Below are positions 1 through 64,000 of a DNA stretch of 64,000 bases, piece by piece. The stretch is from Patescibacteria group bacterium. Lineage in GTDB: Bacteria > Patescibacteriota > Patescibacteriia > UBA9570 > JAHJKD01. Under the pieces are notes generated by a model. That model did no database searches and was not told the origin of the DNA. It saw nothing but the letters and a program-made list of their open reading frames with translations. Made by a program: the position numbers and the translations under genes. How positions within the stretch are numbered: position 1 is the stretch's first letter; each line of letters begins with the position of its first letter. Where the stretch lies: contig JAHJKD010000003.1 of NCBI GenBank assembly GCA_018822435.1, positions 1,208 to 65,207 of the forward strand, read 5' to 3'.

Positions 1-20
1 ATTTTTTCATGGTGATATTA

Positions 21-974
21 TTAATTGCTTATTGCTTTGAAATTTATTTTTTGAATTTCGTCCGGTTCTTGTTTTTTAGAATTTTTTTTATCATCTAATT
101 GTTCGTCTTCCTTTTCCTTTATTGTTTCAGCTTCTTCAACAACGGCTTCAAGTTCTATGGTATTAGCGATATCATCGAAGGTATTGTACCATTTCTGAAT
201 TTCAATCGGGGCGATGCCTTGTTCGACAAAATTGTAAAACTGGTCTTGGCCAGTGGTTAACCAAACCTTGTCAGTTGGTTCACAATTAACCGGATCATTT
301 TCGAAAAGCTGACGAACCTTGTCCATGAAATTAATTTTAGGGCCAGTTAGAGTGATAATGATCTGATTTTTATTGTTGTAAAAAATTAGATTTCTTTCAA
401 ACGTGACATCACAGAGCGCATCTTTGCTAAGAACCATGAATGATTTAGCCGCTTTATCACCACCGGCAATTTCTTTTACCATGAATGAATTTTCGTGCAT
501 TTCCGGAAAATCTTCGCCTGGTTCGCCGTCGTTTAAGGCATCACGGTCATCCCGGGCAGTTTTTTTATCGTAGCCGAACAGAGATGTTTCTGATTTTAAA
601 TCATCAATTGGGCGGCTGGCAACAGAGAGGGTCACCTTATTGCTTTCAGGATCAGGACTTCCTAGTTCAATGTCAGCGGGATAAAGAAAGCTGAATTCAG
701 CTTTGCCTTCTGAATAAGTCTCCCAATCTTCAGTATTGACTTCTGAATCTGTGGTTGCGTTCGTGCCTGGAGATGCTTGTGTTGAAGCACTGGGATTTGG
801 CACCACCTTTTGGGCAGGTTCTTTGAATTTATTGGCCGAAGAATTGGCAATAAATGAAACGACTAAGCCAAATATAATAACAAGACCCGCTACAATTAAT
901 AAGGTCCGCATGGAATTTAATTTTTTCCCTTTTGTCTTTTGCTTTTTTAGGATTATTCTTTCTTTTTTAGGCAT
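21..974 (-). CDS. Hypothetical membrane-anchored protein; N-terminal TM helix, Lys/Glu-rich C-terminal tail
   Basis: 317-aa ORF. Hydrophobic segment LLIVAGLVIIFGLVVSFI near the N-terminus. No recognisable catalytic motif. Last gene of a minus-strand operon with overlapping start/stop codons. Confidence 0.45.
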   Translation of the reverse strand: MPKKERIILKKQKTKGKKLNSMRTLLIVAGLVIIFGLVVSFIANSSANKFKEPAQKVVPNPSASTQASPGTNATTDSEVNTEDWETYSEGKAEFSFLYPADIELGSPDPESNKVTLSVASRPIDDLKSETSLFGYDKKTARDDRDALNDGEPGEDFPEMHENSFMVKEIAGGDKAAKSFMVLSKDALCDVTFERNLIFYNNKNQIIITLTGPKINFMDKVRQLFENDPVNCEPTDKVWLTTGQDQFYNFVEQGIAPIEIQKWYNTFDDIANTIELEAVVEEAETIKEKEDEQLDDKKNSKKQEPDEIQKINFKAISN

Positions 975-1983
975 AACGTGAAATCATTTTATCTTGAATT
1001 TTTTTATTTTTTAAAAGCAGTAATAGGAAGTTTGGAATTAACCTTCTTATTATACCTGATTTTTCAAATATTTTCATGTCTCTTTCTTGATGTTGTTTAA
1101 TTTCCAGCAATTCTTCAATTTTTTCGGATTTATAGTCTTTATCTAAGATCATGCGGGCTGTTTCCTGGCCAGTCAGCATGGCTGGGTACATACCTTCGCC
1201 CGTGAAACCGGATGTAAAGCCCCCGGCTGCGCCAATCAGAAAAACATTATCAAATTTATAACCTTGATAATCATAATTAATTAGATGAGACTGATATTTT
1301 CCTTTGGATACATCGATTTTCTTTTCTTTTAACCAAGTGCTAAAATTTTCTCTTAATACTTTAGGTTGCATATACCTGATATCGCAGGCACAACCAATAG
1401 AGTCAAACTCTTTATGCGGGAATATCCAGGCATAGCCGGAATGGAATGATTTTGTATTAAAAAATAATTCTAGGGCATTATATTTTTTTGGGACCAAATA
1501 TTGAATGCCCATTAATAATTTTTTTGATTCCAGGCCCAAATAATTCCGGGTAATTGAAGAAGCACCGTCAGCTCCGATCAAATAATCAAAGCCGATCTCT
1601 TCTTTTTTATTTAGAATTACTGATTCTTTTTTGATTTCCGTCACTTGGGCATTTGTGCGGACTTCAATATTTTTTAATTGTGAAAGCATCCATTGGCCGA
1701 GGCGACCCCGATCAACCGTAAATATAAAATTGTTTTTTTCTTCAGCAGTTACTGATTTTGAGGGTGTATGGACAACCACTTTATTAGCGGCGAAATCTAG
1801 AGTTTTTTTGGGAATTTTTAAATACTCGATATCTTTTAAAGTGAGACCGCCAGCACAAACCTTGGGTCCGATTTCAGGTTTTTGTTCTAAAAGTAAAACA
1901 GATTTGCCGGAAGCCATCAGATGGCGAGCGCAGTTCAAGCCGCCAGGGCCGGCCCCGATAATAATTATGTCGTAGGCTTTCAT
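967..1983 (-). CDS. FAD-dependent oxidoreductase, geranylgeranyl reductase family
   Basis: N-terminal dinucleotide-binding motif DIIIIGAGPGGLNCARHL. Overall similarity to the digeranylgeranyl-glycerophospholipid reductase / GGR family, judged by eye. Overlaps neighbouring genes by 4 to 8 nt. Confidence 0.65.
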   Translation of the reverse strand: MKAYDIIIIGAGPGGLNCARHLMASGKSVLLLEQKPEIGPKVCAGGLTLKDIEYLKIPKKTLDFAANKVVVHTPSKSVTAEEKNNFIFTVDRGRLGQWMLSQLKNIEVRTNAQVTEIKKESVILNKKEEIGFDYLIGADGASSITRNYLGLESKKLLMGIQYLVPKKYNALELFFNTKSFHSGYAWIFPHKEFDSIGCACDIRYMQPKVLRENFSTWLKEKKIDVSKGKYQSHLINYDYQGYKFDNVFLIGAAGGFTSGFTGEGMYPAMLTGQETARMILDKDYKSEKIEELLEIKQHQERDMKIFEKSGIIRRLIPNFLLLLLKNKKIQDKMISRYA

Positions 1984-2708
1984 TTGGTGTAAAATTTTAC
2001 GTAATCGAATTTTGCTTCGGTCGGAAGTTCGTCTTCATTTAACAGTCCTGTTTTTGACTTGTCGTCTGATATCCATATGTTCATAATTACCCTCTGGTCT
2101 CCTTGGGGGATGTCTTTTTTTGTTTCGTAAAGCATTTCACCATCCACATACCATTTTATATGTCCCGGCTGCCATTCAATAATGTAATCATGAAAAGCTT
2201 CTGAGGCGTCAAAATTGAGTTTAATTATCTCTGAATTTTCATCTTTTATACTGGTCCAATTATTAAAATGGATTTCGTTTGTGTTATTTCCACGAAATTC
2301 AACATCGATTTCATTAAGGCCGTTTTGATCATCTTCATAAGTAAAAAATGCTGTGATTATACCGTCTCCCTTGGCCACTTTCATTCTAGTTTCGTAGCGG
2401 CCAAATGAATAATTTTCCCGGGAGCGGTATTCCGCTCCGGAATAGTCGCGGCTAGCCTGGGGTTCGCCAGTCAGCTTTAACCTTAAGATACCATCGTCAA
2501 TGATTGCATTTTCAGGATTAAAGCGAGCCAGATTTTTGGCAAAAGTATGATTTGCCTTTTCCCACATATCATAATTTTCAGAATTGAAATTGTCTTCCCA
2601 GATTAAAACCCAGCCATAATCATCACTAGCAATAATAGCAGGATTGTTGCTACTACACCCGGCCAGCAAAAAGGGAATTATAATAAAAAAAATAAAATAT
2701 TTTTTCAT
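1980..2708 (-). CDS. Glycoside hydrolase family 16 (laminarinase/beta-glucanase-like) lipoprotein
   Basis: Lipoprotein signal peptide with lipobox LLAGC. GH16 catalytic motif E-I-D-V-E-F (ExDxxE). About 240 aa, typical of a single GH16 domain. Confidence 0.7.
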   Translation of the reverse strand: MKKYFIFFIIIPFLLAGCSSNNPAIIASDDYGWVLIWEDNFNSENYDMWEKANHTFAKNLARFNPENAIIDDGILRLKLTGEPQASRDYSGAEYRSRENYSFGRYETRMKVAKGDGIITAFFTYEDDQNGLNEIDVEFRGNNTNEIHFNNWTSIKDENSEIIKLNFDASEAFHDYIIEWQPGHIKWYVDGEMLYETKKDIPQGDQRVIMNIWISDDKSKTGLLNEDELPTEAKFDYVKFYTK

Positions 2709-3760
2709 GGCAGTAATTTTAATATTGCATCAATTACGATTTGTGGCTGTTTGAATAAGATATCATGGTCACTTTCTTCAGCTACTAATAATTCAGAATT
2801 TGTTGACATAGCGGCCAGGTCTTCCTGCACGCTTATTTGGGCATCACGATATTCCTGATTTTCTGATTCAGATAGTTGGGGAATTTCAGCGATCTGGCCG
2901 GCCCGAATGATTATCAGGGGCGTGTCGCCAAAGTTTTCAATTTCCCGGGCTTGACGAGCAGAAAGATCCTGGGATTCCAATTCTTGGCGCATTGTTTCCC
3001 AATGTTGGGAACGGGCCAATTCGGCTTCGTATTCCTCTTTTATATCATTAGGAATATCTGCAGAAATAAATGGTGCATATTCTGCAATACTATCAATTCC
3101 AGCCAGCCGGATTAAACCGAATTTTGCAGCGGTTTGAAATAATTGAAAAATAGTATCAAGAGAAGAATTTAACTGAATAACCTGGTCAGGAGAACGGGCA
3201 TCAAGATCTTCATGAGCAGAATCAACTAAAACCATACCCATAACTTCATTACCATGATTTTTTGTAAAAAGCCTGGCATTAAGGCCGCCCAAAGAATAAC
3301 CGGCGATAATAAATGGTCCTTCAGTTTCATTTATTTGATGCATTAAAAGATGAAGTTCATCTGACATTTGTTGGGCAGTGCGCTCGATGCTGGAAGGTTC
3401 TGACCAGCCATAACCGGGCCGGTCAAAAGAGCATACTTTAGAATATTGAGATAATTCTGATTGTATATAGCGCCAGTCAAGTGTACTTCCACCCATACCG
3501 GACTCAAGGAGAATAATAGGAGAGCCTTCGCCAGTGCAGTATAAGTGCATGTCCTGCGAATTCACTTTGTATATTTCACCAGCGGGAGAAAATAATTCTT
3601 GGTCAGCTGCAACATTGCGTGACTCCATGAACCAGCCTATTAGTAATAAAAAAATTATCAAACCAAAAAGTATTGCGAGAATAATTCCAAAAATTTTTCC
3701 AAAACGGGACTTGTTTTTTTGCTTTTCTCTTTTTTTTAAATTTTCACCGCGATGCGACAT
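2705..3760 (-). CDS. Alpha/beta-hydrolase fold protein (membrane-anchored esterase/lipase-like)
   Basis: N-terminal TM segment. Nucleophile elbow G-Y-S-L-G-G (GxSxG). Downstream Asp and His candidates complete a catalytic triad. Confidence 0.65.
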   Translation of the reverse strand: MSHRGENLKKREKQKNKSRFGKIFGIILAILFGLIIFLLLIGWFMESRNVAADQELFSPAGEIYKVNSQDMHLYCTGEGSPIILLESGMGGSTLDWRYIQSELSQYSKVCSFDRPGYGWSEPSSIERTAQQMSDELHLLMHQINETEGPFIIAGYSLGGLNARLFTKNHGNEVMGMVLVDSAHEDLDARSPDQVIQLNSSLDTIFQLFQTAAKFGLIRLAGIDSIAEYAPFISADIPNDIKEEYEAELARSQHWETMRQELESQDLSARQAREIENFGDTPLIIIRAGQIAEIPQLSESENQEYRDAQISVQEDLAAMSTNSELLVAEESDHDILFKQPQIVIDAILKLLP

Positions 3761-3810
3761 ATGATTATGGAGGCGGATTTAGCGAAATCCGCTTTCATTT
3801 TTTTAATTGA

Positions 3811-4143
3811 TTATTTAGCGCAGTCTGCGGGACAGTTTTCCGGAGTTTCCGGACAAGGGCAACCGATGGCCATACAAACTATTTCTTGGCAGACGCCATC
3901 ACCGCATAAGTCTTCACAGCTTTTCCCTTCGGGATTTTCCGGAGGGATGACCGGGGCTTGCTTTTCATTAGTGAAGCTCCGGCCGCTGTCGGTCATGCAT
4001 TGTTCGGGATACGACTCCATGATCGGATATCCGGCCGCGGCGCACTCCTCGAAGCTATTGATATCCGCATCTTTGTCAGGAGCAGCAGCGCAGCCGGCCA
4101 GCACGATCGCTGACACGGCGGCCAGCAGTAATATTTTTTTCAT
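3811..4143 (-). CDS. Small cysteine-rich secreted lipoprotein; compositionally foreign (high G+C)
   Basis: Lipobox VLAGC. Twelve Cys in ~90 mature residues (CAAAG..., CEDLCGDGVCQEIVCMAIGCPCPETPENCPADC). The ORF is visibly G+C-rich compared with its AT-rich neighbours. Confidence 0.5.
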   Translation of the reverse strand: MKKILLLAAVSAIVLAGCAAAPDKDADINSFEECAAAGYPIMESYPEQCMTDSGRSFTNEKQAPVIPPENPEGKSCEDLCGDGVCQEIVCMAIGCPCPETPENCPADCAK

Positions 4144-4148
4144 AGATA

Positions 4149-5096
4149 TTATTTGAAAGTTTTAAAATTTTTCACAAATTTTTTATCCAGCAAGACAATT
4201 CCCAAAGACATAAGTGCCAGGGTAATAATTCCGGCCAAGCCCACCATGCTTCCAAATAAAGGATTGGGATTGATTATAAAATATATGGTCATGCCGGCCA
4301 TGCCATTGAGCATGCCATGAAAAGCGGCTGCGCCTAAAACAGTCCTGGTTTTATAGCGGGCGTAAATAAAAGGCAGGGTCAGGCCCGTGGTAAACAAGAT
4401 CATCATGAGCGCACCCAACCAGGAATATCCGGGATAGTTGTAGCCTTGTAAAATTATGGGTGCGTGCCAGATACCCCAGATCACGCCAATCAATAAAGTT
4501 ACTTTAATTAATCCAAGCTGCCGGAGTTCGTCTAATAATAATCCGCGCCAGCCCAGTTCCTCACCTAATGCAAAAATTAAATTAATTGAGAAACCAACGA
4601 TGATTCCAGAAAAAATACTGCCAAAAAATAATAACAGGGGAGTAAAGGGAAGATTGTTAACATCAGTGGCTGCGTCTTGTCCGATCAGGCTGTTCACATC
4701 AGCCTCGTCGAGCATTTGTTGCATATTGGCTTTCATATCCGAATTTGAAAAACTTACCCGGCCAAATTCTTCCATACCGAGAACATTTCCAAATAAACCG
4801 GCGATATTAAAAGTGAGAAGCACGAGAGTGATCATTAGAATAATAGTCAGTATGATTCCCCAGAGATTAATATTTTTTAAAGTCAGACCATAATCAGACA
4901 GTTTTTTCTTATAAACCAGTTTTTGTAAAATAATTACAGCATAAGCAGGAGCAGGCATGAAAACAACCGCCAATACAACCATATAAACCAAAGACCCGAA
5001 CTGTATATCAAGTAAGTACATGATCAAAGCTATTCCCCAGGAAATAAAAAAAGTAATGCCTAAAAACTGCAGGATTTTTTTCCAATTGATATTCAT
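4149..5096 (-). CDS. CPBP-family (CAAX/Abi) intramembrane metalloprotease
   Basis: Multi-pass membrane protein. Conserved CPBP motifs EELGWRGLL (EExxxR) and FHGMLN (FxxxH ... HxxxN/D). Confidence 0.7.
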   Translation of the reverse strand: MNINWKKILQFLGITFFISWGIALIMYLLDIQFGSLVYMVVLAVVFMPAPAYAVIILQKLVYKKKLSDYGLTLKNINLWGIILTIILMITLVLLTFNIAGLFGNVLGMEEFGRVSFSNSDMKANMQQMLDEADVNSLIGQDAATDVNNLPFTPLLLFFGSIFSGIIVGFSINLIFALGEELGWRGLLLDELRQLGLIKVTLLIGVIWGIWHAPIILQGYNYPGYSWLGALMMILFTTGLTLPFIYARYKTRTVLGAAAFHGMLNGMAGMTIYFIINPNPLFGSMVGLAGIITLALMSLGIVLLDKKFVKNFKTFK

Positions 5097-5175
5097 ATTA
5101 TGTATATTTTACCATTTTTTTAATTATTTGCCGAATTCATGGTAAACTTAAATATATAATTTTAAAAATAATAAA

Positions 5176-5547
5176 ATGCAAAAAAAGAAGGATCTTGTAA
5201 ATTGGGCAAAAGAAATAGACGCTTCGCTTATTGTGATTGATAAAAATAATATTATTATTGAAATGAACGACAAGGCCAAAGAGATTTTTAATGAAAAAAA
5301 GAATAAACTGATCGGAGATAAAGTTTTCAAATGCCACCCGCCTTTTGCCCTTAAAAGAATAAAAGCTCTAATAAAAAAGAGAGAGCCGGACGTTTATACT
5401 ACTCAAACAAAGACGCAAAAAACTCTTGTTTACCATACGCCCTGGTATATAAATGGAAAATATATGGGTTTTATAGAATTGGAAGTTCCTATTCGCAGAG
5501 ATATGCGCAATATTTTGCGTGGTGATTTTGGATATAAAGAATATTAA
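5176..5547 (+). CDS. Small PAS-like domain protein (hypothetical)
   Basis: 123 aa. Alternating beta/alpha pattern typical of a PAS fold (LIVIDKNNIIIEMNDKAKEIF ... WYINGKYMGFIELEVPI). Low G+C like the host. Confidence 0.35.
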   Translation: MQKKKDLVNWAKEIDASLIVIDKNNIIIEMNDKAKEIFNEKKNKLIGDKVFKCHPPFALKRIKALIKKREPDVYTTQTKTQKTLVYHTPWYINGKYMGFIELEVPIRRDMRNILRGDFGYKEY

Positions 5548-5578
5548 CTGCACTTTCATCAACTAGGAGGGACCCACC

Positions 5579-5992
5579 ATGATCCACCGGAGTATTGTAA
5601 TTCTCGCGGCTTGGGCCTGTTTGGTCATAGCCATTCCCGCTCACACCCAGGACGAGGAGCCAGTCACGTTTGAGCGACTGGATAATGCAGGGTCGTTCAA
5701 AAGGAGCGACGGACGGATGTATTACTTCGTGCCGTTTGAAAGAAACGGAGCAATGCCTCTCATGTTCGCTAAGAAGATGCCAGATCTGGCCAACATGTAT
5801 ATGCTGGCGATGAGTGAGGCCTGGGGCTTGGCCAGCCTTGAAGATGTAGACGCGGTCATGGTGATGTGCGTGCAGTTTCCAGAAGTGCAAAAACATGCCG
5901 CCTGCATTTCGTTTTGGCAGCGGGATTCCCTTAAGGAGGGGGAGGAGTCCGCTGGTGTGGTGTTGGTTTCAGAGCCGTTGCCGGTTCTCTGA
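5579..5992 (+). CDS. Secreted hypothetical protein in a high-G+C foreign island
   Basis: Good SD sequence AGGAGG 8 nt upstream of the ATG. Signal peptide IVILAAWACLVIAIPAHTQ. G+C clearly higher than the flanks. Followed by a stem-loop terminator. The long overlapping minus-strand ORFs here were treated as high-G+C artefacts. Confidence 0.5.
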   Translation: MIHRSIVILAAWACLVIAIPAHTQDEEPVTFERLDNAGSFKRSDGRMYYFVPFERNGAMPLMFAKKMPDLANMYMLAMSEAWGLASLEDVDAVMVMCVQFPEVQKHAACISFWQRDSLKEGEESAGVVLVSEPLPVL

Positions 5993-5996
5993 ATCA

Positions 5997-6050
5997 GGGG
6001 TGCCTTGGAGACGTAAAAAACCTCCGAGGCGCCCCTTTGTCTTTTTATTT
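5997..6050 (+). terminator. Rho-independent terminator, probably bidirectional
   Basis: GGGGTGCCTTGGAG-ACGTAAAAAA-CTCCGAGGCGCCCC stem with two G-U wobble pairs, followed by TTTGTCTTTTTATTT. Lies between convergent genes 5579..5992 (+) and 6045..6404 (-). Confidence 0.6.
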
Positions 6051-6404
6051 CTTGTAAAACTGCATCATTTTTCGCTGGGAGACGAGAAGACAGGCCCAAG
6101 CCGGGATCGAGAAGAATATGGAAAGCGCCGCTGACACGGATGCGTATAGGGCATTATGAGTAGCTATATCAGGACTTAAGAGATTTCCGGGCGGGGCGCC
6201 GATGCCGCAGGCGAACCACTGCCCGAAGAACAGGAACATGTACCCGAAAACGCTCCATATGGCGGCCGTGCGCAAAGGCCCGTCAGATAATTTATAGACT
6301 TTCATCCAGTTCCAGATGACCAGGATGAAAAGCACCATGCCGATGATGGCAAAGATCCCGAAATAGAGCCACATCCAGGTAGGATGGCTTAAAGGAAAAT
6401 TCAT
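6045..6404 (-). CDS. Hypothetical integral membrane protein (high-G+C island)
   Basis: 119 aa with about 3 TM helices. Its start overlaps the stop of 6404..6634. G+C composition is foreign. Confidence 0.4.
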   Translation of the reverse strand: MNFPLSHPTWMWLYFGIFAIIGMVLFILVIWNWMKVYKLSDGPLRTAAIWSVFGYMFLFFGQWFACGIGAPPGNLLSPDIATHNALYASVSAALSIFFSIPAWACLLVSQRKMMQFYKK

Positions 6405-6634
6405 TATGTTACCCTCCTTTCTTTATGTCCAAAAATTAAAGCACCAGTTACCATAAGGGCGGCGCCAAGAGGCGGCGTCAATAATTGAAAAAGTCCGAAT
6501 GATTCATTATCCACCGAAAGCGGATAGGGCAAGGGGATCCCGGCCATTGCCCATAAGAAAGAGAAGGCCGTGTAAACGAACATGACAATGATTCCCAGAA
6601 CGAAGATTGTTTTTCCCAATGTTGTTGCTGGCAT
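6404..6634 (-). CDS. Hypothetical small membrane protein (high-G+C island)
   Basis: 76 aa with 2 TM helices. Translationally coupled to the downstream ORF. Confidence 0.35.
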   Translation of the reverse strand: MPATTLGKTIFVLGIIVMFVYTAFSFLWAMAGIPLPYPLSVDNESFGLFQLLTPPLGAALMVTGALIFGHKERRVT

Positions 6635-6691
6635 AATTTTTAGAGTTTTTTATTAAAAAATTTATTTATTACCTATTAATTAAAATATTTC

Positions 6692-6718
6692 ATATAACGT
6701 TCGTGTGTATGCGATGTT
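6692..6718. repeat. attC-like half-site F (end box plus left arm only)
   Basis: ATATAAC-GTTC-GTGTGTATGCG-ATGTT. Abuts the fic stop codon. Its arm can pair (one G-T wobble) with the arm CGCATACACGC of half-site E at 7638..7648. Confidence 0.5.
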
Positions 6719-7357
6719 TTATTTCTTTTTATTTTTTGAAAGATCTTGAGCCGTTTCTTCCAATGCTGATTTAATTATTGATTGTAACTCTTTAAGATCA
6801 CCCTGGTCAGCGTTTTGTAAAGCTTGAATATATTTTTTCCTTCCGGATTTAGTTTCCACTTTTAATTCCATTGGCGGTAAATTCAGATTCAAGAGAATAA
6901 TATTAATTAACAACCGTCCCATACGGCCATTGTAATCCTGAAAAGGATGAATCCATAAAAATCTATGATGCGCCCAGGTAAGCAGTTCAATTAATTCATC
7001 AAGAAATTTTCCATCATCTATTTTGGGAAGATTTTCCATCCTGACTTTAATATCTTCACACAGATCAATCATTAATTGGGGCACTAAAAAAAATTTTGGC
7101 GGAGTGTGATCAGAAATGTTTACCTCAATTTTGCGGAATTTACCGCCAAATTCAGGAAATATCCAACTAAAACCGACTTGATGTACTTTTTTAAGAAAAG
7201 AGGGAGTAATGGGTATTTTGCCTGATTTATATTTTTCTAAAATAAAATCCCAGGCTTTTTTAATGCCTTCAATTTCAAGGGGTATTAATTTAGAGCGGGG
7301 AATAACGCCAAAAGCAGTTTGCTTGTAGCTCGTTTCGTCTTTTTTCTTCCCGGTCAT
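6719..7357 (-). CDS. fic: Fic/Doc family protein (class I Fic toxin, AMPylation-type)
   Basis: Fic active-site motif HPFQDYNGRMGR (HxFx[DE]xNGRxxR, with Tyr in place of the first Gly). About 210 aa. A small upstream ORF carries an inhibitory motif. Confidence 0.75.
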   Translation of the reverse strand: MTGKKKDETSYKQTAFGVIPRSKLIPLEIEGIKKAWDFILEKYKSGKIPITPSFLKKVHQVGFSWIFPEFGGKFRKIEVNISDHTPPKFFLVPQLMIDLCEDIKVRMENLPKIDDGKFLDELIELLTWAHHRFLWIHPFQDYNGRMGRLLINIILLNLNLPPMELKVETKSGRKKYIQALQNADQGDLKELQSIIKSALEETAQDLSKNKKK

Positions 7358-7359
7358 AA

Positions 7360-7575
7360 TTATTTGGATTTGCTAATGACTTTCTGGACCATCTTTCTCG
7401 TGGTAGTGGGGTTTTCTGTTTTAGTGGTTCGGTAAATCATTTTTTCTTCAAATGCACGAAAATTATCTTGCCGTTCCTGGGAGGAAGATTTCCTATATTT
7501 TTTAAGTAATTTAATGATATTTTGCTTGCTCATATATTTAAAGTATAGCAAAAATACTGAAAAAGTCAATTTCAA
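7360..7575 (-). CDS. FicA/VbhA-like antitoxin candidate (true start probably the internal Met at 7533)
   Basis: Small ORF immediately upstream of fic on the same strand. Contains T-T-K-T-E-N, which fits the Fic inhibitory helix motif (S/T)xxxE(G/N) that class I antitoxins supply in trans. Confidence 0.45.
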   Translation of the reverse strand: MKLTFSVFLLYFKYMSKQNIIKLLKKYRKSSSQERQDNFRAFEEKMIYRTTKTENPTTTRKMVQKVISKSK

Positions 7576-7596
7576 AAATTAAAATAAAAAGAAATA

Positions 7597-7658
7597 AAAT
7601 ATGGGTGAAGTGAGGAGGAGGTACGACGACGAACGGAACCGCATACACGCTGTTAAAC
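7597..7658. repeat. attC-like half-site E (conserved core, right arm and end box)
   Basis: AATATGGGTGAAG...GAACCGCATACACGC-T-GTTAAAC. Its terminal box GTTAAAC is the exact reverse complement of box GTTTAAC at 8241..8247, across the def cassette. Confidence 0.5.
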
Positions 7659-7673
7659 GAAGTCAAGAAAAAT

Positions 7674-8219
7674 CTATGTTATATAATTTATTATTTTATG
7701 AATTACATTGAGCTTCTTTTGATCATACAATTCATCTATTGAAATTAAGTTCTTACAATCCTGAATTCTATCAATATATAAAATAGCATCAAGGTGATCA
7801 ATCTCATGTTGAACTAATCCTGCGAGTTTCCCTGAAAAATTGTACATACATTTTTTGCCTTGATTATTATACGCTTTGATAGTGATTTTTTTAAATCTTT
7901 TAACAAAGCTGCGCAAATAGAAAAAACTAAGGCATCCTTCACGGTTATTGATTAATGCTTTAGACTTTTGAATGATTTGCGGATTGATAAAAATATTAAA
8001 CTTTTCTTGATGATATATAATTATTATACGAACAGGATACCCTAATTGTGGCGCACAGAGCCCATTCCCATGGGAAGATGATATTCTTTTTATTGCCTTC
8101 ATTAATCTGATAATTTTACGAGATATCATCTGGACATCTTTTGATTGAATAGACTTAAGAGGTATCCTTTTAGATTTTTTCCGTAGGATAGGATTACCTA
8201 ATTGAAGAATTTTTTTCAT
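7674..8219 (-). CDS. def: Peptide deformylase, second divergent copy carried as a cassette
   Basis: All three PDF motifs are present: GNGLCAPQLG (motif 1, GxGxAAPQ with A changed to C), EGCLS (motif 2), QHEIDHLD (motif 3, HExxH). A canonical def-fmt pair sits at 59.5-60.9 kb. Confidence 0.8.
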   Translation of the reverse strand: MKKILQLGNPILRKKSKRIPLKSIQSKDVQMISRKIIRLMKAIKRISSSHGNGLCAPQLGYPVRIIIIYHQEKFNIFINPQIIQKSKALINNREGCLSFFYLRSFVKRFKKITIKAYNNQGKKCMYNFSGKLAGLVQHEIDHLDAILYIDRIQDCKNLISIDELYDQKKLNVIHKIINYIT

Positions 8220-8240
8220 AGAAAGATTTTTCTCGATTTT

Positions 8241-8334
8241 GTTTAACGTTCCTGGCTATGCGATGTTGCGACCGAAGGGAGCAATATGGGTGAGCTCTCT
8301 CGAAAGAGAGCGAACCGCATAGCCAGTGTTATGT
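8241..8334. repeat. attC-like structured repeat D
   Basis: GTTTAAC-GTTC-CTGGCTATGCG-ATGTT ... AATATGGGTGAG-CTCTCTCGAAAGAGAG-CGAACC-GCATAGCCAG-T-GTTATGT. The 11-bp arms CTGGCTATGCG and CGCATAGCCAG are perfect complements. End boxes fit RYYYAAC and GTTRRRY. Confidence 0.6.
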
Positions 8335-8382
8335 GTTGTAATTAAATTCAGCGAGCGAAGCGAGCTATATTATTGGGGTAAT

Positions 8383-9201
8383 TTATTCTTCGAAAATTTT
8401 TTCAAAGAATTTAACACGAGATTGTTTTGGATTGGGTAATAACATAATTTCTCTTAGATTTTGTATTTTACCATCTCTGATGAGTTCGGATAATATATCT
8501 AATACGGTAGAATTCTGGCCAAATATAACTCCGCCCGGCTTACATACTCTAACCATTTCTTCCATGAGGGCATAGTTATAATCTGATTCCGGTGGAGTAC
8601 CCTGCTTGGGACGAATGATAGTGTCGTCCATTCCATTGATCACCAAATTAGCTGAATCAGACGGTGCCGTGGCAAGAGTTAATAGCACATCGTCATTGAT
8701 GTAGTAACCATTATCTAAATTCGGCATTCTGATGGATTCTGGATTTGCTGGCGGGAGTGTGTGTTTGGCCTTAGCATTTTTTGAATCAATACCGATATAT
8801 TGACTTGCTCCAAATTCTTTGACTATGTTGCCAATAGAAAAATTCGCATCTTGTAAGACTCTTTCACCACAACCTAAGTCAATTAAGATTTGTCCATTTA
8901 GCTTTTGCTGTAGATATTCTTTAATTTTTTGTCGGACTTCTGGCGACGATTCCCCATAGGGACGACTCTCTTCGTCACCCAATCCTGCCCAGTAGTCAGC
9001 GAACTCGGTTTGATAACCTCCAAATTCTGTGTGCTCAATTATCTTGGTATATATAATGAGTCTGAGCTTTTCATCAAAATTTTCATCTTTATTCCAGTCC
9101 TCAGCTTTGCTAAGAGGCGGAATTAGATTTTGGATACGGAAAAAATTTCCGATATCAAATTGACTTTCTTGTTCTCTTCTTGGTCCTCTTTCAATGCTCA
9201 T
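8383..9201 (-). CDS. Class I SAM-dependent methyltransferase (orphan, substrate unknown)
   Basis: Motif I ILIDLGCGE (hh[DE]hGxGxG) and post-I CKPGGVIFG. No adjacent restriction partner. Confidence 0.6.
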   Translation of the reverse strand: MSIERGPRREQESQFDIGNFFRIQNLIPPLSKAEDWNKDENFDEKLRLIIYTKIIEHTEFGGYQTEFADYWAGLGDEESRPYGESSPEVRQKIKEYLQQKLNGQILIDLGCGERVLQDANFSIGNIVKEFGASQYIGIDSKNAKAKHTLPPANPESIRMPNLDNGYYINDDVLLTLATAPSDSANLVINGMDDTIIRPKQGTPPESDYNYALMEEMVRVCKPGGVIFGQNSTVLDILSELIRDGKIQNLREIMLLPNPKQSRVKFFEKIFEE

Positions 9202-9269
9202 ATTTCAAATAATAAATTGCCCCAATAATATACTTTTCTGCGACAGCAGAAAAGGAATTTAATTATTAC

Positions 9270-9396
9270 ACATAACGTTCCTGCGTATGCGATGTTTGCC
9301 AGTGGTATAATTGCACGAAGTGCTTACCACTGGCAAATATGGGTGGAGGCTTGCGGAGGTACGGAGCAAGCCGTAACCGCATACGCAGTGTTAGCT
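9270..9396. repeat. attC-like structured repeat A
   Basis: ACATAAC-GTTC-CTGCGTATGCG-ATGTT-[hairpin GCCAGTGGTA..TACCACTGGC]-AATATGGGTGGAGG-[hairpin GCTTGC..GCAAGC]-CGTAAC-CGCATACGCAG-T-GTTAGCT. Arms are perfectly complementary. The left box is the reverse complement of D's right box. The right box is the reverse complement of B's left box. Confidence 0.65.
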
Positions 9397-9460
9397 GATG
9401 TATTCCTTTTCTTTTCCGACGATAGTCGGTTGTTTTAAAAATTTTCAAATTTCTTTTTCC

Positions 9461-9592
9461 GTTTTGGGTGGTGGGCAGAGGGGAATTAAAGGGGTGAATG
9501 CCCGCCACCCAAAACACCTATTTCTGGTTTGAGGGAGGGGCAAGAGGGGAACAAAAGGGGTGAATTGCCCCGACCGAAAACTCTCTATTCTA
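9461..9592. repeat. Two tandem ~60-bp G-rich hairpin repeat units
   Basis: Unit 1 is GGGTGGTGGGC-AGAGGGGAATTAAAGGGGTGAAT-GCCCGCCACCC-AAAACACCTATTTCT. Unit 2 is GAGGGAGGGGC-AAGAGGGGAACAAAAGGGGTGAATT-GCCCC... The conserved core AGAGGGGAAnnAAAGGGGTGAAT is enclosed by a stem in each unit. Confidence 0.5.
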
Positions 9593-10334
9593 CTTGTCCA
9601 ATCTCTTTTCTGTATAAACAGTAGTCACAATCTTTGTCTGCCTTTGGTATTTTGTCATTTTCCAAGCACTTCTTGATATCTTTTAATGTTTTCTCTACCC
9701 AATCGTCACTTCCGATGTATTCAATAAGGTGAATATCAAATTCTAGTTTTGCATCAAAGGCTTTTTCATCTGGTCGTCCTGTGCAGTATACAAAATAACC
9801 TGTATTTGACATTTTGAGACCGTTTTGGCGTAAGAGCCACTGATATACTTCCATTTGCCTCTTATAGCCGTCCTGCCAGTCTTTATCCAGCTCTGTGACA
9901 GCTTCTGATTTTGCAGTAGCCTTGTAGTCTACAACAATGTATTCCTTTGTTTTTGGATCAAGCCACAAATCATCAATTGCTCCGCTGACGATAAAACCTG
10001 TTGGCTTGTGTGTGCACTCAACGCCTTTAAAGTTTTCTCTCCAAATATCTAGCGATTCGTGGGCTATAGGAATAGCATTAATGCCGTATTGTTTTTGTAT
10101 GGCGTGTTGTTCGCCGTTTGCTCGGTGTGCGTCAAATTCTGTTTTTAGGAGGTTGTCTACCGCGCTATTGAGTGAAAATGGATATCCGGGCGGTCGTTTC
10201 AATCCAAGTTTGTTATCCAAATAAAAACATTTTGGACATTGCTGGAATAAATCTATTTTTGAGCGTGAAAGACGCCAGCGTTTTCCGCCGTAGTTCCAGT
10301 CTGCTTTTCGTGGGATTGAGTAGTAGTCGGACAT
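9585..10334 (-). CDS. PD-(D/E)XK nuclease family protein with four Cys (Cas4/RecB-nuclease-like fold)
   Basis: Motif GAIDDLWLD...EYIVVDYKAT (D ... [D/E]xK). Cys pairs CPKC near the N-terminus and CDYC near the C-terminus suggest a metal or Fe-S site. Confidence 0.5.
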   Translation of the reverse strand: MSDYYSIPRKADWNYGGKRWRLSRSKIDLFQQCPKCFYLDNKLGLKRPPGYPFSLNSAVDNLLKTEFDAHRANGEQHAIQKQYGINAIPIAHESLDIWRENFKGVECTHKPTGFIVSGAIDDLWLDPKTKEYIVVDYKATAKSEAVTELDKDWQDGYKRQMEVYQWLLRQNGLKMSNTGYFVYCTGRPDEKAFDAKLEFDIHLIEYIGSDDWVEKTLKDIKKCLENDKIPKADKDCDYCLYRKEIGQVE

Positions 10335-10364
10335 GAAATTTAATTATTAATTAATATTTATTCA

Positions 10365-11576
10365 TCAAATCAGTTTCTTGGCCTTGCGATACATTTTTTT
10401 ATATGAATTTTCATTCACTTTCCTCAAAAACAATTTAAGGTCATTTTTTGCAATGATTTTATCTCCAAAGTAATACGATAATATCCCACTTCCATAAAGC
10501 AAGGCTGGTTCTTTATTTTTTTGGTATTCATTATTCAAAAATTCTACTACCTCAAGTGGATTAAATCCCAGTCTTTCAACTGGAATTGAAACTAACTTCT
10601 CATAACATTTAAAAGCACTTTTATAATTTTTCTCTAATATCTTAAAAAAGGCTAAATCAACAATTGTAAGCGTAGAGCTGGGGTATTTTTGTTGAAGTTC
10701 AGTTACGACTTTTTGAGCTTCTGCAATTTTTCCTTGTTTATACAAAAATGTAGCTAAATTTGTTAGTGCAAAATGATTATTCACATCGAGTTTCAAAATT
10801 TTATTACAAAATTCAATGCCTTTATTAAAATCTTTTTTATTTAAACCAAATTCAACAACTAAAATTGTATAATCATCAATAAGGTGGATAGCTGTGCTTT
10901 GTATTAAATCATCATTCCTTTTAGCTAGACTGTTATACAAACGTTCTAATAGAGCGATACTCTTACCAATTTTTCCATAAATCTTTAGTGAAAGCGCTAT
11001 TGTATATATTGATAAATCGAAGATATTGTTTGAAACGATTTGAATATCCTCAAATGAGTTATGTTCGATAATGTTCCAGTAATTTTTTCGTGCCATTCTC
11101 GACCTTAAATCTGCCAAAATCATTTTTCCTATTCTCTTTTCCTTATCATCTGGATGACCAAACGTAAAACTTAAATTTAATTTATTTATGTTGTTTCCAT
11201 CTTTTTTTAGGTTATCAACTGTGAAATCTCCCCATATAATCAAATCAATGTCTTTTTTATTTCTAAATTTTTCTGCTTCTTCCTGATTTTTAAATTTTTT
11301 AATATCTGAAAAATCTTGAACAACTACATATTTATCTAAATCTTGTTCTTTTAGGACTTGATTTATGTTTTTCTTTATTTGTTTGAAATAACTTCCAGAG
11401 TTCAAACCTTCATCAAATTCTATAGAAAGAGCGATGTTAAAATTAGCTGGAAACCATTGGAGTTTTCTTGCTCTGAGCCAATTATATAATTGCTTACGAT
11501 AAGTCCAACAGGCAGTCCCCAAGCCCCCTATTATTAGTAATATCAGCCCACTTATTATAGATTCAGTAATTTCCAT
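10365..11576 (-). CDS. Membrane-anchored protein with a C-terminal TPR-like repeat domain (unknown function)
   Basis: N-terminal TM helix (IISGLILLIIGGLGTA). Central domain without known motifs. C-terminal helical repeats of ~34 aa (ALTNLATFLYKQGKIAEAQKVV, AFFKILEKNYKSAFKCYEKLV). Confidence 0.45.
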   Translation of the reverse strand: MEITESIISGLILLIIGGLGTACWTYRKQLYNWLRARKLQWFPANFNIALSIEFDEGLNSGSYFKQIKKNINQVLKEQDLDKYVVVQDFSDIKKFKNQEEAEKFRNKKDIDLIIWGDFTVDNLKKDGNNINKLNLSFTFGHPDDKEKRIGKMILADLRSRMARKNYWNIIEHNSFEDIQIVSNNIFDLSIYTIALSLKIYGKIGKSIALLERLYNSLAKRNDDLIQSTAIHLIDDYTILVVEFGLNKKDFNKGIEFCNKILKLDVNNHFALTNLATFLYKQGKIAEAQKVVTELQQKYPSSTLTIVDLAFFKILEKNYKSAFKCYEKLVSIPVERLGFNPLEVVEFLNNEYQKNKEPALLYGSGILSYYFGDKIIAKNDLKLFLRKVNENSYKKMYRKAKKLI

Positions 11577-11631
11577 AATTTATTTTCATTACATTTTTCG
11601 AATATATTGAATTGTTAAAACCAAAAATATA

Positions 11632-12879
11632 TCATTTTACCAATTCACCACGAAAAGCTTTCCGGAACAGTGATTGTTGAATTTTATCAGTACGACTTTT
11701 AGCTTCTTTATATATATTTCTGGCTTCATTGACTTTACTTTTTATCATAGTTAGACGGTCAACAATCTTTTCTTGCTCCTCAATCGGCGGTAATGCTATT
11801 TGATATGTTTTAATATAATCAGTAGGAACACGAGCTTGACCCGCCGTCCCCGTCATATGTTGTTGCGCAATATGCCTAAAATAATCACTTCTTAAAATTG
11901 AATAAATGAATTTTGCATTTAGTCTGTCTGAGGGTCTAATGACATGAAATTCAGTAGTCCCAAACCCAATTCCATTAACCAAGTTATTAGCAATCGCTGA
12001 TTTACCATTTTCCATACAAGGTGTGATTTTTGCAAACAAGACATCGCCATTCTTGAAATAAGTGTAACCTTTTCGTACTTTTCCAATTTTTCTTATTTCA
12101 GGTGTTTCAATTTTCCCTGTATGCTCGTTTACTGCAGCCATTGGCACAAAACTAACATCTGTATCATCAGAAATATCTTTGACTTCGCTTTTTTTGGGAT
12201 TTATTTCAGCAATATCTTGTAATTCGACCATTTCCCAGCCTTCAGGTAGTACACTTTCATCATCTGGAATAAGCTTATGGAGTGCTGAAGACATTACGTT
12301 GGCTAAACGTATTTCAGCTTCAAAAAGTAATGACGTTGATTTTGTTAAAATACTTTTTGACTCGTTAAGTTTCATTAAAATCTCTTTTTGATTTGGAATT
12401 GGCGGAAGTGGAATTCGAAGATCTTTAATTATCGTTTGGCTTATATTTGATTGCGCCCCACCAAAACCCTTATCAATTAGGTTATCTTTTTCATTTATAA
12501 GATAAATTTTTAAAAAATCCTTTAAGATTTTACTTTCATCTGGAAAGAATGCACAAACGGCTTGGTTTGTTGTAGCTTCTATGCCAAGTTCAGCTGTTTG
12601 ACCAATGTTTGCTCCGTACATAGCCATTAAAAAAGTTCCTTTGGGTAGAATCTTTACGTTACTTGATTTTAAAGCATCTTTTGTGATTTTTTCTTCTGTT
12701 TCAAAAATTATATTTTCTTTTAATTCACCTGATTTTACCCAAGAAATTTTACCATTTTTATAAAATTCTTTATTGTTTCTACTTGGAGTTCCACCACTGG
12801 TTGTCTTACAAACAGTTTTTAGTTCTACCATTTTCCAGCCAGCAGGAAGTTCTATTTCATTATTTTTCATAATATACAT
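11632..12879 (-). CDS. hsdS: Type I restriction-modification specificity subunit HsdS
   Basis: Two target-recognition halves, each ending in the conserved motif LPPIxxQxxI (LPPIPNQKEIL and LPPIEEQEKIV), plus coiled-coil spacers. Confidence 0.8.
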   Translation of the reverse strand: MYIMKNNEIELPAGWKMVELKTVCKTTSGGTPSRNNKEFYKNGKISWVKSGELKENIIFETEEKITKDALKSSNVKILPKGTFLMAMYGANIGQTAELGIEATTNQAVCAFFPDESKILKDFLKIYLINEKDNLIDKGFGGAQSNISQTIIKDLRIPLPPIPNQKEILMKLNESKSILTKSTSLLFEAEIRLANVMSSALHKLIPDDESVLPEGWEMVELQDIAEINPKKSEVKDISDDTDVSFVPMAAVNEHTGKIETPEIRKIGKVRKGYTYFKNGDVLFAKITPCMENGKSAIANNLVNGIGFGTTEFHVIRPSDRLNAKFIYSILRSDYFRHIAQQHMTGTAGQARVPTDYIKTYQIALPPIEEQEKIVDRLTMIKSKVNEARNIYKEAKSRTDKIQQSLFRKAFRGELVK

Positions 12880-12885
12880 AGTTAA

Positions 12886-14244
12886 TTATCCCAATTCCTT
12901 TTGTAAATCTTCTAATTTATCTATCGCTTCTTTTAAAAAGTTTACACTTTCTTCAATTAAAACATTTGGCTCAGGAAGATTTGAGGGGTCATCGAAACTT
13001 TCATCTTTAAGCCATTTTAAATCTAAATTAAAATTTCTTTTTTTCAAATCTTCAAATAGGAATTTCTTCCATCGTTCTGTTTCCTGGTCTCTATTTTGAT
13101 ATTTCTCAAGAAAATCATTAAAGTATTCAGATTTTAGCGGTTTCCTTTTGGAAATTTTTTCTACATTTGTACGCAAGTCGTAAAACCACAAATTTTCTGT
13201 TTTCTCTCCTGTCTTTTCAAAAAAGATAACATTGGTTTTAACCCCAGGCGTATATGGTGTGAATGTTCCGTTTGGTAATCTAATTATGGTATGTAGATTA
13301 AAATTTTCTAAAAGCATTTTTCGTATTTTTGTCCCTGCTCCTCCTTCAAATAGAACGTTGTCTGGCATTACCATCGCACACCGACCACCATTTTTTAAAA
13401 TACTCATACAATGTTGTAGAAAGTTTAGTTGACGACTTTTGGTTACAACAAAAAAATCATCCCTACTATAAGAAACGCTGTTCGTTTTTTTGAAGGGCGG
13501 ATTTGTAAGAATTACATCATACCCATCGCCATACTTTTCTTTCAAAGAATCACCATAGGTAATTTGACCTTCTATTTCATGTAGATAAAGATTCATTATA
13601 CAAAGTCTTCTCGTTTCCCAAACAAATTCACCTCCTGAAATGGCTTCTTTTTGCAAAAAATCATATTCCTCTCTTTTTAAGCTCTTTTTTTCTTTTTCAA
13701 GCTCTTTAAAAATATACTCAAATGCTTCAATTAAGAATCCCCCCGTACCACAGGCAGGGTCATGGATTGTTTCATTGTGTTTAGGGTTTATACATTTAAC
13801 GATTGTTCGAATCAGTTCACGAGGGGTAAAATACTGACCAGCGCCTTTCTGTTCTGCTGCATATTTTGCGAGCAACCCTTCGTAAGCTGCTCCTTTAACA
13901 TCTATATCAATAGAAGACCACTCTTCATCGTCCAAAGCTCCAATTACTTTGTTTAGGCTAACAGGATTTCTAAATTTATTGTTTGATTGAGCAAAAATAT
14001 CTCCAAGCACTCCGGCTTCTTTTCCAAGATTCTTCAAAACTACTTCATAATGCTCAATAAGAGCCATGCCACTATGATTCATTAAAGTTTGCCAACTGTA
14101 TTCACTTGGTATACGAATACCTTTTTCATCAGCCATTTTGAGAAACAGCAAATATGTTAATTGTTCTATATAGTCACCATAATGCATACCTTCATCGTGA
14201 AGATTTCCTGCTAATGACCAAAGTTTTTGTACGATATCTGACAT
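12886..14244 (-). CDS. hsdM: Type I R-M N6-adenine DNA methyltransferase HsdM
   Basis: Motif IV NPPF (ILTNPPFKK). SAM-binding region DPACGTGGFL. N-terminal HsdM helical domain. Confidence 0.85.
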   Translation of the reverse strand: MSDIVQKLWSLAGNLHDEGMHYGDYIEQLTYLLFLKMADEKGIRIPSEYSWQTLMNHSGMALIEHYEVVLKNLGKEAGVLGDIFAQSNNKFRNPVSLNKVIGALDDEEWSSIDIDVKGAAYEGLLAKYAAEQKGAGQYFTPRELIRTIVKCINPKHNETIHDPACGTGGFLIEAFEYIFKELEKEKKSLKREEYDFLQKEAISGGEFVWETRRLCIMNLYLHEIEGQITYGDSLKEKYGDGYDVILTNPPFKKTNSVSYSRDDFFVVTKSRQLNFLQHCMSILKNGGRCAMVMPDNVLFEGGAGTKIRKMLLENFNLHTIIRLPNGTFTPYTPGVKTNVIFFEKTGEKTENLWFYDLRTNVEKISKRKPLKSEYFNDFLEKYQNRDQETERWKKFLFEDLKKRNFNLDLKWLKDESFDDPSNLPEPNVLIEESVNFLKEAIDKLEDLQKELG

Positions 14245-14257
14245 AGTATTTTAGTTA

Positions 14258-16939
14258 TTACATTGGTTGTAAAATATGTTCATTTATACGCTCTAGGGTT
14301 TCATTCAATTTACCTTCAAAATCCCTATTTGCTTTTGAAAAGCCACCCTTTCTACTAAAAGGCAATGAACGAAAATCGCTAGACTCTACAATGATATTTG
14401 TTTCAAGGTGGATTTTTATATCATCAAGCCATTGTTGCTGTGGCTCAGTCTCGCCCTCAAGTAACATTATCTTAAATGCTTTTTCTATACGTTGTCGTGG
14501 TGTATATAATTTTGTATTCCACATGGCGTGTGAAACAAATGCATATAAGTCAGCTGGGGTTTTAGTATGAGTTGCAATTTCATTTGCGCGTCTTAAATTA
14601 TCTTCTGTGAACCGTTCAGGTGTTTTTGCTAATTCATTTTTAAGCTCCTTGAAATGTTTCATTGAAAATTGTCTTGGTGAATTTAAAAGTATTTTAAGTG
14701 CCTCAATTGTCTTAGCATTTTGCTTAATATATTGCTTAAATGTTTCTAAGTAGTCTTTTGGTTTTAATTCTCTTCCGTCTGTAGTTCGAAAAATATATTC
14801 GGAGGTTGCAATTTCTGCCTTTTTTTCTTTAGAAATTATGAAACCTTGCCTGTAACGAGGGTAATTTTGTAAAAATTCAAGAAAATTAGGGTCTGACATT
14901 TGATTTAGAGCTTCTTCTTCTTGCTGAGCAAGCCTATCTTGAATACTTAATGAGAATTCTTGCAAGTTACCATCTGGTACTGCAAAGCGATTTTCAAGTT
15001 CTTTCCTCCCTTCTTCTGTTATATTCTTATCTACTCTTTGCAACTTCCTAGAAAGAGATTTCACGTTATCTTCAATATCTTTTCCATCACGAATTTCTTT
15101 AATGATTTCACCATAAGTCTTTCCAGCTTTCGTAATTGGTTGCATTATATCTCCGCCTTGCTCCTTCATGAAATCTATTACGCCAATAGCATCAAATACT
15201 GTGAAATGAGTTTTGTTAATATCTTTACAAAGCCGTGTGCCTCTACCAATCATTTGTTCGTAAAGAATTCGTGAACGAATAGGTCTTGCAATAAGCAAAT
15301 TTTCAATTGCTGGCACATCAACACCAGTAGAAAGCATATCAACGGTGACAACTATCCGTGGTTTTTTTAGATTTCTAAATTTACGAATTAGCTCATTTGG
15401 CTTATCGACGGTATAAGTTATTTTTTGAACAACATCATCACCTTCACCTAATTCTTTTCTAAATAGCTTTACCAATTGATTTGCATGTCGCTCATTAACA
15501 CTAAAAACTAAAGTTTTCTCATCTTTTCCAATATATTTACAGACTTCTTTAACAATTTTTCGGTTTCTATCTTCAACAGTCACTTTTCTCTCTAATCCGC
15601 TTGTATCAATATGCAAATCATCATCAAGAAGCTCATCTTTATGTTTTTTGGTTTTCCATTCCTCTATTGTAACTCCTTCTCCTTTTGAAAAAGATACTTC
15701 TTCTTTCATATCTATATCTGTTCGTATTCGTACTGCATCGAAATCTACTAAATATCCATCATCTACTGCCTTTAAATAGCCGTAAGAATACAGATCCTTT
15801 TCATCATGAACATCAAAATATGCTGCTGTGTGAGCTGCAGGCGTAGCAGTCAGTCCAAATTGATGTACATCAAAGTAATCCAAGACATATTTCCATTTAT
15901 TATAAATCGATCGATGGCACTCATCAGATATAATTAAATCAAAAGAATCAATTGGAAAATTCTTGTTATATTCAATTGGACTATCATCCCCGTCAGCCCA
16001 TTCATCTTCTGTTTTAACATCTACACCACTATCTCTGCCTTTAAGCATAGAATACAGTCTTTGTATGGTAGATACATAAACAAATGTATTTGATTTCTTT
16101 CTCTTTTTTAATTGTGATGGCTGTAATACCTCAGCATTATAATCAATTTTTTCACCATCTTCAGGCGTTGGTATCTTGTCACAATAGACAGAATATAAAG
16201 TATCAAATTTATTACCTTTTTCAGGTTCAAATGTTGAAAGAGCCGTTACTGTTTGATCTGCTAAACTTCTTCTATCAACCAAGAATAAAATTCTTTTAAA
16301 ATATCCAGACTTCATTAAATGATACATTAAGGCTGAAGCTGCAAATGTTTTTCCCGTACCAGTTGCCATTGCAATAAGCCCCATTCGTTTATTGTTCAGC
16401 AATCTGTTAACAACATATTCTGCGGCTTCTTTTTGATAAAATCTTAAAGCACGGTCGCCGTAAACAGTTTTAATCTCTTCGTTTTGAAGATACTTTATTG
16501 CGTTATTTTTATCTTCGGAAAGTCTTTCTGTTAAACTTTCTGGTGTATGAAAACCTTCAACTGCTCGACTAAAACTAGGTGATTCTCTTAAATTTTGAAA
16601 CCGTATATCTGTACCATTAGAGCTGTATACAAAAGGCACTTTGTAGCTGCCATACTTAGATTCAAAACCTTCTAAATCTTCTGCGTATCGTAAAGACTGG
16701 GTTAATACGCCATCAATTTGAGTTCCTTCCTTTTTTGCTTCAACTACACCTACAGGTTTACCATCAATTGTAAGTAAGTAATCAGCATCACCTGAGCTTG
16801 TAGGATATTCATAAATAGCCTCACAATCACTCCCTTTGATATCCGTTTTTCGCGAGACAACAGACCAGCCTGCTTTTTCAAGCAGTTTATCAATTTTTTC
16901 TGAACGTGTTTTTGATTCTTTAGGCATATTAAATTTCAT
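14258..16939 (-). CDS. hsdR: Type I restriction enzyme HsdR (helicase/nuclease subunit)
   Basis: Walker A MATGTGKTF and DEAH-box DECH (SDECHRS). N-terminal PD-(D/E)XK-type nuclease region. 893 aa. Confidence 0.85.
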   Translation of the reverse strand: MKFNMPKESKTRSEKIDKLLEKAGWSVVSRKTDIKGSDCEAIYEYPTSSGDADYLLTIDGKPVGVVEAKKEGTQIDGVLTQSLRYAEDLEGFESKYGSYKVPFVYSSNGTDIRFQNLRESPSFSRAVEGFHTPESLTERLSEDKNNAIKYLQNEEIKTVYGDRALRFYQKEAAEYVVNRLLNNKRMGLIAMATGTGKTFAASALMYHLMKSGYFKRILFLVDRRSLADQTVTALSTFEPEKGNKFDTLYSVYCDKIPTPEDGEKIDYNAEVLQPSQLKKRKKSNTFVYVSTIQRLYSMLKGRDSGVDVKTEDEWADGDDSPIEYNKNFPIDSFDLIISDECHRSIYNKWKYVLDYFDVHQFGLTATPAAHTAAYFDVHDEKDLYSYGYLKAVDDGYLVDFDAVRIRTDIDMKEEVSFSKGEGVTIEEWKTKKHKDELLDDDLHIDTSGLERKVTVEDRNRKIVKEVCKYIGKDEKTLVFSVNERHANQLVKLFRKELGEGDDVVQKITYTVDKPNELIRKFRNLKKPRIVVTVDMLSTGVDVPAIENLLIARPIRSRILYEQMIGRGTRLCKDINKTHFTVFDAIGVIDFMKEQGGDIMQPITKAGKTYGEIIKEIRDGKDIEDNVKSLSRKLQRVDKNITEEGRKELENRFAVPDGNLQEFSLSIQDRLAQQEEEALNQMSDPNFLEFLQNYPRYRQGFIISKEKKAEIATSEYIFRTTDGRELKPKDYLETFKQYIKQNAKTIEALKILLNSPRQFSMKHFKELKNELAKTPERFTEDNLRRANEIATHTKTPADLYAFVSHAMWNTKLYTPRQRIEKAFKIMLLEGETEPQQQWLDDIKIHLETNIIVESSDFRSLPFSRKGGFSKANRDFEGKLNETLERINEHILQPM

Positions 16940-16957
16940 TACATTGTTCTGATTGTT

Positions 16958-17173
16958 CTAACCCTGATTTTCAGGTGAACTTTTTTTCAAGAATGTTATT
17001 ACGTCTTTCTTGTGATAGCGTCTTGGCTGCGTATCACTTGGACGAAAGGCTTTAAGTAGTCCTTTATCGTCCCAACGTCTTAATGTCATAAGAGAAACTT
17101 GTAGTATATCTGCAACTTCCCGAAGGGATAGTATTTCCGGCATATCCTTTAATTGGTCTACTAGGTTTTTCAT
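16958..17173 (-). CDS. Small HTH DNA-binding protein (MerR/excisionase-type helix-turn-helix)
   Basis: 71 aa. LSLREVADILQVSLMTLRRWDDKGLL is a typical excisionase/MerR-family HTH. Located between the GmrSD-like gene and hsdR. Confidence 0.5.
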   Translation of the reverse strand: MKNLVDQLKDMPEILSLREVADILQVSLMTLRRWDDKGLLKAFRPSDTQPRRYHKKDVITFLKKSSPENQG

Positions 17174-17183
17174 AACAATAAAA

Positions 17184-19250
17184 TTAAGAAGAATGCTTAT
17201 TAAGTGATTGCTGTATTAAGAAAATGGCATAATCAATCTCCTCAGGCTCAGATAAGCTTACTTCTACATCTCCATTTCCCCAGCGTCCTAAATCCGTAAC
17301 ATCTTTTGCCATTCCTTTTGGGTCATCAAGTTCCTCAAATTTCATATTTAGAGAAAGTCTTAATCTGGTTTTTTGAGGGACAACATCTACAAAGTTTGTT
17401 GAAGTTTTGAAAGCTATGTAGAGCTTCATACATTCTTCTCTAATCTCTGGATTTAAAAGCATGATTCGCTCTTTTAATAGCTCGTAGAGAGTGAACATGT
17501 CGCCTTGTAGGTATTCATAATCTTCAATGTTGTAATCAGCTTCTTTTTCTGGTTGTAAGTCTTTTTTGTACTTCTCCAATATCTCATCAGATAAAACTGG
17601 AGCTTTCCAGATTTGCAGGGCTTCTTTGCTTAGAGTTTCGGCTCGTTGTTTAATCGTTTCTTCATTCCAAGTATCAAGGTCTATTAAATCTTTATTTAAA
17701 CGCACAGAGCTTTCTTTAAATCCTTTCTGCATATCTCTTTTTTCTGTGAACGATTTATTACTCATATCAGAGTTGTACCCCGTAAGAGTAAGATTTCCGA
17801 TAGTGTGCAAATACTCACTTTGGATTCTCTGGAAGTCCTCTCCAAGTGCTTCCTTCCATTGAGGGGTTAAGGTTTGAGGCATGATATGCTCAACGCTCAA
17901 ATCATCAAGATTTACTCGCTCTTTATTGTTGTGGTGTTCAATTTTCTCGAAGAGATAACCGCTATTTCTGAAATTGTAAACATCTTTCTTGGCTAGCTCC
18001 TCCTTAAATTCACTATCCTTAGGAAGTCGGTGATAGCTCTCTCGTAGTATGAAATTAGCCATGAGGCTTTCAATGTAATTCTCTGGCTCGATTTCTTTGT
18101 AGAGGTTCGCAAAGGTCTTATTAAGGGAATTGGTAGGAATACCACAAATAGCACGTCTAAAGACGTAGCATTCAACCAGTTTGAGAACTTCAATGAAATC
18201 TTCCTTTGTGATTATGTTGTTTTCGTAATCATCATAAACACTCATCAGGAATGGGTAAGCTACCTCAACCTTTAGAGTTCTGATGTTGTTAATTATCTCG
18301 TTTATTTGATTGTCTTCTTCTTTGTTAAATTCAAGTTTGGCGTAGTACTTTGAAAACTTGTGGACGTCTGCCACTACCTCTTCAATTTCTCTTCCGAAAA
18401 TATACTGCTTGTATGTTGTGTAAACTGAATCTAGGGTTGGGATTGAGCCTGTTTTGATAGTAAGGAAGCCACGCATGAAGTAGTCAAACTTTTCTTCATT
18501 TTGACCTTCGATAAAAAGGCTCTCCATTGGTAGCCAATACTTGGTGTAAATTTCTTTCTGATGGTCTGGCTCAAGCCCCATGAGAACATAATTCCTAATA
18601 AGGTCAGATTGAGACAAATCCAGTCCGGTAGAATTAAGACTTTCAAAAATAAGCTGAGGGTTGTCCTCTCTATCTAATGCAATATCAACAATGATAAGTT
18701 TTCGTATTCCTTTGAATAAATCATCAAGGTTAATGTTGCCTTTTTCTATTTGAGTAACAAAAAATAGGTAATTTTGGTAAATACGTTCGATTTCTTCATC
18801 TTTTGATATTTCTTCACCATCAACCAATTTTCTAAATACTTCTTTGTCATGTCGTGTAAGGCTTAGTTTAATTCGTTTATCATCTTTACTGTACTCATTC
18901 ACAAGGAAAGAGTTCATGATTTGACGTTTTGTAACCTCGTATTTCTCCTCCGATTTCTTCAAGGCATTCACCATTGCCAAGAAAAGCAATGACAGGGTTG
19001 TCAGTCTCTGCTGTCCATCAATTACAAGAGCCTGATTTGTACCTGCGATGTTATACATGCCAGCGGCTACATAAACGACCGAACCTATAAAGTGAGCAGG
19101 AACTGTATCATCAGTCGAAACTCGCAAAATATCATTCCAAAGTTGCTTACATTGGATTAAATTCCAGCTATAGGTACGCTGATAAATGGGAATAATGAAC
19201 TGCTGTTCTTTATTGATGAACGATATAAAATTGGTTTCTAATGCCTTCAT
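17184..19250 (-). CDS. GmrSD-like type IV (modification-dependent) restriction endonuclease, DUF262 plus DUF1524/HNH
   Basis: N-terminal DUF262 motifs YQRTYSW and IDGQQRLTTL (ParB/Srx-like NTPase). C-terminal His-Me finger LSVEHIMPQ (DUF1524). 688 aa. Confidence 0.75.
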   Translation of the reverse strand: MKALETNFISFINKEQQFIIPIYQRTYSWNLIQCKQLWNDILRVSTDDTVPAHFIGSVVYVAAGMYNIAGTNQALVIDGQQRLTTLSLLFLAMVNALKKSEEKYEVTKRQIMNSFLVNEYSKDDKRIKLSLTRHDKEVFRKLVDGEEISKDEEIERIYQNYLFFVTQIEKGNINLDDLFKGIRKLIIVDIALDREDNPQLIFESLNSTGLDLSQSDLIRNYVLMGLEPDHQKEIYTKYWLPMESLFIEGQNEEKFDYFMRGFLTIKTGSIPTLDSVYTTYKQYIFGREIEEVVADVHKFSKYYAKLEFNKEEDNQINEIINNIRTLKVEVAYPFLMSVYDDYENNIITKEDFIEVLKLVECYVFRRAICGIPTNSLNKTFANLYKEIEPENYIESLMANFILRESYHRLPKDSEFKEELAKKDVYNFRNSGYLFEKIEHHNNKERVNLDDLSVEHIMPQTLTPQWKEALGEDFQRIQSEYLHTIGNLTLTGYNSDMSNKSFTEKRDMQKGFKESSVRLNKDLIDLDTWNEETIKQRAETLSKEALQIWKAPVLSDEILEKYKKDLQPEKEADYNIEDYEYLQGDMFTLYELLKERIMLLNPEIREECMKLYIAFKTSTNFVDVVPQKTRLRLSLNMKFEELDDPKGMAKDVTDLGRWGNGDVEVSLSEPEEIDYAIFLIQQSLNKHSS

Positions 19251-19369
19251 AATTGAAATTTAATTAATTTTCTCAGGTTATACAAAGTATTACAAAGTTA
19301 GTATAACAATTCTAGTGTTTTTCACAAGAGAATGAAGGGAAGAGAAGAGCTGTATATTATAAAGAGTTG

Positions 19370-19500
19370 TTCCGCCGATAGGCGGAACTCCATATATTCC
19401 CCTCATTAAAAAAGCGTTTCCGTAGCGTAGCGGAGGAAACACCATATTTCCCCTTATAAATAAATCGTTTTCGGAGCAAAGCGGAGAAAACACCTTATAT
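19370..19500. repeat. Three tandem ~45-bp hairpin repeat units
   Basis: Units are GTTCCGCC-GATA-GGCGGAAC-TCCATATATTCCCCTCATT, GTTTCC-GTAGCGTAGC-GGAGGAAAC-ACCATATTTCCCCTTAT and GTTTTC-GGAGCAAAGCGGAG-AAAAC-ACCTTATATCCACTC. Hairpin stems differ between units but the tail nCCATATnTCCCCT is conserved. Confidence 0.5.
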
Positions 19501-19582
19501 CCACTCTAAAAATAAAGAAAAAGAAATTTGAAAATTTTTTAAAACAATTGGGCGATAGCCCAGAAAAGAAAAGGAATATTTC

Positions 19583-19697
19583 AGCTAACGTTTCGGCATA
19601 TACGATGTTGCACGGGTGTATAATAGCCGACAGGCTACACCCGTGCAATATGGGCGGAGCGACCATCGGGAGCGTAGCCGTATATGCCGTGTTATAT
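19583..19697. repeat. attC-like structured repeat B
   Basis: AGCTAAC-GTTT-CGGCATATACG-ATGTT-[hairpin GCACGGGTGTA..TACACCCGTGC]-AATATGGGCGGAGC-...-CGTATATGCCG-T-GTTATAT. Arms are perfect complements and covary relative to A and D. The left box is the reverse complement of A's right box. The right box is the reverse complement of C's left box. Confidence 0.65.
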
Positions 19698-19721
19698 GAT
19701 GTAATTTATCAAAATTTTTTA

Positions 19722-20870
19722 CTATTCTATTTTTAATATTTTGCAATCCACGAGATATGGCGACTTGAAATCTGTCATTTCGCCTGCTTTTTTGCCTGGA
19801 ACAGGAAATAATCTTGCTGATAATGGCTTATCTAACTTAATTGCTAAAGTCGCCATATCGAGAAGTGTCGCTTCAATCTTTTCTGCTGGCGTGTCGCCTG
19901 GAATTGGAACTGTGTCTAAACCAACACCGCAAACTGCTGAATATAAAAGCAGGTTAGTAATGCCGTAGGTAGCTTCATTTGCTCTCGTTGCAAGTCCAAG
20001 GTCTTCGCATACTGGGAGCATAAGACCAGAATAGCCACATATCTTAACTGACAAACCTTTGAGTACACGAGTGACCAAAGCAGAAATTGTAAGTGTTCCT
20101 TGACTTCCAAATTTGCCAAAGCCGAGTTTTTCAAAAGCAAAAGCAATACTTTCATGCTCCTCAAGTCCTGGATTTAGTGAAGCATCAATACCATTATAGC
20201 CAATGCCAAAGTCTTTTGAAATCTGTTGAGCTAAATCGGCGACTTTCTTAGTTTCTTCTTCAAATATTGCTTTTAGGTTTTGCTCTGCTTCTATGAGATT
20301 GCTTGATTTTGAAAATGCCTTCACGGCTAAGTCTCCGCACTCCAAGCCAATACCGAAAGCGGTTTCTCCCTCGTGAAAACCGGTAGGAAAGAACGGAATA
20401 CCTGGCTTACAATTTGCGGAGGCGCAGAATCTAAAATTGCCGTAACCGTTTTCGGTTTCCTCTGCAATTCGTTTGATAACTTGAGCTGCTATTTTGGCAT
20501 TTTCAAAATCTATTCCACTTTCCTTGTCGCCGATTTTGGCGGAGCATGAAATTTGAGAGGTAACTTTATTAAATTCAGGAATGAGTTTAATTTTATCTGG
20601 CGTTTTTGCGTAGCCCATATTGAAAAAACTTACGTCGAGGCTTTGGCAAATTTGTTCTATTTTTTGAATCGCACTTACAATTTCTGCGTCTGAAAGACTA
20701 CCAAGATATTCTTCCCATGAATTAGTGGCTATTCTGGTCGTCTGCACTTCATAACCTGCTTTTTCAAACACTTCCTTAGCTTTGCGATTGAATTCAGCAG
20801 TTTGTCTTATTTGATCTTCAATATCAGGTGATTGAAGCGACACGCCAGTTGTTATTGTTCTTATTTTCAT
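19722..20870 (-). CDS. DUF711/UPF0210-family protein
   Basis: N-terminus MKIRTITTGVSL resembles the conserved DIRTITMGISL start of UPF0210 proteins. 382 aa, shorter than typical family members. Assignment is from memory of the family signature. Confidence 0.45.
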   Translation of the reverse strand: MKIRTITTGVSLQSPDIEDQIRQTAEFNRKAKEVFEKAGYEVQTTRIATNSWEEYLGSLSDAEIVSAIQKIEQICQSLDVSFFNMGYAKTPDKIKLIPEFNKVTSQISCSAKIGDKESGIDFENAKIAAQVIKRIAEETENGYGNFRFCASANCKPGIPFFPTGFHEGETAFGIGLECGDLAVKAFSKSSNLIEAEQNLKAIFEEETKKVADLAQQISKDFGIGYNGIDASLNPGLEEHESIAFAFEKLGFGKFGSQGTLTISALVTRVLKGLSVKICGYSGLMLPVCEDLGLATRANEATYGITNLLLYSAVCGVGLDTVPIPGDTPAEKIEATLLDMATLAIKLDKPLSARLFPVPGKKAGEMTDFKSPYLVDCKILKIE

Positions 20871-20912
20871 GGTGCGAAATATTAAAAATTAAAAATTTTG
20901 ATAAATTATTTC

Positions 20913-21001
20913 ATATAACGTTTCGGCATAGCCGAAGTTTGACGGGTGTAAAATACGCCGAAGGTGTACACCCGTCAAATTTGGGTGAGCGAGCGTTAAA
21001 A
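20913..21001. repeat. attC-like structured repeat C (variant)
   Basis: ATATAAC-GTTTCGGCATAGCCGAAGTT-[hairpin TGACGGGTGTA..TACACCCGTCA]-AATTTGGGTGAGCGAGC-GTTAAAA. The left arm self-pairs here (TTCGGC-ATA-GCCGAA). Confidence 0.5.
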
Positions 21002-21021
21002 ATAAAATTGTTTTTATTCGT

Positions 21022-21462
21022 TTAGAATAATAACTTGTATGTTACTCCTTCTTTCCATTGTGGATTTTCCCATTCTTTGAAATCAAAATTTTCACATAGA
21101 TTTCGCATAGGAGAATTTTTAAAAGCGGTTTCTGTAACAACTCCTGTAGCTTTTTTGTTTTTTGCGTGTTCAATACATCTACCCATCAGTTTTTTTCCTA
21201 TACCAAGCTTTTGAAAATATGGATCAACGAGTATTTCACGGATGAAAAAGAAATTGTCTTCCCACCAACCTCTGTCTATAGAACAAAAAGCCACAAATTC
21301 AGCTCCTTTCTTTGCGATAAGATAAAGGCTATCTTTTAGCTGAAAGTGTTTTTTTAGTGAATCTATTGTGGCTTTGTCGTAGGTATAATTGAAAGATTTT
21401 TTATTACGTAAAAAATCAATTTCTTTTTCATTTTTCATCTCTGTAATTTTGATTTCATCCAT
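21022..21462 (-). CDS. GNAT-family N-acetyltransferase
   Basis: Acetyl-CoA-binding motif A QKLGIGKKLMGRCIEHAK (Q/RxxGxG/A). About 145 aa, the typical size for a single GNAT domain. Confidence 0.75.
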   Translation of the reverse strand: MDEIKITEMKNEKEIDFLRNKKSFNYTYDKATIDSLKKHFQLKDSLYLIAKKGAEFVAFCSIDRGWWEDNFFFIREILVDPYFQKLGIGKKLMGRCIEHAKNKKATGVVTETAFKNSPMRNLCENFDFKEWENPQWKEGVTYKLLF

Positions 21463-21483
21463 AGAATTAAAACAATTTTATTT

Positions 21484-21513
21484 AGCTCGCGAACCGGCTA
21501 TGCCGTGTTAGCT
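21484..21513. repeat. Truncated attC-like site G (arm plus end box only)
   Basis: AGCTCGCGAACCGGCTATGCCGT-GTTAGCT. Resembles only the right arms of A, D and E. Box GTTAGCT is the reverse complement of AGCTAAC at 21783..21789. Confidence 0.45.
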
Positions 21514-21521
21514 GAAGTTAA

Positions 21522-21752
21522 TTATTTTTCCCATTTTAAGTATGCCCTAATATTTAAGGCAATTAGGATTATGCAAACAATTACTCCAGGCCAGATTTGA
21601 GCCATGTAGTTGACTATGATCCACGCTATATTCGCAGCAATATAGATTATGAACGCATATCTTTTTTTATTGCCAATTAGGTAAACAAAAAGGAGTGAGC
21701 CTGTCATAGCTATCCAGTCTATACCATAGTAATTGCCAATTATATGTTCCAT
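21522..21752 (-). CDS. Small hypothetical membrane protein (2 TM), first cassette next to the attI-like region
   Basis: 76 aa with two hydrophobic helices. No assignable family. Confidence 0.35.
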   Translation of the reverse strand: MEHIIGNYYGIDWIAMTGSLLFVYLIGNKKRYAFIIYIAANIAWIIVNYMAQIWPGVIVCIILIALNIRAYLKWEK

Positions 21753-21917
21753 ATAGAAAAATAATTAATTTCAGCTAACTGGTTATTATACGAAGTGTTT
21801 TCATATAATATGCATGATTTAGGGTGTTATGCGGCTATTGCGGAGAAGGGAAGATTGCTGTAATATTTTAAATAACATCCTAAAAACATCTTCTAATATA
21901 CTTAAAATTCATCAATT
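21753..21917. promoter_or_regulatory. attI-like region and divergent promoter zone between the recombinase gene and the first cassette
   Basis: Contains box AGCTAAC (21783..21789) complementary to the first cassette's GTTAGCT, a TCATATAA element resembling the starts of repeats C and F, and a GTTATGC box (21836..21842). AT-rich with several -10-like hexamers. Promoter positions were not resolved. Confidence 0.4.
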
Positions 21918-22739
21918 ATGCAAGATTACCTCAAAAAGGCAAAGGAAGAGCTTTTGGTTCGGAATTATAGCCAAAAGACTATTAAAAGTTATACTTCTTG
22001 TTTGCGGAACTATTTTGAATATTTAGATTCTGTTGGTTTTGATTTGGGAGTGGTGGACAGGGAAGTGATAAAAAAATTCTTATTAAAGAAAAAGGGGAAA
22101 GGGTATTCACCACAAACTTTGAATCTTTTTCTCAATGCGATTAAATTTTTTTATAGAGAAATTATTAAATCACAGGAGGAAATTGATTTGAAGTTTTCCA
22201 AACGGTCGCAGAAATTGCCGGTGGTGCTATCGCGCAATGAAATCCAGCTCATCCTAGATGAGGTCGCTAATTCCAAACATAAGCTGCTGATCGGGTTGAC
22301 TTATGGGGCAGGCTTAAGGGTGAGTGAAGTCATAAATTTGAAGGTCAGGGACATTGACTTGGAGAGAGGAGTAATTGCTGTCCGAGCCGGGAAAGGGGAT
22401 AAGGATAGGATCACGGTTTTGCCTGAAAAATTATCGTCTGAAATAATGGCTAGGATAAGGGGAAGGAGTGGGCCGGAGTTTGTTTTTGTCAGTGAACGGG
22501 GCGGACGGTTGACAGCAAGAACAGCACAGAAAGTATTTGAAAATGCTTTGCGGAAGGCAGGGATCCAAAAAGATGCCACTTTTCATTCATTGCGCCATAG
22601 TTTTGCGACTCATTTACTAGAGAGCGGGACGGACATCAGATATGTGCAGACATTGTTGGGACATCGCAATATTCGGACCACGCAAATTTATACCCAGGTG
22701 AGCACGGCTAATATCAGGGCCATTGCCAGCCCGCTATAA
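21918..22739 (+). CDS. Site-specific tyrosine recombinase (XerC/XerD/IntI superfamily), the presumptive cassette integrase
   Basis: C-terminal catalytic region with R (LRVSE), K (GKGDKDR), HxxR (HSLRHSFATHLL), R and Y (HRNIRTTQIYTQV). N-terminal core-binding domain. Only 273 aa, and the segment between the KxxR box and HxLRH is ~58 aa, too short for the IntI-specific insertion. Confidence 0.85.
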   Translation: MQDYLKKAKEELLVRNYSQKTIKSYTSCLRNYFEYLDSVGFDLGVVDREVIKKFLLKKKGKGYSPQTLNLFLNAIKFFYREIIKSQEEIDLKFSKRSQKLPVVLSRNEIQLILDEVANSKHKLLIGLTYGAGLRVSEVINLKVRDIDLERGVIAVRAGKGDKDRITVLPEKLSSEIMARIRGRSGPEFVFVSERGGRLTARTAQKVFENALRKAGIQKDATFHSLRHSFATHLLESGTDIRYVQTLLGHRNIRTTQIYTQVSTANIRAIASPL

Positions 22740-22789
22740 AGTTCACTACGTTTGACAGATCATTTATTTAAATTTAAAATAATAGTCCT

Positions 22790-23143
22790 ATGAAAAATGA
22801 AATCACAAAAAAATTAAAAGAACACGACAAGCTGTTTGCTAAAATTGACAAACGGTTTGACGGACATGATAAGCGCTTTGACGAACATGACAGGCAATTA
22901 GAAGCAATAGCGAAGTCAGTAGGAAAAAATACTCAAGACATGGGAGATATAAAACAAGATATTAGCGGCATAAGAAAGGAAATGGCTACAAAAAAGGATA
23001 TTGAGAAGATTTCAAACACTCTTGATAAGTTAGTTGGTTTTGCAAAAAAGAAAGATGAGGAAATGACCTTTATGGGTGAGCGGGTGACTAGGGTAGAAAA
23101 AGATGTCAAACATATTAAGCCGCTTGTGGGCCTGAGTAATTAA
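22790..23143 (+). CDS. Hypothetical coiled-coil protein
   Basis: 117 aa, charged and helical, with internal repeat DKRFDGHDKRFDEHD. Followed by a terminator. Confidence 0.35.
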   Translation: MKNEITKKLKEHDKLFAKIDKRFDGHDKRFDEHDRQLEAIAKSVGKNTQDMGDIKQDISGIRKEMATKKDIEKISNTLDKLVGFAKKKDEEMTFMGERVTRVEKDVKHIKPLVGLSN

Positions 23144-23160
23144 ATAAAACAATTATTTAT

Positions 23161-23197
23161 CCCAAGCCCCGAATTTATTCGGGATATTGGGTTTTTT
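23161..23197 (+). terminator. Rho-independent terminator
   Basis: CCCAAGCCCCGAAT-TTA-TTCGGGATATTGGG nested stem followed by TTTTTT. Confidence 0.6.
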
Positions 23198-23251
23198 GTT
23201 TGCAGTGGATTTATTATTAGAAATTTGGTATGATATAGTCCAAAATATTTT

Positions 23252-23716
23252 ATGAAAAGAGCCTTATTTATAGGAAGATTCCAGCCTTTCCACAACGGCC
23301 ACCTCTCGGTTGTCAAAGCAATTGATAGTGATATTGACGAGGTAATTGTCGGGGTGGGATCCAGCCAATATTCTGATACTGAAGAAAATCCCTGTAGCTT
23401 TGAACAAAGGGAAAAGATGATAAAGAAAGTTCTGGATAAAGAATTGGAAAAACCGTTTCAGATTATTTCCGTGCCAGATATTCATGACGAGAAGAATTGG
23501 GTCAAGCATGTCGTGAATATTGTGCCGGATTTTGATGTTGTTTACACGGGTAATGATTGGGTGAGGGGATTATTTGATCAAGCGGGCCGGGAGACCAGGC
23601 CAGTGCAAGAAGAGATTGAAATTTCTGGGACTGAATTGAGGAAGATGATTAAAGAAGATGATGAGAAGTGGAAGCAGTATGTGCCAAAAGAAATAATTGA
23701 AGATATAAAAAAATGA
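23252..23716 (+). CDS. Nicotinamide-nucleotide adenylyltransferase, archaeal/NadM type (cytidylyltransferase fold)
   Basis: N-terminal signature LFIGRFQPFHNGHL ((H/T)xGH nucleotidyltransferase motif). About 150 aa. Begins an NAD-synthesis cluster. Confidence 0.7.
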   Translation: MKRALFIGRFQPFHNGHLSVVKAIDSDIDEVIVGVGSSQYSDTEENPCSFEQREKMIKKVLDKELEKPFQIISVPDIHDEKNWVKHVVNIVPDFDVVYTGNDWVRGLFDQAGRETRPVQEEIEISGTELRKMIKEDDEKWKQYVPKEIIEDIKK

Positions 23717-24288
23717 AGCGTCCGCTCAAAGTCATATTAGGAACAAATGCCCTGGTTATTTTAGCCGGTGCTTTGCTGACTCCTATTTGGGCAATTTACG
23801 TGGAAGGTATCGGCGGAGATATACTGACGGCCGGTTTTGCTTATGCCATATTTTTAATTGTGGCTGGCGTAGTGATAGTTGTTTTCGGAAAGCTTGAAGA
23901 CAAGATCAAAAGAAAAGATCTTGTTGTAGTGGTTTCATACGCAATCATGGGAGTCGGATTTTTTTGTTATTTATTGGTTAAAAGTCCCTGGCAATTATTT
24001 ATTGTCCAGGCGATTATTGGTTTAGGAGAAGCAATTTATATACCTGCTCTCAATGCATTATATGATAGATTTATTGAAGAAAAAAAAGCCGCTTCCCAAT
24101 GGGGGTCCTGGGATGGCATGATATATATAGTGGCTGGCGTGGCGGCAATTTCCGGGGCGGTAATAGCGGATTATTTGGGTTTTTCTATGCTTTTTATTGC
24201 CATGGGATGCTTTTGCCTTCTAAGTGCTCTTGGTATGCTAATTTTACCAAAAAATAAATTTCAAAAATGGAGCAAGCGGAAGTCATAG
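23713..24288 (+). CDS. Half-size MFS-like membrane protein (6 TM), possible transporter
   Basis: 191 aa with six predicted helices. Start overlaps the NMNAT stop and the end overlaps the nadA start, so it is embedded in the NAD cluster. Confidence 0.4.
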   Translation: MKRPLKVILGTNALVILAGALLTPIWAIYVEGIGGDILTAGFAYAIFLIVAGVVIVVFGKLEDKIKRKDLVVVVSYAIMGVGFFCYLLVKSPWQLFIVQAIIGLGEAIYIPALNALYDRFIEEKKAASQWGSWDGMIYIVAGVAAISGAVIADYLGFSMLFIAMGCFCLLSALGMLILPKNKFQKWSKRKS

Positions 24289-25172
24289 AAAAAATAAATA
24301 AGCTGAAAAAGGAGAAGAACGCGGTCTTGTTAGTGCATAATTATCAGCGGCCGGAAATATATGAGGTGGCTGATTTTATGGGAGATTCTTTGGAGCTGGC
24401 CCGGGAAGCAAGCAAGACTAATGCGGAGATAATAATTTTTTGCGGAGTAGATTTTATGGCGGAGTCAGCCAAGATCCTAAATCCGGATAAATTAGTATTA
24501 TTACCCACGCTTGAGGCAAGATGTCCGATGGCCGCGCAAGTTGATATCCCTACTTTAAAGAAAATGCAGGCGGAATATCCGGACGCAGCTACGGTCGGTT
24601 ATGTAAATACGACCGCAGCTACAAAAGCGCATTGCGATGTGTGCTGTACTTCGGCTAATGCTGTAAAAGTTGTTAAAACTTTACCAAATAAGAAAATCAT
24701 TTTTTTACCAGACGAAAATCTAGCTAATTATGTAGCTTGGCAAGCGCCCGAAAAAAAGATAATTCCCTGGCCCGGTTTTTGTTATGTTCATTCTAAAATA
24801 ATGGTCAAGCAGGTCAGAGAAGCGAAAAAAAATCATCCTCAGGCTAAATTAGTCGTCCATCCAGAATGTCCGATTGAAGTCTGCAAAGAAGCTGATGTGG
24901 TGACAAGCACGACCGGGATGTCAGTTTATGTGGGCGAAGACGACGGAGAAGAATATATTATCGTGACAGAGCAGGGCATGGTTAATCGCCTGAAACGCGA
25001 TTATCCCGGAAAAACTTTTTATTCCGTGGGCGGCATTTGCATCCAAATGAAAAAAAATAATTTAGAAAATATTTTAAACAGCCTGGAAAAAGAAATGCAC
25101 GTGGTGGAAGTTGATGAAAAAATAGCAGAAAAAGCCAAACAGGCTTTAGATAGAATGCTGGCTATCAAATAA
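24267..25172 (+). CDS. nadA: Quinolinate synthase NadA
   Basis: About 300 aa with the threefold-repeat architecture of NadA and conserved Cys ligands. Positioned with nadC and nadB. Confidence 0.8.
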   Translation: MEQAEVIEKINKLKKEKNAVLLVHNYQRPEIYEVADFMGDSLELAREASKTNAEIIIFCGVDFMAESAKILNPDKLVLLPTLEARCPMAAQVDIPTLKKMQAEYPDAATVGYVNTTAATKAHCDVCCTSANAVKVVKTLPNKKIIFLPDENLANYVAWQAPEKKIIPWPGFCYVHSKIMVKQVREAKKNHPQAKLVVHPECPIEVCKEADVVTSTTGMSVYVGEDDGEEYIIVTEQGMVNRLKRDYPGKTFYSVGGICIQMKKNNLENILNSLEKEMHVVEVDEKIAEKAKQALDRMLAIK

Positions 25173-25207
25173 CTACACGAGGGCGCGCATAAATAATTAA
25201 AAAATCT

Positions 25208-26107
25208 ATGGAAAAAAATAAAAAAATTGAAAAAATCTTTATTCAGAAAGAAAAATTGAGCTTAAAAGATAAGGCGTATAAAAAATGTGTGGAACGGTAT
25301 ACAGTTGATGTATTGGATGAAGATGTGGGCAAGAAAGGCGATATTACATCAGCTCATATTTTAAAAGGAGTAAAAAAGAAAAAAGCTGATGCTGTTATAA
25401 AAGCGCATGAAAAGGGAATCGTAGCGGGCGTGGAAGAAATGGAATGGTTTTTAAAGCAGAATAAATTAAAAACTAAAGTTTTTAAGAGAGATGGAGAGAA
25501 GGCTAGTAAAGGGGATAAGATATTGAAAATATCTGGTAAGCCAAAAGACATTTTAAAAACGGAAAGAGTGGTGTTGAATGTGATCAGCCGGATGAGCGGT
25601 ATTGCCACAGAATGCGCTAAATTACGCGTTTACACAAAAGGAAAAGTTGTGCCGTGCCCGACCAGAAAAACATTATGGTCTTTAATGGATAAAAAGGCTT
25701 GTGTGGTGGGCGGCGGCGGTTCGCATCGGCTGGGATTATGGAATTTTATTTTAATAAAAGATAATCATCTTGATTTACTTAATAATGATATGAAAAAGGC
25801 TTTGGCTCCGTTGCAAAAATCAAAGAGAGTAGTTGAAGTTGAAGTTAGCGATAAAGGCCAGGCTTTGGAAGCGGCTGGATATAATCCTGATATTATAATG
25901 TTTGATAATTGGAAGCCAAAGAAAATTAAGAAAATGATAAATAAGATAGACAGGGAATATAAAGAGAATGAGATTATTTTCGAAGCTTCAGGCGGCATAA
26001 CAAGAGATAATATCAAGAAATATGTCCAAGCCGGAGTGGATGTTATTTCTCTGGGATATATTACGCATTCTGCCAAGAGCATGGATTTTAGTTTAGACTT
26101 TATTTAA
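25208..26107 (+). CDS. nadC: Nicotinate-nucleotide pyrophosphorylase (carboxylating) NadC
   Basis: Type II phosphoribosyltransferase fold. Lys-rich N-terminal extension of ~35 aa. Confidence 0.7.
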   Translation: MEKNKKIEKIFIQKEKLSLKDKAYKKCVERYTVDVLDEDVGKKGDITSAHILKGVKKKKADAVIKAHEKGIVAGVEEMEWFLKQNKLKTKVFKRDGEKASKGDKILKISGKPKDILKTERVVLNVISRMSGIATECAKLRVYTKGKVVPCPTRKTLWSLMDKKACVVGGGGSHRLGLWNFILIKDNHLDLLNNDMKKALAPLQKSKRVVEVEVSDKGQALEAAGYNPDIIMFDNWKPKKIKKMINKIDREYKENEIIFEASGGITRDNIKKYVQAGVDVISLGYITHSAKSMDFSLDFI

Positions 26108-26110
26108 TAT

Positions 26111-27580
26111 ATGAAATATAAAACAGATTTTTTAGTAATCGGGTCGGGCATTGCCGGGCTTAATTTTGCCTTAAAAGCGGCCAAGCATGGCAAAGTAGCT
26201 GTAGTCACGAAAAAAGAATTAATGGAAAGTAATTCTAACTATGCCCAAGGCGGGATTGCCGCTGTTTTAGATCCGGTTGATAATTTTAAATCGCATGTGG
26301 AGGACACTTATAATGCCGGCGGAAAAATCGGAGACAAAAAAGCGATCGAGATCATGATCAAAGAGGCGCCGCAAAAAATAGATGAGTTGATCGACTTAGG
26401 CGTTGGCTTTAACAGGATCCAGGGAAAGCTGGACCTGGCCCAGGAAGGCGGGCACTCCAGAAGGCGGATCGTCCACGCCAAGGATGCGACCGGCCGGGAA
26501 ATTGAAAGAGCCTTGGTTTTCAATATCCGCCATAATTCCAATATTGAAGTTTTTGAAGCTAATATCGTGGTTGATCTGATCGTCAAGAACGGAAAGTGCC
26601 TCGGGGCGTATGCTTTGGATACGGATGAAAAAAAAATTAATTCTTTCTTTGCCAAAGCGACTGTTCTGGCCACCGGGGGAGCGGGCCGGGTTTTTAAAAA
26701 CAGCTCTAATCCAAAAATTGCGACCGGCGACGGCCTGGCCATGGCTTATCGGGCCGGGGCTGAACTCCAGGATCTGGAATTCGTCCAGTTCCATCCGACC
26801 GCGCTTAATAAAAAAGGGTATCCCCATTATTTAATATCAGAAGCGATCCGGGGCGAAGGAGGAAAATTATTAAATTCGAAGAGAAAAAGGTTTGTCAAAG
26901 AATTGGCGCCCAGAGATATTGTGAGCCGGGCCATTGTAGAAGAAGAAAAAACCGGACCAGTATATTTGGATGTTCGCCATTTAGGCGAAGATGAAATAAA
27001 AAGAAGATTTCCCGGGATCTATGATCAGCTCTGGTGGTATGGCATTTTTATGGAAAAAGACCTTATCCCGGTGGCGCCGGCCGCGCATTTCAATTGCGGC
27101 GGGGTAGTGACTGATTTGAACGGAAAAACCGGCATTGAAGGGCTTTATGCTTTTGGTGAAGTGGCCCGCACAGGCGTGCATGGCGGCAATCGCCTGGCTT
27201 CAAATGCCTTGCTGGAGTGCATGGTTTTTTCCGGCCGGGCATTGAAAGCTGCTAAAAATTTCATACAAGGGAAAAGAATTATTGAATCAGCTGTTCCTAG
27301 ATTGAAAATAATTAATATTAATGATAGGACCGGAAAATTAAGGAGGCGCATGCAAGCTATTATGTGGGAAAATGTTGGAGTTGTAAGAAATAGGCAGGAT
27401 TTGGCAAAAACTATTGGAAAATTGGAAAAAATTGAGGAAGAAACCGGAACTTTATATAAAAAAGGCGTAAATGCGCAGATAATAGAGCTACGGAACATGA
27501 TTGAAGTGGCAAAATTAATAGCAGAATCAGCTTATTTACGGGAAAAAAGCGTGGGTACGCATCATATTGCTAAAAACTAG
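26111..27580 (+). CDS. nadB: L-aspartate oxidase NadB
   Basis: FAD motif DFLVIGSGIAGL. Conserved succinate-dehydrogenase/fumarate-reductase flavoprotein core (RxxHxxGG-like HAKDATGREI, HYLISEAIRGEGG). Confidence 0.85.
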   Translation: MKYKTDFLVIGSGIAGLNFALKAAKHGKVAVVTKKELMESNSNYAQGGIAAVLDPVDNFKSHVEDTYNAGGKIGDKKAIEIMIKEAPQKIDELIDLGVGFNRIQGKLDLAQEGGHSRRRIVHAKDATGREIERALVFNIRHNSNIEVFEANIVVDLIVKNGKCLGAYALDTDEKKINSFFAKATVLATGGAGRVFKNSSNPKIATGDGLAMAYRAGAELQDLEFVQFHPTALNKKGYPHYLISEAIRGEGGKLLNSKRKRFVKELAPRDIVSRAIVEEEKTGPVYLDVRHLGEDEIKRRFPGIYDQLWWYGIFMEKDLIPVAPAAHFNCGGVVTDLNGKTGIEGLYAFGEVARTGVHGGNRLASNALLECMVFSGRALKAAKNFIQGKRIIESAVPRLKIININDRTGKLRRRMQAIMWENVGVVRNRQDLAKTIGKLEKIEEETGTLYKKGVNAQIIELRNMIEVAKLIAESAYLREKSVGTHHIAKN

Positions 27581-27642
27581 ATATCGTCGTATAATAATAC
27601 TGCTCTTTTTAGGGTAATATTAAGAAAAATTAATAAACACAT

Positions 27643-28764
27643 ATGATTAAAAAGGTCCTATTACTAGGGGGAATTTTTGCATTATTTATAATGCTTGTGC
27701 CAATGGCAGGTGAAGCTATTATTATTAAAGATTATGACTGGCGCACTAAAGCAGCTGAAGGCTTTAATGATGATGAAAATGCTTCTTTAATGAAGATGGC
27801 TAAGAGAAATGATAAGTTATTTGTTTCTACCTATAATGCCACTACAGGCACAGAAATTTGGAGAACAGACGATAATTTCAATTGGGCACAGATTAATACA
27901 GATGGTTTTGGCGACTCTCAAAACACTTATGTTAGTGCCATGATAATCTGGAAAAATCGGTTATGGGTGGCTACTTACAACGAAGACACAGGAACAGAAT
28001 TATGGAAATGGCAAAAAGGTGAATGGAAAAAGAAAAATAAAGATGGATTTGGCAGTACTCATAATGTCGCTGTAACTGCTTTGCTAGGATTTCGGGGAAA
28101 ATTATATGCTTTTGTAAAAAAGGACAATGGAAAAGATGTGGTTGTCTTCCGAGCTAAATATCCAAAAAAATCAACCTGGAAAAGAGCCGGTGGATTTGGA
28201 TTAGTGGAGGGGGAGATGGCTTTAGCTGAGGTGGTAACCACGAATAAAGTAAATAAAGAAATGTATGCAGGCGGAGACGGCAGTTATGTTTATAAGAGTG
28301 CGAATGGAAAAGACTGGGAAGTAATTAATTCTAATACTCCGGATGAAACCGGCTGGGGCGCTGTTGGCAATGTCCAGATCAGCTCTATGGCTGCGAAAAA
28401 TGGGAAAATGTTTGTAGGAACTAAAAATCCGACTAAAGGTGTTCAGCTTTGGAGATATGACAACGGTGTTTGGCAGCAAAGAGGCGGTAATGGCCTTGGT
28501 GACCCGGAAAATTCAGATATTACTGATATGTACGTAAAAAAAGGGAAAAAATCAGGTAAATATTATTTATATGCTGGCATTGAAAATGACAATGGTTTGA
28601 AAGTTTTTCGAACCAAAGGCGGTAAGAAATGGTATCAGCTCAATTCTAATGATGGATTTGGCAATATGAGCAATACTACTCCTCATGATCTACAGTTTTA
28701 TAGTAAAATGTTGTTTGTGACTGTAAATAATCTTATTTACGCGACAGATTTTTCTACTAATTAA
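27643..28764 (+). CDS. Secreted repeat protein (beta-propeller-like, recurring DGFG/W motifs)
   Basis: Signal peptide. At least five repeats containing DGFG(D/S/N) followed by Trp-rich strands. Confidence 0.45.
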   Translation: MIKKVLLLGGIFALFIMLVPMAGEAIIIKDYDWRTKAAEGFNDDENASLMKMAKRNDKLFVSTYNATTGTEIWRTDDNFNWAQINTDGFGDSQNTYVSAMIIWKNRLWVATYNEDTGTELWKWQKGEWKKKNKDGFGSTHNVAVTALLGFRGKLYAFVKKDNGKDVVVFRAKYPKKSTWKRAGGFGLVEGEMALAEVVTTNKVNKEMYAGGDGSYVYKSANGKDWEVINSNTPDETGWGAVGNVQISSMAAKNGKMFVGTKNPTKGVQLWRYDNGVWQQRGGNGLGDPENSDITDMYVKKGKKSGKYYLYAGIENDNGLKVFRTKGGKKWYQLNSNDGFGNMSNTTPHDLQFYSKMLFVTVNNLIYATDFSTN

Positions 28765-28789
28765 TTACTCGGGAAAAAATTATTGAATA

Positions 28790-30301
28790 ATGGCTAAAAC
28801 CGAATACGAAGCAGTTATTGGCCTGGAAATCCATATCCAGATCAATACGAAATCAAAAATGTTCTGCGGCTCTGATAATGCAGAAGTAGAAGAGCCGAAT
28901 GTTAATGTTTGCCCGATTTGCATGGGGCATCCCGGAACATTGCCGGTTGTTAATGACGAAGCCATAAAAAAGGGCCTGGCCATGGCCCTTGCTTTGAATT
29001 GTAAGATTAATCAGGACAGTAAATTTGATAGAAAGCAATATTTTTACCCTGATTTGCCCAAAGGTTATCAGATTTCCCAATATGATTTACCTTTGGCAGA
29101 AAAGGGCTATTTAGAAATATATCCGGACAATATTACGCCTATGCAGGTGAAGATTGAGAGACTGCACTTGGAGGAAGATACAGCTAAGATTTTTCACACT
29201 AAAGACGGCGTGCAACTTGATTTTAACAGAGCGGGCAGTCCGCTCATGGAAATAGTTACTGAACCTGATTTTGATGACCCGGCTGAAGCTAAATTGTTTT
29301 TACAAGATTTACAAATCATTGCCCGATATCTGGATGTTTCAGATGCGGACATGGAAAAAGGCCATTTACGTTGTGATGCCAATATTTCTATACGCGAAAA
29401 AGGGGATAAAGCACTATACCCAAAGACGGAAATTAAAAATTTGAATTCTTTTCGGGCAGTTGAAAATGCTTTGAATTTTGAGATTAAAAGACAAACCCGG
29501 CTTTGGGAGGATAATGAAGCGCCAGACAAACAGGAAACCAGAGGTTGGAATGATAAAAAGAAAGAGACCGTTCCGCAAAGAGCAAAAGAAGGTTTAGCTG
29601 ACTATCGATATTTTCCAGAGCCAGACATACCCCCACTGGTATTTGAAAAGAAAGATATTCAGAAAATAGAAGATTACATGCCTGCCCTGCCTCATGTGAG
29701 GCGAGAAAGATTTATGCAGGAGTATGGATTATCATATGTTAATGCCAGAATTGTGACTAACAATCCCAAAATTGCGGATTACTTTGAAGATTCCATGTCT
29801 GAATTGCAAGCGTGGCTATATTCTTTGGATAATACCGAAGGTTCAGATGAAGAAATTTGGACGAAATACGGTGACAAAGTGACAAAAATGCTATTAAGCA
29901 CTTTAACTACTGAAGTTTTTGGATTATTAAAGGAAAATAATCAAGATTTTATAGATTTAAAGATAACCCCAGAGAACATTGCTGAACTCATAACTTTAAA
30001 ATGGGAAAATAAACTTAATAGCGCCAATGCAAAGAAGGTCCTACGAGTAATGTTTGATAAAGGCAGCGATCCTTCCCAAGTCATGGAAGAGGAAGATTTA
30101 GAACAAGTGCAGGATGTTGGAGAAATTGATGCTATTTGCGATCGAATTATCAAAAATAATCCGGATCCAGCGGAAGATTTTAAAAATGGCAAGGAAAAAT
30201 CACTCATGTTTTTAGTAGGGCAAGCCATGAAAGAATCTAAGGGCAAAGCAAATCCACAAATGCTCATGGATATTTTCCACAAAAAGCTTGACAATAAATG
30301 A
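28790..30301 (+). CDS. gatB: Asp/Glu-tRNA amidotransferase subunit B
   Basis: N-terminus KTEYEAVIGLEIHIQINTKSKMFCG is typical of GatB. C-terminal YqeY-like tail. Confidence 0.85.
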   Translation: MAKTEYEAVIGLEIHIQINTKSKMFCGSDNAEVEEPNVNVCPICMGHPGTLPVVNDEAIKKGLAMALALNCKINQDSKFDRKQYFYPDLPKGYQISQYDLPLAEKGYLEIYPDNITPMQVKIERLHLEEDTAKIFHTKDGVQLDFNRAGSPLMEIVTEPDFDDPAEAKLFLQDLQIIARYLDVSDADMEKGHLRCDANISIREKGDKALYPKTEIKNLNSFRAVENALNFEIKRQTRLWEDNEAPDKQETRGWNDKKKETVPQRAKEGLADYRYFPEPDIPPLVFEKKDIQKIEDYMPALPHVRRERFMQEYGLSYVNARIVTNNPKIADYFEDSMSELQAWLYSLDNTEGSDEEIWTKYGDKVTKMLLSTLTTEVFGLLKENNQDFIDLKITPENIAELITLKWENKLNSANAKKVLRVMFDKGSDPSQVMEEEDLEQVQDVGEIDAICDRIIKNNPDPAEDFKNGKEKSLMFLVGQAMKESKGKANPQMLMDIFHKKLDNK

Positions 30302-30405
30302 AAAAAGCGCTAATATTATCTTTAATATGCGCAAGATACGATATGTAGACAACAAATTACCAATATCTTTTAAGGTCCCTCACTTAATCCATGGGGGATT
30401 TTTTT

Positions 30406-31464
30406 ATGCTTATGAAAAATCATAAATCTGCCAAACTAGTTCTTGAAGATGGGTCCGAATTTGAAGGGAAGTCATTTGGTTGCAATATTAGCAATGATGG
30501 AGAAGTGGTTTTTAACACCGGCATGGTCGGATATCCAGAAAGCCTGACCGATCCTTCTTATGCCGGGCAAATATTAGTCTGTACATATCCTCTGATCGGG
30601 AATTATGGCGTGCCTAAAGGGAAAGACAAATTTGAATCAGATGGAATTAAAGTCAGGGGATTAATTGTATCTGAATATATTGATGAATATAGCCATTGGC
30701 AAGCAGAAAAATCATTGGGAGAGTGGCTTAAAGAAGAAAAGATTCCCGCGATTTTTGGGATAGATACAAGAGCGTTGACGAAAAAGTTGAGAACAAAAGG
30801 GGTTATGTTAGGCCAGATTGTGATTAATGGAAAAAAGATGGAAAAGATAGAAGATCCAAATTTAAGAAATCTAGCCGCTGAAGTCTGCATAAAAAAACCA
30901 AAAATAAACGGCAGAGGAAAAAAGACAGTATTACTGCTTGATTGCGGAGTTAAAGAGAATATTATTAGGTCTCTTGTTAAAAGAGGAGTCAAAGTAAAAC
31001 AAGTGCCCTGGAATTATGATTTTTCTCAAGAAAAATATGATGGCATTCTTTTATCTAACGGACCAGGCGATCCCATGATGTGTACCACCACTATTCTAAA
31101 CATAAAAAAAGCTTTAACAGAAAATAAGCCAATATTTGGAATTTGTTTAGGTAATCAGATAATGGCTCTGGCCTCTGGAGCAAAGACGTACAAGCTTAAA
31201 TTCGGGCACAGAGCACAAAATCAGCCTTGCCTGATGGAAGGCACGCAAAGATGTTATCTGACTACGCAAAATCATGGATTTGCGGTTAGGGAGAAGACCT
31301 TAGGAAATGAGTGGAAGATCTGGTTCCGGAATGCTAATGACAATACAGTTGAGGGCATCAGACATAAGAAAAAACCTTTTATGGCCGTCCAGTTCCATCC
31401 GGAATCAACGCCAGGCCCGGAAGATACAGAATTTTTATTTGATGAATTTGTAAAACAACTATGA
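30406..31464 (+). CDS. carA: Carbamoyl-phosphate synthase small (glutaminase) subunit CarA
   Basis: Class I glutamine amidotransferase triad region (GICLGNQ, HNH). The ORF track begins at 30391 but the Met at 30406 follows a GGGGGA SD. The stop overlaps the carB start. Confidence 0.85.
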   Translation: MLMKNHKSAKLVLEDGSEFEGKSFGCNISNDGEVVFNTGMVGYPESLTDPSYAGQILVCTYPLIGNYGVPKGKDKFESDGIKVRGLIVSEYIDEYSHWQAEKSLGEWLKEEKIPAIFGIDTRALTKKLRTKGVMLGQIVINGKKMEKIEDPNLRNLAAEVCIKKPKINGRGKKTVLLLDCGVKENIIRSLVKRGVKVKQVPWNYDFSQEKYDGILLSNGPGDPMMCTTTILNIKKALTENKPIFGICLGNQIMALASGAKTYKLKFGHRAQNQPCLMEGTQRCYLTTQNHGFAVREKTLGNEWKIWFRNANDNTVEGIRHKKKPFMAVQFHPESTPGPEDTEFLFDEFVKQL

Positions 31465-34400
31465 GCAAAGAGATGAAAAAAGTAATCATCTTAGGATCAG
31501 GCGGCCTTAAAATTGGCCAGGCCGGAGAATTTGATTATTCTGGGAGCCAGGCAATTAAATCTTTGAAAGAGGATGGGATTAAGACGGTTTTAGTTAATCC
31601 AAATATTGCTACAGTCCAGACTAGCGAAAACATGGCTGATAAAGTTTATTTTTTACCAGTTGAATTTAGTTTTGTAGAAAGGATTATTAAGAAAGAAAAA
31701 CCAGATGGAATTTTACTGGGCTTTGGCGGGCAAACAGCTTTGAATGTTGGTCTGGAGCTGGATGAGAAAGGAGTCCTGCATCGAAATAATGTAAAAGTAT
31801 TAGGCACATCCTGCGATACAATTCGGGCAACTGAAGACAGGGAAATATTTATAAAGAAGTTGAATGAAATTGATGTGAAGGTGGCTCGGAGTCAGGCTGT
31901 TAAATCAACTGAAGAAGGCCTGGAAGCCGGTGAAAAAATTGGTTTTCCTCTCATGATCCGGGCAGCATATTCTTTGGGAGGACTGGGCTCGGGAATTATT
32001 AAAAATAAGACAGAGCTAAAGAAGAGATTGAATGAATTATTTAAACAAGCACCTCAAGTACTACTAGAAGAAAGTTTATTAGGATGGAAAGAAGTTGAAT
32101 ACGAAGTAGTGAGGGATAAAGAAAACAATTGCGTGACTGTTTGTAATATGGAAAATCTGGACCCAATGGGAATCCATACGGGCGAGAGCATTGTGGTAGC
32201 ACCTTCTCAAACGTTAAATAATGCTGAATATCATGGTTTAAGAACAGTCGCCCAAAAAGTAGTCAGGCATTTAGAAATAATAGGTGAGTGTAATATTCAA
32301 TATGCAACTAAAGGTGGGGATTACAGAGTAATCGAAGTAAATGCACGGCTTTCAAGGAGTTCGGCCTTAGCATCAAAGGCAACCGGGTATCCGCTGGCTT
32401 GGGTGGCAGCCAAGCTTTCACTAGGCAAATCGCTGCCTGAAGTGGTTAATTCAGTCACTAAATCAACGCAAGCTTGCTTTGAGCCGGCGCTTGATTATGT
32501 GGCCTTAAAGATTCCCAGATGGGATCTGAAAAAATTTAAAAGAGTAGAAAATAGAATATCTTCAGAAATGAAAAGCGTGGGAGAAGTCATGGCTCTGGGG
32601 CGCAGTTTTGAAGAAGTTCTGCAAAAAGCTTTGCGCATGCTTAATGTAAACGCGGCTGGCCTGACTGGAGACGTTCCCCAAGTGGACGACCTAAAAAAGG
32701 AAATTAAATTTGCCACGGATAAGCGGATCTTTGCTTTAGCAAAAGCTTTTCAAGCGAACATGTCTGTAAATGACGTAAATAAGCTATCACAGATTGACCC
32801 TTGGTTTTTAGATAGGATTAAAAATATCGCTAAATTTAAAATAAAGCTTGATAAAGGAACTTTACTGGAAGCTAAGAAATTGGGATTTTCTGATGAACAA
32901 ATTGCCAGACAAACTGGGAAAACTTCAGATGCTGTGAGAAAATTAAGAAAAAATTTCAAAATAATACCTGTAGTAAAACAAATAGATACGCTGGCCGGCG
33001 AGTTTCCGGCGAAGACAAATTATTTATATATGACTTATCATGGTACGGAGAATGATATTAAAAGAGGGAAAAATGAAGTAATGGTTTTAGGCAGCGGGCC
33101 ATATCATATTGGGTCTAGCGTTGAATTTGATTGGTCTTGCGTCCAAGCTGTTCAGGCCAGTGCAGAGCTAGGATATAAAACCGTTATGATAAATTGCAAT
33201 CCAGAAACTGTGTCCACGGATTATGATATTTGCGATCGCTTGTATTTTGAAGAGCTGACTTTAGAAAGAGTTTTAGATATTCATGATGTGGAAAAACCCG
33301 AGGGAGTGATTATTTCCATGGGCGGCCAAGTGCCTAATAATCTGGCTAGTGATTTAGATAAAAACAGGGTTAGAATTTTTGGAACTTCTGCCAGAGATAT
33401 TGACCGGGCGGAAAATAGGCATAAATTTTCACAATTGTTAGATGACATGGGCCTTGATCAGCCAGAGTGGCGGGAACTTACATCGAAAGCAGAAGCAAAG
33501 AAATTTGCCGATAAGGTAGGCTACCCGGTCTTAATCAGGCCGTCTTATGTTCTTTCCGGGGCAGCCATGAACGTCGCTTTTGACGGGGTGAATCTGGATG
33601 ATTATCTGGAAAAGGCGGCTGAAGTGTCTAAAAAATATCCAGTGGTTATTTCTAAATTCGTTGAAGGGGCCAGAGAAATCGAAATAGATGGTGTAGCCCA
33701 GGACGGCGATTTAAAAATATATGCTTTATCAGAGCATATCGAAAAAGCAGGTGTTCATTCTGGTGATGCCCATGTCGTCCTGCCTCCACAGAAAACTTAT
33801 CTAGAAACTATCCGCCGGGCAAAAAAGAGGACAAAGGCAGTGATCAGCGCTTTAAATATCACGGGTCCGTTTAATATTCAGTTTTTGGCAAAAAATAATC
33901 AGATCAGGATAATAGAATTAAATTTAAGAGCCTCAAGAAGCCTGCCTTTTGTTTCTAAGGTGACAAAATATAATTTTGCCAAACTGGCGACCAAAGCCAT
34001 GCTTGGCGAGGATATTTCCGGAGACTACAATACCTTGGATTTAAACTATGTCGGGGTGAAGTCACCGCAGTTTTCATATAGCCGCTTAAAAGGAGCTGAT
34101 CCGGTTCTTTACGTAGAAATGGGGTCGACCGGAGAAGTGGCGGCTTTTGGAGAGGGTTATCAGGAAGCAGTCATGAAATCTATATTAGCGACCGGATTCA
34201 AGCTTCCGGAAAAAAATATTTTACTTAGCATTGGAAAACAGGAAAATAAAGAGGATTTATTGAAATTTATCAAGAGGTTGGAAGATAAAAGATATAAGAT
34301 ATATGCGACAGAGCACACTTCAGACTTTTTAACAGAAAATAAAGTACATAACCAAAAAGTTTATAAGATACAGACAAATAAAAAACCCAATGTTCAGGAA

Positions 34401-34622
34401 TTACTTGAAAAGGGTAAGATTGATCTGATAATCAATATTCCGACTAAATATAACAGGGCAGAAATTAGTGATGGTTATCTGATTAGAAGGTTGGCAACTG
34501 ACCATAACATTTCATTGATAAATGACCAACAAATAGCCAAGATTTTCATAAATGGACTTTGTAATCTGGACTTAAAAAATATGCCCATAAAAAGTTGGGA
34601 TGAATACGAAAATCTGGTATAA
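31461..34622 (+). CDS. carB: Carbamoyl-phosphate synthase large subunit CarB
   Basis: 1053 aa with duplicated ATP-grasp halves, oligomerisation domain and MGS-like C-terminal domain. Confidence 0.9.
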   Translation: MSKEMKKVIILGSGGLKIGQAGEFDYSGSQAIKSLKEDGIKTVLVNPNIATVQTSENMADKVYFLPVEFSFVERIIKKEKPDGILLGFGGQTALNVGLELDEKGVLHRNNVKVLGTSCDTIRATEDREIFIKKLNEIDVKVARSQAVKSTEEGLEAGEKIGFPLMIRAAYSLGGLGSGIIKNKTELKKRLNELFKQAPQVLLEESLLGWKEVEYEVVRDKENNCVTVCNMENLDPMGIHTGESIVVAPSQTLNNAEYHGLRTVAQKVVRHLEIIGECNIQYATKGGDYRVIEVNARLSRSSALASKATGYPLAWVAAKLSLGKSLPEVVNSVTKSTQACFEPALDYVALKIPRWDLKKFKRVENRISSEMKSVGEVMALGRSFEEVLQKALRMLNVNAAGLTGDVPQVDDLKKEIKFATDKRIFALAKAFQANMSVNDVNKLSQIDPWFLDRIKNIAKFKIKLDKGTLLEAKKLGFSDEQIARQTGKTSDAVRKLRKNFKIIPVVKQIDTLAGEFPAKTNYLYMTYHGTENDIKRGKNEVMVLGSGPYHIGSSVEFDWSCVQAVQASAELGYKTVMINCNPETVSTDYDICDRLYFEELTLERVLDIHDVEKPEGVIISMGGQVPNNLASDLDKNRVRIFGTSARDIDRAENRHKFSQLLDDMGLDQPEWRELTSKAEAKKFADKVGYPVLIRPSYVLSGAAMNVAFDGVNLDDYLEKAAEVSKKYPVVISKFVEGAREIEIDGVAQDGDLKIYALSEHIEKAGVHSGDAHVVLPPQKTYLETIRRAKKRTKAVISALNITGPFNIQFLAKNNQIRIIELNLRASRSLPFVSKVTKYNFAKLATKAMLGEDISGDYNTLDLNYVGVKSPQFSYSRLKGADPVLYVEMGSTGEVAAFGEGYQEAVMKSILATGFKLPEKNILLSIGKQENKEDLLKFIKRLEDKRYKIYATEHTSDFLTENKVHNQKVYKIQTNKKPNVQELLEKGKIDLIINIPTKYNRAEISDGYLIRRLATDHNISLINDQQIAKIFINGLCNLDLKNMPIKSWDEYENLV

Positions 34623-34649
34623 TAAGGATATAAAAACTAAAAAAATAAT

Positions 34650-35570
34650 ATGGATTTTAAAGGAAAAGACATCATCTCTATCCCGGATATTTCCAAGCAG
34701 GAAATAGACCATGTTTTGGCTATAGCTGCCAAAATGAAGAAAAAGCCAAACCCGAGTTTATTAAAAGACAAAGTATTGGCCAGTTTGTTTTATGAACCAT
34801 CTACCCGGACAAGATTAAGTTTTGAAACAGCCGCAGAAAGACTGGGTATGCGTGTTATCGGATTTGCTGAAGCAGGCGTATCTTCTTCAGGCAAGAAAGG
34901 GGAATCCCTTCATGATTCAATTAAGAATATCGGCTTATATGCCGATGTAATCGCCATGCGGCATCCGGCTGAAGGAAGCGCCCGCCTGGCTTCTGAAGCA
35001 ACTGATAAACCAATTCTTAACGGCGGTGACGGAGCTAATCAGCATCCTACCCAAACATTATTGGATCTTTTCACAATTAAGGAAACTCAGAAAAAACTAT
35101 CTGGTTTGGATATTGCCATTGTAGGAGATCTGAAATTCGGACGGACAACCCACTCGCTGGCCCAAGCCCTGGCATATTATAATCCGCGTCTTTACTTTGT
35201 AGCGCCGGAAGCTCTGCAAATGCCGGATCATATTCTGAAGTTTTTAAAGAAAAATAAAGTAAAATTCTCCCAACATGAGAAAATTGAAAATGTTATTAAT
35301 AAAGTAGATATTCTTTATATGACCAGGATCCAGAAAGAAAGATTTCCTGATCCTTTGGAATATGAAAGGGTAAAGAATGTGTATGTATTGACCGAGGATA
35401 TGTTGGAAGGTGTAAAGCCAAATATGAAAGTCATGCATCCCTTACCTCGCGTTGATGAAATTGAACCAAGCGTAGATAAAACCAAACATGCTTATTACTT
35501 CCAACAAGCAGAAAATGGTTTGTATGTGCGTCAAGGTTTACTCGGCTTAGTATTAGGAAAATTAAAATAA
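34650..35570 (+). CDS. pyrB: Aspartate carbamoyltransferase catalytic subunit PyrB
   Basis: Motifs STRTR, HPTQ and HPLPR. Followed by pyrI. Confidence 0.85.
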
Positions 35571-35605
35571 TTCTTCGATAAAATCAGAATAAATAATATA
35601 AATAT

Positions 35606-36082
35606 ATGGCAAATAAACAACCAGAAAGACCATTTAAGGTCTACACAATTAAAGAAGGTACGGTCATTGACCACATTCCGCGCGGCCGGGCAATTGAAAT
35701 TCTCAGGATGTTAAAATTAGTTGATAGCGGAAATTTCGTGACCATGGGATCAAATTTTAAATCTAAGAAAAAAGGATATAAAGACATAATTAAAATTGAA
35801 GGAAAAGAGCTAACTCCGGAAGAAGTAAATCAAGTAGCTTTGCTCGCACCAAAAGCGACCATTAATATTATCAGGGACTATAAGATCGTTGATAAATTTG
35901 TCGTGGAATTACCCGAAGTTTTTGAAGACATGGTGAAATGTCCGAATCCGAAGTGCATAACCAATATGGATCCGCAAAATGCCAAATTTATTCCTACTTT
36001 TGAAGGCAAGGAAATGCTTTTACAATGCGTTTACTGTGAAAAATTATTTAAACCAGAAGAATTAAATGAATACGTTAAGTGA
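35606..36082 (+). CDS. pyrI: Aspartate carbamoyltransferase regulatory subunit PyrI
   Basis: 158 aa with a C-terminal Zn-binding CxxC...CxxC (CPNPKC...CVYCEK). Confidence 0.8.
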   Translation: MANKQPERPFKVYTIKEGTVIDHIPRGRAIEILRMLKLVDSGNFVTMGSNFKSKKKGYKDIIKIEGKELTPEEVNQVALLAPKATINIIRDYKIVDKFVVELPEVFEDMVKCPNPKCITNMDPQNAKFIPTFEGKEMLLQCVYCEKLFKPEELNEYVK

Positions 36083-37280
36083 GAAAGATCTGCAGGAATG
36101 GTTAGAAACTGAATCCTGGGATAAGGTAAAAAATAAAGTAGAAAAAGCTGGCCATATTTTATTGCCGGCCATGATTGATTCTCATGTGCATTTTCGCATT
36201 CCTGGCGGAGATTATAAAGAAGACTGGGAATGGGGGAGTAAAGCGGCTATTGCCGGCGGTATTTGCGGTGTTTGCGATATGCCGAATACAAATCCGCCCA
36301 TTATTACCAAAGAAGTCCTGGATAAGAAAATAGACCGGGTAAAAAAAGAAGAAGTCGATGGTTTTAAAGACTTTCATTATTTAGGCGTTTATGGCAATCG
36401 TGAGCCTGATTTGAGAGCTAAAGATGAAGTCGTGGCCCTGAAAGTTTATACTGGTTCGTCTACTGGAGATTTATTAGTAGAAACCGAAAAAGGACTGGAA
36501 AAAGTTTTTAAAGAATGGCCAGGCGTAATTGCTGTACATGCAGAAGATGAGAAAATTATTCAGGAAAATATAGCCCGATATGCCGATCTTAACGAACCGA
36601 TCAAACATTCCAAAATTCGCAGCCCGGAAGCGGCTGTCAGCGGCATCAAAAAAGTTTTAAAGTTTGTTAAAAAATTTAATCGGGCGACATATTTTTGCCA
36701 TGTTTCTACAGAAACCGAGCTAGAAGTTTTAGTTGCGGCCAAAGAACAAGGTCTGCCGATATATATTGAAGTAACTCCGCATCACTTATATTTGGATGAA
36801 AGCGCTTACGATGAGTGGGGAAATTTTGTGAAAATAAATCCGCCTTTACGGACAAAGAAAGACAATGAAGCATTATGGCTGGCAGTTTCCAGCGGAATTG
36901 TGGATGTGATCGCGTCTGATCATGCTCCGCATCTACCTGAAGAAAAAGCACTTGATTATGCCAATGCTCCGGCCGGCGTACCTGGTGTGGGCCAAATATT
37001 GCCTCTTATGCTCAATGCTGTGAGTGAAGGCAGATTAAGTCTAGAAAGATTAATTGAATGCATGCATGACAACCCCAAGAAAATATTCGGCTTAAAGGGC
37101 TTGAAAAATTGCGGAGTTGTTGTCGACCTAAAGCAAGAAAATAAAATTTTAAAAGAAGGTCTTGGCACAAAATGCGGATGGAGTCCTTACGAAGGCATGA
37201 CCTTAAAAGGCTGGCCTGAATGGACAATCATTGACGGCCAAGCCATGGATATGAAAGTAAATCAATTAAAAGATATATAA
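36066..37280 (+). CDS. pyrC: Dihydroorotase PyrC (amidohydrolase)
   Basis: Metal-binding DSHVHFR near the N-terminus and amidohydrolase-fold motifs. Overlaps the pyrI end by 17 nt. Confidence 0.75.
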   Translation: MNTLSEKDLQEWLETESWDKVKNKVEKAGHILLPAMIDSHVHFRIPGGDYKEDWEWGSKAAIAGGICGVCDMPNTNPPIITKEVLDKKIDRVKKEEVDGFKDFHYLGVYGNREPDLRAKDEVVALKVYTGSSTGDLLVETEKGLEKVFKEWPGVIAVHAEDEKIIQENIARYADLNEPIKHSKIRSPEAAVSGIKKVLKFVKKFNRATYFCHVSTETELEVLVAAKEQGLPIYIEVTPHHLYLDESAYDEWGNFVKINPPLRTKKDNEALWLAVSSGIVDVIASDHAPHLPEEKALDYANAPAGVPGVGQILPLMLNAVSEGRLSLERLIECMHDNPKKIFGLKGLKNCGVVVDLKQENKILKEGLGTKCGWSPYEGMTLKGWPEWTIIDGQAMDMKVNQLKDI

Positions 37281-37283
37281 ACA

Positions 37284-38222
37284 ATGAGACATTTAATTTC
37301 ACTCAAAGATTACACAGCAGGCGAGATTACAGAAATAATCGAGCTGGCTGAAAAAATCAAAGCCAACCAAAAAGATTATTGGCAAGCATTAGACCACATG
37401 ACTTTGATCATGCTTTTTCAAAAATCATCAACCCGCACGCGCCTTTCTTTTGAGGAAGGCATGACCCAACTAGGAGGCCATGGAATTTTTCTAGATCAAA
37501 AGACTTCGCAATTTGCCCTGACTGATTTTAGGGATGAGATCCAGGCAGTGATGCGGTTTGGCGACATGTTGATGTTCCGGGCCATGAAAGTAGAAGATGT
37601 GGAAAAAGCCGCTTCTTTGAATGCGGTTCCAGTTATTGATGCGTGTTCAGAGAAATATCATCCTTGTCAGGCTTTATCTGACTTGCTGACAATGTCGGAA
37701 AAATCCGGAGGTTTGGGCAATATCAAAAAGGTTGCCTGGTTAGGCATTGAAAACAATGTTTCAAATACGCTCATGCTGGCTTGCGCTAAGCTGGGAATAG
37801 AAGTATCGATAATAGCTCCAAAAGTTAATGAACCGAGCATAGATGAAGAACTAAATAAAATGGCTGAAGACACAGGTAAGGTCACAAGAACTCTTGATTT
37901 AGAAGAAGGCTTAAAAGATGCGGATTTTGTCCATACTGACACCTGGATGGATATGGAGTTTTTTGAAGAAGGAAGGGTGAAACCAGATTTTAAAGAAGAA
38001 TATGAAGTCAGGATTGATTTGTTTAAGCCATATCAGTTGTCCGGAGAATTAATAGATAAATATTGTCCAGAGGCCAAGATCATGCATTGCATGCCTTGTC
38101 ATATTGGATATGAAATATCAAGATCAGCCATGGACCATGGAAACGCGGTAATAATTGATCAGGCCGAAAACAGACTGCATGCCCAAAAAGCTATAATGCT
38201 ATGGTTAAATGACCACCGTTAA
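37284..38222 (+). CDS. Ornithine-carbamoyltransferase-like transcarbamylase paralog with an altered substrate loop
   Basis: STRTR, HPCQ and an HCLP-like HCMPCH motif, plus the OTCase-type N-terminus (ISLKDYTAGEITEIIELAEKIK). The canonical ornithine-binding DxWxSMG is replaced by DTWMDME. Confidence 0.6.
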   Translation: MRHLISLKDYTAGEITEIIELAEKIKANQKDYWQALDHMTLIMLFQKSSTRTRLSFEEGMTQLGGHGIFLDQKTSQFALTDFRDEIQAVMRFGDMLMFRAMKVEDVEKAASLNAVPVIDACSEKYHPCQALSDLLTMSEKSGGLGNIKKVAWLGIENNVSNTLMLACAKLGIEVSIIAPKVNEPSIDEELNKMAEDTGKVTRTLDLEEGLKDADFVHTDTWMDMEFFEEGRVKPDFKEEYEVRIDLFKPYQLSGELIDKYCPEAKIMHCMPCHIGYEISRSAMDHGNAVIIDQAENRLHAQKAIMLWLNDHR

Positions 38223-39117
38223 ATTTTTAAACAAACAATTCAACGGCCCACTGGTTTTAGCATCAGGCGTTTTAGGCGTGAACGCTTCTTCTTGGGGCAA
38301 TGTGAATAAGCACGGAGCTGGAGGGATTACAATTAAGTCTTGCTCACTACAACCAAGAGAGGGCCATCCCAATCCGACCATGACAGGCACAAAGCATTAT
38401 TTTATTAATGCGGTTGGTCTTTCTAATCCTGGTGTGGAAGAGGTTGTAAAAGAAGTTGAGGTTTTTAGAAAAACTAATAAGACGCCTTTAATAGGCAGTG
38501 TGTTTGCCGGATGCGTGGAAGATTTTGGGAAATGCGCTAAAGCTTTGGCAGAATCTGCAGTCGATTTTATTGAAATAGATATTTCATGCCCCAATGTAAA
38601 ACATGAGTTTGGTGAGCCGTATGCTTTTTCTCCGGATGCCACAAAAAAAATTACTGCTGAAGTAAGAAAGCAAGTAAAAAAGCCAATCATCATAAAATTA
38701 TCAGCTGATGCGCCCGATATAGTAGCTGTGGGCAAAGCGGCTGAAAAAGCCGGAGCTGACGCCTTGTGTGCCATCAACACGATGTCTGGCATGGCTATTA
38801 ACGCGGAAATGGCCGCCCCTGTGCTCTCTAATGTCCAGGGCGGCGTATCTGGACCGGCGATCAAGCCCATGGCCCTGAAAGCAGTCTGGGACCTTTATGA
38901 AAATGTAAAAATTCCGATTATTGGAACGGGCGGAGTAACCTATGGGGTTGATGCAATAGAAATGCTCATGGCCGGCGCAAGTTTAGTTGGAGTTGGTTCG
39001 GCCGTGTATTTTAGAAAAATTGATGCTTTTAAACTGATCAATGAAGAGATCGAAGACTTTATGAAGAAAAATAATTACAAGACCATTAAGTCAATGATTG
39101 GGGCGGCGCATAAATGA
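38209..39117 (+). CDS. pyrD: Dihydroorotate dehydrogenase catalytic subunit (class 1B) PyrD
   Basis: FMN-binding TIM-barrel family with conserved N-terminal NPLVLASG-like VLASG and active-site Cys region. Confidence 0.8.
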   Translation: MTTVKFLNKQFNGPLVLASGVLGVNASSWGNVNKHGAGGITIKSCSLQPREGHPNPTMTGTKHYFINAVGLSNPGVEEVVKEVEVFRKTNKTPLIGSVFAGCVEDFGKCAKALAESAVDFIEIDISCPNVKHEFGEPYAFSPDATKKITAEVRKQVKKPIIIKLSADAPDIVAVGKAAEKAGADALCAINTMSGMAINAEMAAPVLSNVQGGVSGPAIKPMALKAVWDLYENVKIPIIGTGGVTYGVDAIEMLMAGASLVGVGSAVYFRKIDAFKLINEEIEDFMKKNNYKTIKSMIGAAHK

Positions 39118-39893
39118 GTGAAATAAAAGTATATAAAATAAGGAAAGTCAAAGATGAAACACCTTTCATGAAGACTTTTACGTTTGTTGGAGACCTAGGA
39201 GCAAAACCTGGCCAGTTTGTAATGGTTTGGATCCCGGGTGTTGATCAGAAGCCGTTTGGAATTTCCCGGCAAACTAAAAATGAATTTGATGTGTCTGTTT
39301 TAGTGCGGGGTAAGTTTACTAAAGCGATGTTCAAACTTGAAGCAGGGGATAAATGCGGAATATCCGGACCATTTGGAACAAGTTTCAGTTTAGTTAAGAA
39401 TAAAAAAGTAGCAGTAGTCGGTGGTGGATGTGGCATGGCGCCCCTTGGTTTCTTAATTGATGAGCTTAAAAAAAATAAATGTAAAGTGACCATTTATAAC
39501 GGTGCTCGGTCAATTGATAATGTCATGTTTGTAAATAGGTTTAAGGATTCACAATTTTGCACAGGTGATGCTACTCTTGGGCATGAAGGCTATGCGACTG
39601 ATTTATTGGAAGGACAAATTGGCAAACTTAATCCGGTTATGGTTTATTCCTGCGGTCCGGAAATGATGATGCAGGTGGTTTGTGAAATTTGTTCGGAAAA
39701 TAAGGTGCCATGTGAAGTTTCCATGGAAAGATACATGAAATGCGGATTTGGTGTTTGCGGTCAATGCGTAATGGATCCATTAGGGATTCGTATGTGCACA
39801 GAAGGTCCGGTGATATCTTGCGAACTTACTAAAAAATTGGCTGAGTTTGGAAATTACTACCGGGATAAATCAGGTAAAAAAGTAAATTTTTAA
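39114..39893 (+). CDS. pyrK: Dihydroorotate dehydrogenase electron-transfer subunit PyrK
   Basis: Ferredoxin-reductase-like FAD/NAD domain and C-terminal [2Fe-2S] Cys cluster CGFGVCGQCVMD...C. Gene order is pyrD-pyrK, the reverse of the usual pyrK-pyrD. Confidence 0.75.
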   Translation: MSEIKVYKIRKVKDETPFMKTFTFVGDLGAKPGQFVMVWIPGVDQKPFGISRQTKNEFDVSVLVRGKFTKAMFKLEAGDKCGISGPFGTSFSLVKNKKVAVVGGGCGMAPLGFLIDELKKNKCKVTIYNGARSIDNVMFVNRFKDSQFCTGDATLGHEGYATDLLEGQIGKLNPVMVYSCGPEMMMQVVCEICSENKVPCEVSMERYMKCGFGVCGQCVMDPLGIRMCTEGPVISCELTKKLAEFGNYYRDKSGKKVNF

Positions 39894-39901
39894 TTTAAAA
39901 T

Positions 39902-40501
39902 ATGGATAAAAAAGAATTGATTTTAAAACTGGCAGATATTAATGCCATTAAATTTGGAGAGTTCACATTAAAATCAGGCATTCAGTCGCCGATTTATATT
40001 GATCTGCGCGTGATCGTATCTTTCCCTGAAGTTTTAAGGGCAGTATCTGATGAGATGTGGAAGAAAGTTGAAGACCTGGATTTTGACATGGTTTGCGGCG
40101 TGCCTTATACGGCCTTGCCTATTGCTACGGCTATTTCCTTAGATCATGATATACCTATGGTAATGCGAAGAAAAGAAGTGAAGAAATATGGCACGAAGCA
40201 GGCTATAGAAGGAATATTTGAACCAGGCCAGACTTGCCTGATTGTGGAAGACTTGGTAACTTCAGGTTCAAGCGTGTTTGAGACAATAGAACCGCTTGAG
40301 GCGCAAGACATCAAAGTGAGAGATGTCGTTGTGCTATTAGACCGCGAACAAGGCGGCCGGCAGAATTTGGCGGAAAAAAATTATAATTTGCATTCTGTAA
40401 TCACTATGCAGGAATTGCTGGATACGCTTTTAGAAGCCAATAAGATCGGGGAGGCCATGCATGATAAAGTCATGGAATTTATTAAACAAAGTCAAACGTA
40501 A
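39902..40501 (+). CDS. pyrE: Orotate phosphoribosyltransferase PyrE
   Basis: PRPP-binding motif LIVEDLVTSGSS. About 200 aa. Confidence 0.8.
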   Translation: MDKKELILKLADINAIKFGEFTLKSGIQSPIYIDLRVIVSFPEVLRAVSDEMWKKVEDLDFDMVCGVPYTALPIATAISLDHDIPMVMRRKEVKKYGTKQAIEGIFEPGQTCLIVEDLVTSGSSVFETIEPLEAQDIKVRDVVVLLDREQGGRQNLAEKNYNLHSVITMQELLDTLLEANKIGEAMHDKVMEFIKQSQT

Positions 40502-40514
40502 TAATAATTCAAAA

Positions 40515-40550
40515 TTTTGTAGAGACGCGATTAATCGCGTCTCTACAAAA
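40515..40550. repeat. Perfect 15-bp-stem palindrome of the TTTTGTAG...CTACAAAA family
   Basis: TTTTGTAGAGACGCG-ATTAAT-CGCGTCTCTACAAAA. Lies between pyrE and pyrF inside the operon. Terminator-like on both strands. Confidence 0.6.
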
Positions 40551-40566
40551 TTTAAAAATAATAAAT

Positions 40567-41328
40567 ATGAAGTACGAAGATAGAATTACAACCACAACAA
40601 ACCCAACAGCGAAAAGATTATTTGAATTGATGGTAGAAAAAGAAACAAATTTATCTGTGGCAGCGGATTTGACATCAAGCCGGGAGATTCTGGATTTGCT
40701 GGATAAAATCGGACCGGAAATTTGCGTGGCTAAATTACACGTGGATATTATTACTGATTTTACCCCGGAATTTATTGATAAGCTGATGGCGCTAAAAGAG
40801 AAACATAACTTTTTAATATTTGAAGATCGCAAGTTTGCTGATATTGGCAATACTGTGAAAATGCAATACAGTGGCGGTGTTTATCATATAGTAGACTGGG
40901 CGGATATTACTAATGCTCATACCGTGCCTGGTCCGGGAATAATAGAAGGCATGAAAGAGGTGGGATTGCCAAAAGGCCGAGGTTTATTATTACTGGCAGA
41001 AATGACACCAGAAGGTACGTTAGCTAAGGGCAAATACACAAAAGAGTCTATTAAAATGGCGCAAGAGAACGAAGATTTTGTAATTGGATTCATTACCACC
41101 AAGAAACTGATTAATGATCCGAAATTCATTAATTTTACTCCTGGAGTTAAGTTTGGCGGTGGCGGAGACGCCCTTAAACAGCAGTATAATACCCCGGAAA
41201 AGGCCATAAAAGGCGGTTCTGACGTGTTAATTGTAGGAAGGGGCATATATCAAGCTGATAACCCTCAAGAAGAGGCTAAGAAATATAAGGAAGAAGCCTG
41301 GAAAGCTTATTTAGATTCTACCAGCTAG
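40567..41328 (+). CDS. pyrF: Orotidine-5'-phosphate decarboxylase PyrF
   Basis: Motifs DLTSSREILDLLDKIGPEICVAKLHVDIITDF (Asp-x-Lys-x-x-Asp catalytic array) and the FEDRKFADIGNT region. Confidence 0.8.
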   Translation: MKYEDRITTTTNPTAKRLFELMVEKETNLSVAADLTSSREILDLLDKIGPEICVAKLHVDIITDFTPEFIDKLMALKEKHNFLIFEDRKFADIGNTVKMQYSGGVYHIVDWADITNAHTVPGPGIIEGMKEVGLPKGRGLLLLAEMTPEGTLAKGKYTKESIKMAQENEDFVIGFITTKKLINDPKFINFTPGVKFGGGGDALKQQYNTPEKAIKGGSDVLIVGRGIYQADNPQEEAKKYKEEAWKAYLDSTS

Positions 41329-42588
41329 AGAAAATGATTCAGCTTTAGTAATTTTAATGTCAATAAACCGGCCGGCCAAGCGTCGGTTTTTTGGTGCTTT
41401 AAACCGCACAGTGACCATGCCTTCAGTGCGGCCGAGCCAATGGTCTTTGGAATATTTTTCCACTAATATTTTTTGGATCGTGCCGACTAATTTTTTGTTA
41501 TGATCCAGGGCGGTTTTCATGAGGATTGAAGTTAGCTGTTTTTCTCTGCGTTTTTTTTCTAGCTGGGAAACATTATCTTTAAGTTGAGAGGCGGCCGTGC
41601 CGGGACGGACGGAAAATTGGGCTGTGAAAGCCATATTGAATTTTAATTCTTTGAATAACTTAGCTGTGTCTTCAAATTGTTTTTTAGTTTCACCGGGAAA
41701 ACCTACTATGACATCAGTAGATATGGATACATCAGGAATTTCTTGCCTAATTTTTTTATATAGATTTTTATATTGAGCCACAGTATAAGGCCGGTTCATT
41801 TTTTTTAAAACAGCATTGCTACCAGACTGGACTGGTAAATTTATTTGATTACAAACGTTTGGATATTTAGCAATCACTTCAATTAGTTCGTCAGAGAAAT
41901 CTTTTGGATGCGGAGAAGTAAATCTGATCCAGGGGCGGGAATAGGGATTACCGCTTTCAGTTAATTTTGCGATTTTTTCAAGCAGGGTAGGGAAGTCTAT
42001 TTCTGTTTTTTTATCCAAACCGTAAGAATTCACATTTTCTCCTAAAAGTGTAATTTCTTTATAGCCTTTTTTAATCAAGTTTTTCACTTCTGCGATAATG
42101 TCTTTTGATGGCCGTGATTTTTCTCGTCCACGTGTATAAGGAACGGCACAATAAGTGCAGTAATTATTACACCCAGTAGAAATAGGCACATAAGCCTGAT
42201 ATTTAGAGATATAATCAGGATCGATTTTTAAATAGTTTTTTGGAAATTTAATATCAGTTTGTTCAAGAAATTTTGGAATTTTATTAATTTCCTGAAGATC
42301 GATAATAAGATCGAATTTTGGCTTGAATTTTTGGATATCATGATCCAAAACGCAGCCGGTCAATATGGCAATAAGTTCGCCTTTTTTTTGTCGCTTAGCC
42401 CACCAGCGGAATTTTCCGTAAACCCGGTCTATGGCAGATTGACGCACCGAGCAGGCAACCACGACGATCAGGTCGGCTAATTTATCGTCATCAGTTTTTT
42501 TATATCCTAAGGACTTAAGAATTTTTTCAATTCTTTCTGCATCGGATTTGTTCATTTGGCAGCCTAAAGGCCATATCCAATATTTCAT
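41311..42588 (-). CDS. Radical-SAM methylthiotransferase, MiaB/RimO family
   Basis: MTTase N-domain cysteines, radical-SAM CNNYCTYCAVP (CxxxCxxC) and C-terminal TRAM domain. Confidence 0.75.
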   Translation of the reverse strand: MKYWIWPLGCQMNKSDAERIEKILKSLGYKKTDDDKLADLIVVVACSVRQSAIDRVYGKFRWWAKRQKKGELIAILTGCVLDHDIQKFKPKFDLIIDLQEINKIPKFLEQTDIKFPKNYLKIDPDYISKYQAYVPISTGCNNYCTYCAVPYTRGREKSRPSKDIIAEVKNLIKKGYKEITLLGENVNSYGLDKKTEIDFPTLLEKIAKLTESGNPYSRPWIRFTSPHPKDFSDELIEVIAKYPNVCNQINLPVQSGSNAVLKKMNRPYTVAQYKNLYKKIRQEIPDVSISTDVIVGFPGETKKQFEDTAKLFKELKFNMAFTAQFSVRPGTAASQLKDNVSQLEKKRREKQLTSILMKTALDHNKKLVGTIQKILVEKYSKDHWLGRTEGMVTVRFKAPKNRRLAGRFIDIKITKAESFSLAGRI

Positions 42589-43724
42589 GGCTTCAAGTAT
42601 TTGAGAATATTGGATAGTAGTTTTTTATCAAATATTGAGGGAATAATATTTGCAGCCGAGGGATTCTGGACAGTGGCGGAAATGGCCTCAGCGCATTTTA
42701 ATTTATGCTGGGTCGTGATTTTTTTGAATTTATATTCAAGGGCGGCCCGGAACATGCCGGGAAAGACGAGGGCATTATTTATCTGGTTGGGAAAGTCGGA
42801 ACGGCCCGTAGCGATAATATACGCGCCAGCTTTTTTGGCTAAATCTGGCATGATTTCCGGCACCGGATTGGCCATGGCAAAAATGATCGGCTTGTCAGCC
42901 ATGGTTTTAATATGATGCGGCTTTAATATTCCTGGTGCAGATACGCCGATAAAGACATCAGCATTTTGAATGGCGTCATCCAGCTTACCTTTAATTCCAG
43001 ATTTATTTGATTTTTTGACAGCTAATTTTTGATATTTATTCATATGGTGGGCGACTGATGTTTCCAGAATGCCGAATTTATCAATTAATATGATATCGGC
43101 AGGTTTTTTTAGTGAAAGCAAGTTAAAAATTGCCAGTCCGGCCGCACCAGCGCCGTTTATCACTATTTTTACCTCACTCCATTTTTTACCGGTTAATTTG
43201 AGGGCATTGATAAGACCGGCCAGGGCAGCAATAGCTGTGCCGTGCTGGTCGTCGTGGAATACGGGAATATCAATCAATTTTTCCAAAGCATTTTCAACTT
43301 CAATGCATCTTGGCGCAGAAATGTCTTCTATGTTGATGCCAGCAAAAGTAGGTGATATATGGACTATTGTATCAATTATTTCTTTTACGTTCTGTGTGTT
43401 TAGAAGAATAGGATACGCATCGATATTAGCAAACTTTTTAAACAAATTCGCTTTGCCCTCCATTACTGGCAAGCCGGCTTCTGCGCCAATGTTTCCCAGG
43501 CCGAGAACGGCGGATCCGTCTGTGACAATGGCAATAGTATTAGGACGGTTAGTATAATCGTCTATTTTATTTTTATTTTTTTTAATCTCTTTACACGGAG
43601 CAGCCACACCAGGCGTGTAATACAAGGAAAGGTCCTCTTTTGTGCGTAAGGGGACCTTGTTTTTTATCTCAATTTTTCCTTGATATTTTTTATGCAAGCT
43701 TAGAGCTTTTTGATCCAATTTCAT
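42585..43724 (-). CDS. NAD(P)-dependent malic enzyme (short form)
   Basis: Malic-enzyme signature region TDGSAVLGLGNIGAEAGLPVMEGKANLFKKFANID and Rossmann motif GAGAAG. Confidence 0.8.
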   Translation of the reverse strand: MKLDQKALSLHKKYQGKIEIKNKVPLRTKEDLSLYYTPGVAAPCKEIKKNKNKIDDYTNRPNTIAIVTDGSAVLGLGNIGAEAGLPVMEGKANLFKKFANIDAYPILLNTQNVKEIIDTIVHISPTFAGINIEDISAPRCIEVENALEKLIDIPVFHDDQHGTAIAALAGLINALKLTGKKWSEVKIVINGAGAAGLAIFNLLSLKKPADIILIDKFGILETSVAHHMNKYQKLAVKKSNKSGIKGKLDDAIQNADVFIGVSAPGILKPHHIKTMADKPIIFAMANPVPEIMPDLAKKAGAYIIATGRSDFPNQINNALVFPGMFRAALEYKFKKITTQHKLKCAEAISATVQNPSAANIIPSIFDKKLLSNILKYLKP

Positions 43725-45435
43725 CTTTTAATCTTTTTATAAATTTGGCTTTTGACATTTTAACAACTTCTTTTTTCCCACGGATACGGACATGCAGATC
43801 TTTTGACTCCATTTCTTTGTCACCAATTACCAACATATAAGGAATTTTTTGTTTTTCCGCCAGCCTGATTTTATTGCCGACAGTTTCGTTTTCCAATTGC
43901 AATTCAACTCTCAAGCCGTCCGCTTCAAATTCTTTGGCTAGTTTTTCACAGAATTTATTATGATCAGATCCGACTGAGGCGATGGAAATATGCACTGGCG
44001 CCAGCCAAAGCGGGAAGTCACCGGCATAATTTTCAATTAAAATGCCCAAGAACCTTTCTATGCCTCCAAGGACAGTACGATGGATCATTAATGGCCGTTC
44101 TTTTTTGCCTTTTTTGTTTATATATTCTATGTCGAATCTTTCTGTCAAATTGAAGTCAACCTGGATGGTGCCTGTCTGCCATGTGCGCCCGAGGGCATCG
44201 GCATTATGAAAATCTATTTTAGGGCCATAAAAAGCGCCGTCACCCGCATTGATTTTATAATCAACTTTTAATTCTTTCAGAACTTCTTCCATTTGTTTTT
44301 CCATTTTTTCCCAGGCTAATTTTTCACCAATGAATTTTTTTGGCCGAGTGGAAAGCTCTACATGATATTCTAGCTCAAAAACTTCATATATCTCTTTATA
44401 TAATTTAAACATGGATTTTAATTCAGCCTTTAATTGAGATGGTTCCAGATAAATATGAGCGTCATCTTGAGTGAATTGCCTGACTCGAAATAATCCGGCC
44501 AGGACCCCGGATTTTTCATGGCGATGGACTAACCCTAGTTCAGCAATGCGCAAAGGAAATTCTCGGTAAGAATGGGATTTTTCTTTATAAAATAATAAAC
44601 CACCGGGACAGTTCATGGGTTTGATGCCCCAAGTCTGGCCTTCCACTTCAGTGAAATACATATTTTCTTTATAGTTATCAAGATGGCCGGAAATTTTCCA
44701 AAGTTCTGACGTTAAAATTTGTGGGGTACGAATTTCTTTGTAACCAGCTCCATGATGCACTTGACGCCAATATTTGATTATTTCTTCCCAGATAGTCATG
44801 CCTTTGGGATGTATAAAGACCATGCCTGGGGCTTCTGGATGAAAAGAGAATAAATCCAGTTCTTTGCCGATTTTGCGATGGTCTCTTTTTTCCGCTTCTT
44901 CTATTTTTTCTAAATAATCATCTAGTTGTTCTTTGTTTTCAAAACCGACACCGTAAATGCGTTGGAGCATTTTATTCTTTTCATCACCGCGCCAATAAGC
45001 GCCGGCAATTTTGGTGAGCTTAAATGCTTTAAAAGGGATTTCTTTAGAAGATCTTACATGAGGACCGGCACATAGATCAATAAATTCTCCTGATGCATAA
45101 AAAGTGACTTTTTTTTCACCATCTTTTTTCAAGCCTTCTATCAGTTCTTTCTTATAAGGCTGGCCTTTAACTTTCTTCAATGCATCAGTAATGGTTGCTT
45201 CTTCTTTTTTGAATTCAATGTTCCGGGCAATCGATTTTTTCATCTGTTTTTCTATTTTTTTGAGGTCCTGAGGGACAAGAGGGCGATCCAGTTCAAAATC
45301 ATAATAAAAGCCATTTTCAATAGTAGGACCAATACCGAGCTTGGCTTCTGGAAACTGTTTTAAAACAGCGTCAGCCATTACATGGGATAAGGAATGGCGT
45401 ATTTTTTCCAGTTGTTTTTCGTTATTGTCTTTCAT
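43690..45435 (-). CDS. thrS: Threonyl-tRNA synthetase (lacks the N-terminal TGS domain)
   Basis: Second additional (editing-like) domain HSLSHVMA. Class II motifs FRVRQFTQDDAHIY and GxER (GGIERF). C-terminal anticodon-binding domain. Confidence 0.85.
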   Translation of the reverse strand: MKDNNEKQLEKIRHSLSHVMADAVLKQFPEAKLGIGPTIENGFYYDFELDRPLVPQDLKKIEKQMKKSIARNIEFKKEEATITDALKKVKGQPYKKELIEGLKKDGEKKVTFYASGEFIDLCAGPHVRSSKEIPFKAFKLTKIAGAYWRGDEKNKMLQRIYGVGFENKEQLDDYLEKIEEAEKRDHRKIGKELDLFSFHPEAPGMVFIHPKGMTIWEEIIKYWRQVHHGAGYKEIRTPQILTSELWKISGHLDNYKENMYFTEVEGQTWGIKPMNCPGGLLFYKEKSHSYREFPLRIAELGLVHRHEKSGVLAGLFRVRQFTQDDAHIYLEPSQLKAELKSMFKLYKEIYEVFELEYHVELSTRPKKFIGEKLAWEKMEKQMEEVLKELKVDYKINAGDGAFYGPKIDFHNADALGRTWQTGTIQVDFNLTERFDIEYINKKGKKERPLMIHRTVLGGIERFLGILIENYAGDFPLWLAPVHISIASVGSDHNKFCEKLAKEFEADGLRVELQLENETVGNKIRLAEKQKIPYMLVIGDKEMESKDLHVRIRGKKEVVKMSKAKFIKRLKDEIGSKSSKLA

Positions 45436-45446
45436 ATATTTTTAGA

Positions 45447-45482
45447 TTTTGTAGTGGCACAGCGTGCTGTGCCACTACAAAA
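45447..45482. repeat. Palindrome of the TTTTGTAG...CTACAAAA family (terminator-like)
   Basis: TTTTGTAGTGGCACAGC-GT-GCTGTGCCACTACAAAA at the 3' end of gene 45494..46621. Confidence 0.55.
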
Positions 45483-45493
45483 TAATAATTTGA

Positions 45494-46621
45494 TTAAGTT
45501 TGGAGATCTCGAATTTCAAAATCAATCTGGTTTTCCATGAGTGGTGATGTCTGTACCCAGAAAGGAGAGAAGTCAACTTCCACCTGATCGATTTCAGCAA
45601 AGTTGTTAAAATATTTTTTTATGGAATTTTTTGTTTTATTGGTGATATTGCTTTTATCTAAAATTGAATTTTTTCCATTAATTTGTTTGGTGCCGTGGAC
45701 TGTAATTTTAATAACAGCATTTTTACCATCTTCGTCTATGCTTAAGACGGCATATTCGATGTTGTCCATGGCTGGAGATGTTACAAGGGTAGTACCAAGG
45801 TCTAAATTTTCTTCTAATTTTTTCGTGGCTACTTCCAGGAATTTTTTTTCATTGAAACTTATATTGGAGACTTTAATTTTTTCATAAACTTCTAATGAAC
45901 TGACTTCATCACCAACTTCATGGCTGACATCTGACTCTACTATTCTTTTTTCAACAGTATTTTCTTTTATATTATCTGGATGTTCCGCTTCAGCCTTTAA
46001 ATTTTCAATGGCTTCATCAGCTAGCTGCTTAGATAATTCTTCGGATGCTTTTTTAATATCATCTTCAGTAACAATAGCAACTTCCGTCGTGCCGCCTGTC
46101 ATGGCTTGAGTGCTTTCTCCATAAATAGATTGTTTTTTTGCGGCGTTAAGAGCGACTACTTCGAATGTGGACGGGCCAATATCTCCTTCAGTGCCTGTGA
46201 CGTCAGCCAAGACATTAACATCAACACTGCCGCCAGCCGGAGCATTTATATTTTCCTGAGTTCGGAAAAGGACGCCCTCCTTGGAAAGTAGGCGAGTGGT
46301 GGCCACCATAGGCTGATCAGCGGAATAGTTATTGAAAATCGTTACAATTCCACTTGCTCTGCCCTCACCCTCTATAATAGTAGTTTCTTTGAAGCCGGTA
46401 TAAATTTTTGTGCCTTCTACTTCAGTTTCTGATATTTCACCATCCAGATCGTTAAGAGTGACCTGAAAAGAGGCGGTTTCTTCAATTTGAGCCGGGTAAA
46501 TAATAATTTTAGTCTGAGCAAAGGCAAAATAGCCGACAAAAAGCACAAGAACAATACTGAGGCTGATAAAACCCCAGACTATTTTATTGTATTTTTTACT
46601 AATTTTACCCTTTTTTAACAT
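45494..46621 (-). CDS. Hypothetical membrane-anchored extracytoplasmic protein
   Basis: N-terminal TM helix (IVWGFISLSIVLVLFVGYFAFA). Ser/Thr/Glu-rich ectodomain with no known motif. Confidence 0.4.
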   Translation of the reverse strand: MLKKGKISKKYNKIVWGFISLSIVLVLFVGYFAFAQTKIIIYPAQIEETASFQVTLNDLDGEISETEVEGTKIYTGFKETTIIEGEGRASGIVTIFNNYSADQPMVATTRLLSKEGVLFRTQENINAPAGGSVDVNVLADVTGTEGDIGPSTFEVVALNAAKKQSIYGESTQAMTGGTTEVAIVTEDDIKKASEELSKQLADEAIENLKAEAEHPDNIKENTVEKRIVESDVSHEVGDEVSSLEVYEKIKVSNISFNEKKFLEVATKKLEENLDLGTTLVTSPAMDNIEYAVLSIDEDGKNAVIKITVHGTKQINGKNSILDKSNITNKTKNSIKKYFNNFAEIDQVEVDFSPFWVQTSPLMENQIDFEIRDLQT

Positions 46622-46628
46622 ATGAAAA

Positions 46629-49600
46629 TTATACCAGAATTACCGAATCTTGGCCAAGCAAACGATTTATGTCAGAAATTACGTCCTGGGATGATCTAAT
46701 ATTTGTATTTATCTCTTTTCCATCAACATTTAAATATACGGCGTAATTCCCCTTATTTTTAATAAGTAAATTGCGTATTTCGTTAAAAAGCTGTTTTTTT
46801 ACTCGGCTAGGCATAGTAATAAGTAATTTTGTGGCCATGGCCTGATCAGGATTAAATATGTCAGCCTGTTCCACAATTAGTTTAAGATCTCCTTCTTTGG
46901 CATCTAATTTGCCTTTTAGTTCGAGAATATTACCACTTTCCCAATAAGCCGGATATTCTTCTAAAGTCTTTGGGAAAACTATGGCTTCTATTTCTTTATA
47001 CTGATCCTCAATTGTAACAAATAACATAGGATCGCCTTTGCGCGTAAATATTTTTTTACTGGTGGTAACGACCGCGATAATATTAATGGACTCGTCGCCC
47101 AGATATTTAGGCAATTCAGAAAAAGGTATGGATCGATCTGCCAATATTTCCTTGTACTCGTTAAGGGGATGGTCAGAAATATAAAGGCCAAGTAATTCTT
47201 TTTCCCAGCCTAATTTAATTTTTGACTCAACTTCAGGCGCCTCTGCTAATCGAAGTTTAGGCAGATTATCAACCGGGAACTGGCCAAATAAATTTGTCTG
47301 GCCAGAAGCAGCTTCGTCTTTGGCGTTTTTAGAAAAGGCCAGTAAAGATTCGATATTCGATAACATCATATTTCTTTCGCCGAATTCGTCCAGGGCGCCG
47401 GTTTTTATTAATGATTCTAAAGATTTTTTATTCAAATCTTTGTCTTGTACCCTGGTAAGAAAGTCTTCTAAGTTATTGTAGGGGCCATTTTCTCTTCTTT
47501 CTGCAATTATAACTGATATTACATTGGCACCGACATTTTTAATGGCTGATAATCCAAAACGGATGCGGGGATTTTTTTCCTGCAGGCTTTCTTTAACAAC
47601 CGTGAATGTAGAGAAAGATTCATTGATAGAGGGCGGCATTACATTAATGCCCATATCTTCAGTCTCTGAAACTTCAATCGCGATACGATCTGTATCACCA
47701 TGATCACTGGTGAGTAAGGCAGCCATGAATTGGGCGGGATAATTTGCTTTTAGATAAGCGGTCTGGTAAGCGATCATGGCATAGCAGGCACCATGAGAAC
47801 GGTTAAAGCCGTAGCCGGCAAATGGTTCAATAAATTCAAAAACTTTTTCTGCGACTTTTTTTGAAACACCGTTCTTGACTGAGCCAGCAATAAATTTTTC
47901 TTTTTGTTCGGCCAGCAGTTTTGGAATTTTTTTAGCCACCGCTTTTCTAAGTACGTCAGCCTCACCCAAAGAGTAACCAGCCAGATCCTGCGCAATTTTC
48001 ATGACCTGTTCCTGATAAATGGCGACGCCAAAGGTTTTTTCCAAAATTGGTTTTAAGGAGGGATGCAGATAATAAGTTTGTTTCAGACCTTTTTTGCCTT
48101 TGATGTAATCAGGGATCCATTCCATAGGACCAGGACGATAAAGGGAAACCATCGCAATAATATCTTCGAAATCGGTCGGTTTGAGGTCTCTTAAATATCT
48201 TTTCATGCCAGATGATTCCAACTGAAATACTCCGGTAGTAGCCGCTTTTTGAAGCAACTCAAAGGTCAATTTATCCTCAAGTGGAATTTGATCTATGTCG
48301 ATTTTTTCACCAATAGTTTTTTCCACGATGCTCAAAGTGTTTTCAATGATAGTTAGGTTTTTTAAACCTAAAAAGTCCATCTTGAGAAGACCAAGGTCTT
48401 CAACCGGATGAAGTGAGTACTGGGTAGTAATAGCCTGATCATCCTGAGAAGGGTATTGCAGAGGGACTAGTTTAGTCAGGGGTTCTTTTGTAATAACAAC
48501 TCCGCAAGCGTGGGTGGAAGAATGCCTGGCTACGCCCTCTAATTTTTTAGATAAATCTAAAAGTCTGGTGGCGTCTGGATCGTCTCTATATATTTCTTTT
48601 AATTCAGGGACTTTTTTTAAGGCTTGATCAAGGGTGGTGAACATCGGAATTAATTTGGCAATCTGGTCACAATAGCTATAGGAAACGCCAAGGACACGGC
48701 CAACATCTCTTACGGCTGCGCGGGCAGCCATGGTTCCGAATGTTATTATCTGGGCGACTTTGTCTTTGCCATATTTTGATTCTACATAACGGATAACTTC
48801 GTCGCGCCGGGTATCAGCAAAATCAAGATCGATATCAGGCATGGAAACTCTTTCCGGATTCAAGAACCTCTCAAATAAAAGCTCATATTTTATCGGATCA
48901 ATATTAGTGATACCGGTTAGGAAAGCAACAATAGAGCCGGCGGCTGAGCCACGGCCCGGCCCGACCACAATGCCTTGTTCTTTGGCCCAGTTTACAAAGT
49001 CAGCGACGATCAGAAAGTAAGAAGCAAAGCCTGTATTTTTAATAACATCAAGTTCATAGTCCATCCTTTTTTTTATTTCATCCGTGATATTTTGGCCGTA
49101 TCTTTTTTCCAAGCCCTTAAAACAAATATTACGAAGTTGTTCATCCGGGGTAATGCCTTCAGGTAATTCAAAGTGGGGGAGCTGGATCTTGCCAAGTTCG
49201 ATTTCCAGATTGCATTTGTCGGCAACCTCCTCCGTGTTTTTAACAGCGTCAGGCATATCCTTGAACCATTCTTCCATTTCTTTTTTAGTCTTCATGGAAA
49301 AATCTTCACCCACCATTGACAGACGATCCTTGTCGTCCAGTTTTTTCTTGGTCTGGATGCAGACAAGGGCATCCTGGGCAGCGTCATCTTCTGGATCAAG
49401 ATAATGGACATCGTTGGTAGCAATAAGTTTCAGATCCATTTCTTCGGCTAGTTCTTTTAAGATTGAATTTACTTTTTCTTGCTTATCAATTGATGGGTTA
49501 TGCTGAACTTCCAAATAGAAATCTTCTTTAGGAAAAACTTCTAAATATTTATTGATTGCTTCCCTGGCTTTTTCTTTGCCATGAGCAATAATAGTTTTTG

Positions 49601-50081
49601 GTATTTCACCTTGAAGACAAGCCGTGGATGCAATTAGTCCTTCAGAGTGTTCTTTTAATATTTCCAGGTCAATACGCGGTTTATAATAAAACCCCTCAAG
49701 GTGCGCAATCGTGCTTAGTTTAAGGAGGTTTTCATAACCAGTTTGATTTTTGGCAAGGAGAATTAGATGAAACGGTCCTTCATCGACTTTCGGACGTTTG
49801 TTATGAAGCCCGTTCGGAGCCACATAAGCTTCTATGCCGATGATAGGTTTTATGCCGGCATCTTTACAGGCTTCATAAAATTCAATGATGCCGTACATGA
49901 CGCCATGGTCAGTCAGGGCTAAAGACTTCATGCGGTTTTTTTTGGCACGCTTGACCAGCTCGTCTATCTTGGACAGGCCGTCCAATAAACTGTAGTGGCT
50001 ATGGGTGTGAAGATGGGTAAAATTCATGAAAAAATAATTTGAGTGTTTAAATATTTTACTAGATTTACTGGTTTTTGGCAA
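46629..50081 (-). CDS. dnaE: DNA polymerase III alpha subunit DnaE
   Basis: N-terminal PHP domain (HLHTHSHYSLLDG), polymerase core, fingers and OB domain. 1150 aa. Confidence 0.9.
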   Translation of the reverse strand: MPKTSKSSKIFKHSNYFFMNFTHLHTHSHYSLLDGLSKIDELVKRAKKNRMKSLALTDHGVMYGIIEFYEACKDAGIKPIIGIEAYVAPNGLHNKRPKVDEGPFHLILLAKNQTGYENLLKLSTIAHLEGFYYKPRIDLEILKEHSEGLIASTACLQGEIPKTIIAHGKEKAREAINKYLEVFPKEDFYLEVQHNPSIDKQEKVNSILKELAEEMDLKLIATNDVHYLDPEDDAAQDALVCIQTKKKLDDKDRLSMVGEDFSMKTKKEMEEWFKDMPDAVKNTEEVADKCNLEIELGKIQLPHFELPEGITPDEQLRNICFKGLEKRYGQNITDEIKKRMDYELDVIKNTGFASYFLIVADFVNWAKEQGIVVGPGRGSAAGSIVAFLTGITNIDPIKYELLFERFLNPERVSMPDIDLDFADTRRDEVIRYVESKYGKDKVAQIITFGTMAARAAVRDVGRVLGVSYSYCDQIAKLIPMFTTLDQALKKVPELKEIYRDDPDATRLLDLSKKLEGVARHSSTHACGVVITKEPLTKLVPLQYPSQDDQAITTQYSLHPVEDLGLLKMDFLGLKNLTIIENTLSIVEKTIGEKIDIDQIPLEDKLTFELLQKAATTGVFQLESSGMKRYLRDLKPTDFEDIIAMVSLYRPGPMEWIPDYIKGKKGLKQTYYLHPSLKPILEKTFGVAIYQEQVMKIAQDLAGYSLGEADVLRKAVAKKIPKLLAEQKEKFIAGSVKNGVSKKVAEKVFEFIEPFAGYGFNRSHGACYAMIAYQTAYLKANYPAQFMAALLTSDHGDTDRIAIEVSETEDMGINVMPPSINESFSTFTVVKESLQEKNPRIRFGLSAIKNVGANVISVIIAERRENGPYNNLEDFLTRVQDKDLNKKSLESLIKTGALDEFGERNMMLSNIESLLAFSKNAKDEAASGQTNLFGQFPVDNLPKLRLAEAPEVESKIKLGWEKELLGLYISDHPLNEYKEILADRSIPFSELPKYLGDESINIIAVVTTSKKIFTRKGDPMLFVTIEDQYKEIEAIVFPKTLEEYPAYWESGNILELKGKLDAKEGDLKLIVEQADIFNPDQAMATKLLITMPSRVKKQLFNEIRNLLIKNKGNYAVYLNVDGKEINTNIRSSQDVISDINRLLGQDSVILV

Positions 50082-50135
50082 GATGAAAAAAGCATGATAT
50101 AATGAGGTAAATTAAAAAAAATTAAATTACTAATT

Positions 50136-50585
50136 ATGCCTCCAACAAAACCGAGAAAGCCAGTCGAACCAAAAAAATGCGGACACAATTGGGTCTGGAT
50201 TGTTCTCTATATGGTAATTGTTTTGGCCATTATTTTAGGCGGAACAAAAATTGCCTTGGTACAGTACAATTATGACAAAGCCATGGACGACGGCACCTAT
50301 CAAGCCGTATTCCTGACAAACGGCCAAGTTTACTTTGGTCAGCTAGAAAGTTTAGGTTTTGGCACTATGCAGCTTAAAGACGTTTATTACTTGCAGGTTA
50401 GTGAAGATGAAGAAGCAGAAGCAGAAGCAGAAGCAGCCAACCAAAATTTTACGTTAGTAAAATTGGGCGATGAATTGCATGGACCGACCTCTGATATGGT
50501 GATAAATAAGAAACAGATCTTATTCTGGGAAAATTTAAGGCAAGACTCTCCTGTATTAGAGACTATTCAAGGCGGAGGACAATAA
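50136..50585 (+). CDS. Hypothetical membrane-anchored protein with acidic EAEAEAEA tract
   Basis: One TM helix. No known motifs. Confidence 0.35.
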   Translation: MPPTKPRKPVEPKKCGHNWVWIVLYMVIVLAIILGGTKIALVQYNYDKAMDDGTYQAVFLTNGQVYFGQLESLGFGTMQLKDVYYLQVSEDEEAEAEAEAANQNFTLVKLGDELHGPTSDMVINKKQILFWENLRQDSPVLETIQGGGQ

Positions 50586-50599
50586 AATATTAGATTAAT

Positions 50600-50637
50600 A
50601 AAAAGTAGAGACGTAAAATTTTACGTCTCTACTTTTT
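50600..50637. repeat. Perfect 19-bp-stem palindrome of the same family, acting as a bidirectional terminator
   Basis: AAAAAGTAGAGACGTAAAA / TTTTACGTCTCTACTTTTT. Shares the GTAGAGACG core with 40515..40550. Lies between convergent genes. Confidence 0.6.
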
Positions 50638-50653
50638 GATTTAAAGAAAGAAT

Positions 50654-50926
50654 TTATTTTTCTTTTTTATCCTGAACAAATTCAACGATGCTTTTAACTT
50701 CTTTGGCCACAAAAGCAATGGAATTTGCAGAAGAAGAAACTTTGTCCTTAATACTGTTGATGGCTTCTTCGAGTTCGGCTAGTTTTTCCCGAACTTCAGT
50801 GAGAATCTCATTGGACTGTTTCATTACTTGGGCCAAATAGTACATAATCCAGACTAGAAAACCCGTAAATACTAAGGCGCAAATAGAAACAGTCAGATAC
50901 AAAATGTTATGAGCTTGATCAAGCAT
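50654..50926 (-). CDS. Small membrane-anchored coiled-coil protein (DUF948-like)
   Basis: 90 aa with an N-terminal TM helix and a C-terminal amphipathic helix. Confidence 0.35.
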   Translation of the reverse strand: MLDQAHNILYLTVSICALVFTGFLVWIMYYLAQVMKQSNEILTEVREKLAELEEAINSIKDKVSSSANSIAFVAKEVKSIVEFVQDKKEK

Positions 50927-51004
50927 ATATTTATTTTAATTTTAACTCCTGGGAAAATTATACCATAGTTTACTTCAAAGGCCAAATATTGTATTATATA
51001 GAAT

Positions 51005-51835
51005 ATGGCTGATAAAATGGGTAATACACAATTTAAATTTGGTTATTGGTGGGTTAACAATAAGACCAAAATTCAAAAATATATTAAATATTTACTATTT
51101 GTAATTGTCGGGATTTTAAGTGTGATTTTTCTTTTATATCTACTTCAGTATATTGTTAATTTCAATCAAGCAAACCAGTATATGTCACAAATATCCGGCC
51201 AGGAGGTTAATTACGGGGGAACTTCTCAGCCTTCTGCGATTGAACAGGGAAATTCATATAGCTTTTCTGCTGGTAAGGATAAAGCCGATTTAATGGGATT
51301 CATAACAAACCCGAATCCGGATTGGTCGGCTAAAACTCTCTTTTATACCTTTACAGGCAGTGGCGGAACGACCCAACCAGTCGAATCATTCATTTTACCC
51401 GGAGAAACGAAAACATTAACTGATTTAGGAGTCCCAAATTCAGGTACAGGGACAAGTAAACCAAAAATAGTTATTTCAGATATAAAATGGCTAAAAGCAA
51501 AAACTGACATGCCGGAATTGATTTTTGAATTCAATGACCTTAAATATCAAACTGCAGAACCTGTCTCCGGTGATGATTCAGCCGGATCAATCGTGTCTGG
51601 AACAGTAATAAATAAAAGTGCTTTCGGATTCTATGAAACAAAAGTTACAGTAGTGTTAACTTATAGCAATGCTCCGGTTGGCGTGGGAGTTACCAGAATT
51701 AATGATTTCAAATCTTTTGAAGAAAGACCCATCGAATTAAGGTTCCCTGACCGTTATCCCATCGGTGTTGACATGGAACCTGAAATTGAGGTAAACATAT
51801 TGGACGAGGATAACCTCATTTATCCCGGCCAATAA
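51005..51835 (+). CDS. Hypothetical membrane-anchored protein
   Basis: N-terminal TM helix and extracytoplasmic beta-rich domain. Confidence 0.35.
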   Translation: MADKMGNTQFKFGYWWVNNKTKIQKYIKYLLFVIVGILSVIFLLYLLQYIVNFNQANQYMSQISGQEVNYGGTSQPSAIEQGNSYSFSAGKDKADLMGFITNPNPDWSAKTLFYTFTGSGGTTQPVESFILPGETKTLTDLGVPNSGTGTSKPKIVISDIKWLKAKTDMPELIFEFNDLKYQTAEPVSGDDSAGSIVSGTVINKSAFGFYETKVTVVLTYSNAPVGVGVTRINDFKSFEERPIELRFPDRYPIGVDMEPEIEVNILDEDNLIYPGQ

Positions 51836-51838
51836 ATT

Positions 51839-52945
51839 ATGGGTTTAAAACAATATTTTAGCTTAATTAAGCAATATGATTGGTGGATTTTCGGCCTTGT
51901 TTTGTTATTGATTACTTTTGGCTTAGTTATCATATATTCTATTGGCACAAACGCTGAAATTCCCGATTTGAGCCGTTTTAATAAACAGCTTATTTTTTTT
52001 GGCATTGGTTTCATTGCCATGATTTTGTTTAGTCTGGTTGATTATCGGATGTTGTCTTCTTATGCTTATGTTTTTTATATAGTCGGGTTTATTATATTAG
52101 TTTTATTATTAATTTTTGGAACGACTATTCGCGGAACAACAGGTTGGTTCGTACTCGGAGGAATCAGCATACAGCCGGTGGAATTTGTGAAGTTATTGTT
52201 TGTAATATTTATGGCGCGATTTTTTTCAGACAAAGCCCTGCAAATGGATCAATGGAAAAATATCGGCCTGTCCGCCGTATTTACAGGTAGTATGGTTGGT
52301 TTGGTTATGCTGCAACCTGATTTAGGTTCGGCGTTAATATTTATTGCGATTTGGCTGGGCTTATTATTGATGCAGAAAGTCAAGTGGTATAAATTAGTGA
52401 TTATATTTTTAATTCTTATAATGATTGCGACTTCAGGCTGGCTTTTTTTCTTGGAAGATTATCAAAAGCAAAGGATCATGACTTTTATTGATCCGGCCCT
52501 AGATCCATTGGGAACTGGTTATAATGTAACCCAGTCAATTATTGCAGTTGGATCCGGCCGATTACTGGGCAGAGGTCTTGGATTGGGGCCGCAAAGCCAA
52601 TTGGAATTTTTACCAGAAAGTGAAGCTGATTTTATTTTTGCGGTAATTGCGGAAGAACTGGGATTTTTAGGAGCTGGTTTTGTTTTACTCTTGTTTTGTT
52701 TCTTATTTTATAGGATTTGGCGCATAATCAGAGGAACAACTGATGATTTTGCGGTTATGTTAGGATCCGGTATTTTTATTATATTTTTAACGCAAACTCT
52801 TATCAATATAGGTATGAATTTAGGTTTGATGCCGGTTACAGGTCTGCCTCTTCCCTTTATTTCAGCGGGTGGTTCATCTCTTATTGTTTCTTTATCTTTA
52901 ATCGGAATATTACAAAGTATTCGAATCCGGGAGAATTTGACATAA
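51839..52945 (+). CDS. SEDS-family peptidoglycan polymerase (FtsW/RodA/SpoVE)
   Basis: About 10 TM helices with conserved SEDS motifs, including the PLPFISAGGSSL region. Confidence 0.8.
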   Translation: MGLKQYFSLIKQYDWWIFGLVLLLITFGLVIIYSIGTNAEIPDLSRFNKQLIFFGIGFIAMILFSLVDYRMLSSYAYVFYIVGFIILVLLLIFGTTIRGTTGWFVLGGISIQPVEFVKLLFVIFMARFFSDKALQMDQWKNIGLSAVFTGSMVGLVMLQPDLGSALIFIAIWLGLLLMQKVKWYKLVIIFLILIMIATSGWLFFLEDYQKQRIMTFIDPALDPLGTGYNVTQSIIAVGSGRLLGRGLGLGPQSQLEFLPESEADFIFAVIAEELGFLGAGFVLLLFCFLFYRIWRIIRGTTDDFAVMLGSGIFIIFLTQTLINIGMNLGLMPVTGLPLPFISAGGSSLIVSLSLIGILQSIRIRENLT

Positions 52946-52977
52946 AAAAGGTTTTAAACTATAATAATCCTTGAATT

Positions 52978-53307
52978 ATGCAAAAAAAATCGGGAAAATT
53001 CATACCATTTATTAGGCAGGAAGCACTGAGAAAGCTGATTTCTCAGTGTCCGATTTGTAACGCTAAAAATTCAACCTTTAATATCAAAGTGCTTGATGAA
53101 AAAGAAGACGCACAACTTACCTATATAAGATGTAGGCAGTGCGGTGGCCGTTTAATGGCTTTAATAATGGCTAATGGACCAATAGTAAGCTCGATCGGGT
53201 TGATTACTGACTTGAATGAGGACGATATTATAAGATTTAGAGATTCCGGACCAGTGACTGAAGACGATCTTTTGAAACTGCATGAAAATTTAAAAGGGAG
53301 GATTTAA
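52978..53307 (+). CDS. Small zinc-ribbon protein (hypothetical)
   Basis: CPICNAK...CRQCGG forms a CxxC...CxxC zinc ribbon. Confidence 0.35.
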   Translation: MQKKSGKFIPFIRQEALRKLISQCPICNAKNSTFNIKVLDEKEDAQLTYIRCRQCGGRLMALIMANGPIVSSIGLITDLNEDDIIRFRDSGPVTEDDLLKLHENLKGRI

Positions 53308-53350
53308 TAATTATTTCCTAGTTTTTAATAATTAATCGGGAATTTTTTTT

Positions 53351-54070
53351 ATGGAAGAGAAATTTGAACTTAAAGCTGAAAGCAGGGAGGGTAAACGCGA
53401 AGATGGCTTTATTCCAGGAGTTTATTACGGACCTGGCGTAGAAAATAAAAATATTAGGGTGGATGAAAAAGCTTTTAAAGCGATATTAGTGGATGCTACG
53501 AGAAGTACTTTGATTGATTTTTTTGTCGATGGCAAACAGACCGGTAAAGTATTGATAAAAGAGGTGCAACGTAATCCGCTTACAACTGAACCAACGCATG
53601 TTGATTTTTACCAAGTTAACATGGATAATCCGATTAATGCGGAAATGGAACTCATTTTTATCGGCGAATCACCAGCCGAAAAAGAGATGGGCGGTATTTT
53701 AGTTACTAATAAAGACAAACTGAACATCAAATGTTTGCCAGCTGATCTTATTTCAAAAGCGGAAGTTGACATTACTCCTTTAAAAACTTTTGATGATTCT
53801 ATTAAAGTAAAGGATATATCCATCCCGGAAAAGATTGAAGTCTTAGATGGAATGGATGATATCGTAGCCTTAGTGTCTCCTCCAAGGACAGAAGAAGAGT
53901 TAAAAGCTCTGGAAGAAGCACCAGAAGAAGAAGCGGCTGATGTTGAAGTTGTTGGTGAAAAAGAAAAAGAAGATGCTGCCGAAGGAGAAGATTCTGCTAC
54001 GCCAGAGGCTTCGCAGGAATCTTCTGAAGAAGGCAAAAAACAAGAAGAGAAAAAAGAAGAAAAGAAATAA
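53351..54070 (+). CDS. rplY: 50S ribosomal protein L25 / general stress protein Ctc form, with acidic C-terminal extension
   Basis: N-terminal L25 beta-barrel domain (REGKREDGFIPGVYYG). Ctc-type C-terminal domain with an EEK-rich tail. Confidence 0.7.
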   Translation: MEEKFELKAESREGKREDGFIPGVYYGPGVENKNIRVDEKAFKAILVDATRSTLIDFFVDGKQTGKVLIKEVQRNPLTTEPTHVDFYQVNMDNPINAEMELIFIGESPAEKEMGGILVTNKDKLNIKCLPADLISKAEVDITPLKTFDDSIKVKDISIPEKIEVLDGMDDIVALVSPPRTEEELKALEEAPEEEAADVEVVGEKEKEDAAEGEDSATPEASQESSEEGKKQEEKKEEKK

Positions 54071-54083
54071 TCCTTCGATACAA

Positions 54084-54163
54084 TTTTGCTCTACTTTGCC
54101 CTTCGGGCTTCGTAGGAGCAAAATCACTCAGGATTAATCAATAAAGCGAAGCCCTGAGTGATT
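54084..54163. other. Cluster of two stable hairpins downstream of rplY (terminator or small RNA candidate)
   Basis: ATTTTGCTCTAC-[GCCCTTCGGGC]-GTAGGAGCAAAAT and AATCACTCAGG-(20-nt loop)-CCTGAGTGATT. Followed by CGAGCGAAGCGAG, a 13-mer that also occurs at 8352..8364. Confidence 0.4.
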
Positions 54164-54230
54164 TCGAGCGAAGCGAGAAATTGTACCGAAGGGCGAATTA
54201 AAGTAATTATTAAAAATTAAATATAAAAAA

Positions 54231-55325
54231 ATGGGAGAATCTTCTAATAATAAGATTAAAGATTTCTTTTGGAAACTTAAAAAGAATCCGAAAGCGCAAG
54301 TAATTATATTAGTAATTTTTTTAGTTATAGTGGCAGCTGTGGCAGGACTACTGATTTTTTATCCTGGCAGCGCTAATCGCATTACTGAATTAGTTGGAAA
54401 TAGGAATTTAAATGGCACCGGTGATGTTCGATTAATTGATGGTGTTAAGACAAATCCTGGTATGGAGAATTTATTTCCTCAGACCATCGTGATTGAAAAT
54501 TTAGCCACAGTCAGGCCTCAGGCCGGACTGGGTGAGGCAAATTTGGTATATGAATTTTTAGCCGAAGGCGGCATTACCAGGTTTTTAGCTGTGTATGCTA
54601 GTGGCGATAATATTGAATTGATCGGCCCAGTTCGATCTGCCCGTCATTATATTGTTGATTTATCAGAAGAATATCATGGTTTATTTGCCCATATCGGCGG
54701 CAGTCCGCAAGCTTTAGGCGTATTAAACGTAAATGATTACCTGGTGGATCTGAATCAATTTGGTAACCCTGGTTATTATTGGCGGGATGTGAACATCGGA
54801 GCGCCCCATAATTTATTTACTTCTTCTGACCTGATGTTTTTCGCTCAGCGGGATAAAGTTGGTGAGGAAGCTCAAGGCGACTACACTCCCTGGAAATTCA
54901 AGAAAGAAACCAGTAAAGATGAAAGGCCGACTGAGGAAAAATCTGTAAAAATTAATTTTTCATCAGGCTCATATGAAGTGGAATGGAAATATAATCCTGA
55001 CACCAATATATATGCCCGTTTTAACGGTGGTCTTGAACACACTGATAAAAACACAGAAGAACAGTTAACTGCTAAAAATATTGTTGTGCAATATGCAGAA
55101 ACTTCTTTATTAGAAGAAGGAACTGGCCGGCTTGATATTAAAACTCAGGGCGAAGGCAATGCGGTCGTGTTTATGGACGGGGTTGGGACAGAAGGTACCT
55201 GGAAAAAAGATGAAAGAGGGGACAGGACATTATTTTATGATGCCAACGGAGACGAGATTGAATTTAATCCGGGTAAATCTTGGATAGAAATTGTACCAAC
55301 AGACAAGACAATCGAATACAACTAA
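54231..55325 (+). CDS. DUF3048 (YerB-like) domain lipoprotein or membrane-anchored protein
   Basis: N-terminal TM helix. Conserved block QAGLGEANLVYEFLAEGGITRFLAVY...GPVRSARHYIVD...HIGGSP. Confidence 0.55.
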   Translation: MGESSNNKIKDFFWKLKKNPKAQVIILVIFLVIVAAVAGLLIFYPGSANRITELVGNRNLNGTGDVRLIDGVKTNPGMENLFPQTIVIENLATVRPQAGLGEANLVYEFLAEGGITRFLAVYASGDNIELIGPVRSARHYIVDLSEEYHGLFAHIGGSPQALGVLNVNDYLVDLNQFGNPGYYWRDVNIGAPHNLFTSSDLMFFAQRDKVGEEAQGDYTPWKFKKETSKDERPTEEKSVKINFSSGSYEVEWKYNPDTNIYARFNGGLEHTDKNTEEQLTAKNIVVQYAETSLLEEGTGRLDIKTQGEGNAVVFMDGVGTEGTWKKDERGDRTLFYDANGDEIEFNPGKSWIEIVPTDKTIEYN

Positions 55326-55341
55326 TATAAAAATAAAAAAA

Positions 55342-56442
55342 ATGGGGGCTTGGGACAGAATTCGATATGATCGAAATGTGCAATTAGGCATTGTTATTAG
55401 TGCCCTAGTTGTAATTAGTTTGCTTATTTGGGGCGGTATCGGATATACCATGTGGAAAGATAATCAGGGACCCAGAGTACAGAAAAACTTTTTGCCTGAA
55501 GTCCAGAACGGGGAAGTTAAAACCAAGGGAGGCACTGAACCAAGAAAGTTAGATGGCATAATCGTATCAGTTGAAGACGCAAATAAATATCCTGTAGGTG
55601 TAATGATTGAAAATTTAGCCGGAGACGGAGTCAGGCCGCAATTCGGGTTAAGCCGGGCATTAGTTGTCTATGAAGTAATTGTAGAAGGCGGCATAACACG
55701 TTTTATGGCTCTTTTTGGCGGAGAAGAGTCCACCCAAATTGGACCGGTCCGATCAGCCCGTCCGACATTTCTGGAGTTTGCGTCTGAATATGATGTGGTT
55801 TATACCCATGCCGGCGGATCCCCTGAAGCCTTAGGAGCAATTGACGGGTTAAAAATAAAAGATATAAATGCTTTGACCGGCGGCAGTAAATATTTTTGGA
55901 GAGATACAGGCCGCTTTGCCCCGCATAATTTATTTACTTCTTCTGAATTATTAGAATATGCCCTGCGAGACAAAGGTTTGGAAAATAAGGAAGTCGATTT
56001 TGAATCCTGGGATTTTCGGGACGGGAGGCCAATTAAAGACAGGGCAGAAGGGGATAAATTTATTAAGTTATTCTTTTCATCACCGGGCTATGATGTAGAG
56101 TGGAAGTACAATCGAGAAAATAATAATTATGAACGGCTCAATGGCGGGGTATTGCAAAATGACGCCGTAAATGGGGAAACGATCACAGCAAAAAATATCG
56201 TTGTACAGATAGTGCCTCCGGAAATTCCAGCGGGAGAAAAAGGCAGAATTAATTTTATTGTAACAGGCCAAGGCAAGGCCATGATTTTCCATGAGGGCCA
56301 GGCTATAGAAGGCATCTGGAAGAAAAAAGATCGCTTGGCCAGAACAAAGTATTATGATGAAGAAGGAAAAGAAATTCAGTTGATTCGAGGAAATACTTGG
56401 GTGGAAATATTACCAGAAGACAAGATTTTAGAATATAACTAG
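55342..56442 (+). CDS. DUF3048 domain protein, tandem paralog
   Basis: Same conserved blocks (VVYEVIVEGGITRFMALF...GPVRSARPTFLEF...HAGGSP). The ORF track starts at 55291 and overlaps the upstream gene, so the Met at 55342 is preferred. Confidence 0.55.
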   Translation: MGAWDRIRYDRNVQLGIVISALVVISLLIWGGIGYTMWKDNQGPRVQKNFLPEVQNGEVKTKGGTEPRKLDGIIVSVEDANKYPVGVMIENLAGDGVRPQFGLSRALVVYEVIVEGGITRFMALFGGEESTQIGPVRSARPTFLEFASEYDVVYTHAGGSPEALGAIDGLKIKDINALTGGSKYFWRDTGRFAPHNLFTSSELLEYALRDKGLENKEVDFESWDFRDGRPIKDRAEGDKFIKLFFSSPGYDVEWKYNRENNNYERLNGGVLQNDAVNGETITAKNIVVQIVPPEIPAGEKGRINFIVTGQGKAMIFHEGQAIEGIWKKKDRLARTKYYDEEGKEIQLIRGNTWVEILPEDKILEYN

Positions 56443-56449
56443 ATGTCTC

Positions 56450-56935
56450 ATGAAAAAATATGGAGCCCTAATAGTCCTGGTTTTGTTGTGGATATTCATA
56501 CCTATTACTTATGTCGTATTTGCTCTTAGATATTCTTTCTTTACAGCGGAAACAGTTGAAATAATAACGACGCTAGAACCATATTTTCATTATTTGAATA
56601 TAGGATTAATAATTTTACTGGCAATATTAGCCATATTACTCCTATCGCTTGCCCTTTTAATAAAAAGAAATGTCGTTTCAGTTTGTCGCTGGCTAGGAAA
56701 TGCTTTTTTAATATCCGGCCTTGTTGGTAGCGTGGCTTTATTAATTCAAAGATTACTATTCAGCGATAATCTGGAAAGATTTCAGCAATATTCGGATTTA
56801 TTGACACAAATAACATTTGAAGTGATTAATTCGTTTCTGGATATATTATTCTGGCCTTTTATTATTACATTAGGGGCCGGATTAATTTTATTATCGATTG
56901 CGGCAATAATCACTGGTAAAAAGAAAAAGAAGTAA
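56450..56935 (+). CDS. Hypothetical integral membrane protein (4-5 TM)
   Basis: Hydrophobic helices throughout. No motif recognised. Confidence 0.35.
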   Translation: MKKYGALIVLVLLWIFIPITYVVFALRYSFFTAETVEIITTLEPYFHYLNIGLIILLAILAILLLSLALLIKRNVVSVCRWLGNAFLISGLVGSVALLIQRLLFSDNLERFQQYSDLLTQITFEVINSFLDILFWPFIITLGAGLILLSIAAIITGKKKKK

Positions 56936-56936
56936 T

Positions 56937-58091
56937 ATGAAAATAGACAAGTCATTTTGGAGCGGAGTCGCATTAATGATCGGAACAGCCATAGGAGCGG
57001 GTATCTTTGGTATTCCTTACGTGATTGCAAAAGTTGGATTTATTCCCGGTATTTTATATATTTTGGTTTTAGGGGCGGTAATTCTGTTAACAACTCTATG
57101 CTACGGGGAAGTTGTATTAAGGACAAAAGAAAAACATCAATTACCTGGATATGCGAATAAATATTTAGGCGTGTGGGGCAAACGGATTTCTTTAGTTGCG
57201 ATTGTATTCAGTATCTTTGGGGCAATGCTCGCTTATACGATTGAAATTGGCGTATTTTTAAATGCTTTGTTTAGTCCTGTGTTCGGGGGCAGTCCGAGAA
57301 TTTATAGTTTAATTTTTTATGCCCTGGCAGCCATGGCCATATATGTTGGTTTGAAAACAGTGGCAAATATTGAAAAAATCATGGTGGCTATATTGTTATT
57401 GATTATCGCCGGATTATTTATATTTGGAATTAGTGAAGTTAATTTAAGTAATTTTACTGAATTTAACGCGGCTCATCTGCTTCTGCCATATGGCGTGATA
57501 CTATTTGCCTTAGGTGCAGGCACAGCCGTACCAGACGCCCGATTTTTATTGGGCAAGAATCCAAAAAAACTTTTAAATGTTATTAGCATAGGCGTAATCG
57601 TACCGTTGATCGTTTATCTTATTTTCACTTTTTTAGTGGTTGGCATTACAGGTACAGAAACGACCGAATCAGCCATCATTGGGTTGGGATTGGCATTAGG
57701 ACCAATTATGCTATTAGTCGGGGCAATATTTGGCGTTTTATCCATGTCGACTTCTTTCTTGGCTCTGGGAAATGTATTAAAGGAAACTTTCATGTTTGAT
57801 TTTAAAGTGAAGAAATTACTGGCCTGGCTCATTGTGATGGTGGTTCCTTTGATTATATATTTATTTGATGTTTTATCTTTTATAGAAGCAATCGGATTTG
57901 CTGGTGGAGTTGTTGGCGGAGTAGAGGGGATTATTATGGTCTGGATGTTTCATCGGGCCAAGAAGAAGGGGGATCGAAAACCGGAATATGATCTTAAAAT
58001 TCCACAGCCGGTCTTATGGTTTATGTATGTGATCTTTTTTGGAGGCATCATTTATGTTCTTTGGGAGGGGTTAACCAAGTGGTTCGTATAA
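56937..58091 (+). CDS. Aromatic/hydroxy amino-acid permease (HAAAP/APC-superfamily) transporter
   Basis: Conserved N-terminal MIGTAIGAGIFGIPY (GTAIGAGM/FxLP signature of the HAAAP family). About 11 TM helices. Confidence 0.55.
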   Translation: MKIDKSFWSGVALMIGTAIGAGIFGIPYVIAKVGFIPGILYILVLGAVILLTTLCYGEVVLRTKEKHQLPGYANKYLGVWGKRISLVAIVFSIFGAMLAYTIEIGVFLNALFSPVFGGSPRIYSLIFYALAAMAIYVGLKTVANIEKIMVAILLLIIAGLFIFGISEVNLSNFTEFNAAHLLLPYGVILFALGAGTAVPDARFLLGKNPKKLLNVISIGVIVPLIVYLIFTFLVVGITGTETTESAIIGLGLALGPIMLLVGAIFGVLSMSTSFLALGNVLKETFMFDFKVKKLLAWLIVMVVPLIIYLFDVLSFIEAIGFAGGVVGGVEGIIMVWMFHRAKKKGDRKPEYDLKIPQPVLWFMYVIFFGGIIYVLWEGLTKWFV

Positions 58092-58092
58092 A

Positions 58093-59580
58093 ATGGCAAT
58101 ATCTGATTATTACAAATATAGGCTCTTAGAAATCATTCCCGGATTTTTGGTTTGGGGTACTTTAATTGGAATGGTTGTTTTTTCTTTTATTAAGCCGTTG
58201 TGGATGATAATTTTTATTATCATTTTTGATTTTTATTGGTTATCAAGAATTTTATATTTATTAGTATTTTTATTCATATCCTTTAGCCGTTATAAAAAAT
58301 CAATTAAAATTGATTGGCTGAAAAAATGTGAAGACGTGCCAGAGTGGAAAAATATGTATCATGCAATCTTTTTACCAACTTACAAAGAAGATTGGGATAT
58401 TGTAGATGGGACATTTGACAGCTTGATAAATTCTGATTATCCTTTGGATAAAATGATTGTTGTGTTTGCGGCGGAAGAAAGGGACAAAGAAGATGTTGAG
58501 AAAATAGCAGAGCAAGTTCGGGAAAAATATGAGAAATATTTCAATAAATTAATTGTTACTTTTCATCCAGATAATATTCCCGGCGAAGTAAAAGGCAAGG
58601 GCGCAAATATTCATTATGCGGGCAAGATAGTAAAAAATTATGTGGATGAGCAGAATATACCATATCAAAACGTAATTGTGTCTTCTTTTGATATTGATAC
58701 TTGCGTGCATCCGCAATATTTTTCATACCTGACATATCATTACCTCAAACATCCGAATCCGACACATGCAAGTTTTCAGCCAATTCCGCTATTTAATAAT
58801 AATATCTGGGATTCACCGGCATTCATGCGAATTGCCTCATTTGGTACCACTTTCTGGCTCATGACAGAGCAATTGAGGCCGGAAAGGCTATTTACCTTCT
58901 CATCACACAGTATGAGCTTTAAAGCCCTGGTAGACGTCGGTTTTTGGCAGAATGATATTGTAACTGAAGACTCCCGTATTTTTTTACAATGTTTTTTACA
59001 TTATAATGGGGATTACGAGGTATATCCTATGTATATTCCGGTTTCTATGGATACAGTCATGGGCAAGAGCTGGTGGTCTTCCTTGGAAAATTTATATAAA
59101 CAACAAAGACGCTGGGCATTTGGGGTGGAACACTTTCCCTATATGCTTTGGCATTTTAGGAAAAATAAAAAAATTCCCTGGGGCAAGAAATTTCGTTATG
59201 TCCTGAACCTGACAGAAGGATTTTATTCCTGGGCAACTGCGCCAATCATGATTTTCATACTAGGCCGATTGCCTTTAATGGTGGCTTCACCGGAAGTCAG
59301 CTCTTTAGTTGTCGTTCAGAATGCACCATATATTTTGCAATGGTTGATGACAGCGGCCATGATCGGTTTATTGGTTTCAGCCGTCCTGTCTTTTATGTTA
59401 TTACCACCGCCGCCGAAACGGACGCATAAAGGGAAATATTTTGTCATGGTTCTGCAATGGCTGCTATTCCCGATTTCTATGATTGTATTTGGTTCTGTGC
59501 CAGCCATCGACGCGCAAACGCGCATGATGACGGGAAAATATTTGGGCTTTCATGTTACTGAGAAAGCTCGGAAAAAGTAG
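58093..59580 (+). CDS. Membrane-embedded family-2 glycosyltransferase (processive, cellulose-synthase-like)
   Basis: Motifs D,D,D (DKMIV, SSFDIDT, TED) and QxxRW (YKQQRRWAFG). Flanking TM helices. Confidence 0.65.
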   Translation: MAISDYYKYRLLEIIPGFLVWGTLIGMVVFSFIKPLWMIIFIIIFDFYWLSRILYLLVFLFISFSRYKKSIKIDWLKKCEDVPEWKNMYHAIFLPTYKEDWDIVDGTFDSLINSDYPLDKMIVVFAAEERDKEDVEKIAEQVREKYEKYFNKLIVTFHPDNIPGEVKGKGANIHYAGKIVKNYVDEQNIPYQNVIVSSFDIDTCVHPQYFSYLTYHYLKHPNPTHASFQPIPLFNNNIWDSPAFMRIASFGTTFWLMTEQLRPERLFTFSSHSMSFKALVDVGFWQNDIVTEDSRIFLQCFLHYNGDYEVYPMYIPVSMDTVMGKSWWSSLENLYKQQRRWAFGVEHFPYMLWHFRKNKKIPWGKKFRYVLNLTEGFYSWATAPIMIFILGRLPLMVASPEVSSLVVVQNAPYILQWLMTAAMIGLLVSAVLSFMLLPPPPKRTHKGKYFVMVLQWLLFPISMIVFGSVPAIDAQTRMMTGKYLGFHVTEKARKK

Positions 59581-60415
59581 GGTGACCTTTTAAAAATTCT
59601 GCATAGGACATTGATTGTTTGCCTTCTGGTTGAATTTCAGCAATCACTAATTCCTCGCCCTTAAGATGGGCTTTTTTTATTTTATATCTTTTATCTTTCC
59701 ATTTGAAAAATATGCCCGGCCATGGGGTATAAGCTCGAAGTTTATTCATTATTTCAACTGGTTCGTCTTTTTTTATATCAATTTCACCATCTTCTCTTTT
59801 AATCATTTTGGAAAAAGTGGCCTTAGACCCATCCTGAGGTTGGGGTTTAATAGAATTTTTCAGATATAGTTTTATTGTTTTTACTAACAATTCTGCGCCT
59901 TCTTGTGCACAAATATTGCTCAAGGCCGGATAATCAGTATTTTGAGGTATTTTTATTATTTGCTGAGAGAGGATAGGACCGGAATCCATGCCTTTATCCA
60001 GCTCCATGATTGTAATTCCGGTTTCAGGGTATCCGTTTAATAAAGCGGACTGCATGGGTGAGGGGCCGCGCAGGTCAGGCAGCAGGGAAGGATGTAAGTT
60101 AATAAAACCGCATGTAGGAATGCCTAGGATTTCCTGGGGAATTATTTTTCCATAAGCAACTACGATTCCTAAATCTGGTTTTAAGTTTTTAATGAAGTCA
60201 GAAGAAAGTTTTTCGGGTTGATGAAGCTCAAGATTTTTTTCTTTAGCCAGCAGAGCTACTGGTGGAGGGGTAAGAATTTTTTTACGACCAACTGGCTTAT
60301 CTGGCTGGGTAATAACTGTAATTAAAAAATCCCCTTCATCAAGCAATGATTTCAAAGAAGGAATAGCGAAGTCGGGCGTACCGAAAAATAATATATTAGT
60401 CATTGATCCGATCAA
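59555..60415 (-). CDS. fmt: Methionyl-tRNA formyltransferase
   Basis: N-terminal formyltransferase domain (ILFFGTPDFAIPSL...HPSLLP, SLLPxxRG motif). Adjacent to def. Confidence 0.8.
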   Translation of the reverse strand: MIGSMTNILFFGTPDFAIPSLKSLLDEGDFLITVITQPDKPVGRKKILTPPPVALLAKEKNLELHQPEKLSSDFIKNLKPDLGIVVAYGKIIPQEILGIPTCGFINLHPSLLPDLRGPSPMQSALLNGYPETGITIMELDKGMDSGPILSQQIIKIPQNTDYPALSNICAQEGAELLVKTIKLYLKNSIKPQPQDGSKATFSKMIKREDGEIDIKKDEPVEIMNKLRAYTPWPGIFFKWKDKRYKIKKAHLKGEELVIAEIQPEGKQSMSYAEFLKGHPTFSELSQ

Positions 60416-60863
60416 TAAATAAAATGCCGTCTAAGTGGTCAACTTCATGCTGGATAACGCGGGCAAACAAACCTTTGGCTTTGAATTCTATTTTTTCTCC
60501 GTTTTCATTTAGGGCTTTGAATCTGATCTTATTAGGACGGGAAATATCAGCAAATTCACCAGGCAGAGACAGGCAGCCCTCTTCTGCCGTATTTATTTTT
60601 GTAGATAAAAAAGTAATTTTAGGATTAATTAAAATTAGATCTTCATTAGTGGGGGAGGCAGCCTTTCCAATTACGACAAAACGAAGATTTGTGCCAACTT
60701 GGGGAGCGGCCAGGCCGATGCCATCGTCTTCATACATGACTTTTTTCATGGCATCAAAAAAACCTTGATTATATTGGATAATCTGTTCACCTGAAATTTC
60801 ATCAGACTTTTTTCTTAGGATTGGGTTCTTTGCCCCGGTTTGAATTGATAAATTATTGTTCAT
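60396..60863 (-). CDS. def: Peptide deformylase (canonical copy)
   Basis: GIGLAAPQVG, EGCLSLPG and QHEVDHLDG. Translationally coupled to fmt. Confidence 0.85.
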   Translation of the reverse strand: MNNNLSIQTGAKNPILRKKSDEISGEQIIQYNQGFFDAMKKVMYEDDGIGLAAPQVGTNLRFVVIGKAASPTNEDLILINPKITFLSTKINTAEEGCLSLPGEFADISRPNKIRFKALNENGEKIEFKAKGLFARVIQHEVDHLDGILFIDRIND

Positions 60864-60886
60864 GACTAAATATACTAACAGATATT

Positions 60887-62494
60887 TTACAATCTGTCAA
60901 TAATGAAGTTGTCCGGATTTTTTATGTTTTTTAGTTCTTCAGGGTTTTTAATATATGATTCTTGCCTATTTTTTTTATTTATTATTTTAATTAAATTGCC
61001 GTAGGGAGGATATTTTAATTTTTTACGGATATCTTTTTCTTCTTCGTAAAAAGCTTTGAAATTTAAGTGAGCGGCCATATTAATGGCCGGATGCAGAGGG
61101 GAATGGGTCTGGATAACGGTTTTTTTATTTAAGTTGATTATTCTGACTAGTTTTTCAAATACTCGTGAAGAAGCATTGAATTCTGGTATGGCCAGCTCGT
61201 GGTCGACTGAAATTACGCCAATTAAATCAATATTTTTTATATCAATATAATTCAGGGCAAAGTCTGTTCCAATTATAATATCAGCATCGTAAATATTATC
61301 TGGGAGCTCGTCTTTAGTCAATTCAATAATATTTTTAGTAGGAAATACATTTTGAATTTCTGATAATAATTTTTTAATTCCATACACAGCTTGCTTTAAA
61401 TCAAGCGACTGGCATTTGGGGCAGGCGGTTAAATTTTCATCAAGTTTAATAATATGTCCGCATTTTCGGCATACGTATAATTTGAATTCACCTTTGCGGT
61501 TAAATAATAAAAAAGATTTTTTTGATTCTGATAATTCTTTTTTTAATGGATCACTGAAATAAGAGTAATTTCCGGATATTTTTTCATCTGACATATTAAT
61601 AACTTTTGCAATATCAATTTTCCGTAATAATTCAATTTTCTCCAAATCAAAATAATGTTCAATAAGCGGAGCCTGAGAGGTGTATAAAATTTTTATACGA
61701 GGGTTTAATTTAACAATTTCTTCGGCCACTTTTACAACATTGTACCTGGGATTCTGGTCATAGTTTTTATGCGATTTATTCTCTTCATCATCAATGACAA
61801 GCAGTTCAACATTTTCCGTAGGAAAGAAAATTCCTTTTTTTGTGCCAATAATAATTTTTCTTTTGCCAGATTTAAAATCAGCCCATTCATTATATATGGA
61901 ATTTTTAGAGAGCCCGGAATGTATATAGCCAATATCTAGGCCTGGTATCACGAGCATATCATTTAATTCCGGTACAATAATAAGGGCCTGGCCTTTTAGA
62001 TTTTTTAACAAACCTATTATAAAAGCATTTTTTTCATTTCTATTTGAATAAAAGAGAAGTTGTTCTTGTTTATTGATTTTTTTTATGGCTTGTTTAATAT
62101 CTGGAATTCTATTTTTTGAAATTGTTGTTCCAGAGGGAATGAGTTGGTTTTGTTTGACTTTATGTTTAGCTTTAGGAATATCAGGCAAGAGTGTTTTAAA
62201 AGCCAGGGTAGGGGAGATAAAATAATATTTTTCTAGCCAGTCAAGAAGCTTAGTTTGCTCTTGAGATAGTGATAAATCACCTAGTTTTTTTATAATTGGC
62301 TTAATATTTTTAAAAGCAGTTGTTTTTTTTAATTCATAAACAAGGCCTGTAATTTTTGTTTTACGGAATTCAACTTGCACTATATCTCCAGGAGTTATGG
62401 CAAGATCTTCAGGAATGGAATAGTCAAAAGCTTGGATAGAGCGAGGAGCCTTTATTTGTGGTATAATAGCTGCGTACATAAATATATTATACAT
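60887..62494 (-). CDS. priA: Primosomal protein N' (PriA)-like, reduced form that appears to lack the Walker A motif
   Basis: N-terminal 3'-DNA-binding domain (IIPQIKAPRSIQAFDYSIP) and Zn-binding CxxC...CxxC (CRKCGH...CPKC). No GxGKT/S P-loop was found where PriA has one. 535 aa. Confidence 0.55.
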   Translation of the reverse strand: MYNIFMYAAIIPQIKAPRSIQAFDYSIPEDLAITPGDIVQVEFRKTKITGLVYELKKTTAFKNIKPIIKKLGDLSLSQEQTKLLDWLEKYYFISPTLAFKTLLPDIPKAKHKVKQNQLIPSGTTISKNRIPDIKQAIKKINKQEQLLFYSNRNEKNAFIIGLLKNLKGQALIIVPELNDMLVIPGLDIGYIHSGLSKNSIYNEWADFKSGKRKIIIGTKKGIFFPTENVELLVIDDEENKSHKNYDQNPRYNVVKVAEEIVKLNPRIKILYTSQAPLIEHYFDLEKIELLRKIDIAKVINMSDEKISGNYSYFSDPLKKELSESKKSFLLFNRKGEFKLYVCRKCGHIIKLDENLTACPKCQSLDLKQAVYGIKKLLSEIQNVFPTKNIIELTKDELPDNIYDADIIIGTDFALNYIDIKNIDLIGVISVDHELAIPEFNASSRVFEKLVRIINLNKKTVIQTHSPLHPAINMAAHLNFKAFYEEEKDIRKKLKYPPYGNLIKIINKKNRQESYIKNPEELKNIKNPDNFIIDRL

Positions 62495-62499
62495 GATAT

Positions 62500-63207
62500 A
62501 TGGAAATTGAGGAGCTTATAAAAAAACATAATATTATTATTGAAAATCATGCGCTTGAGCTGTATGAAGAGGGTTTAAGACGCATGAAAAATAGTGAGGA
62601 TCCGCTTCATGCGGATGAACATGTTGGTGATATATTTGGAAATCTGGATGAATTCTTAAGGAAAGAAAAAAGTATTAGAAATAGCGAAATTAATTTTTCC
62701 GTACTGCTTCCCGCTATTGCGTGGCATGATACGTGGAAAGCGACCCGACCGCAAACAAAGAATTTGGTAAAATATCGATACGAACAAATATGGGACGGGA
62801 TCGGATCAGCCCGGGTGCTGACTGAATTTGTCCAGGACAAAAAAATTGACAAACAACTGACTGACAGGATAGTGCGAAGCGTATATTATCATACGCAAGT
62901 GCCAGACCAACTAAGAAGGAAATCTGAGGATTATTATGAAAATGATCTGGATCTGGAAACTAAGATCTTGCGTGATATGGATGGACTGGATATGTGGAGC
63001 ATGAAAAGGATACACTTAGCTGAAGCAGAGCATTGTGATGAAGAGGGCGTATTTCGTGACAGAAAAATGTTTTTTATTGCCCGGTGGGTTTATAATGCGA
63101 TGGATAAAAAGACCATGATTTTTCATTTTGACTGGCCGAAACAGGAATATCTTAAGCGAAAAAAAATCCTGCTGGATTACAGCCGGGATATTCTAGACGC
63201 GAATTAG
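62500..63207 (+). CDS. HD-domain phosphohydrolase-like protein
   Basis: H...HD motif (HADEHVGD ... IAWHDTWK). Confidence 0.45.
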   Translation: MEIEELIKKHNIIIENHALELYEEGLRRMKNSEDPLHADEHVGDIFGNLDEFLRKEKSIRNSEINFSVLLPAIAWHDTWKATRPQTKNLVKYRYEQIWDGIGSARVLTEFVQDKKIDKQLTDRIVRSVYYHTQVPDQLRRKSEDYYENDLDLETKILRDMDGLDMWSMKRIHLAEAEHCDEEGVFRDRKMFFIARWVYNAMDKKTMIFHFDWPKQEYLKRKKILLDYSRDILDAN

Positions 63208-63209
63208 AA

Positions 63210-63788
63210 CTACTGTTTTTTAAGTTTGTATTTATAGAATAAATTGACAGCTGCAAAAACGATTATGCCCCCCAAAAAGCAGAGCATAAGGTCGTTGGCT
63301 GTGTCCCGGCCGTCACCAAGCCGGTTAGAGCCGAAAATCAGGTCTTCAAAATATTCCTCCCATTCATACAGCACTCCGAACATGACACTGACGCAGAGAG
63401 TTAAAGTAGTTGTGCCCACCAAGCCCATCTTAAAGACTTTGGCTTTTTGCAATTCCCAGAAAACATAGAGAAGATTAGCCGCAATGGCAATGCCCGAAGC
63501 AAAGTGGAGGAATTGATCATACCAAGAAAAAGCGCTGTAGAAATGAAACATATCTGCCAGGGCGTCAAGATAGAGCAGGACTATTATTATAAGCAGCCCC
63601 CAGAGCGGAAGCTGTTTTTTTGTAATTTTACGGAACCAGGAGTTCAAGAGCTCTATTATGAGCCAGGTAACGCAAGAAGTTATGACTAAACCGAGCCAGG
63701 TAAACTCTAATTCAAAATTAAGAATTTTAAAGAAATTTAAAAGTTCAAATAATATTAAGATTGAAATTAGTATACGGAAAATAATCAT
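63210..63788 (-). CDS. Hypothetical polytopic membrane protein
   Basis: Several TM helices. Conserved C-terminal block YEWEEYFEDLIFGSNRLGDGRDTANDL, shared with the next ORF. Confidence 0.4.
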   Translation of the reverse strand: MIIFRILISILILFELLNFFKILNFELEFTWLGLVITSCVTWLIIELLNSWFRKITKKQLPLWGLLIIIVLLYLDALADMFHFYSAFSWYDQFLHFASGIAIAANLLYVFWELQKAKVFKMGLVGTTTLTLCVSVMFGVLYEWEEYFEDLIFGSNRLGDGRDTANDLMLCFLGGIIVFAAVNLFYKYKLKKQ

Positions 63789-64000
63789 GCTTTATTTTCT
63801 TTATTTTTTATTCCTTGCTTAAAAATAACTTCTAAGACAATTAATGTCAGGATGCATCCCATGCCCGCCATAACCAAATCATTGGCTGTATCCATTCCAT
63901 CACCGAGCCGGTTTGAACCAGTAAAGACATCTTCCAGATATTCTTCAATTTCATAAACTACGCCCAAAGTGAGGGCAGCAGAAAAAATAAAAAGGTTTTT
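63785..64000 (-). CDS. Paralog of the preceding membrane protein (5' end beyond the window)
   Basis: Shares the block YEIEEYLEDVFTGSNRLGDGMDTANDL. The ORF runs off the window edge. Confidence 0.35.
   Translation of the reverse strand, partial: KNLFIFSAALTLGVVYEIEEYLEDVFTGSNRLGDGMDTANDLVMAGMGCILTLIVLEVIFKQGIKNKENKA

Follow-up and report, generated by a model that had tools for sequence, protein, structure and literature searches.

Tandem hairpins at the boundary of an integron-like cassette in Patescibacteria belong to a conserved family of cassette-flanking modules

The sequence analysed here, referred to as the window, is a 64,000-nucleotide stretch of a Patescibacteria group bacterium genome, which harbours an array of gene cassettes with its genes on the minus strand and, divergent from it, a XerA-like tyrosine recombinase of 273 residues (21918..22739, plus strand). 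A search for the RYYYAAC ... GTTRRRY boundaries of co-oriented imperfect inverted repeats between genes, by which integrons are recognised, found sites at 6696/7597-7658 (split), 8242-8335, 9271-9397, 19583-19698 and 20914-20997/21487-21515 (split), all on the plus strand, and GCTAAC at 21776-21781 is a putative attI crossover. Related recombinases in other metagenome-assembled genomes have the same kind of arrays upstream; sibling contigs with an identical recombinase end inside the array, and no alternative cassette order was seen among them. The cassette studied here is about 10 kb long, and its cargo (9585..19250, minus strand) encodes a GmrSD+DUF5655 protein, an HTH_17/MerR-like regulator (16958-17173), HsdR, HsdM, HsdS, a TPR protein and a PD-(D/E)XK nuclease. 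Its own recombination site is the attC-like site A (9271..9397, plus strand, E=1.6e-28), about 90% identical to a site in another genome (L013:5890-6016), while attC-like site B (19583..19698, plus strand, E=1.2e-24) belongs to the upstream DUF711 cassette and provides, through its R box, the first bases of the 10-kb cassette. The cassette ends ..TTTCAGCTAA (19588) and C-GTTCCTGCG (9276) would form a candidate excision junction at the R boxes. The cargo block also occurs as a separate contig of 10,171 bp (L001) that ends in the arms of the inverted repeat described below, and near-identical attC sites and arms are found with different cargo in other genomes.

The array resembles sedentary chromosomal integrons in its co-oriented imperfect palindromes with ..AAC and GTT.. 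boxes adjoining a divergent tyrosine recombinase, in the direction of all cargo genes away from that recombinase, in the complementarity of the first bases of a cassette to the inner R box of its own attC, and in structural features that favour the non-coding strand. It departs from classical integrons in several respects. The start-end complementarity, about 7 bp in classical attC sites, extends here over 24-75+ bp (24-75 bp in five of the five window cassettes). Integron cassettes are usually described as a promoterless gene with an attC of 60-140 nt, whereas many cassettes here have their own promoter and several genes, with lengths up to 10.8 kb, and short and long hairpin modules, both conserved, stand on either side of the site. 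The L stem may be another difference: for attC A, attC B and a third site (L167), minimum-free-energy folding predicts it to be fully paired with no bulged, extrahelical bases, and predicts an asymmetric unpaired spacer of about 3-4 nt versus 0-1. The recombinase is without the IntI-specific insertion: some 43 residues are missing, query residues 176-200 aligning to 177-244 of VchIntIA (2a3v), and the match to TIGR02249 comes in two pieces and reaches 216.7 against a cutoff of 265. With 229 bits it exceeds the cutoff (220) of the XerA model NF040815, named by NCBI 'site-specific tyrosine recombinase/integron integrase', and its best solved relatives are an archaeal XerC-like recombinase (PDB 4a8e) and XerA (5hxy).

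Just inside attC B lie three hairpins in tandem, at 19369-19388, 19416-19440 and 19467-19491, each followed by a CCATAT..CCCC tail; these had been picked out by a first-pass annotation of the same DNA, and all three GTT..AAC structures are present in the minimum-free-energy folds. Tandem Repeats Finder reports 19386-19517 as the top-scoring tandem repeat of the whole window (2.5 copies, 79% matches, score 148), which corroborates the tandem repetition and corrects the unit length from the ~45 bp first given to a period of 51. The stems covary as had been claimed, compensatory T-A to C-G changes distinguishing those of the three units, and the proposed conserved tail CCATATWTCCCCT is exact in the second unit and carries two mismatches in each of the others. 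Copy 1 (19369..19405, plus strand) consists of the hairpin GTTCCGCC-GATA-GGCGGAAC and the tail TCCATATATTCCCCTC; it is a divergent, fully paired variant (nhmmer 19368-19414, E=2.8e-4) with a fold energy of -14.6 kcal/mol on the plus and -13.7 on the minus strand. Copy 2 (19416..19456, plus strand, E=1.2e-14) reads GTTTCC GTA GC GTA GC GGA GGAAAC with tail ACCATATTTCCCCT, its outer stem differing from the family consensus by a compensatory T-A to C-G change. Copy 3 (19467..19507, plus strand, E=2.6e-13) has the canonical form, GTTTTC GGA GC AAA GC GGA GAAAAC with tail ACCTTATATCCACT, and its interior GGAGCAAAGCGGA is found again at another locus (L224). The window shows no excess of GTT..AAC hairpins as a class (11 observed versus 14.7 expected), so the repeat is local and a genome-wide hairpin class was rejected.

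At the other end of the cassette, the array 9461-9581 is made of two copies of a longer unit. The first (9461..9515, plus strand, E=3.4e-18) forms a 17-bp stem, GTTTTGGGTGGTGGGCA/TGCCCGCCACCCAAAAC, around the conserved loop GAGGGGAATTAAAGGGGTGAA, with covariation across the family; the second (9527..9581, plus strand, E=1.9e-16), GTTTGAGGGAGGGGCAA..TTGCCCCGACCGAAAAC, also folds and has a 3' half that partly complements the short unit. The first-pass annotation regarded this region (9461-9592) as an inverted counterpart of the right array. Aligned alone, the two window arrays give no significant alignment in either orientation: the inverted score of 18 was reached by 34 of 300 shuffles, and a slightly better match in direct orientation, AAACACC-TATTTC, was reached by 5 of 300. 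Within the window the resemblance amounts to a 9-mer, formally the alignment outcome that the annotation had named as counting against the relationship, which is restored by comparison of the family: in relatives from other genomes, AGAGGGG(RR)T(A/T)AAGG(GG)TG is both the unit loop of the left array on the plus strand and the unit tail of the right array on the minus strand. A far stronger feature, absent from the earlier description, is a terminal inverted repeat of about 75 bp (9390-9463 / 19514-19589, alignment score 80) just outside both arrays, which starts exactly at the attC R boxes GTTAGC/GCTAAC. Its left arm (9390..9463) starts at the R box GTTAGCT and contains the small hairpin CCGAC-GATA-GTCGG (9416-9429), and its right arm (19514..19589) ends in the R box AGCTAAC and contains GGGC-GATA-GCCC (19549-19562); both small hairpins read GATA on the plus strand even though the arms themselves are inverted.

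The distribution of these elements was obtained with nhmmer profiles made from the window plus a few relatives, which took the place of a loose attC regular expression whose matches were mostly noise. In total the profiles yielded 149 short units, 84 long units and 129 attC-like sites, mostly from Patescibacteria (CPR) metagenome-assembled genomes, the short unit being present in about 130 loci besides the window. All elements are co-oriented in the 136 loci and, where the contig extends far enough, follow on the non-coding strand the order attC, long unit, cargo, short unit, next attC, with median gaps of 72 nt between attC and long unit and 74 nt between short unit and attC. The cargo between them has a median length of 2.0 kb (n=63, range 0.6-10.8 kb) and consists of genes unrelated between loci; sampled examples include an ABC transporter, PPDK, a CAAX protease and restriction-modification genes, and many cargos are restriction-modification or defence genes. 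Short units occur at one site only in the window and elsewhere are always co-oriented with, and tied to, attC sites. This position at cassette boundaries sets them apart from REP/BIME elements, short conserved hairpins that can also be tandem but are scattered through the genome, and a dispersed repeat was accordingly discarded as a candidate. Rfam 15 gave nothing in the window at gathering score and, for the two end regions at a permissive threshold, only chance-level matches (TD-1, E=0.35; Spot 42, E=0.22). The 22-mer of the long loop has no match in viral contigs, and 28 matches there to a 16-mer of the short unit were taken as chance and left unused. In the literature library searched, there was no description of integron cassette boundaries in Patescibacteria or of these modules, and one paper on archaeal integrons mentions neither Patescibacteria, CPR nor flanking modules; this large cassette family, with its conserved structured 5' and 3' modules and long inverted repeats specific to each cassette, is apparently undescribed.

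Base pairing is maintained in both modules. The inner stem of the short unit comprises 80 Watson-Crick pairs, 3 G-T pairs and 5 mismatches, with G-C to A-T exchanges in 10 of 44 unique sequences, and the outer stem occurs in compensated variants (ATTTTC/GAAAAT, GTTTCC/GGAAAC, GTTCTC/GAGAAC), its conservation being overestimated since the metagenome loci were retrieved by a pattern that fixes GTTTTC/GAAAAC. The long unit has an invariant, G-rich loop of 19-23 nt, and compensatory double changes are seen at 11 of the 16 pairs that enclose it. The two strands are not equivalent: the hairpin is more stable on the plus strand in 61 of 68 cases with RNA parameters and in 62 of 68 with DNA parameters, the apical loops (GGA, GAA, GATA or GTA) and the internal loops (G(G/T)A and GGA) all have this form on the plus strand, and mismatches in the long-unit stems are there purine-purine about 18 times and never pyrimidine-pyrimidine. 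Wobble pairs in the same stems pick no strand, G-T and A-C being balanced at about 7 each. Across the family the hairpins measure between 20 and 33 nt, which argues against a rigid double-stranded half-site operator; a dimeric site of the form GTTTTC-N13-GAAAAC was rejected, as the feet lie anywhere from 8 to 21 nt apart and the interior pairs covary. Two further candidates were discarded, a small ORF (an SD-like GAGGGG followed by ATG/GTG), whose start codon is not conserved and whose frame is shifted between 25- and 26-nt hairpins, and a correspondence of the hairpin feet to an integrase L box at attI, where the sequences after AAC are too variable.

The ends of one cassette are also complementary to each other, with a median pairing score of 27 compared with 11.5 for the two flanks of the same attC and 10 for random pairs. 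Since the ends are complementary to each other and not to their neighbours, they would flank an attC only in the excised circle. The circular junction of the window cassette is predicted to fold to -140.6 kcal/mol, versus -102.7 and -90.9 for chromosomal contexts of equal length, and the fold of L167:5045-5500 reaches -115 kcal/mol (z=-13.5). The three hairpins represent the short unit, the conserved 5'-boundary module of this widespread cassette family, present here in three local copies. Taking these data together, we tentatively favour, with a probability of about 0.45, a reading in which they would act as accessory single-strand structures of an enlarged attC site. Read on the bottom strand, a cassette of the family consists of an attC-like site, an arm of ~70 nt, one or two long units with their G-rich loop, the cargo, one to three short units with their C-rich tail, and a second ~70-nt arm that repeats the first in inverted orientation. 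Pairing between ends 10 kb apart is impossible in the chromosome, hence the model needs an excised intermediate: the ends would meet only on excision and circularisation, where they would lengthen the attC stem by 75 bp or more, with short and long hairpins branching off its base. There the hairpins could stabilise the folded form of the recombinogenic bottom strand, or a cruciform extruded from the double-stranded circle, and could give the site polarity and/or additional recombinase contacts, in a setting of a XerA-like recombinase without the IntI-specific domain and of attC stems predicted to have no extrahelical bases. We infer that the bottom strand folds in vivo and that such folding would serve recombination. 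The cassette-specific complementarity could be a historical by-product of cassette making rather than a selected function, and the presence of three copies in the window may be neutral in its own right.

Read on the coding strand, the module lies directly upstream of the cassette's own predicted promoter. A sigma-70-type promoter of the defence operon, TTGTGA-16-TG-TATACT, is predicted by consensus scan at 19300..19327 on the minus strand, about 40 nt downstream of short unit 1. Across the family, the coding-strand sequence GATTTATTTATAA that follows the hairpin is conserved at 70% or greater, and 25 of 31 canonical members and 19 of the 53 others have a TANNNT/TAYAAT box at +25/+26. Judged from these motifs, part of the module's conservation (GATTTATTTATAA and the predicted -10 box at +26) is explained by transcription signals and not by recombination. 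In a simple scan of the minus strand, unit 1 (GTTCCGCCTATCGGCGGAAC AACTCTTTAT) and the arm hairpin (TGGGCTATCGCCCA ATTGTTTTAA) appear terminator-like, as does the mirror arm hairpin on the plus strand, pointing into the cassette. By the measure used for Rho-independent terminators, a stable G+C-rich RNA stem with a U tract immediately behind it on the transcribed strand, unit 1 qualifies, with -13.7 kcal/mol on the coding strand, and units 2 and 3 and the family consensus, at -3.3 to -5.7 kcal/mol, do not.

These signals are the basis of the main rival to an enlarged attC, a transcriptional insulator and promoter module acting on the coding strand, which we consider rather unlikely. In such a module the arm and short-unit hairpins, each followed by a T-rich tract as in intrinsic terminators, would block transcription entering from upstream cassettes, the conserved stretch behind the last hairpin would be the -35 region of a cassette-borne promoter, and triplication would strengthen the insulation of a toxic restriction operon. 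The terminator-like unit 1 and arm hairpins, the conserved GATTTATTTATAA and box, the promoter-like sequence after the window array and the many restriction-modification and defence cargos, which need autonomous control, all fit. The canonical hairpin, however, is too weak for an intrinsic terminator, with -3.3 kcal/mol as coding-strand RNA, in which six mostly A-U pairs and two more are separated by a 3x3 pyrimidine internal loop; what is conserved is the interior sequence and not pairing alone, and its purine-rich form with GNA loops is on the opposite strand. A terminator also leaves unexplained the invariant 19-23-nt loop of the long unit and the cassette-specific complementarity of the ends. 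It is quite improbable that one copy is functional and that the three short and two long copies of the window are neutral products of slippage that add no function. Tandem pairs are indeed rare (long-long and short-short adjacencies each occur 5 times among the 136 loci, most relatives having one short and one long unit) and the tails of units 1 and 3 are degenerate, but in each of the three copies compensatory changes have kept the hairpin foldable, the unit-1 variant recurs in tandem beside a canonical unit at locus L116, and long arrays of two copies occur at five loci, the window being one of them, and combine the same pair of sub-types in an unchanged order.

Of the functions offered by the first-pass annotation, that of inverted ends of a nested element was partly right, the arrays marking either end of a single mobile unit; this unit is the cassette and not an element nested within it, as the inverted repeat begins exactly at the flanking attC R boxes. 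It is highly improbable that the units are subterminal binding sites of a nested transposon-like element, or degenerate or secondary recombination sites. Multiple inverted sites at two ends do recall those of Tn7 or Mu, and the feet GTTTTC/GAAAAC and GTTTTG/CAAAAC hold the R-box triplets GTT/AAC; yet neither the annotated cargo genes of the window nor those sampled at ten other loci include a transposase, and the units form a conserved family of their own, placed a fixed ~70 nt from each attC, with an order (GTT..AAC) opposite to that of attC (AAC..GTT), and never stand in for attC in the conserved order of elements; they are not decayed attC sites. Tandem repeats upstream of a nuclease gene, with an HTH gene in the operon, would suit the binding arrays also proposed for the HTH_17/MerR-like regulator, or a small-RNA or type III antitoxin-like array controlling GmrSD. 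Either function is hardly credible, and the lack of any tie to particular cargo largely refutes both: in other cassettes with these units, the cargo proteins sampled have neither an HTH domain nor GmrSD, so that no specific link to the GmrSD gene or the regulator holds, the hairpin varies from 20 to 33 nt, and no Rfam family matches. The predicted promoter downstream of the repeats would place them outside the operon transcript, and a ToxI-like array was rejected on this ground, on the unrelated genes that follow the units and on the single copy in most relatives.

An enlarged attC with accessory hairpins has partial counterparts in known systems. In attI1, DR1 and DR2 are accessory recombinase-binding sites; the short units resemble them as extra short sites beside the core site whose feet carry R-box-like GTT/AAC triplets, and differ from them as candidate sites that are one-strand hairpins, on the cassette side and not at attI, and conserved across genomes. 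Single-strand origins of the ssoA type and single-strand promoters of the Frpo type are orientation-specific hairpins on one DNA strand, and the units share with them this one-strand, orientation-specific form and the stable purine-rich loops. The unit interior is often TAGCG(T/A/G), recalling the CS-6 motif TAGCGT of ssoA, in a setting that differs by the lack of a replication protein or rolling-circle context. A broader proposal, which we consider improbable, is an integron-like system in Patescibacteria with a different site logic, in which strand choice, orientation and synapsis would come from the hairpin modules and terminal inverted repeats, and the 5' and 3' modules would be a scaffold for cargo. 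The 5' module would then supply hairpin, promoter and 5' UTR and the 3' module long hairpin and attC, unrelated genes being inserted between them, and the tandem hairpins of the window with their intact linkers could be unoccupied slots.

How cassettes are created and how folded sites are recognised are open questions in the integron field, and the partner recombinase here is without the domain regarded as diagnostic of integron integrases. Should the modules prove active in recombination, they would show that single-strand recombination sites can be built in a second way; a role as shared scaffold for new cargo would provide a concrete handle on how cassettes arise. The two modules are in addition sequence-conserved markers for cassettes in metagenomes, where attC models alone are weak, and many of the cassettes that can be found through them carry restriction-modification and other defence genes.

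The strongest-scoring tandem repeat of the window (19386-19517; period 51, 2.5 copies, 79% matches in Tandem Repeats Finder) corresponds to three hairpin units at 19369-19507, referred to as short units. On the + strand, they consist of the hairpin GTTCCGCC-GATA-GGCGGAAC with tail TCCATATATTCCCCT, GTTTCC-GTA-GC-GTA-GC-GGA-GGAAAC with tail ACCATATTTCCCCT and GTTTTC-GGA-GC-AAA-GC-GGA-GAAAAC with tail ACCTTATATCCACT. The first-pass annotation had described repeated hairpins with covarying stems, and these are real: compensated changes separate the three outer stems, and all three hairpins are contained in the predicted whole-region folds. The unit length it gave as about 45 bp is measured as a period of 51, and the tail it considered conserved does follow the hairpins but is degenerate in the third. 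Scanning of the 64-kb window did not show GTT..AAC hairpins as a general feature, nor any other above-chance occurrence of the tail motif within it, hence the observation is real and local.

To the left of the hairpins all genes lie on the - strand, and encode a GmrSD_N+GmrSD_C+DUF5655 protein, HTH_17, HsdR, HsdM, HsdS, a TPR protein and a PD-(D/E)XK nuclease. This 10-kb block sits among attC-like sites arrayed in one orientation on the + strand (a split site, 6696/7597-7658; 8242-8335; attC A, 9271-9397; attC B, 19585-19698; and a second split site, 20914-20997/21487-21515), beside a tyrosine recombinase gene divergent from the array (21918-22739), and is therefore a single cassette. Its strongest feature, absent from the first-pass annotation, is a terminal inverted repeat of about 75 bp (9390-9463 / 19514-19589, alignment score 80) that starts exactly with the R boxes GTTAGCT / AGCTAAC. 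Immediately inside its arms lie both hairpin arrays, the short units on the right and two copies of a long unit (9461-9515 and 9527-9581) on the left. The four other cassettes of the window (7656-8243, 8335-9273, 19691-20917 and 21510-21781) also have inverted-repeat ends, reaching 24-45 bp beyond the R boxes and cassette-specific in sequence; in the two arms of the one at 8335-9273, a further two hairpins that are not complementary to each other (AGCGAGCGAAGCGAGCT; CTTTTCTGC-GACA-GCAGAAAAG) occupy corresponding positions. Two attC-like sites (20913-21515 and 6696-7658) are interrupted within their central loops, the former by a GNAT acetyltransferase gene (21004-21486) and the latter by genes for a Fic protein and a 71-aa ORF (about 6721-7590), both inserts having short inverted-repeat arms of their own that extend the interrupted stem. 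The gene in the cassette nearest the putative attI (21522-21752) is truncated, coding for just 76 aa from the C-terminal part of a nicotinamide mononucleotide transporter.

The 273-aa recombinase passes the cutoff of NF040815, a XerA model, and falls short of that of TIGR02249, the model for integron integrases, and its best solved relatives are an archaeal XerC-like recombinase (PDB 4a8e) and XerA (5hxy). In the predicted folds of the attC-like sites, R and L stems accompany a spacer that is asymmetric and unpaired, the centre is branched, and the L stem is free of bulged bases. Judging from sequence, the system appears to work like an integron without one defining feature of integron integrases, the IntI-specific domain, at whose position about 43 residues are absent when the recombinase is aligned to VchIntIA. 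Relatives of the recombinase (46-62% identity) occur mostly in Patescibacteria (CPR) metagenome-assembled genomes, and many have attC-like arrays upstream. In sibling contigs the housekeeping genes nadA, nadB, nadC, gatB and carAB come after the recombinase, which indicates that the array is chromosomal.

The GmrSD protein is also found on a 10,171-bp contig, L001 (GCA_018824665.1, JAHJGD010000053.1, 1-10171), which is the defence cassette alone, the contig breaking within both inverted-repeat arms. HsdR has 889 aa there against 893 in the window and HsdS has 412 compared with 415; the two cassettes, near-identical in other respects, thus differ in the specificity subunit. In locus L013 an ABC transporter gene, in place of the defence block, is framed in the same way: an attC (5890-6016) with about 90% identity to attC A is followed by an arm, one long hairpin with loop AGAGGGGAATTAAAGGGGTGAAT, the transporter gene, one short hairpin GTTTTC..GAAAAC TCCATATTTCCCCTC, and a second arm containing the hairpin GGGGC-GATA-GCCCC, after which comes GCTAAC. 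The recombinase of L013 is only about 53% identical despite this attC match, and a further near-identical relative of attC A lies in L166, downstream of a short unit (oriented position 9448-9505). Near-identical attC sites in genomes with divergent recombinases suggest a shared cassette pool with recent exchange across genomes.

A metagenome scan yielded at least 120 loci matching the degenerate short-unit pattern, and nhmmer profiles at least 149 short units, at least 84 long units and at least 129 attC-like sites among the loci listed. The order among 136 listed loci is attC, long unit, cargo, short unit, next attC, with mixed-strand elements in none; median gaps among the listed loci are 72 nt from attC to long unit and 74 nt from short unit to attC, and their cargo spans 627-10,828 nt (median 2,006, n=63). 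Cargo comprises an AAA_15 ATPase, a Mrr-type nuclease, a RadC-D12 methylase fusion, a CAAX protease, a PPDK-like enzyme, an N6 methylase, a DUF6544 protein, a carbamoyltransferase, the ABC transporter and, by sequence motifs alone, apparent restriction-modification operons. Given this fixed order and diverse cargo, the units are cassette-boundary modules tied neither to GmrSD nor to the HTH gene; in a widespread cassette family, the short unit is the module of the 5' boundary and the long unit that of the 3' boundary. Most listed cassettes have one copy of each; two long copies occur in five listed loci including the window, two short copies in L116, and three in the window alone.

The first-pass annotation suspected an inverted relation between the two arrays. 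Aligned alone in that orientation they share only a 9-mer, equalled by 34 of 300 shuffles, so the pairwise comparison did not carry the claim; in direct orientation a 13/14 match was equalled by 5 of 300. The relation is borne out by the family: the motif AGAGGGG(RR)T(A/T)AAGG(GG)TG forms the long-unit loop on the + strand and the short-unit tail on the - strand, and the 3' end of a second long-unit subtype, CCGAAAAC, is complementary to GTTTTCGG, which opens the short unit. Hence, the arrays are a degraded continuation of the cassette-end inverted repeat. In direct orientation both unit types have in common the foot GTTTT(C/G)..(G/C)AAAAC followed by (A/T)CCTTAT.

Since the metagenome pattern preset the outer-stem sequence and the sample was selected on it, only independently found units inform on that stem; these show the compensated forms ATTTTC/GAAAAT (two loci), GTTTCC/GGAAAC, GTTCTC/GAGAAC and GTTCCGCC/GGCGGAAC. 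The inner two-pair stem (44 unique parsed hairpins) has 80 Watson-Crick pairs, 3 G-T pairs and 5 mismatches, its variable pair being G-C in 30 hairpins and A-T in 10. The apical loop is formed by GGA, GAA, GATA, GTA or AAA and the internal loops by G(G/T)A and GGA, while another interior type, e.g. in L015 and L174, is fully paired. The interior of the hairpin at 19416-19440 and of many family members often reads TAGCG(T/A/G), which is reminiscent of CS-6, the TAGCGT motif found in single-strand origins of the ssoA type. Total hairpin length, 20 to 33 nt, fits recognition of the hairpin at its foot rather than a rigid dimer site in duplex DNA. For the long unit, RNAalifold predicts 16 pairs, 11 with compensatory double changes, around a loop core AGAGGG...GGGGTGAA invariant among the family; all structures are predictions, and covariation counts overstate evolutionary events as the compared sequences are related.

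Of 68 hairpins compared, 61 are more stable on the + strand with RNA parameters, and 62 with DNA parameters. The + strand is the non-coding or, in integron terms, bottom strand, which in classical integrons is the recombination substrate. On it, non-canonical positions of the long-unit stem are purine-purine and never pyrimidine-pyrimidine, and the small hairpins within both arms carry GATA although the arms are inverted copies; G-T versus A-C counts in long-unit stems did not discriminate the strands. Long-unit loops show two GGGG runs on the + strand (window 9477-9499 and 9543-9565; also L122, L163, L170, L183, L207, L221 and others), in a long (GGGGAATTAAAGGGG) and a short (GGGGTTAGGGG) form, which could assemble into G-quadruplexes between molecules or base-pair with the runs of CCCC flanking the short hairpin.

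In other loci, local complementarity between the two ends of one cassette has a median score of 27 (n=15), against 11.5 for arms flanking one attC (n=13) and 10 for random left-right arm pairs between different loci; hence, complementarity is a property of the cassette. Both arms adjoin attC only upon excision and circularisation. The circular junction of the window (19340-19588 joined to 9276-9600) has a predicted fold of -140.6 kcal/mol, compared with -102.7 and -90.9 kcal/mol for chromosomal contexts of equal length. In the junction fold, pairing is complete along the R boxes and arms, both GATA hairpins stand opposite one another, and side branches are formed by long unit 1 and each of the three short hairpins. 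Where neighbouring cassettes have arm types in common, as in L167, a single large intergenic hairpin is predicted on the chromosome (456 nt, -115 kcal/mol, z=-13.5).

Taken together, we consider it highly probable (about 0.9) that each of the three hairpins is a copy of a conserved module belonging to the cassette boundaries of an integron-like system. That module, arms and long unit are part of an enlarged single-strand recombination site is a tentative model, at a little under even odds, in which the hairpin module would have a stabilising effect on the folded bottom strand, or on cruciform extrusion, once the cassette is excised, and would confer polarity or additional contacts for the recombinase. 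The chief alternative, an insulator of transcription that is also a promoter-proximal element, seems unlikely as the explanation, although unit 1 and the arm hairpins, the latter pointing into the cassette from either side, are positive in a simple terminator scan and may plausibly terminate. For the family module as such a terminator role is not plausible, since the canonical hairpin is predicted at only -3.3 kcal/mol as coding-strand RNA. Across the family, a conserved GATTTATTTATAA comes after the hairpin on the coding strand, and 25/31 canonical members and 19/53 others carry TANNNT or TAYAAT as a box at +25/+26, so the hairpin directly adjoins the -35 region of a promoter borne by the cassette, predicted in the window as TTGTGA-16-TATACT (19327-19300). 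One subfamily conserves the 5' UTR after the box up to the ATG of different genes. Six loci (L137, L208, L117, L162, L142 and L146) keep both the -10 box at +26 past the short unit on the coding strand and the 5' UTR ..ACTTAACTTGGA..ATG with differing gene starts, and the 5' module there looks like a portable promoter and leader. The recombination-site and insulator/promoter roles are not mutually exclusive.

An operator for the HTH protein, as the first-pass annotation had proposed, and an antitoxin-like RNA are both poorly supported, as the short unit flanks diverse cargo, including sampled cassettes with neither an HTH domain nor GmrSD. The same holds for nested transposon ends: the arrays do lie at both ends of one mobile unit, as had been suggested, but that unit is the cassette itself. 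The boldest reading, that the modules replace the logic of IntI domain and extrahelical bases and form a scaffold receiving new cargo, is improbable; the surplus copies in the window may add nothing, at a similarly low probability. No Rfam family matches the window, and the literature search returned no description of integron cassette boundaries in Patescibacteria or of such flanking modules.

Follow-up and report, generated by a model that had tools for sequence, protein, structure and literature searches.

The tyrosine recombinase gene that we followed up in a 64-kb stretch of DNA from an ultra-small Patescibacteria bacterium (the window) probably encodes the integrase of a gene-cassette platform that resembles integrons, is widespread among Patescibacteria (CPR) and would work by the mechanism set out below. 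Our in silico analysis revealed an enzyme that lacks the IntI-specific domain, a conserved attI, attC sites that are oriented and covary, cassettes with complementary ends, and differences between strains that break at (Y)AAC. A full-text literature search found no earlier account of either integrons or attC arrays from CPR/Patescibacteria. The sequence-only reading that drew attention to the gene had associated it with an array, and five attC-like sites indeed lie directly upstream (6695-21510), with the gene divergent from them (Table 1).

Table 1. Features of the integrase locus, in window coordinates
Feature	Position	Strand	Content
Integrase gene	21918..22739	+	273-aa tyrosine recombinase of a CPR family (probably 'Cand'-type; XerA/IntI-like)
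attI-like site	21768..21835	+	consensus motif shared with related loci
attI R arm ATTTCAGCTAAC	21768-21779	+	predicted crossover in TAA|C at 21776-21779
attI spacer TGGTT	21780-21784	+	
attI L arm ATTATACGAAG	21785-21795	+	
attI accessory arm TATGCGGC	21828-21835	+	at +52 from TAAC
Cassette 1	20919..21778	-	76-aa PnuC C-terminal fragment ORF (21522-21752) and attC e (20916-21510)
Cassette 2	19589..20918	-	attC d (19586-19694) and DUF711 ORF (19722-20870)
Cassette 3	9276..19588	-	10.3 kb; attC c (9273-9393)
Cassette 4	8247..9275	-	attC b (8244-8331) and 272-aa ORF without assigned function (8383-9201)
Cassette 5, distal end of the array	6698..8246	-	attC a (6695-7655) and peptide deformylase ORF (7674-8219)

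A compact recombinase without the IntI additional domain

The earlier reading had described a full R-K-HxxR-R-Y catalytic set in a protein of only 273 residues, an inter-box segment of about 58 residues comparable to that of XerC and XerD, and the apparent absence of the IntI insertion, and all three descriptions held. The open reading frame lies exactly where it had been placed, the six catalytic residues (R134, K159, H223, R226, H249 and Y258) are present and invariant across the family, and the distance from the KGxK[DE]R box to HxLRH measures 58 residues, against 66 in E. coli XerD, 62 in XerC and 100 in IntI1, whose reference sequence was a 100% match to the annotated intI1 of NC_002134.1. 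The missing insertion was borne out by alignments with IntI1, XerC, XerD and VchIntIA. IntI1 has 12+19+11 = 42 additional residues, none of which occurs in the integrase or its homologues, and in a phmmer search of the PDB the match to VchIntIA (2a3v) splits in two, query residues 4-176 aligning with chain residues 5-177 and query residues 200-273 with chain residues 244-317, which leaves about 43 IntI residues of 2a3v without a counterpart. In the same search archaeal XerA (4a8e) aligned as a single piece and was the best sequence match. An AF2 model of the integrase (pLDDT 83.6) shows no additional helix in the region between the boxes, and its best Foldseek match is VchIntIA (2a3v; E 1e-15), with 316-318 alignment columns for the 273-residue query. 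The analysis confirmed that the IntI-specific additional domain, the I2 helix near patch III, is missing from this enzyme.

Against TIGR02249, the integron-integrase model, the protein aligns in two separate stretches and reaches 216.7 bits, under the cutoff of 265, and with the IntI1 equivalog NF011946 it reaches 142 (cutoff 435). The equivalogs for XerC and XerD give 198 (cutoff 335) and 197 (cutoff 330), far under both thresholds, whereas NF040815 (recomb_XerA_Arch / 'integron integrase') is passed with 229 bits against 220. Pfam matches comprise Phage_integrase and N-terminal SAM_4/SAM_1 domains. The integrase is 37% identical to IntI1, its C-terminus reads ...ASPL, as that of IntI likewise does, and among solved structures the Vibrio integron integrase and archaeal XerA are nearest to it. 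The enzyme would probably fall short of the intI_Cterm model, so that IntegronFinder might call the array a CALIN despite the adjacent recombinase.

Thousands of Patescibacteria homologues, each about 270 residues long, about 60% identical and ending in SPL, make up the family. It probably corresponds to the published 'Cand' group of simple tyrosine recombinases, short Xer-related enzymes found only in candidate phyla and presumed, where taxa without Xer are discussed, to be Xer-like or to substitute for Xer (Smyshlyaev, Bateman, Barabas 2021; PMC8138268); the taxonomic restriction that we observe agrees with that description. Relationships to IntI and Xer were judged by pairwise scores, shared indels and nearest representatives. 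A Peregrinibacteria relative of 324 residues (P0129), which carries an insertion at the IntI position, was taken up as a candidate intermediate; this insertion is without the IntI RKYP and Trp motifs, and the attC sites of P0129 share their bulge type with the rest of the family. At the locus of a more distant relative (P0161) the upstream housekeeping genes are co-directional, and the gene layout gives no sign of a cassette array.

The attI-like site and the turnover of cassettes

A conserved attI-like core stands some 105-150 nt before the integrase gene in nearly all of the 80 related loci. Its consensus, ATTTC-nnn-YAAC|TCGTT-TnTATRCGAA, was matched in the window and in 47 of these loci, at a distance of 102-173 nt from the start codon on the upstream side; about 32 of the 47 also have a second arm, at +51 to +53. 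A first regular expression for attI missed several loci in which the motif is plain to the eye (such as L009, L018 and L027), and L049, L061 and L080, where it had picked attC-type sites, were left out. The core consists of inverted arms around a spacer of about 7 bp, forms a perfect palindrome in L035, L057 and L062, and has arm motifs in common with the attC arms. An exact 35-nt query with the window attI returned 0 matches among JGI metagenome contigs.

Contig ends fall less than 700 nt from the gene on the upstream side in 30 of 80 loci, versus 4 on the downstream side; several contigs start at YAAC or 1 nt before it (L008, L024, L059, L075, L084, L099), and one of them, L084, an independent contig of the same organism as the window, begins exactly at the attI TAAC. 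Two other integrases of the family, P0103 and P0049, each occur as an identical protein with two or three different first cassettes. Among contigs that share an identical integrase, the sequence left of YAAC varies, the base at position 0 changes with the cassette, and one variant of the P0049 attI junction has only AAC in common with the others. One attC was found behind three sequences unrelated to each other, with identity from TAAC onwards. The attI-like site adjoins the integrase gene, and incoming cassettes are probably inserted there.

In 41 of 65 cassettes the three variable R-box bases at one end complement those at the other, versus 7 of 71 comparisons within one site, and the fourth R-box base tends to covary with its partner, GTTG for example occurring with CAAC. 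In the window, cassette 1 has the complementary ends GTTAGCT / AGCTAAC, and cassette 3 has complementary ends (GTTAGCT...AGCTAAC) across 10.2 kb. The crossover is predicted within the R-box triplet (G|TT / AA|C), both ends of a cassette then coming from one R box.

Cassette ORFs in 36 arrays are oriented away from the integrase gene, with 97% of their residues encoded on the strand opposite to it. The cargo of cassette 3 comprises a PD-(D/E)XK nuclease, a TPR protein, the type I restriction-modification subunits HsdS/HsdM/HsdR and GmrSD, and this cassette also holds a conserved hairpin-rich leader module (~19340-19588) that suggests cassette-borne signals. Defence cargo consists of restriction-modification, GmrSD, SIR2 and AAA_13 cassettes, and the cassettes contain no replication or phage genes. 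Two sites in the window are themselves expanded by genes. In attC e (L''/L' = GGCATAGCCG/CGGCTATGCC) the second hairpin is stretched to a giant loop with a GNAT acetyltransferase ORF (21022-21462), and in attC a a Fic/DOC ORF (6719-7357) sits in the roughly 850-nt loop of the first hairpin, whose stem spans 22 bp. Long-span 'split' sites of this kind (200-1600 nt) number 24 upstream versus about 10 expected from the downstream rate, a modest enrichment, and the analysis relied only on the two in the window, which were inspected by eye.

One alternative is that the enzyme is a housekeeping Xer that mainly resolves chromosome dimers at an adjacent dif-like site, the cassettes being IMEX-like hitchhikers. 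The classic inverted arms and short spacer of the attI core would fit such a role, as would the score above the XerA cutoff, the XerA structure as best PDB sequence match, the presumption in the literature that the 'Cand' group stands in for Xer, and a degree of conservation and spread within Patescibacteria that is unusual and resembles that of an essential housekeeping Xer; a dif site beside its xer gene moreover has precedent in XerS/difSL and XerH/difH. Yet several related hairpin sites accompany attI, and the accessory arm, the oriented arrays and the turnover of cassettes are left unexplained by a pure dif role; the chromosomal neighbourhood also varies among lineages. A terminus-type flip in GC skew was seen at 0 of the 18 loci that have 8 kb or more to either side, 13 of which keep the same sign across the site, in a test that saw about 10 kb per side and in which gene orientation contributes to the skew; the window itself has no skew inflection after accounting for gene orientation. 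Because the terminus GC-skew signal is absent at these 18 loci, a purely housekeeping Xer/dif role is disfavoured, and we regard this alternative as unlikely; it overlaps with our preferred explanation if the enzyme has both roles.

A second alternative, that the arrays are served by a different recombinase encoded elsewhere in the genome, for instance a canonical IntI, and form a CALIN that merely lies next to an xer-like gene, appears very improbable. CALINs are common in bacteria and archaea, and our search for a second tyrosine recombinase spanned the 64-kb window and 10 kb around 80 loci, a range within which none was found. Against an unlinked enzyme stand the adjacency, divergent orientation and conserved attI that recur in dozens of independent genomes, the match between the attI arms beside the integrase gene and the attC arms, and attC sites that lack the extrahelical bases read by canonical IntI. 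The sequence-only reading had itself offered a housekeeping Xer beside a CALIN as its alternative, which has lost ground in view of the missing second recombinase nearby and the missing terminus skew at 18 loci. Its other proposal, that of a non-canonical attC recombinase belonging to an integron-like system not described before, has gained support from the conserved attI, the oriented attC sites, the complementary ends and the turnover of cassettes. We favour this bolder reading because an insertion-less family recurs beside attI and oriented attC arrays in most loci.

Folded attC-like sites and a proposed mechanism

The attC-like sites are concentrated on one side of the gene and in one direction. 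Our scan covered 329 kb upstream and 629 kb downstream of related integrase genes and found, upstream, 66 sites in the geometry of the window and 4 in the opposite geometry, and downstream 1 and 2, an enrichment of about 125-fold upstream of the integrase in a single orientation. A strict scan found at least one site in 20 of the 26 loci having a full 10 kb upstream, and zero in the other 6.

These sites are conserved as folds. Within them 95.7% of cells are paired, versus 73.5% in shuffles; the covariation score is 0.518, versus 0.126 when shuffled and at most 0.10 with the partners slid; and helices that lay outside the selection of sites are 86-99% paired. The L stem has 10 contiguous pairs (97.8% paired), and the R box reaches 12 bp. 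Extrahelical L-box bases are absent from the folded sites, and the asymmetry consists of a 3-nt bulge in the R-L spacer together with two conserved pairs that are G·T wobbles. The fold of the + strand is better by 2.8-4.3 kcal/mol than that of its complement, and only in the former does the R box pair. Conserved inner motifs, AAWWTGGGTG and GAACC, give rise to a three-way junction. As in integrons, the attC-like sites are imperfect palindromes of the form R''-L''...L'-R' in which structure is conserved over sequence.

Strong hairpins with conserved wobbles of the G·U type are also typical of RNA, and the repeats could in principle be structured RNAs, terminators or REP-like elements unrelated to the recombinase. 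A search of the whole window with Rfam at gathering thresholds and with ARAGORN returned no match, so the window sites correspond to no Rfam family and to no tRNA or tmRNA; moreover, the strand that folds is antisense to the cassette genes, and the end complementarity and the strain breakpoints at (Y)AAC are signatures of recombination. We consider an RNA or terminator origin extremely unlikely.

A further alternative accepts the integrase as the enzyme that serves the array and has it act by double-strand recombination of duplex half-sites (R''-spacer-L''), as proposed for Acinetobacter pdif. Such a route would suit an enzyme without I2, the domain held responsible for single-strand recombination, and the left half of attC does resemble the duplex attI core. 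It gives no reason, however, for the site-specific, perfectly covarying L''/L' or for covarying inner helices, nor for an outer R' of one site that complements the R'' of the next, and it leaves unexplained the conserved wobbles and bulge, with which one strand only folds with a paired R box. We judge this duplex route improbable.

We propose instead that the integrase binds a pair of inverted arms, ATTTC-N3-YAAC with xTA-N3-GAAxT as its partner, which in attI would be present as ordinary duplex DNA just upstream of the integrase gene and in attC would form by intrastrand pairing once the bottom (+) strand folds. The folded attC would then be a three-way junction made up of the R stem, the 3-nt bulge, the 10-bp L stem and two inner hairpins. 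A single strand would be cut and exchanged at YAA|C, and the resulting junction would probably be resolved by replication, as it is with integrons and in CTXphi integration. Circular cassettes could in this manner enter at attI, and recombination between two attC sites could excise them. It would be the 3-nt bulge and the two G·T wobbles, and not extrahelical bases read by I2, that select the strand and prevent a second exchange. That the neighbouring recombinase is the catalyst, that its substrate is single-stranded and that resolution is replicative we infer, the latter two only from the covariation of the palindromes and the complementarity of the cassette ends. In canonical integrons the I2 domain is reported to be necessary for attC recombination (PMC7790495, PMC4792948), and for this reason attC recombination by an enzyme without I2 would be unprecedented. 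On balance we lean, if only somewhat, towards the full proposal that an I2-less Xer-like recombinase runs a complete integron in Patescibacteria, with a duplex attI, folded attC sites and mobile cassettes.

Relation to known systems and significance

The platform resembles canonical integrons (such as class 1 integrons and the Vibrio superintegron) in most of its architecture. In both, the integrase gene is divergent from the array and attI adjoins it, the cassettes are co-oriented and bounded by imperfect R''-L''...L'-R' palindromes with YAAC/GTTR cores, the crossover is placed at AAC (G|TT on the other strand) with both cassette ends derived from one R box, and the cargo includes Fic/Doc, GNAT and defence systems; the integrases share the SPL C-terminus, and VchIntIA is the nearest solved structure. 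The CPR system differs in an integrase without the additional domain and I2 (58 versus 100 residues), in an L box without extrahelical bases, their place being taken by a 3-nt bulge in the R-L spacer and two G·T wobbles, in an R box of up to 12 bp, conserved inner motifs and a three-way junction, in attC loops that in some cases hold whole genes, and in its hosts, the Patescibacteria. The archaeal integrons (Ghaly et al. 2022) likewise lie outside the classical bacterial hosts, derive from MAGs and are often fragmented or called CALIN, but archaeal IntIs are reported to have the additional domain and canonical attC folding.

Precedents for an enzyme of this kind come from Xer systems. In CTXphi integration, XerC and XerD, which lack I2, use a hairpin folded from single-stranded DNA, which imitates a duplex core and has no extrahelical bases; one strand is exchanged and the junction is resolved by replication (PMC4792948, PMC7790495). 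The CPR platform shares with this IMEX only the principle of the hairpin mimic. Its elements are promoter- or ORF-sized cassettes in arrays and not phages, it has a dedicated attI with an accessory arm adjoining the recombinase gene, it would rely on one recombinase in place of the XerC/XerD pair, and at the 18 loci tested its site does not lie at a skew-defined terminus. With the single-recombinase systems XerA/dif, XerS/difSL and XerH/difH it has in common a compact, simple tyrosine recombinase and a core with inverted arms, and with XerS and XerH also a site immediately beside the gene; unlike theirs, the CPR site has cassette arrays and related hairpin sites around it, shows no terminus signal, and differs in its inserts among contigs with an identical integrase. 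The 'Cand' subgroup was published as a group of sequences, and attI, attC arrays and a cassette function are not described there. Acinetobacter pdif modules are also gene modules bounded by Xer-type sites that move between replicons, but pdif sites, which alternate in orientation along plasmids, are duplex targets of XerC/D with a length of 28 bp, whereas the CPR sites are long folded palindromes in a one-directional array with a dedicated integrase and attI.

In the integron field, the I2 domain and the extrahelical bases of attC are held to enable cassette capture, and evolutionary intermediates are lacking (PMC4792948, PMC7790495). If our proposal is true, neither the IntI additional domain nor the extrahelical bases are required for integron function, and the platform would be either a living example of the hypothesised pre-I2 integron ancestor or a case of independent, convergent origin. 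A pre-I2 ancestor would resolve the 'chicken-and-egg' problem of Escudero et al., and the CPR platform would make the origin of integrons testable directly on natural sequences. Surveys that keep only 'complete' integrons, as recognized by an IntI-specific model, would have a blind spot for such platforms, and the integrase, given that its sites are short and well defined, might also be attractive as a new tool for site-specific recombination. For the organisms themselves, the CPR platform would extend integron-type gene capture to the Patescibacteria/CPR, a large bacterial radiation that has been studied little and whose mobile elements are scarcely described, and it may offer these tiny genomes a way to exchange defence systems.

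The integrase and its family

The open reading frame that the sequence-only reading had described as a compact recombinase with a full catalytic set was confirmed at 273 aa; Pfam recognizes Phage_integrase and N-terminal SAM_4/SAM_1 domains, and R134, K159, H223, R226, H249 and Y258 are all present and invariant among aligned homologues. That reading had also placed about 58 aa between KGDKDR and HSLRH, as in XerC/XerD, and had proposed that the IntI-specific insertion is missing. The spacing is 58 aa, compared with 62 in XerC and 66 in XerD of E. coli and 100 in IntI1 (reference sequence 100% identical to the annotated intI1 of NC_002134.1), and multiple alignment leaves 12+19+11 = 42 IntI1 residues without a counterpart. 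In phmmer comparisons with PDB sequences, VchIntIA (2a3v) aligns to the window integrase as two blocks with ~43 IntI residues skipped, and the top match, archaeal XerA (4a8e), aligns as a single block. The NCBIfam integron-integrase model TIGR02249 likewise matches in two stretches and falls below threshold (216.7 versus a cutoff of 265), and the XerA model NF040815 ('site-specific tyrosine recombinase/integron integrase') is barely passed (229 versus 220). In an AlphaFold2 model (pLDDT 83.6) the fold is standard and has no extra helix; the nearest solved structure in Foldseek is the Vibrio integron integrase, followed by XerA structures. Together, the IntI1 and Xer alignments, models and scores therefore confirm that the insertion is missing. 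Identity is 37% to IntI1 and 30-31% to XerC/D, two small deletions relative to XerC/D are common to the window integrase and IntI1 in the alignment, and the C-terminus reads ...SPL, as in IntI; the backbone is thus IntI/XerA-like, minus the IntI insertion.

The identical protein is recorded from a 'Patescibacteria group bacterium' (GCA_018825215.1), and thousands of homologues of ~270 aa and ~60% identity come from Patescibacteria/CPR MAGs. None of the best 120 hits (266-291 aa) shows the ~40-aa length excess expected from the insertion, and all 16 aligned homologues lack an insertion in the catalytic domain. The family most likely corresponds to the 'Cand' subgroup of simple tyrosine recombinases, described solely as Xer-related enzymes of candidate phyla (PMC8138268). 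The nearest relatives among 50%-identity representatives are mostly insertion-less, with the exception of P0129, a 324-aa integrase from Candidatus Peregrinibacteria (MBT6068452.1) that is 53% identical to the window integrase and carries ~30-35 extra aa where IntI has its additional domain. TIGR02249 spans P0129 end-to-end in one stretch (231.8 bits, below cutoff), IntI motifs are absent from its insertion, and upstream of its gene (L101, 1-2313) lie the same attI and bulge-type attC. P0129 may be an evolutionary intermediate, or this position may be a hot spot for insertion. Several MAG records with a CPR-type integrase and attI bear titles that name Actinomycetota, Gammaproteobacteria, Bdellovibrionales or Pseudomonadales (loci L002, L017, L018, L026, L036, L049, L053, L056, L061, L075, L077 and L080), one isolate name among them including 'PATE'; these titles probably stem from wrong taxonomic labels or mis-binned contigs, not from true hosts.

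attI-like and folded attC-like sites

A scan of species-representative genomes gave 80 related loci, 47 of which carry, by regex, an attI-like motif (ATTTC-nnn-YAAC|TCGTT-TnTATRCGAA) 102-173 nt 5' of the start codon; it was recognized by eye in additional loci, and about 32 of the 47 have a second TATRCGAA arm at +51 to +53. A strict geometric scan, run over 329 kb of upstream and 629 kb of downstream sequence, detected 66 compact attC-like sites that lie upstream in the window orientation; the opposite geometry accounted for 4 upstream, and the downstream counts were 1 and 2. Where a full 10 kb of upstream sequence was available (26 loci), 20 loci had at least one site, with a maximum of eight. 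Across 36 arrays, 97% of ORF residues are encoded on the other strand from the integrase gene. Contigs end <700 nt upstream of the integrase gene in 30/80 loci, versus 4 downstream, and several start at the attI YAAC or 1 nt before it, among them an independent Logan contig of the organism to which the window belongs. The integrase is the only tyrosine recombinase encoded in the 64-kb window, and at none of the 80 loci does a second one lie within 10 kb. An Xer/dif system with a housekeeping function alone would fit the XerA-model match, the high conservation of the family and its assignment in the literature as Xer-related, but is disfavoured: of the 18 loci with 8 kb or more on both flanks, not one has a terminus-type GC-skew flip at the site, and in 13 the skew keeps its sign across it; the genomic neighbourhood also varies among lineages. 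A dual role, integron-like and Xer/dif, is possible.

Structural alignment of 32 attC-like sites, taken from the window and 21 related genomes (22 loci in all), gives a three-way junction: the R stem (TAACG/TGTTA) is followed by a 3-nt bulge (TTY), a 10-bp L stem and hairpin 1, and a GGT/ACC stem opens into hairpin 2. Paired cells make up 95.7% of the alignment (shuffles: 73.5%), and covariation scores 0.518, falling to 0.126 on shuffling and to 0.10 or less when the 3' partners are slid; helices that played no part in site selection are 86-99% paired, with many compensatory changes. On the + strand, the window sites read, in order, ATTTYnnnYAAC, GTTYC, L'' (10 nt, site-specific, with L' as its reverse complement), hairpin 1, AAWWTGGGTG, hairpin 2, GAACC, L', GT and GTTRnnnGATGT.

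The asymmetry of canonical attC sites comes from extrahelical bases. Because the L stem in the 32-site alignment contains no such base, G·T wobbles are conserved at two pairs, and folding favours the + strand over the minus strand by 2.8-4.3 kcal/mol (the R box is paired only in the + strand fold), asymmetry here appears to be supplied by the spacer bulge and wobbles instead, which matches an enzyme without the domain that reads extrahelical bases. The motifs ATTTC-N3-YAAC and TAT-NN-GA are common to the duplex attI arms and the folded attC arms. It is unlikely that an unlinked canonical IntI services the arrays, since adjacency of integrase and array recurs, the attI and attC arms are alike, and extrahelical bases are absent.

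The window array and signs of cassette exchange

The window integrase gene is preceded by five attC-like sites in divergent orientation, which delimit five cassettes whose ORFs are all on the minus strand (table). Sites a and e are 'split', with whole genes inside giant loops, and their inner stems are retained and even longer (22 bp in a; ~21 bp with a bulge in e); at other loci, long-span sites are modestly enriched upstream (24 found versus about 10 expected).

Features of the window array and its surroundings
Feature	Position	Strand	Content or remark
attC-like site a	6695-7655		TAAC to GTTA
Fic/DOC gene	6719-7357		in ~850-nt loop of site a
attC-like site b	8244-8331		TAAC to GTTA
attC-like site c	9273-9393		TAAC to GTTA
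Defence cassette, 10.3 kb	9276-19588	minus	PD-(D/E)XK nuclease, TPR protein, type I R-M HsdS/M/R, GmrSD
Tandem hairpin repeats	9461-9581		attC-proximal end of the 10-kb cassette
Cassette-end module	19340-19588		
attC-like site d	19586-19694		TAAC to GTTA
attC-like site e	20916-21510		TAAC to GTTA
GNAT gene	21022-21462		in ~460-nt loop of site e
ORF in the cassette nearest attI	21522-21752	minus	PnuC fragment
Cassette		minus	peptide deformylase
Cassette		minus	272-aa protein without assigned function
Cassette		minus	DUF711
attI-like site	21768-21835		
Integrase gene	21918-22739	+	273 aa
NAD biosynthesis genes	23252-27580		NMN adenylyltransferase-like, NadA, NadC, NadB
Palindrome	40502-40563		intergenic, 31+31 nt

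Both ends of an integrated integron cassette derive from one R box, and the two halves of an arrayed attC belong to neighbouring cassettes. The three variable bases of R' are perfectly complementary to R'' of the next site or attI junction in 41/65 cassettes, including all five in the window (one spanning 10.2 kb), compared with only 7/71 within a single site, and covariation between partners tends to extend to the fourth R-box base (as in GTTG with CAAC). Complementarity of cassette ends is thus as expected of an integron. Contigs with an identical integrase protein (P0103) and identical downstream genes bear different arrays: one has an MTase+ResIII cassette followed by other cassettes, another the identical cassette followed by chromosomal genes, and a third an EcoRI-methylase/GmrSD/SIR2 cassette first. 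Across these contigs three unrelated sequences precede one identical attC, with identity starting at TAAC. A second strain-level case, integrase P0049, has three different junction partners, one of which shares AAC only, placing the crossover inside AAC. Conventional duplex recombination of the sites is improbable, as it leaves unexplained why palindromes covary site by site, why R boxes are complementary across cassettes and why the wobbles are strand-specific. That the repeats are RNA elements is scarcely credible, given zero Rfam hits, a folding strand antisense to the genes and evident recombination breakpoints.

Defence genes are abundant in cassettes (the window; L085, L086, L091), and alternative cassettes on P0103 contigs encode type III-like R-M, EcoRI-like methylase, GmrSD-HNH, SIR2 and AAA_13. 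The PnuC fragment is the C-terminal part only of a PnuC-type nicotinamide riboside/NMN transporter, and its proximity to the NAD biosynthesis genes directly downstream of the integrase may be coincidence. In many genomes, unrelated cassettes have a conserved ~150-250-nt module as their integrase-proximal end. The module also adjoins attI in L005, L018, L029, L048, L050, L057, L074, L087 and L098; it consists of tandem hairpins of type CGTTTTCGNAGCGGAGCGGAGAAAAC, then ACCTTATACCCC, then ...GGGCGATAGCCC...GGAATATTTCAGCTAAC, and could be a cassette-borne promoter/leader or a mobile cassette end. A second element, a GC-rich nested palindrome absent from the window (e.g. TAACGCGCGCGGAT...CGCTGTTATCTGATGT...ATCCGCGCGCGTTATCTGAAATG-short loop-CATTTTAGATAAC|TCGTT), often directly adjoins attI elsewhere (L014, L016, L021, L026, L049, L058, L061, L063, L066, L068-L070, L072, L077, L080) and may be a composite or 'empty' attC. 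The window further contains two tandem imperfect 55-nt hairpin repeats (GTTTTGGGTGGTGGGC...GCCCGCCACCCAAAAC) and a near-perfect palindrome without spacer, probably a bidirectional terminator.

Relation to known integrons

The Patescibacteria system has the architecture and crossover logic of the canonical integron but lacks two of its defining features, the IntI additional domain (I2) and the L-box extrahelical bases. Escudero and colleagues describe I2 as required for cassette capture and found in no other protein, with evolutionary intermediates lacking and I2 and attC posing a chicken-and-egg problem (PMC4792948, PMC7790495). The closest mechanistic precedent is CTXphi, whose folded single strand mimics duplex dif and is recombined by the I2-less XerCD, with replicative resolution (PMC4792948, PMC7790495). 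Archaeal integrons reportedly keep the additional domain (Ghaly et al. 2022), unlike the window integrase. Full-text literature searches turned up no report of integrons or attC arrays from CPR/Patescibacteria, and at least one large integron survey retained 'complete' integrons only, a class dependent on an IntI-specific model.

The bolder proposal of the sequence-only reading, a non-canonical attC recombinase serving an integron-like system, is supported by strong but purely computational evidence; the system would be an integron-like platform driven by an Xer/XerA-like integrase. We consider such a platform of high interest because it would bear directly on the origin of integrons and on gene exchange among CPR bacteria.
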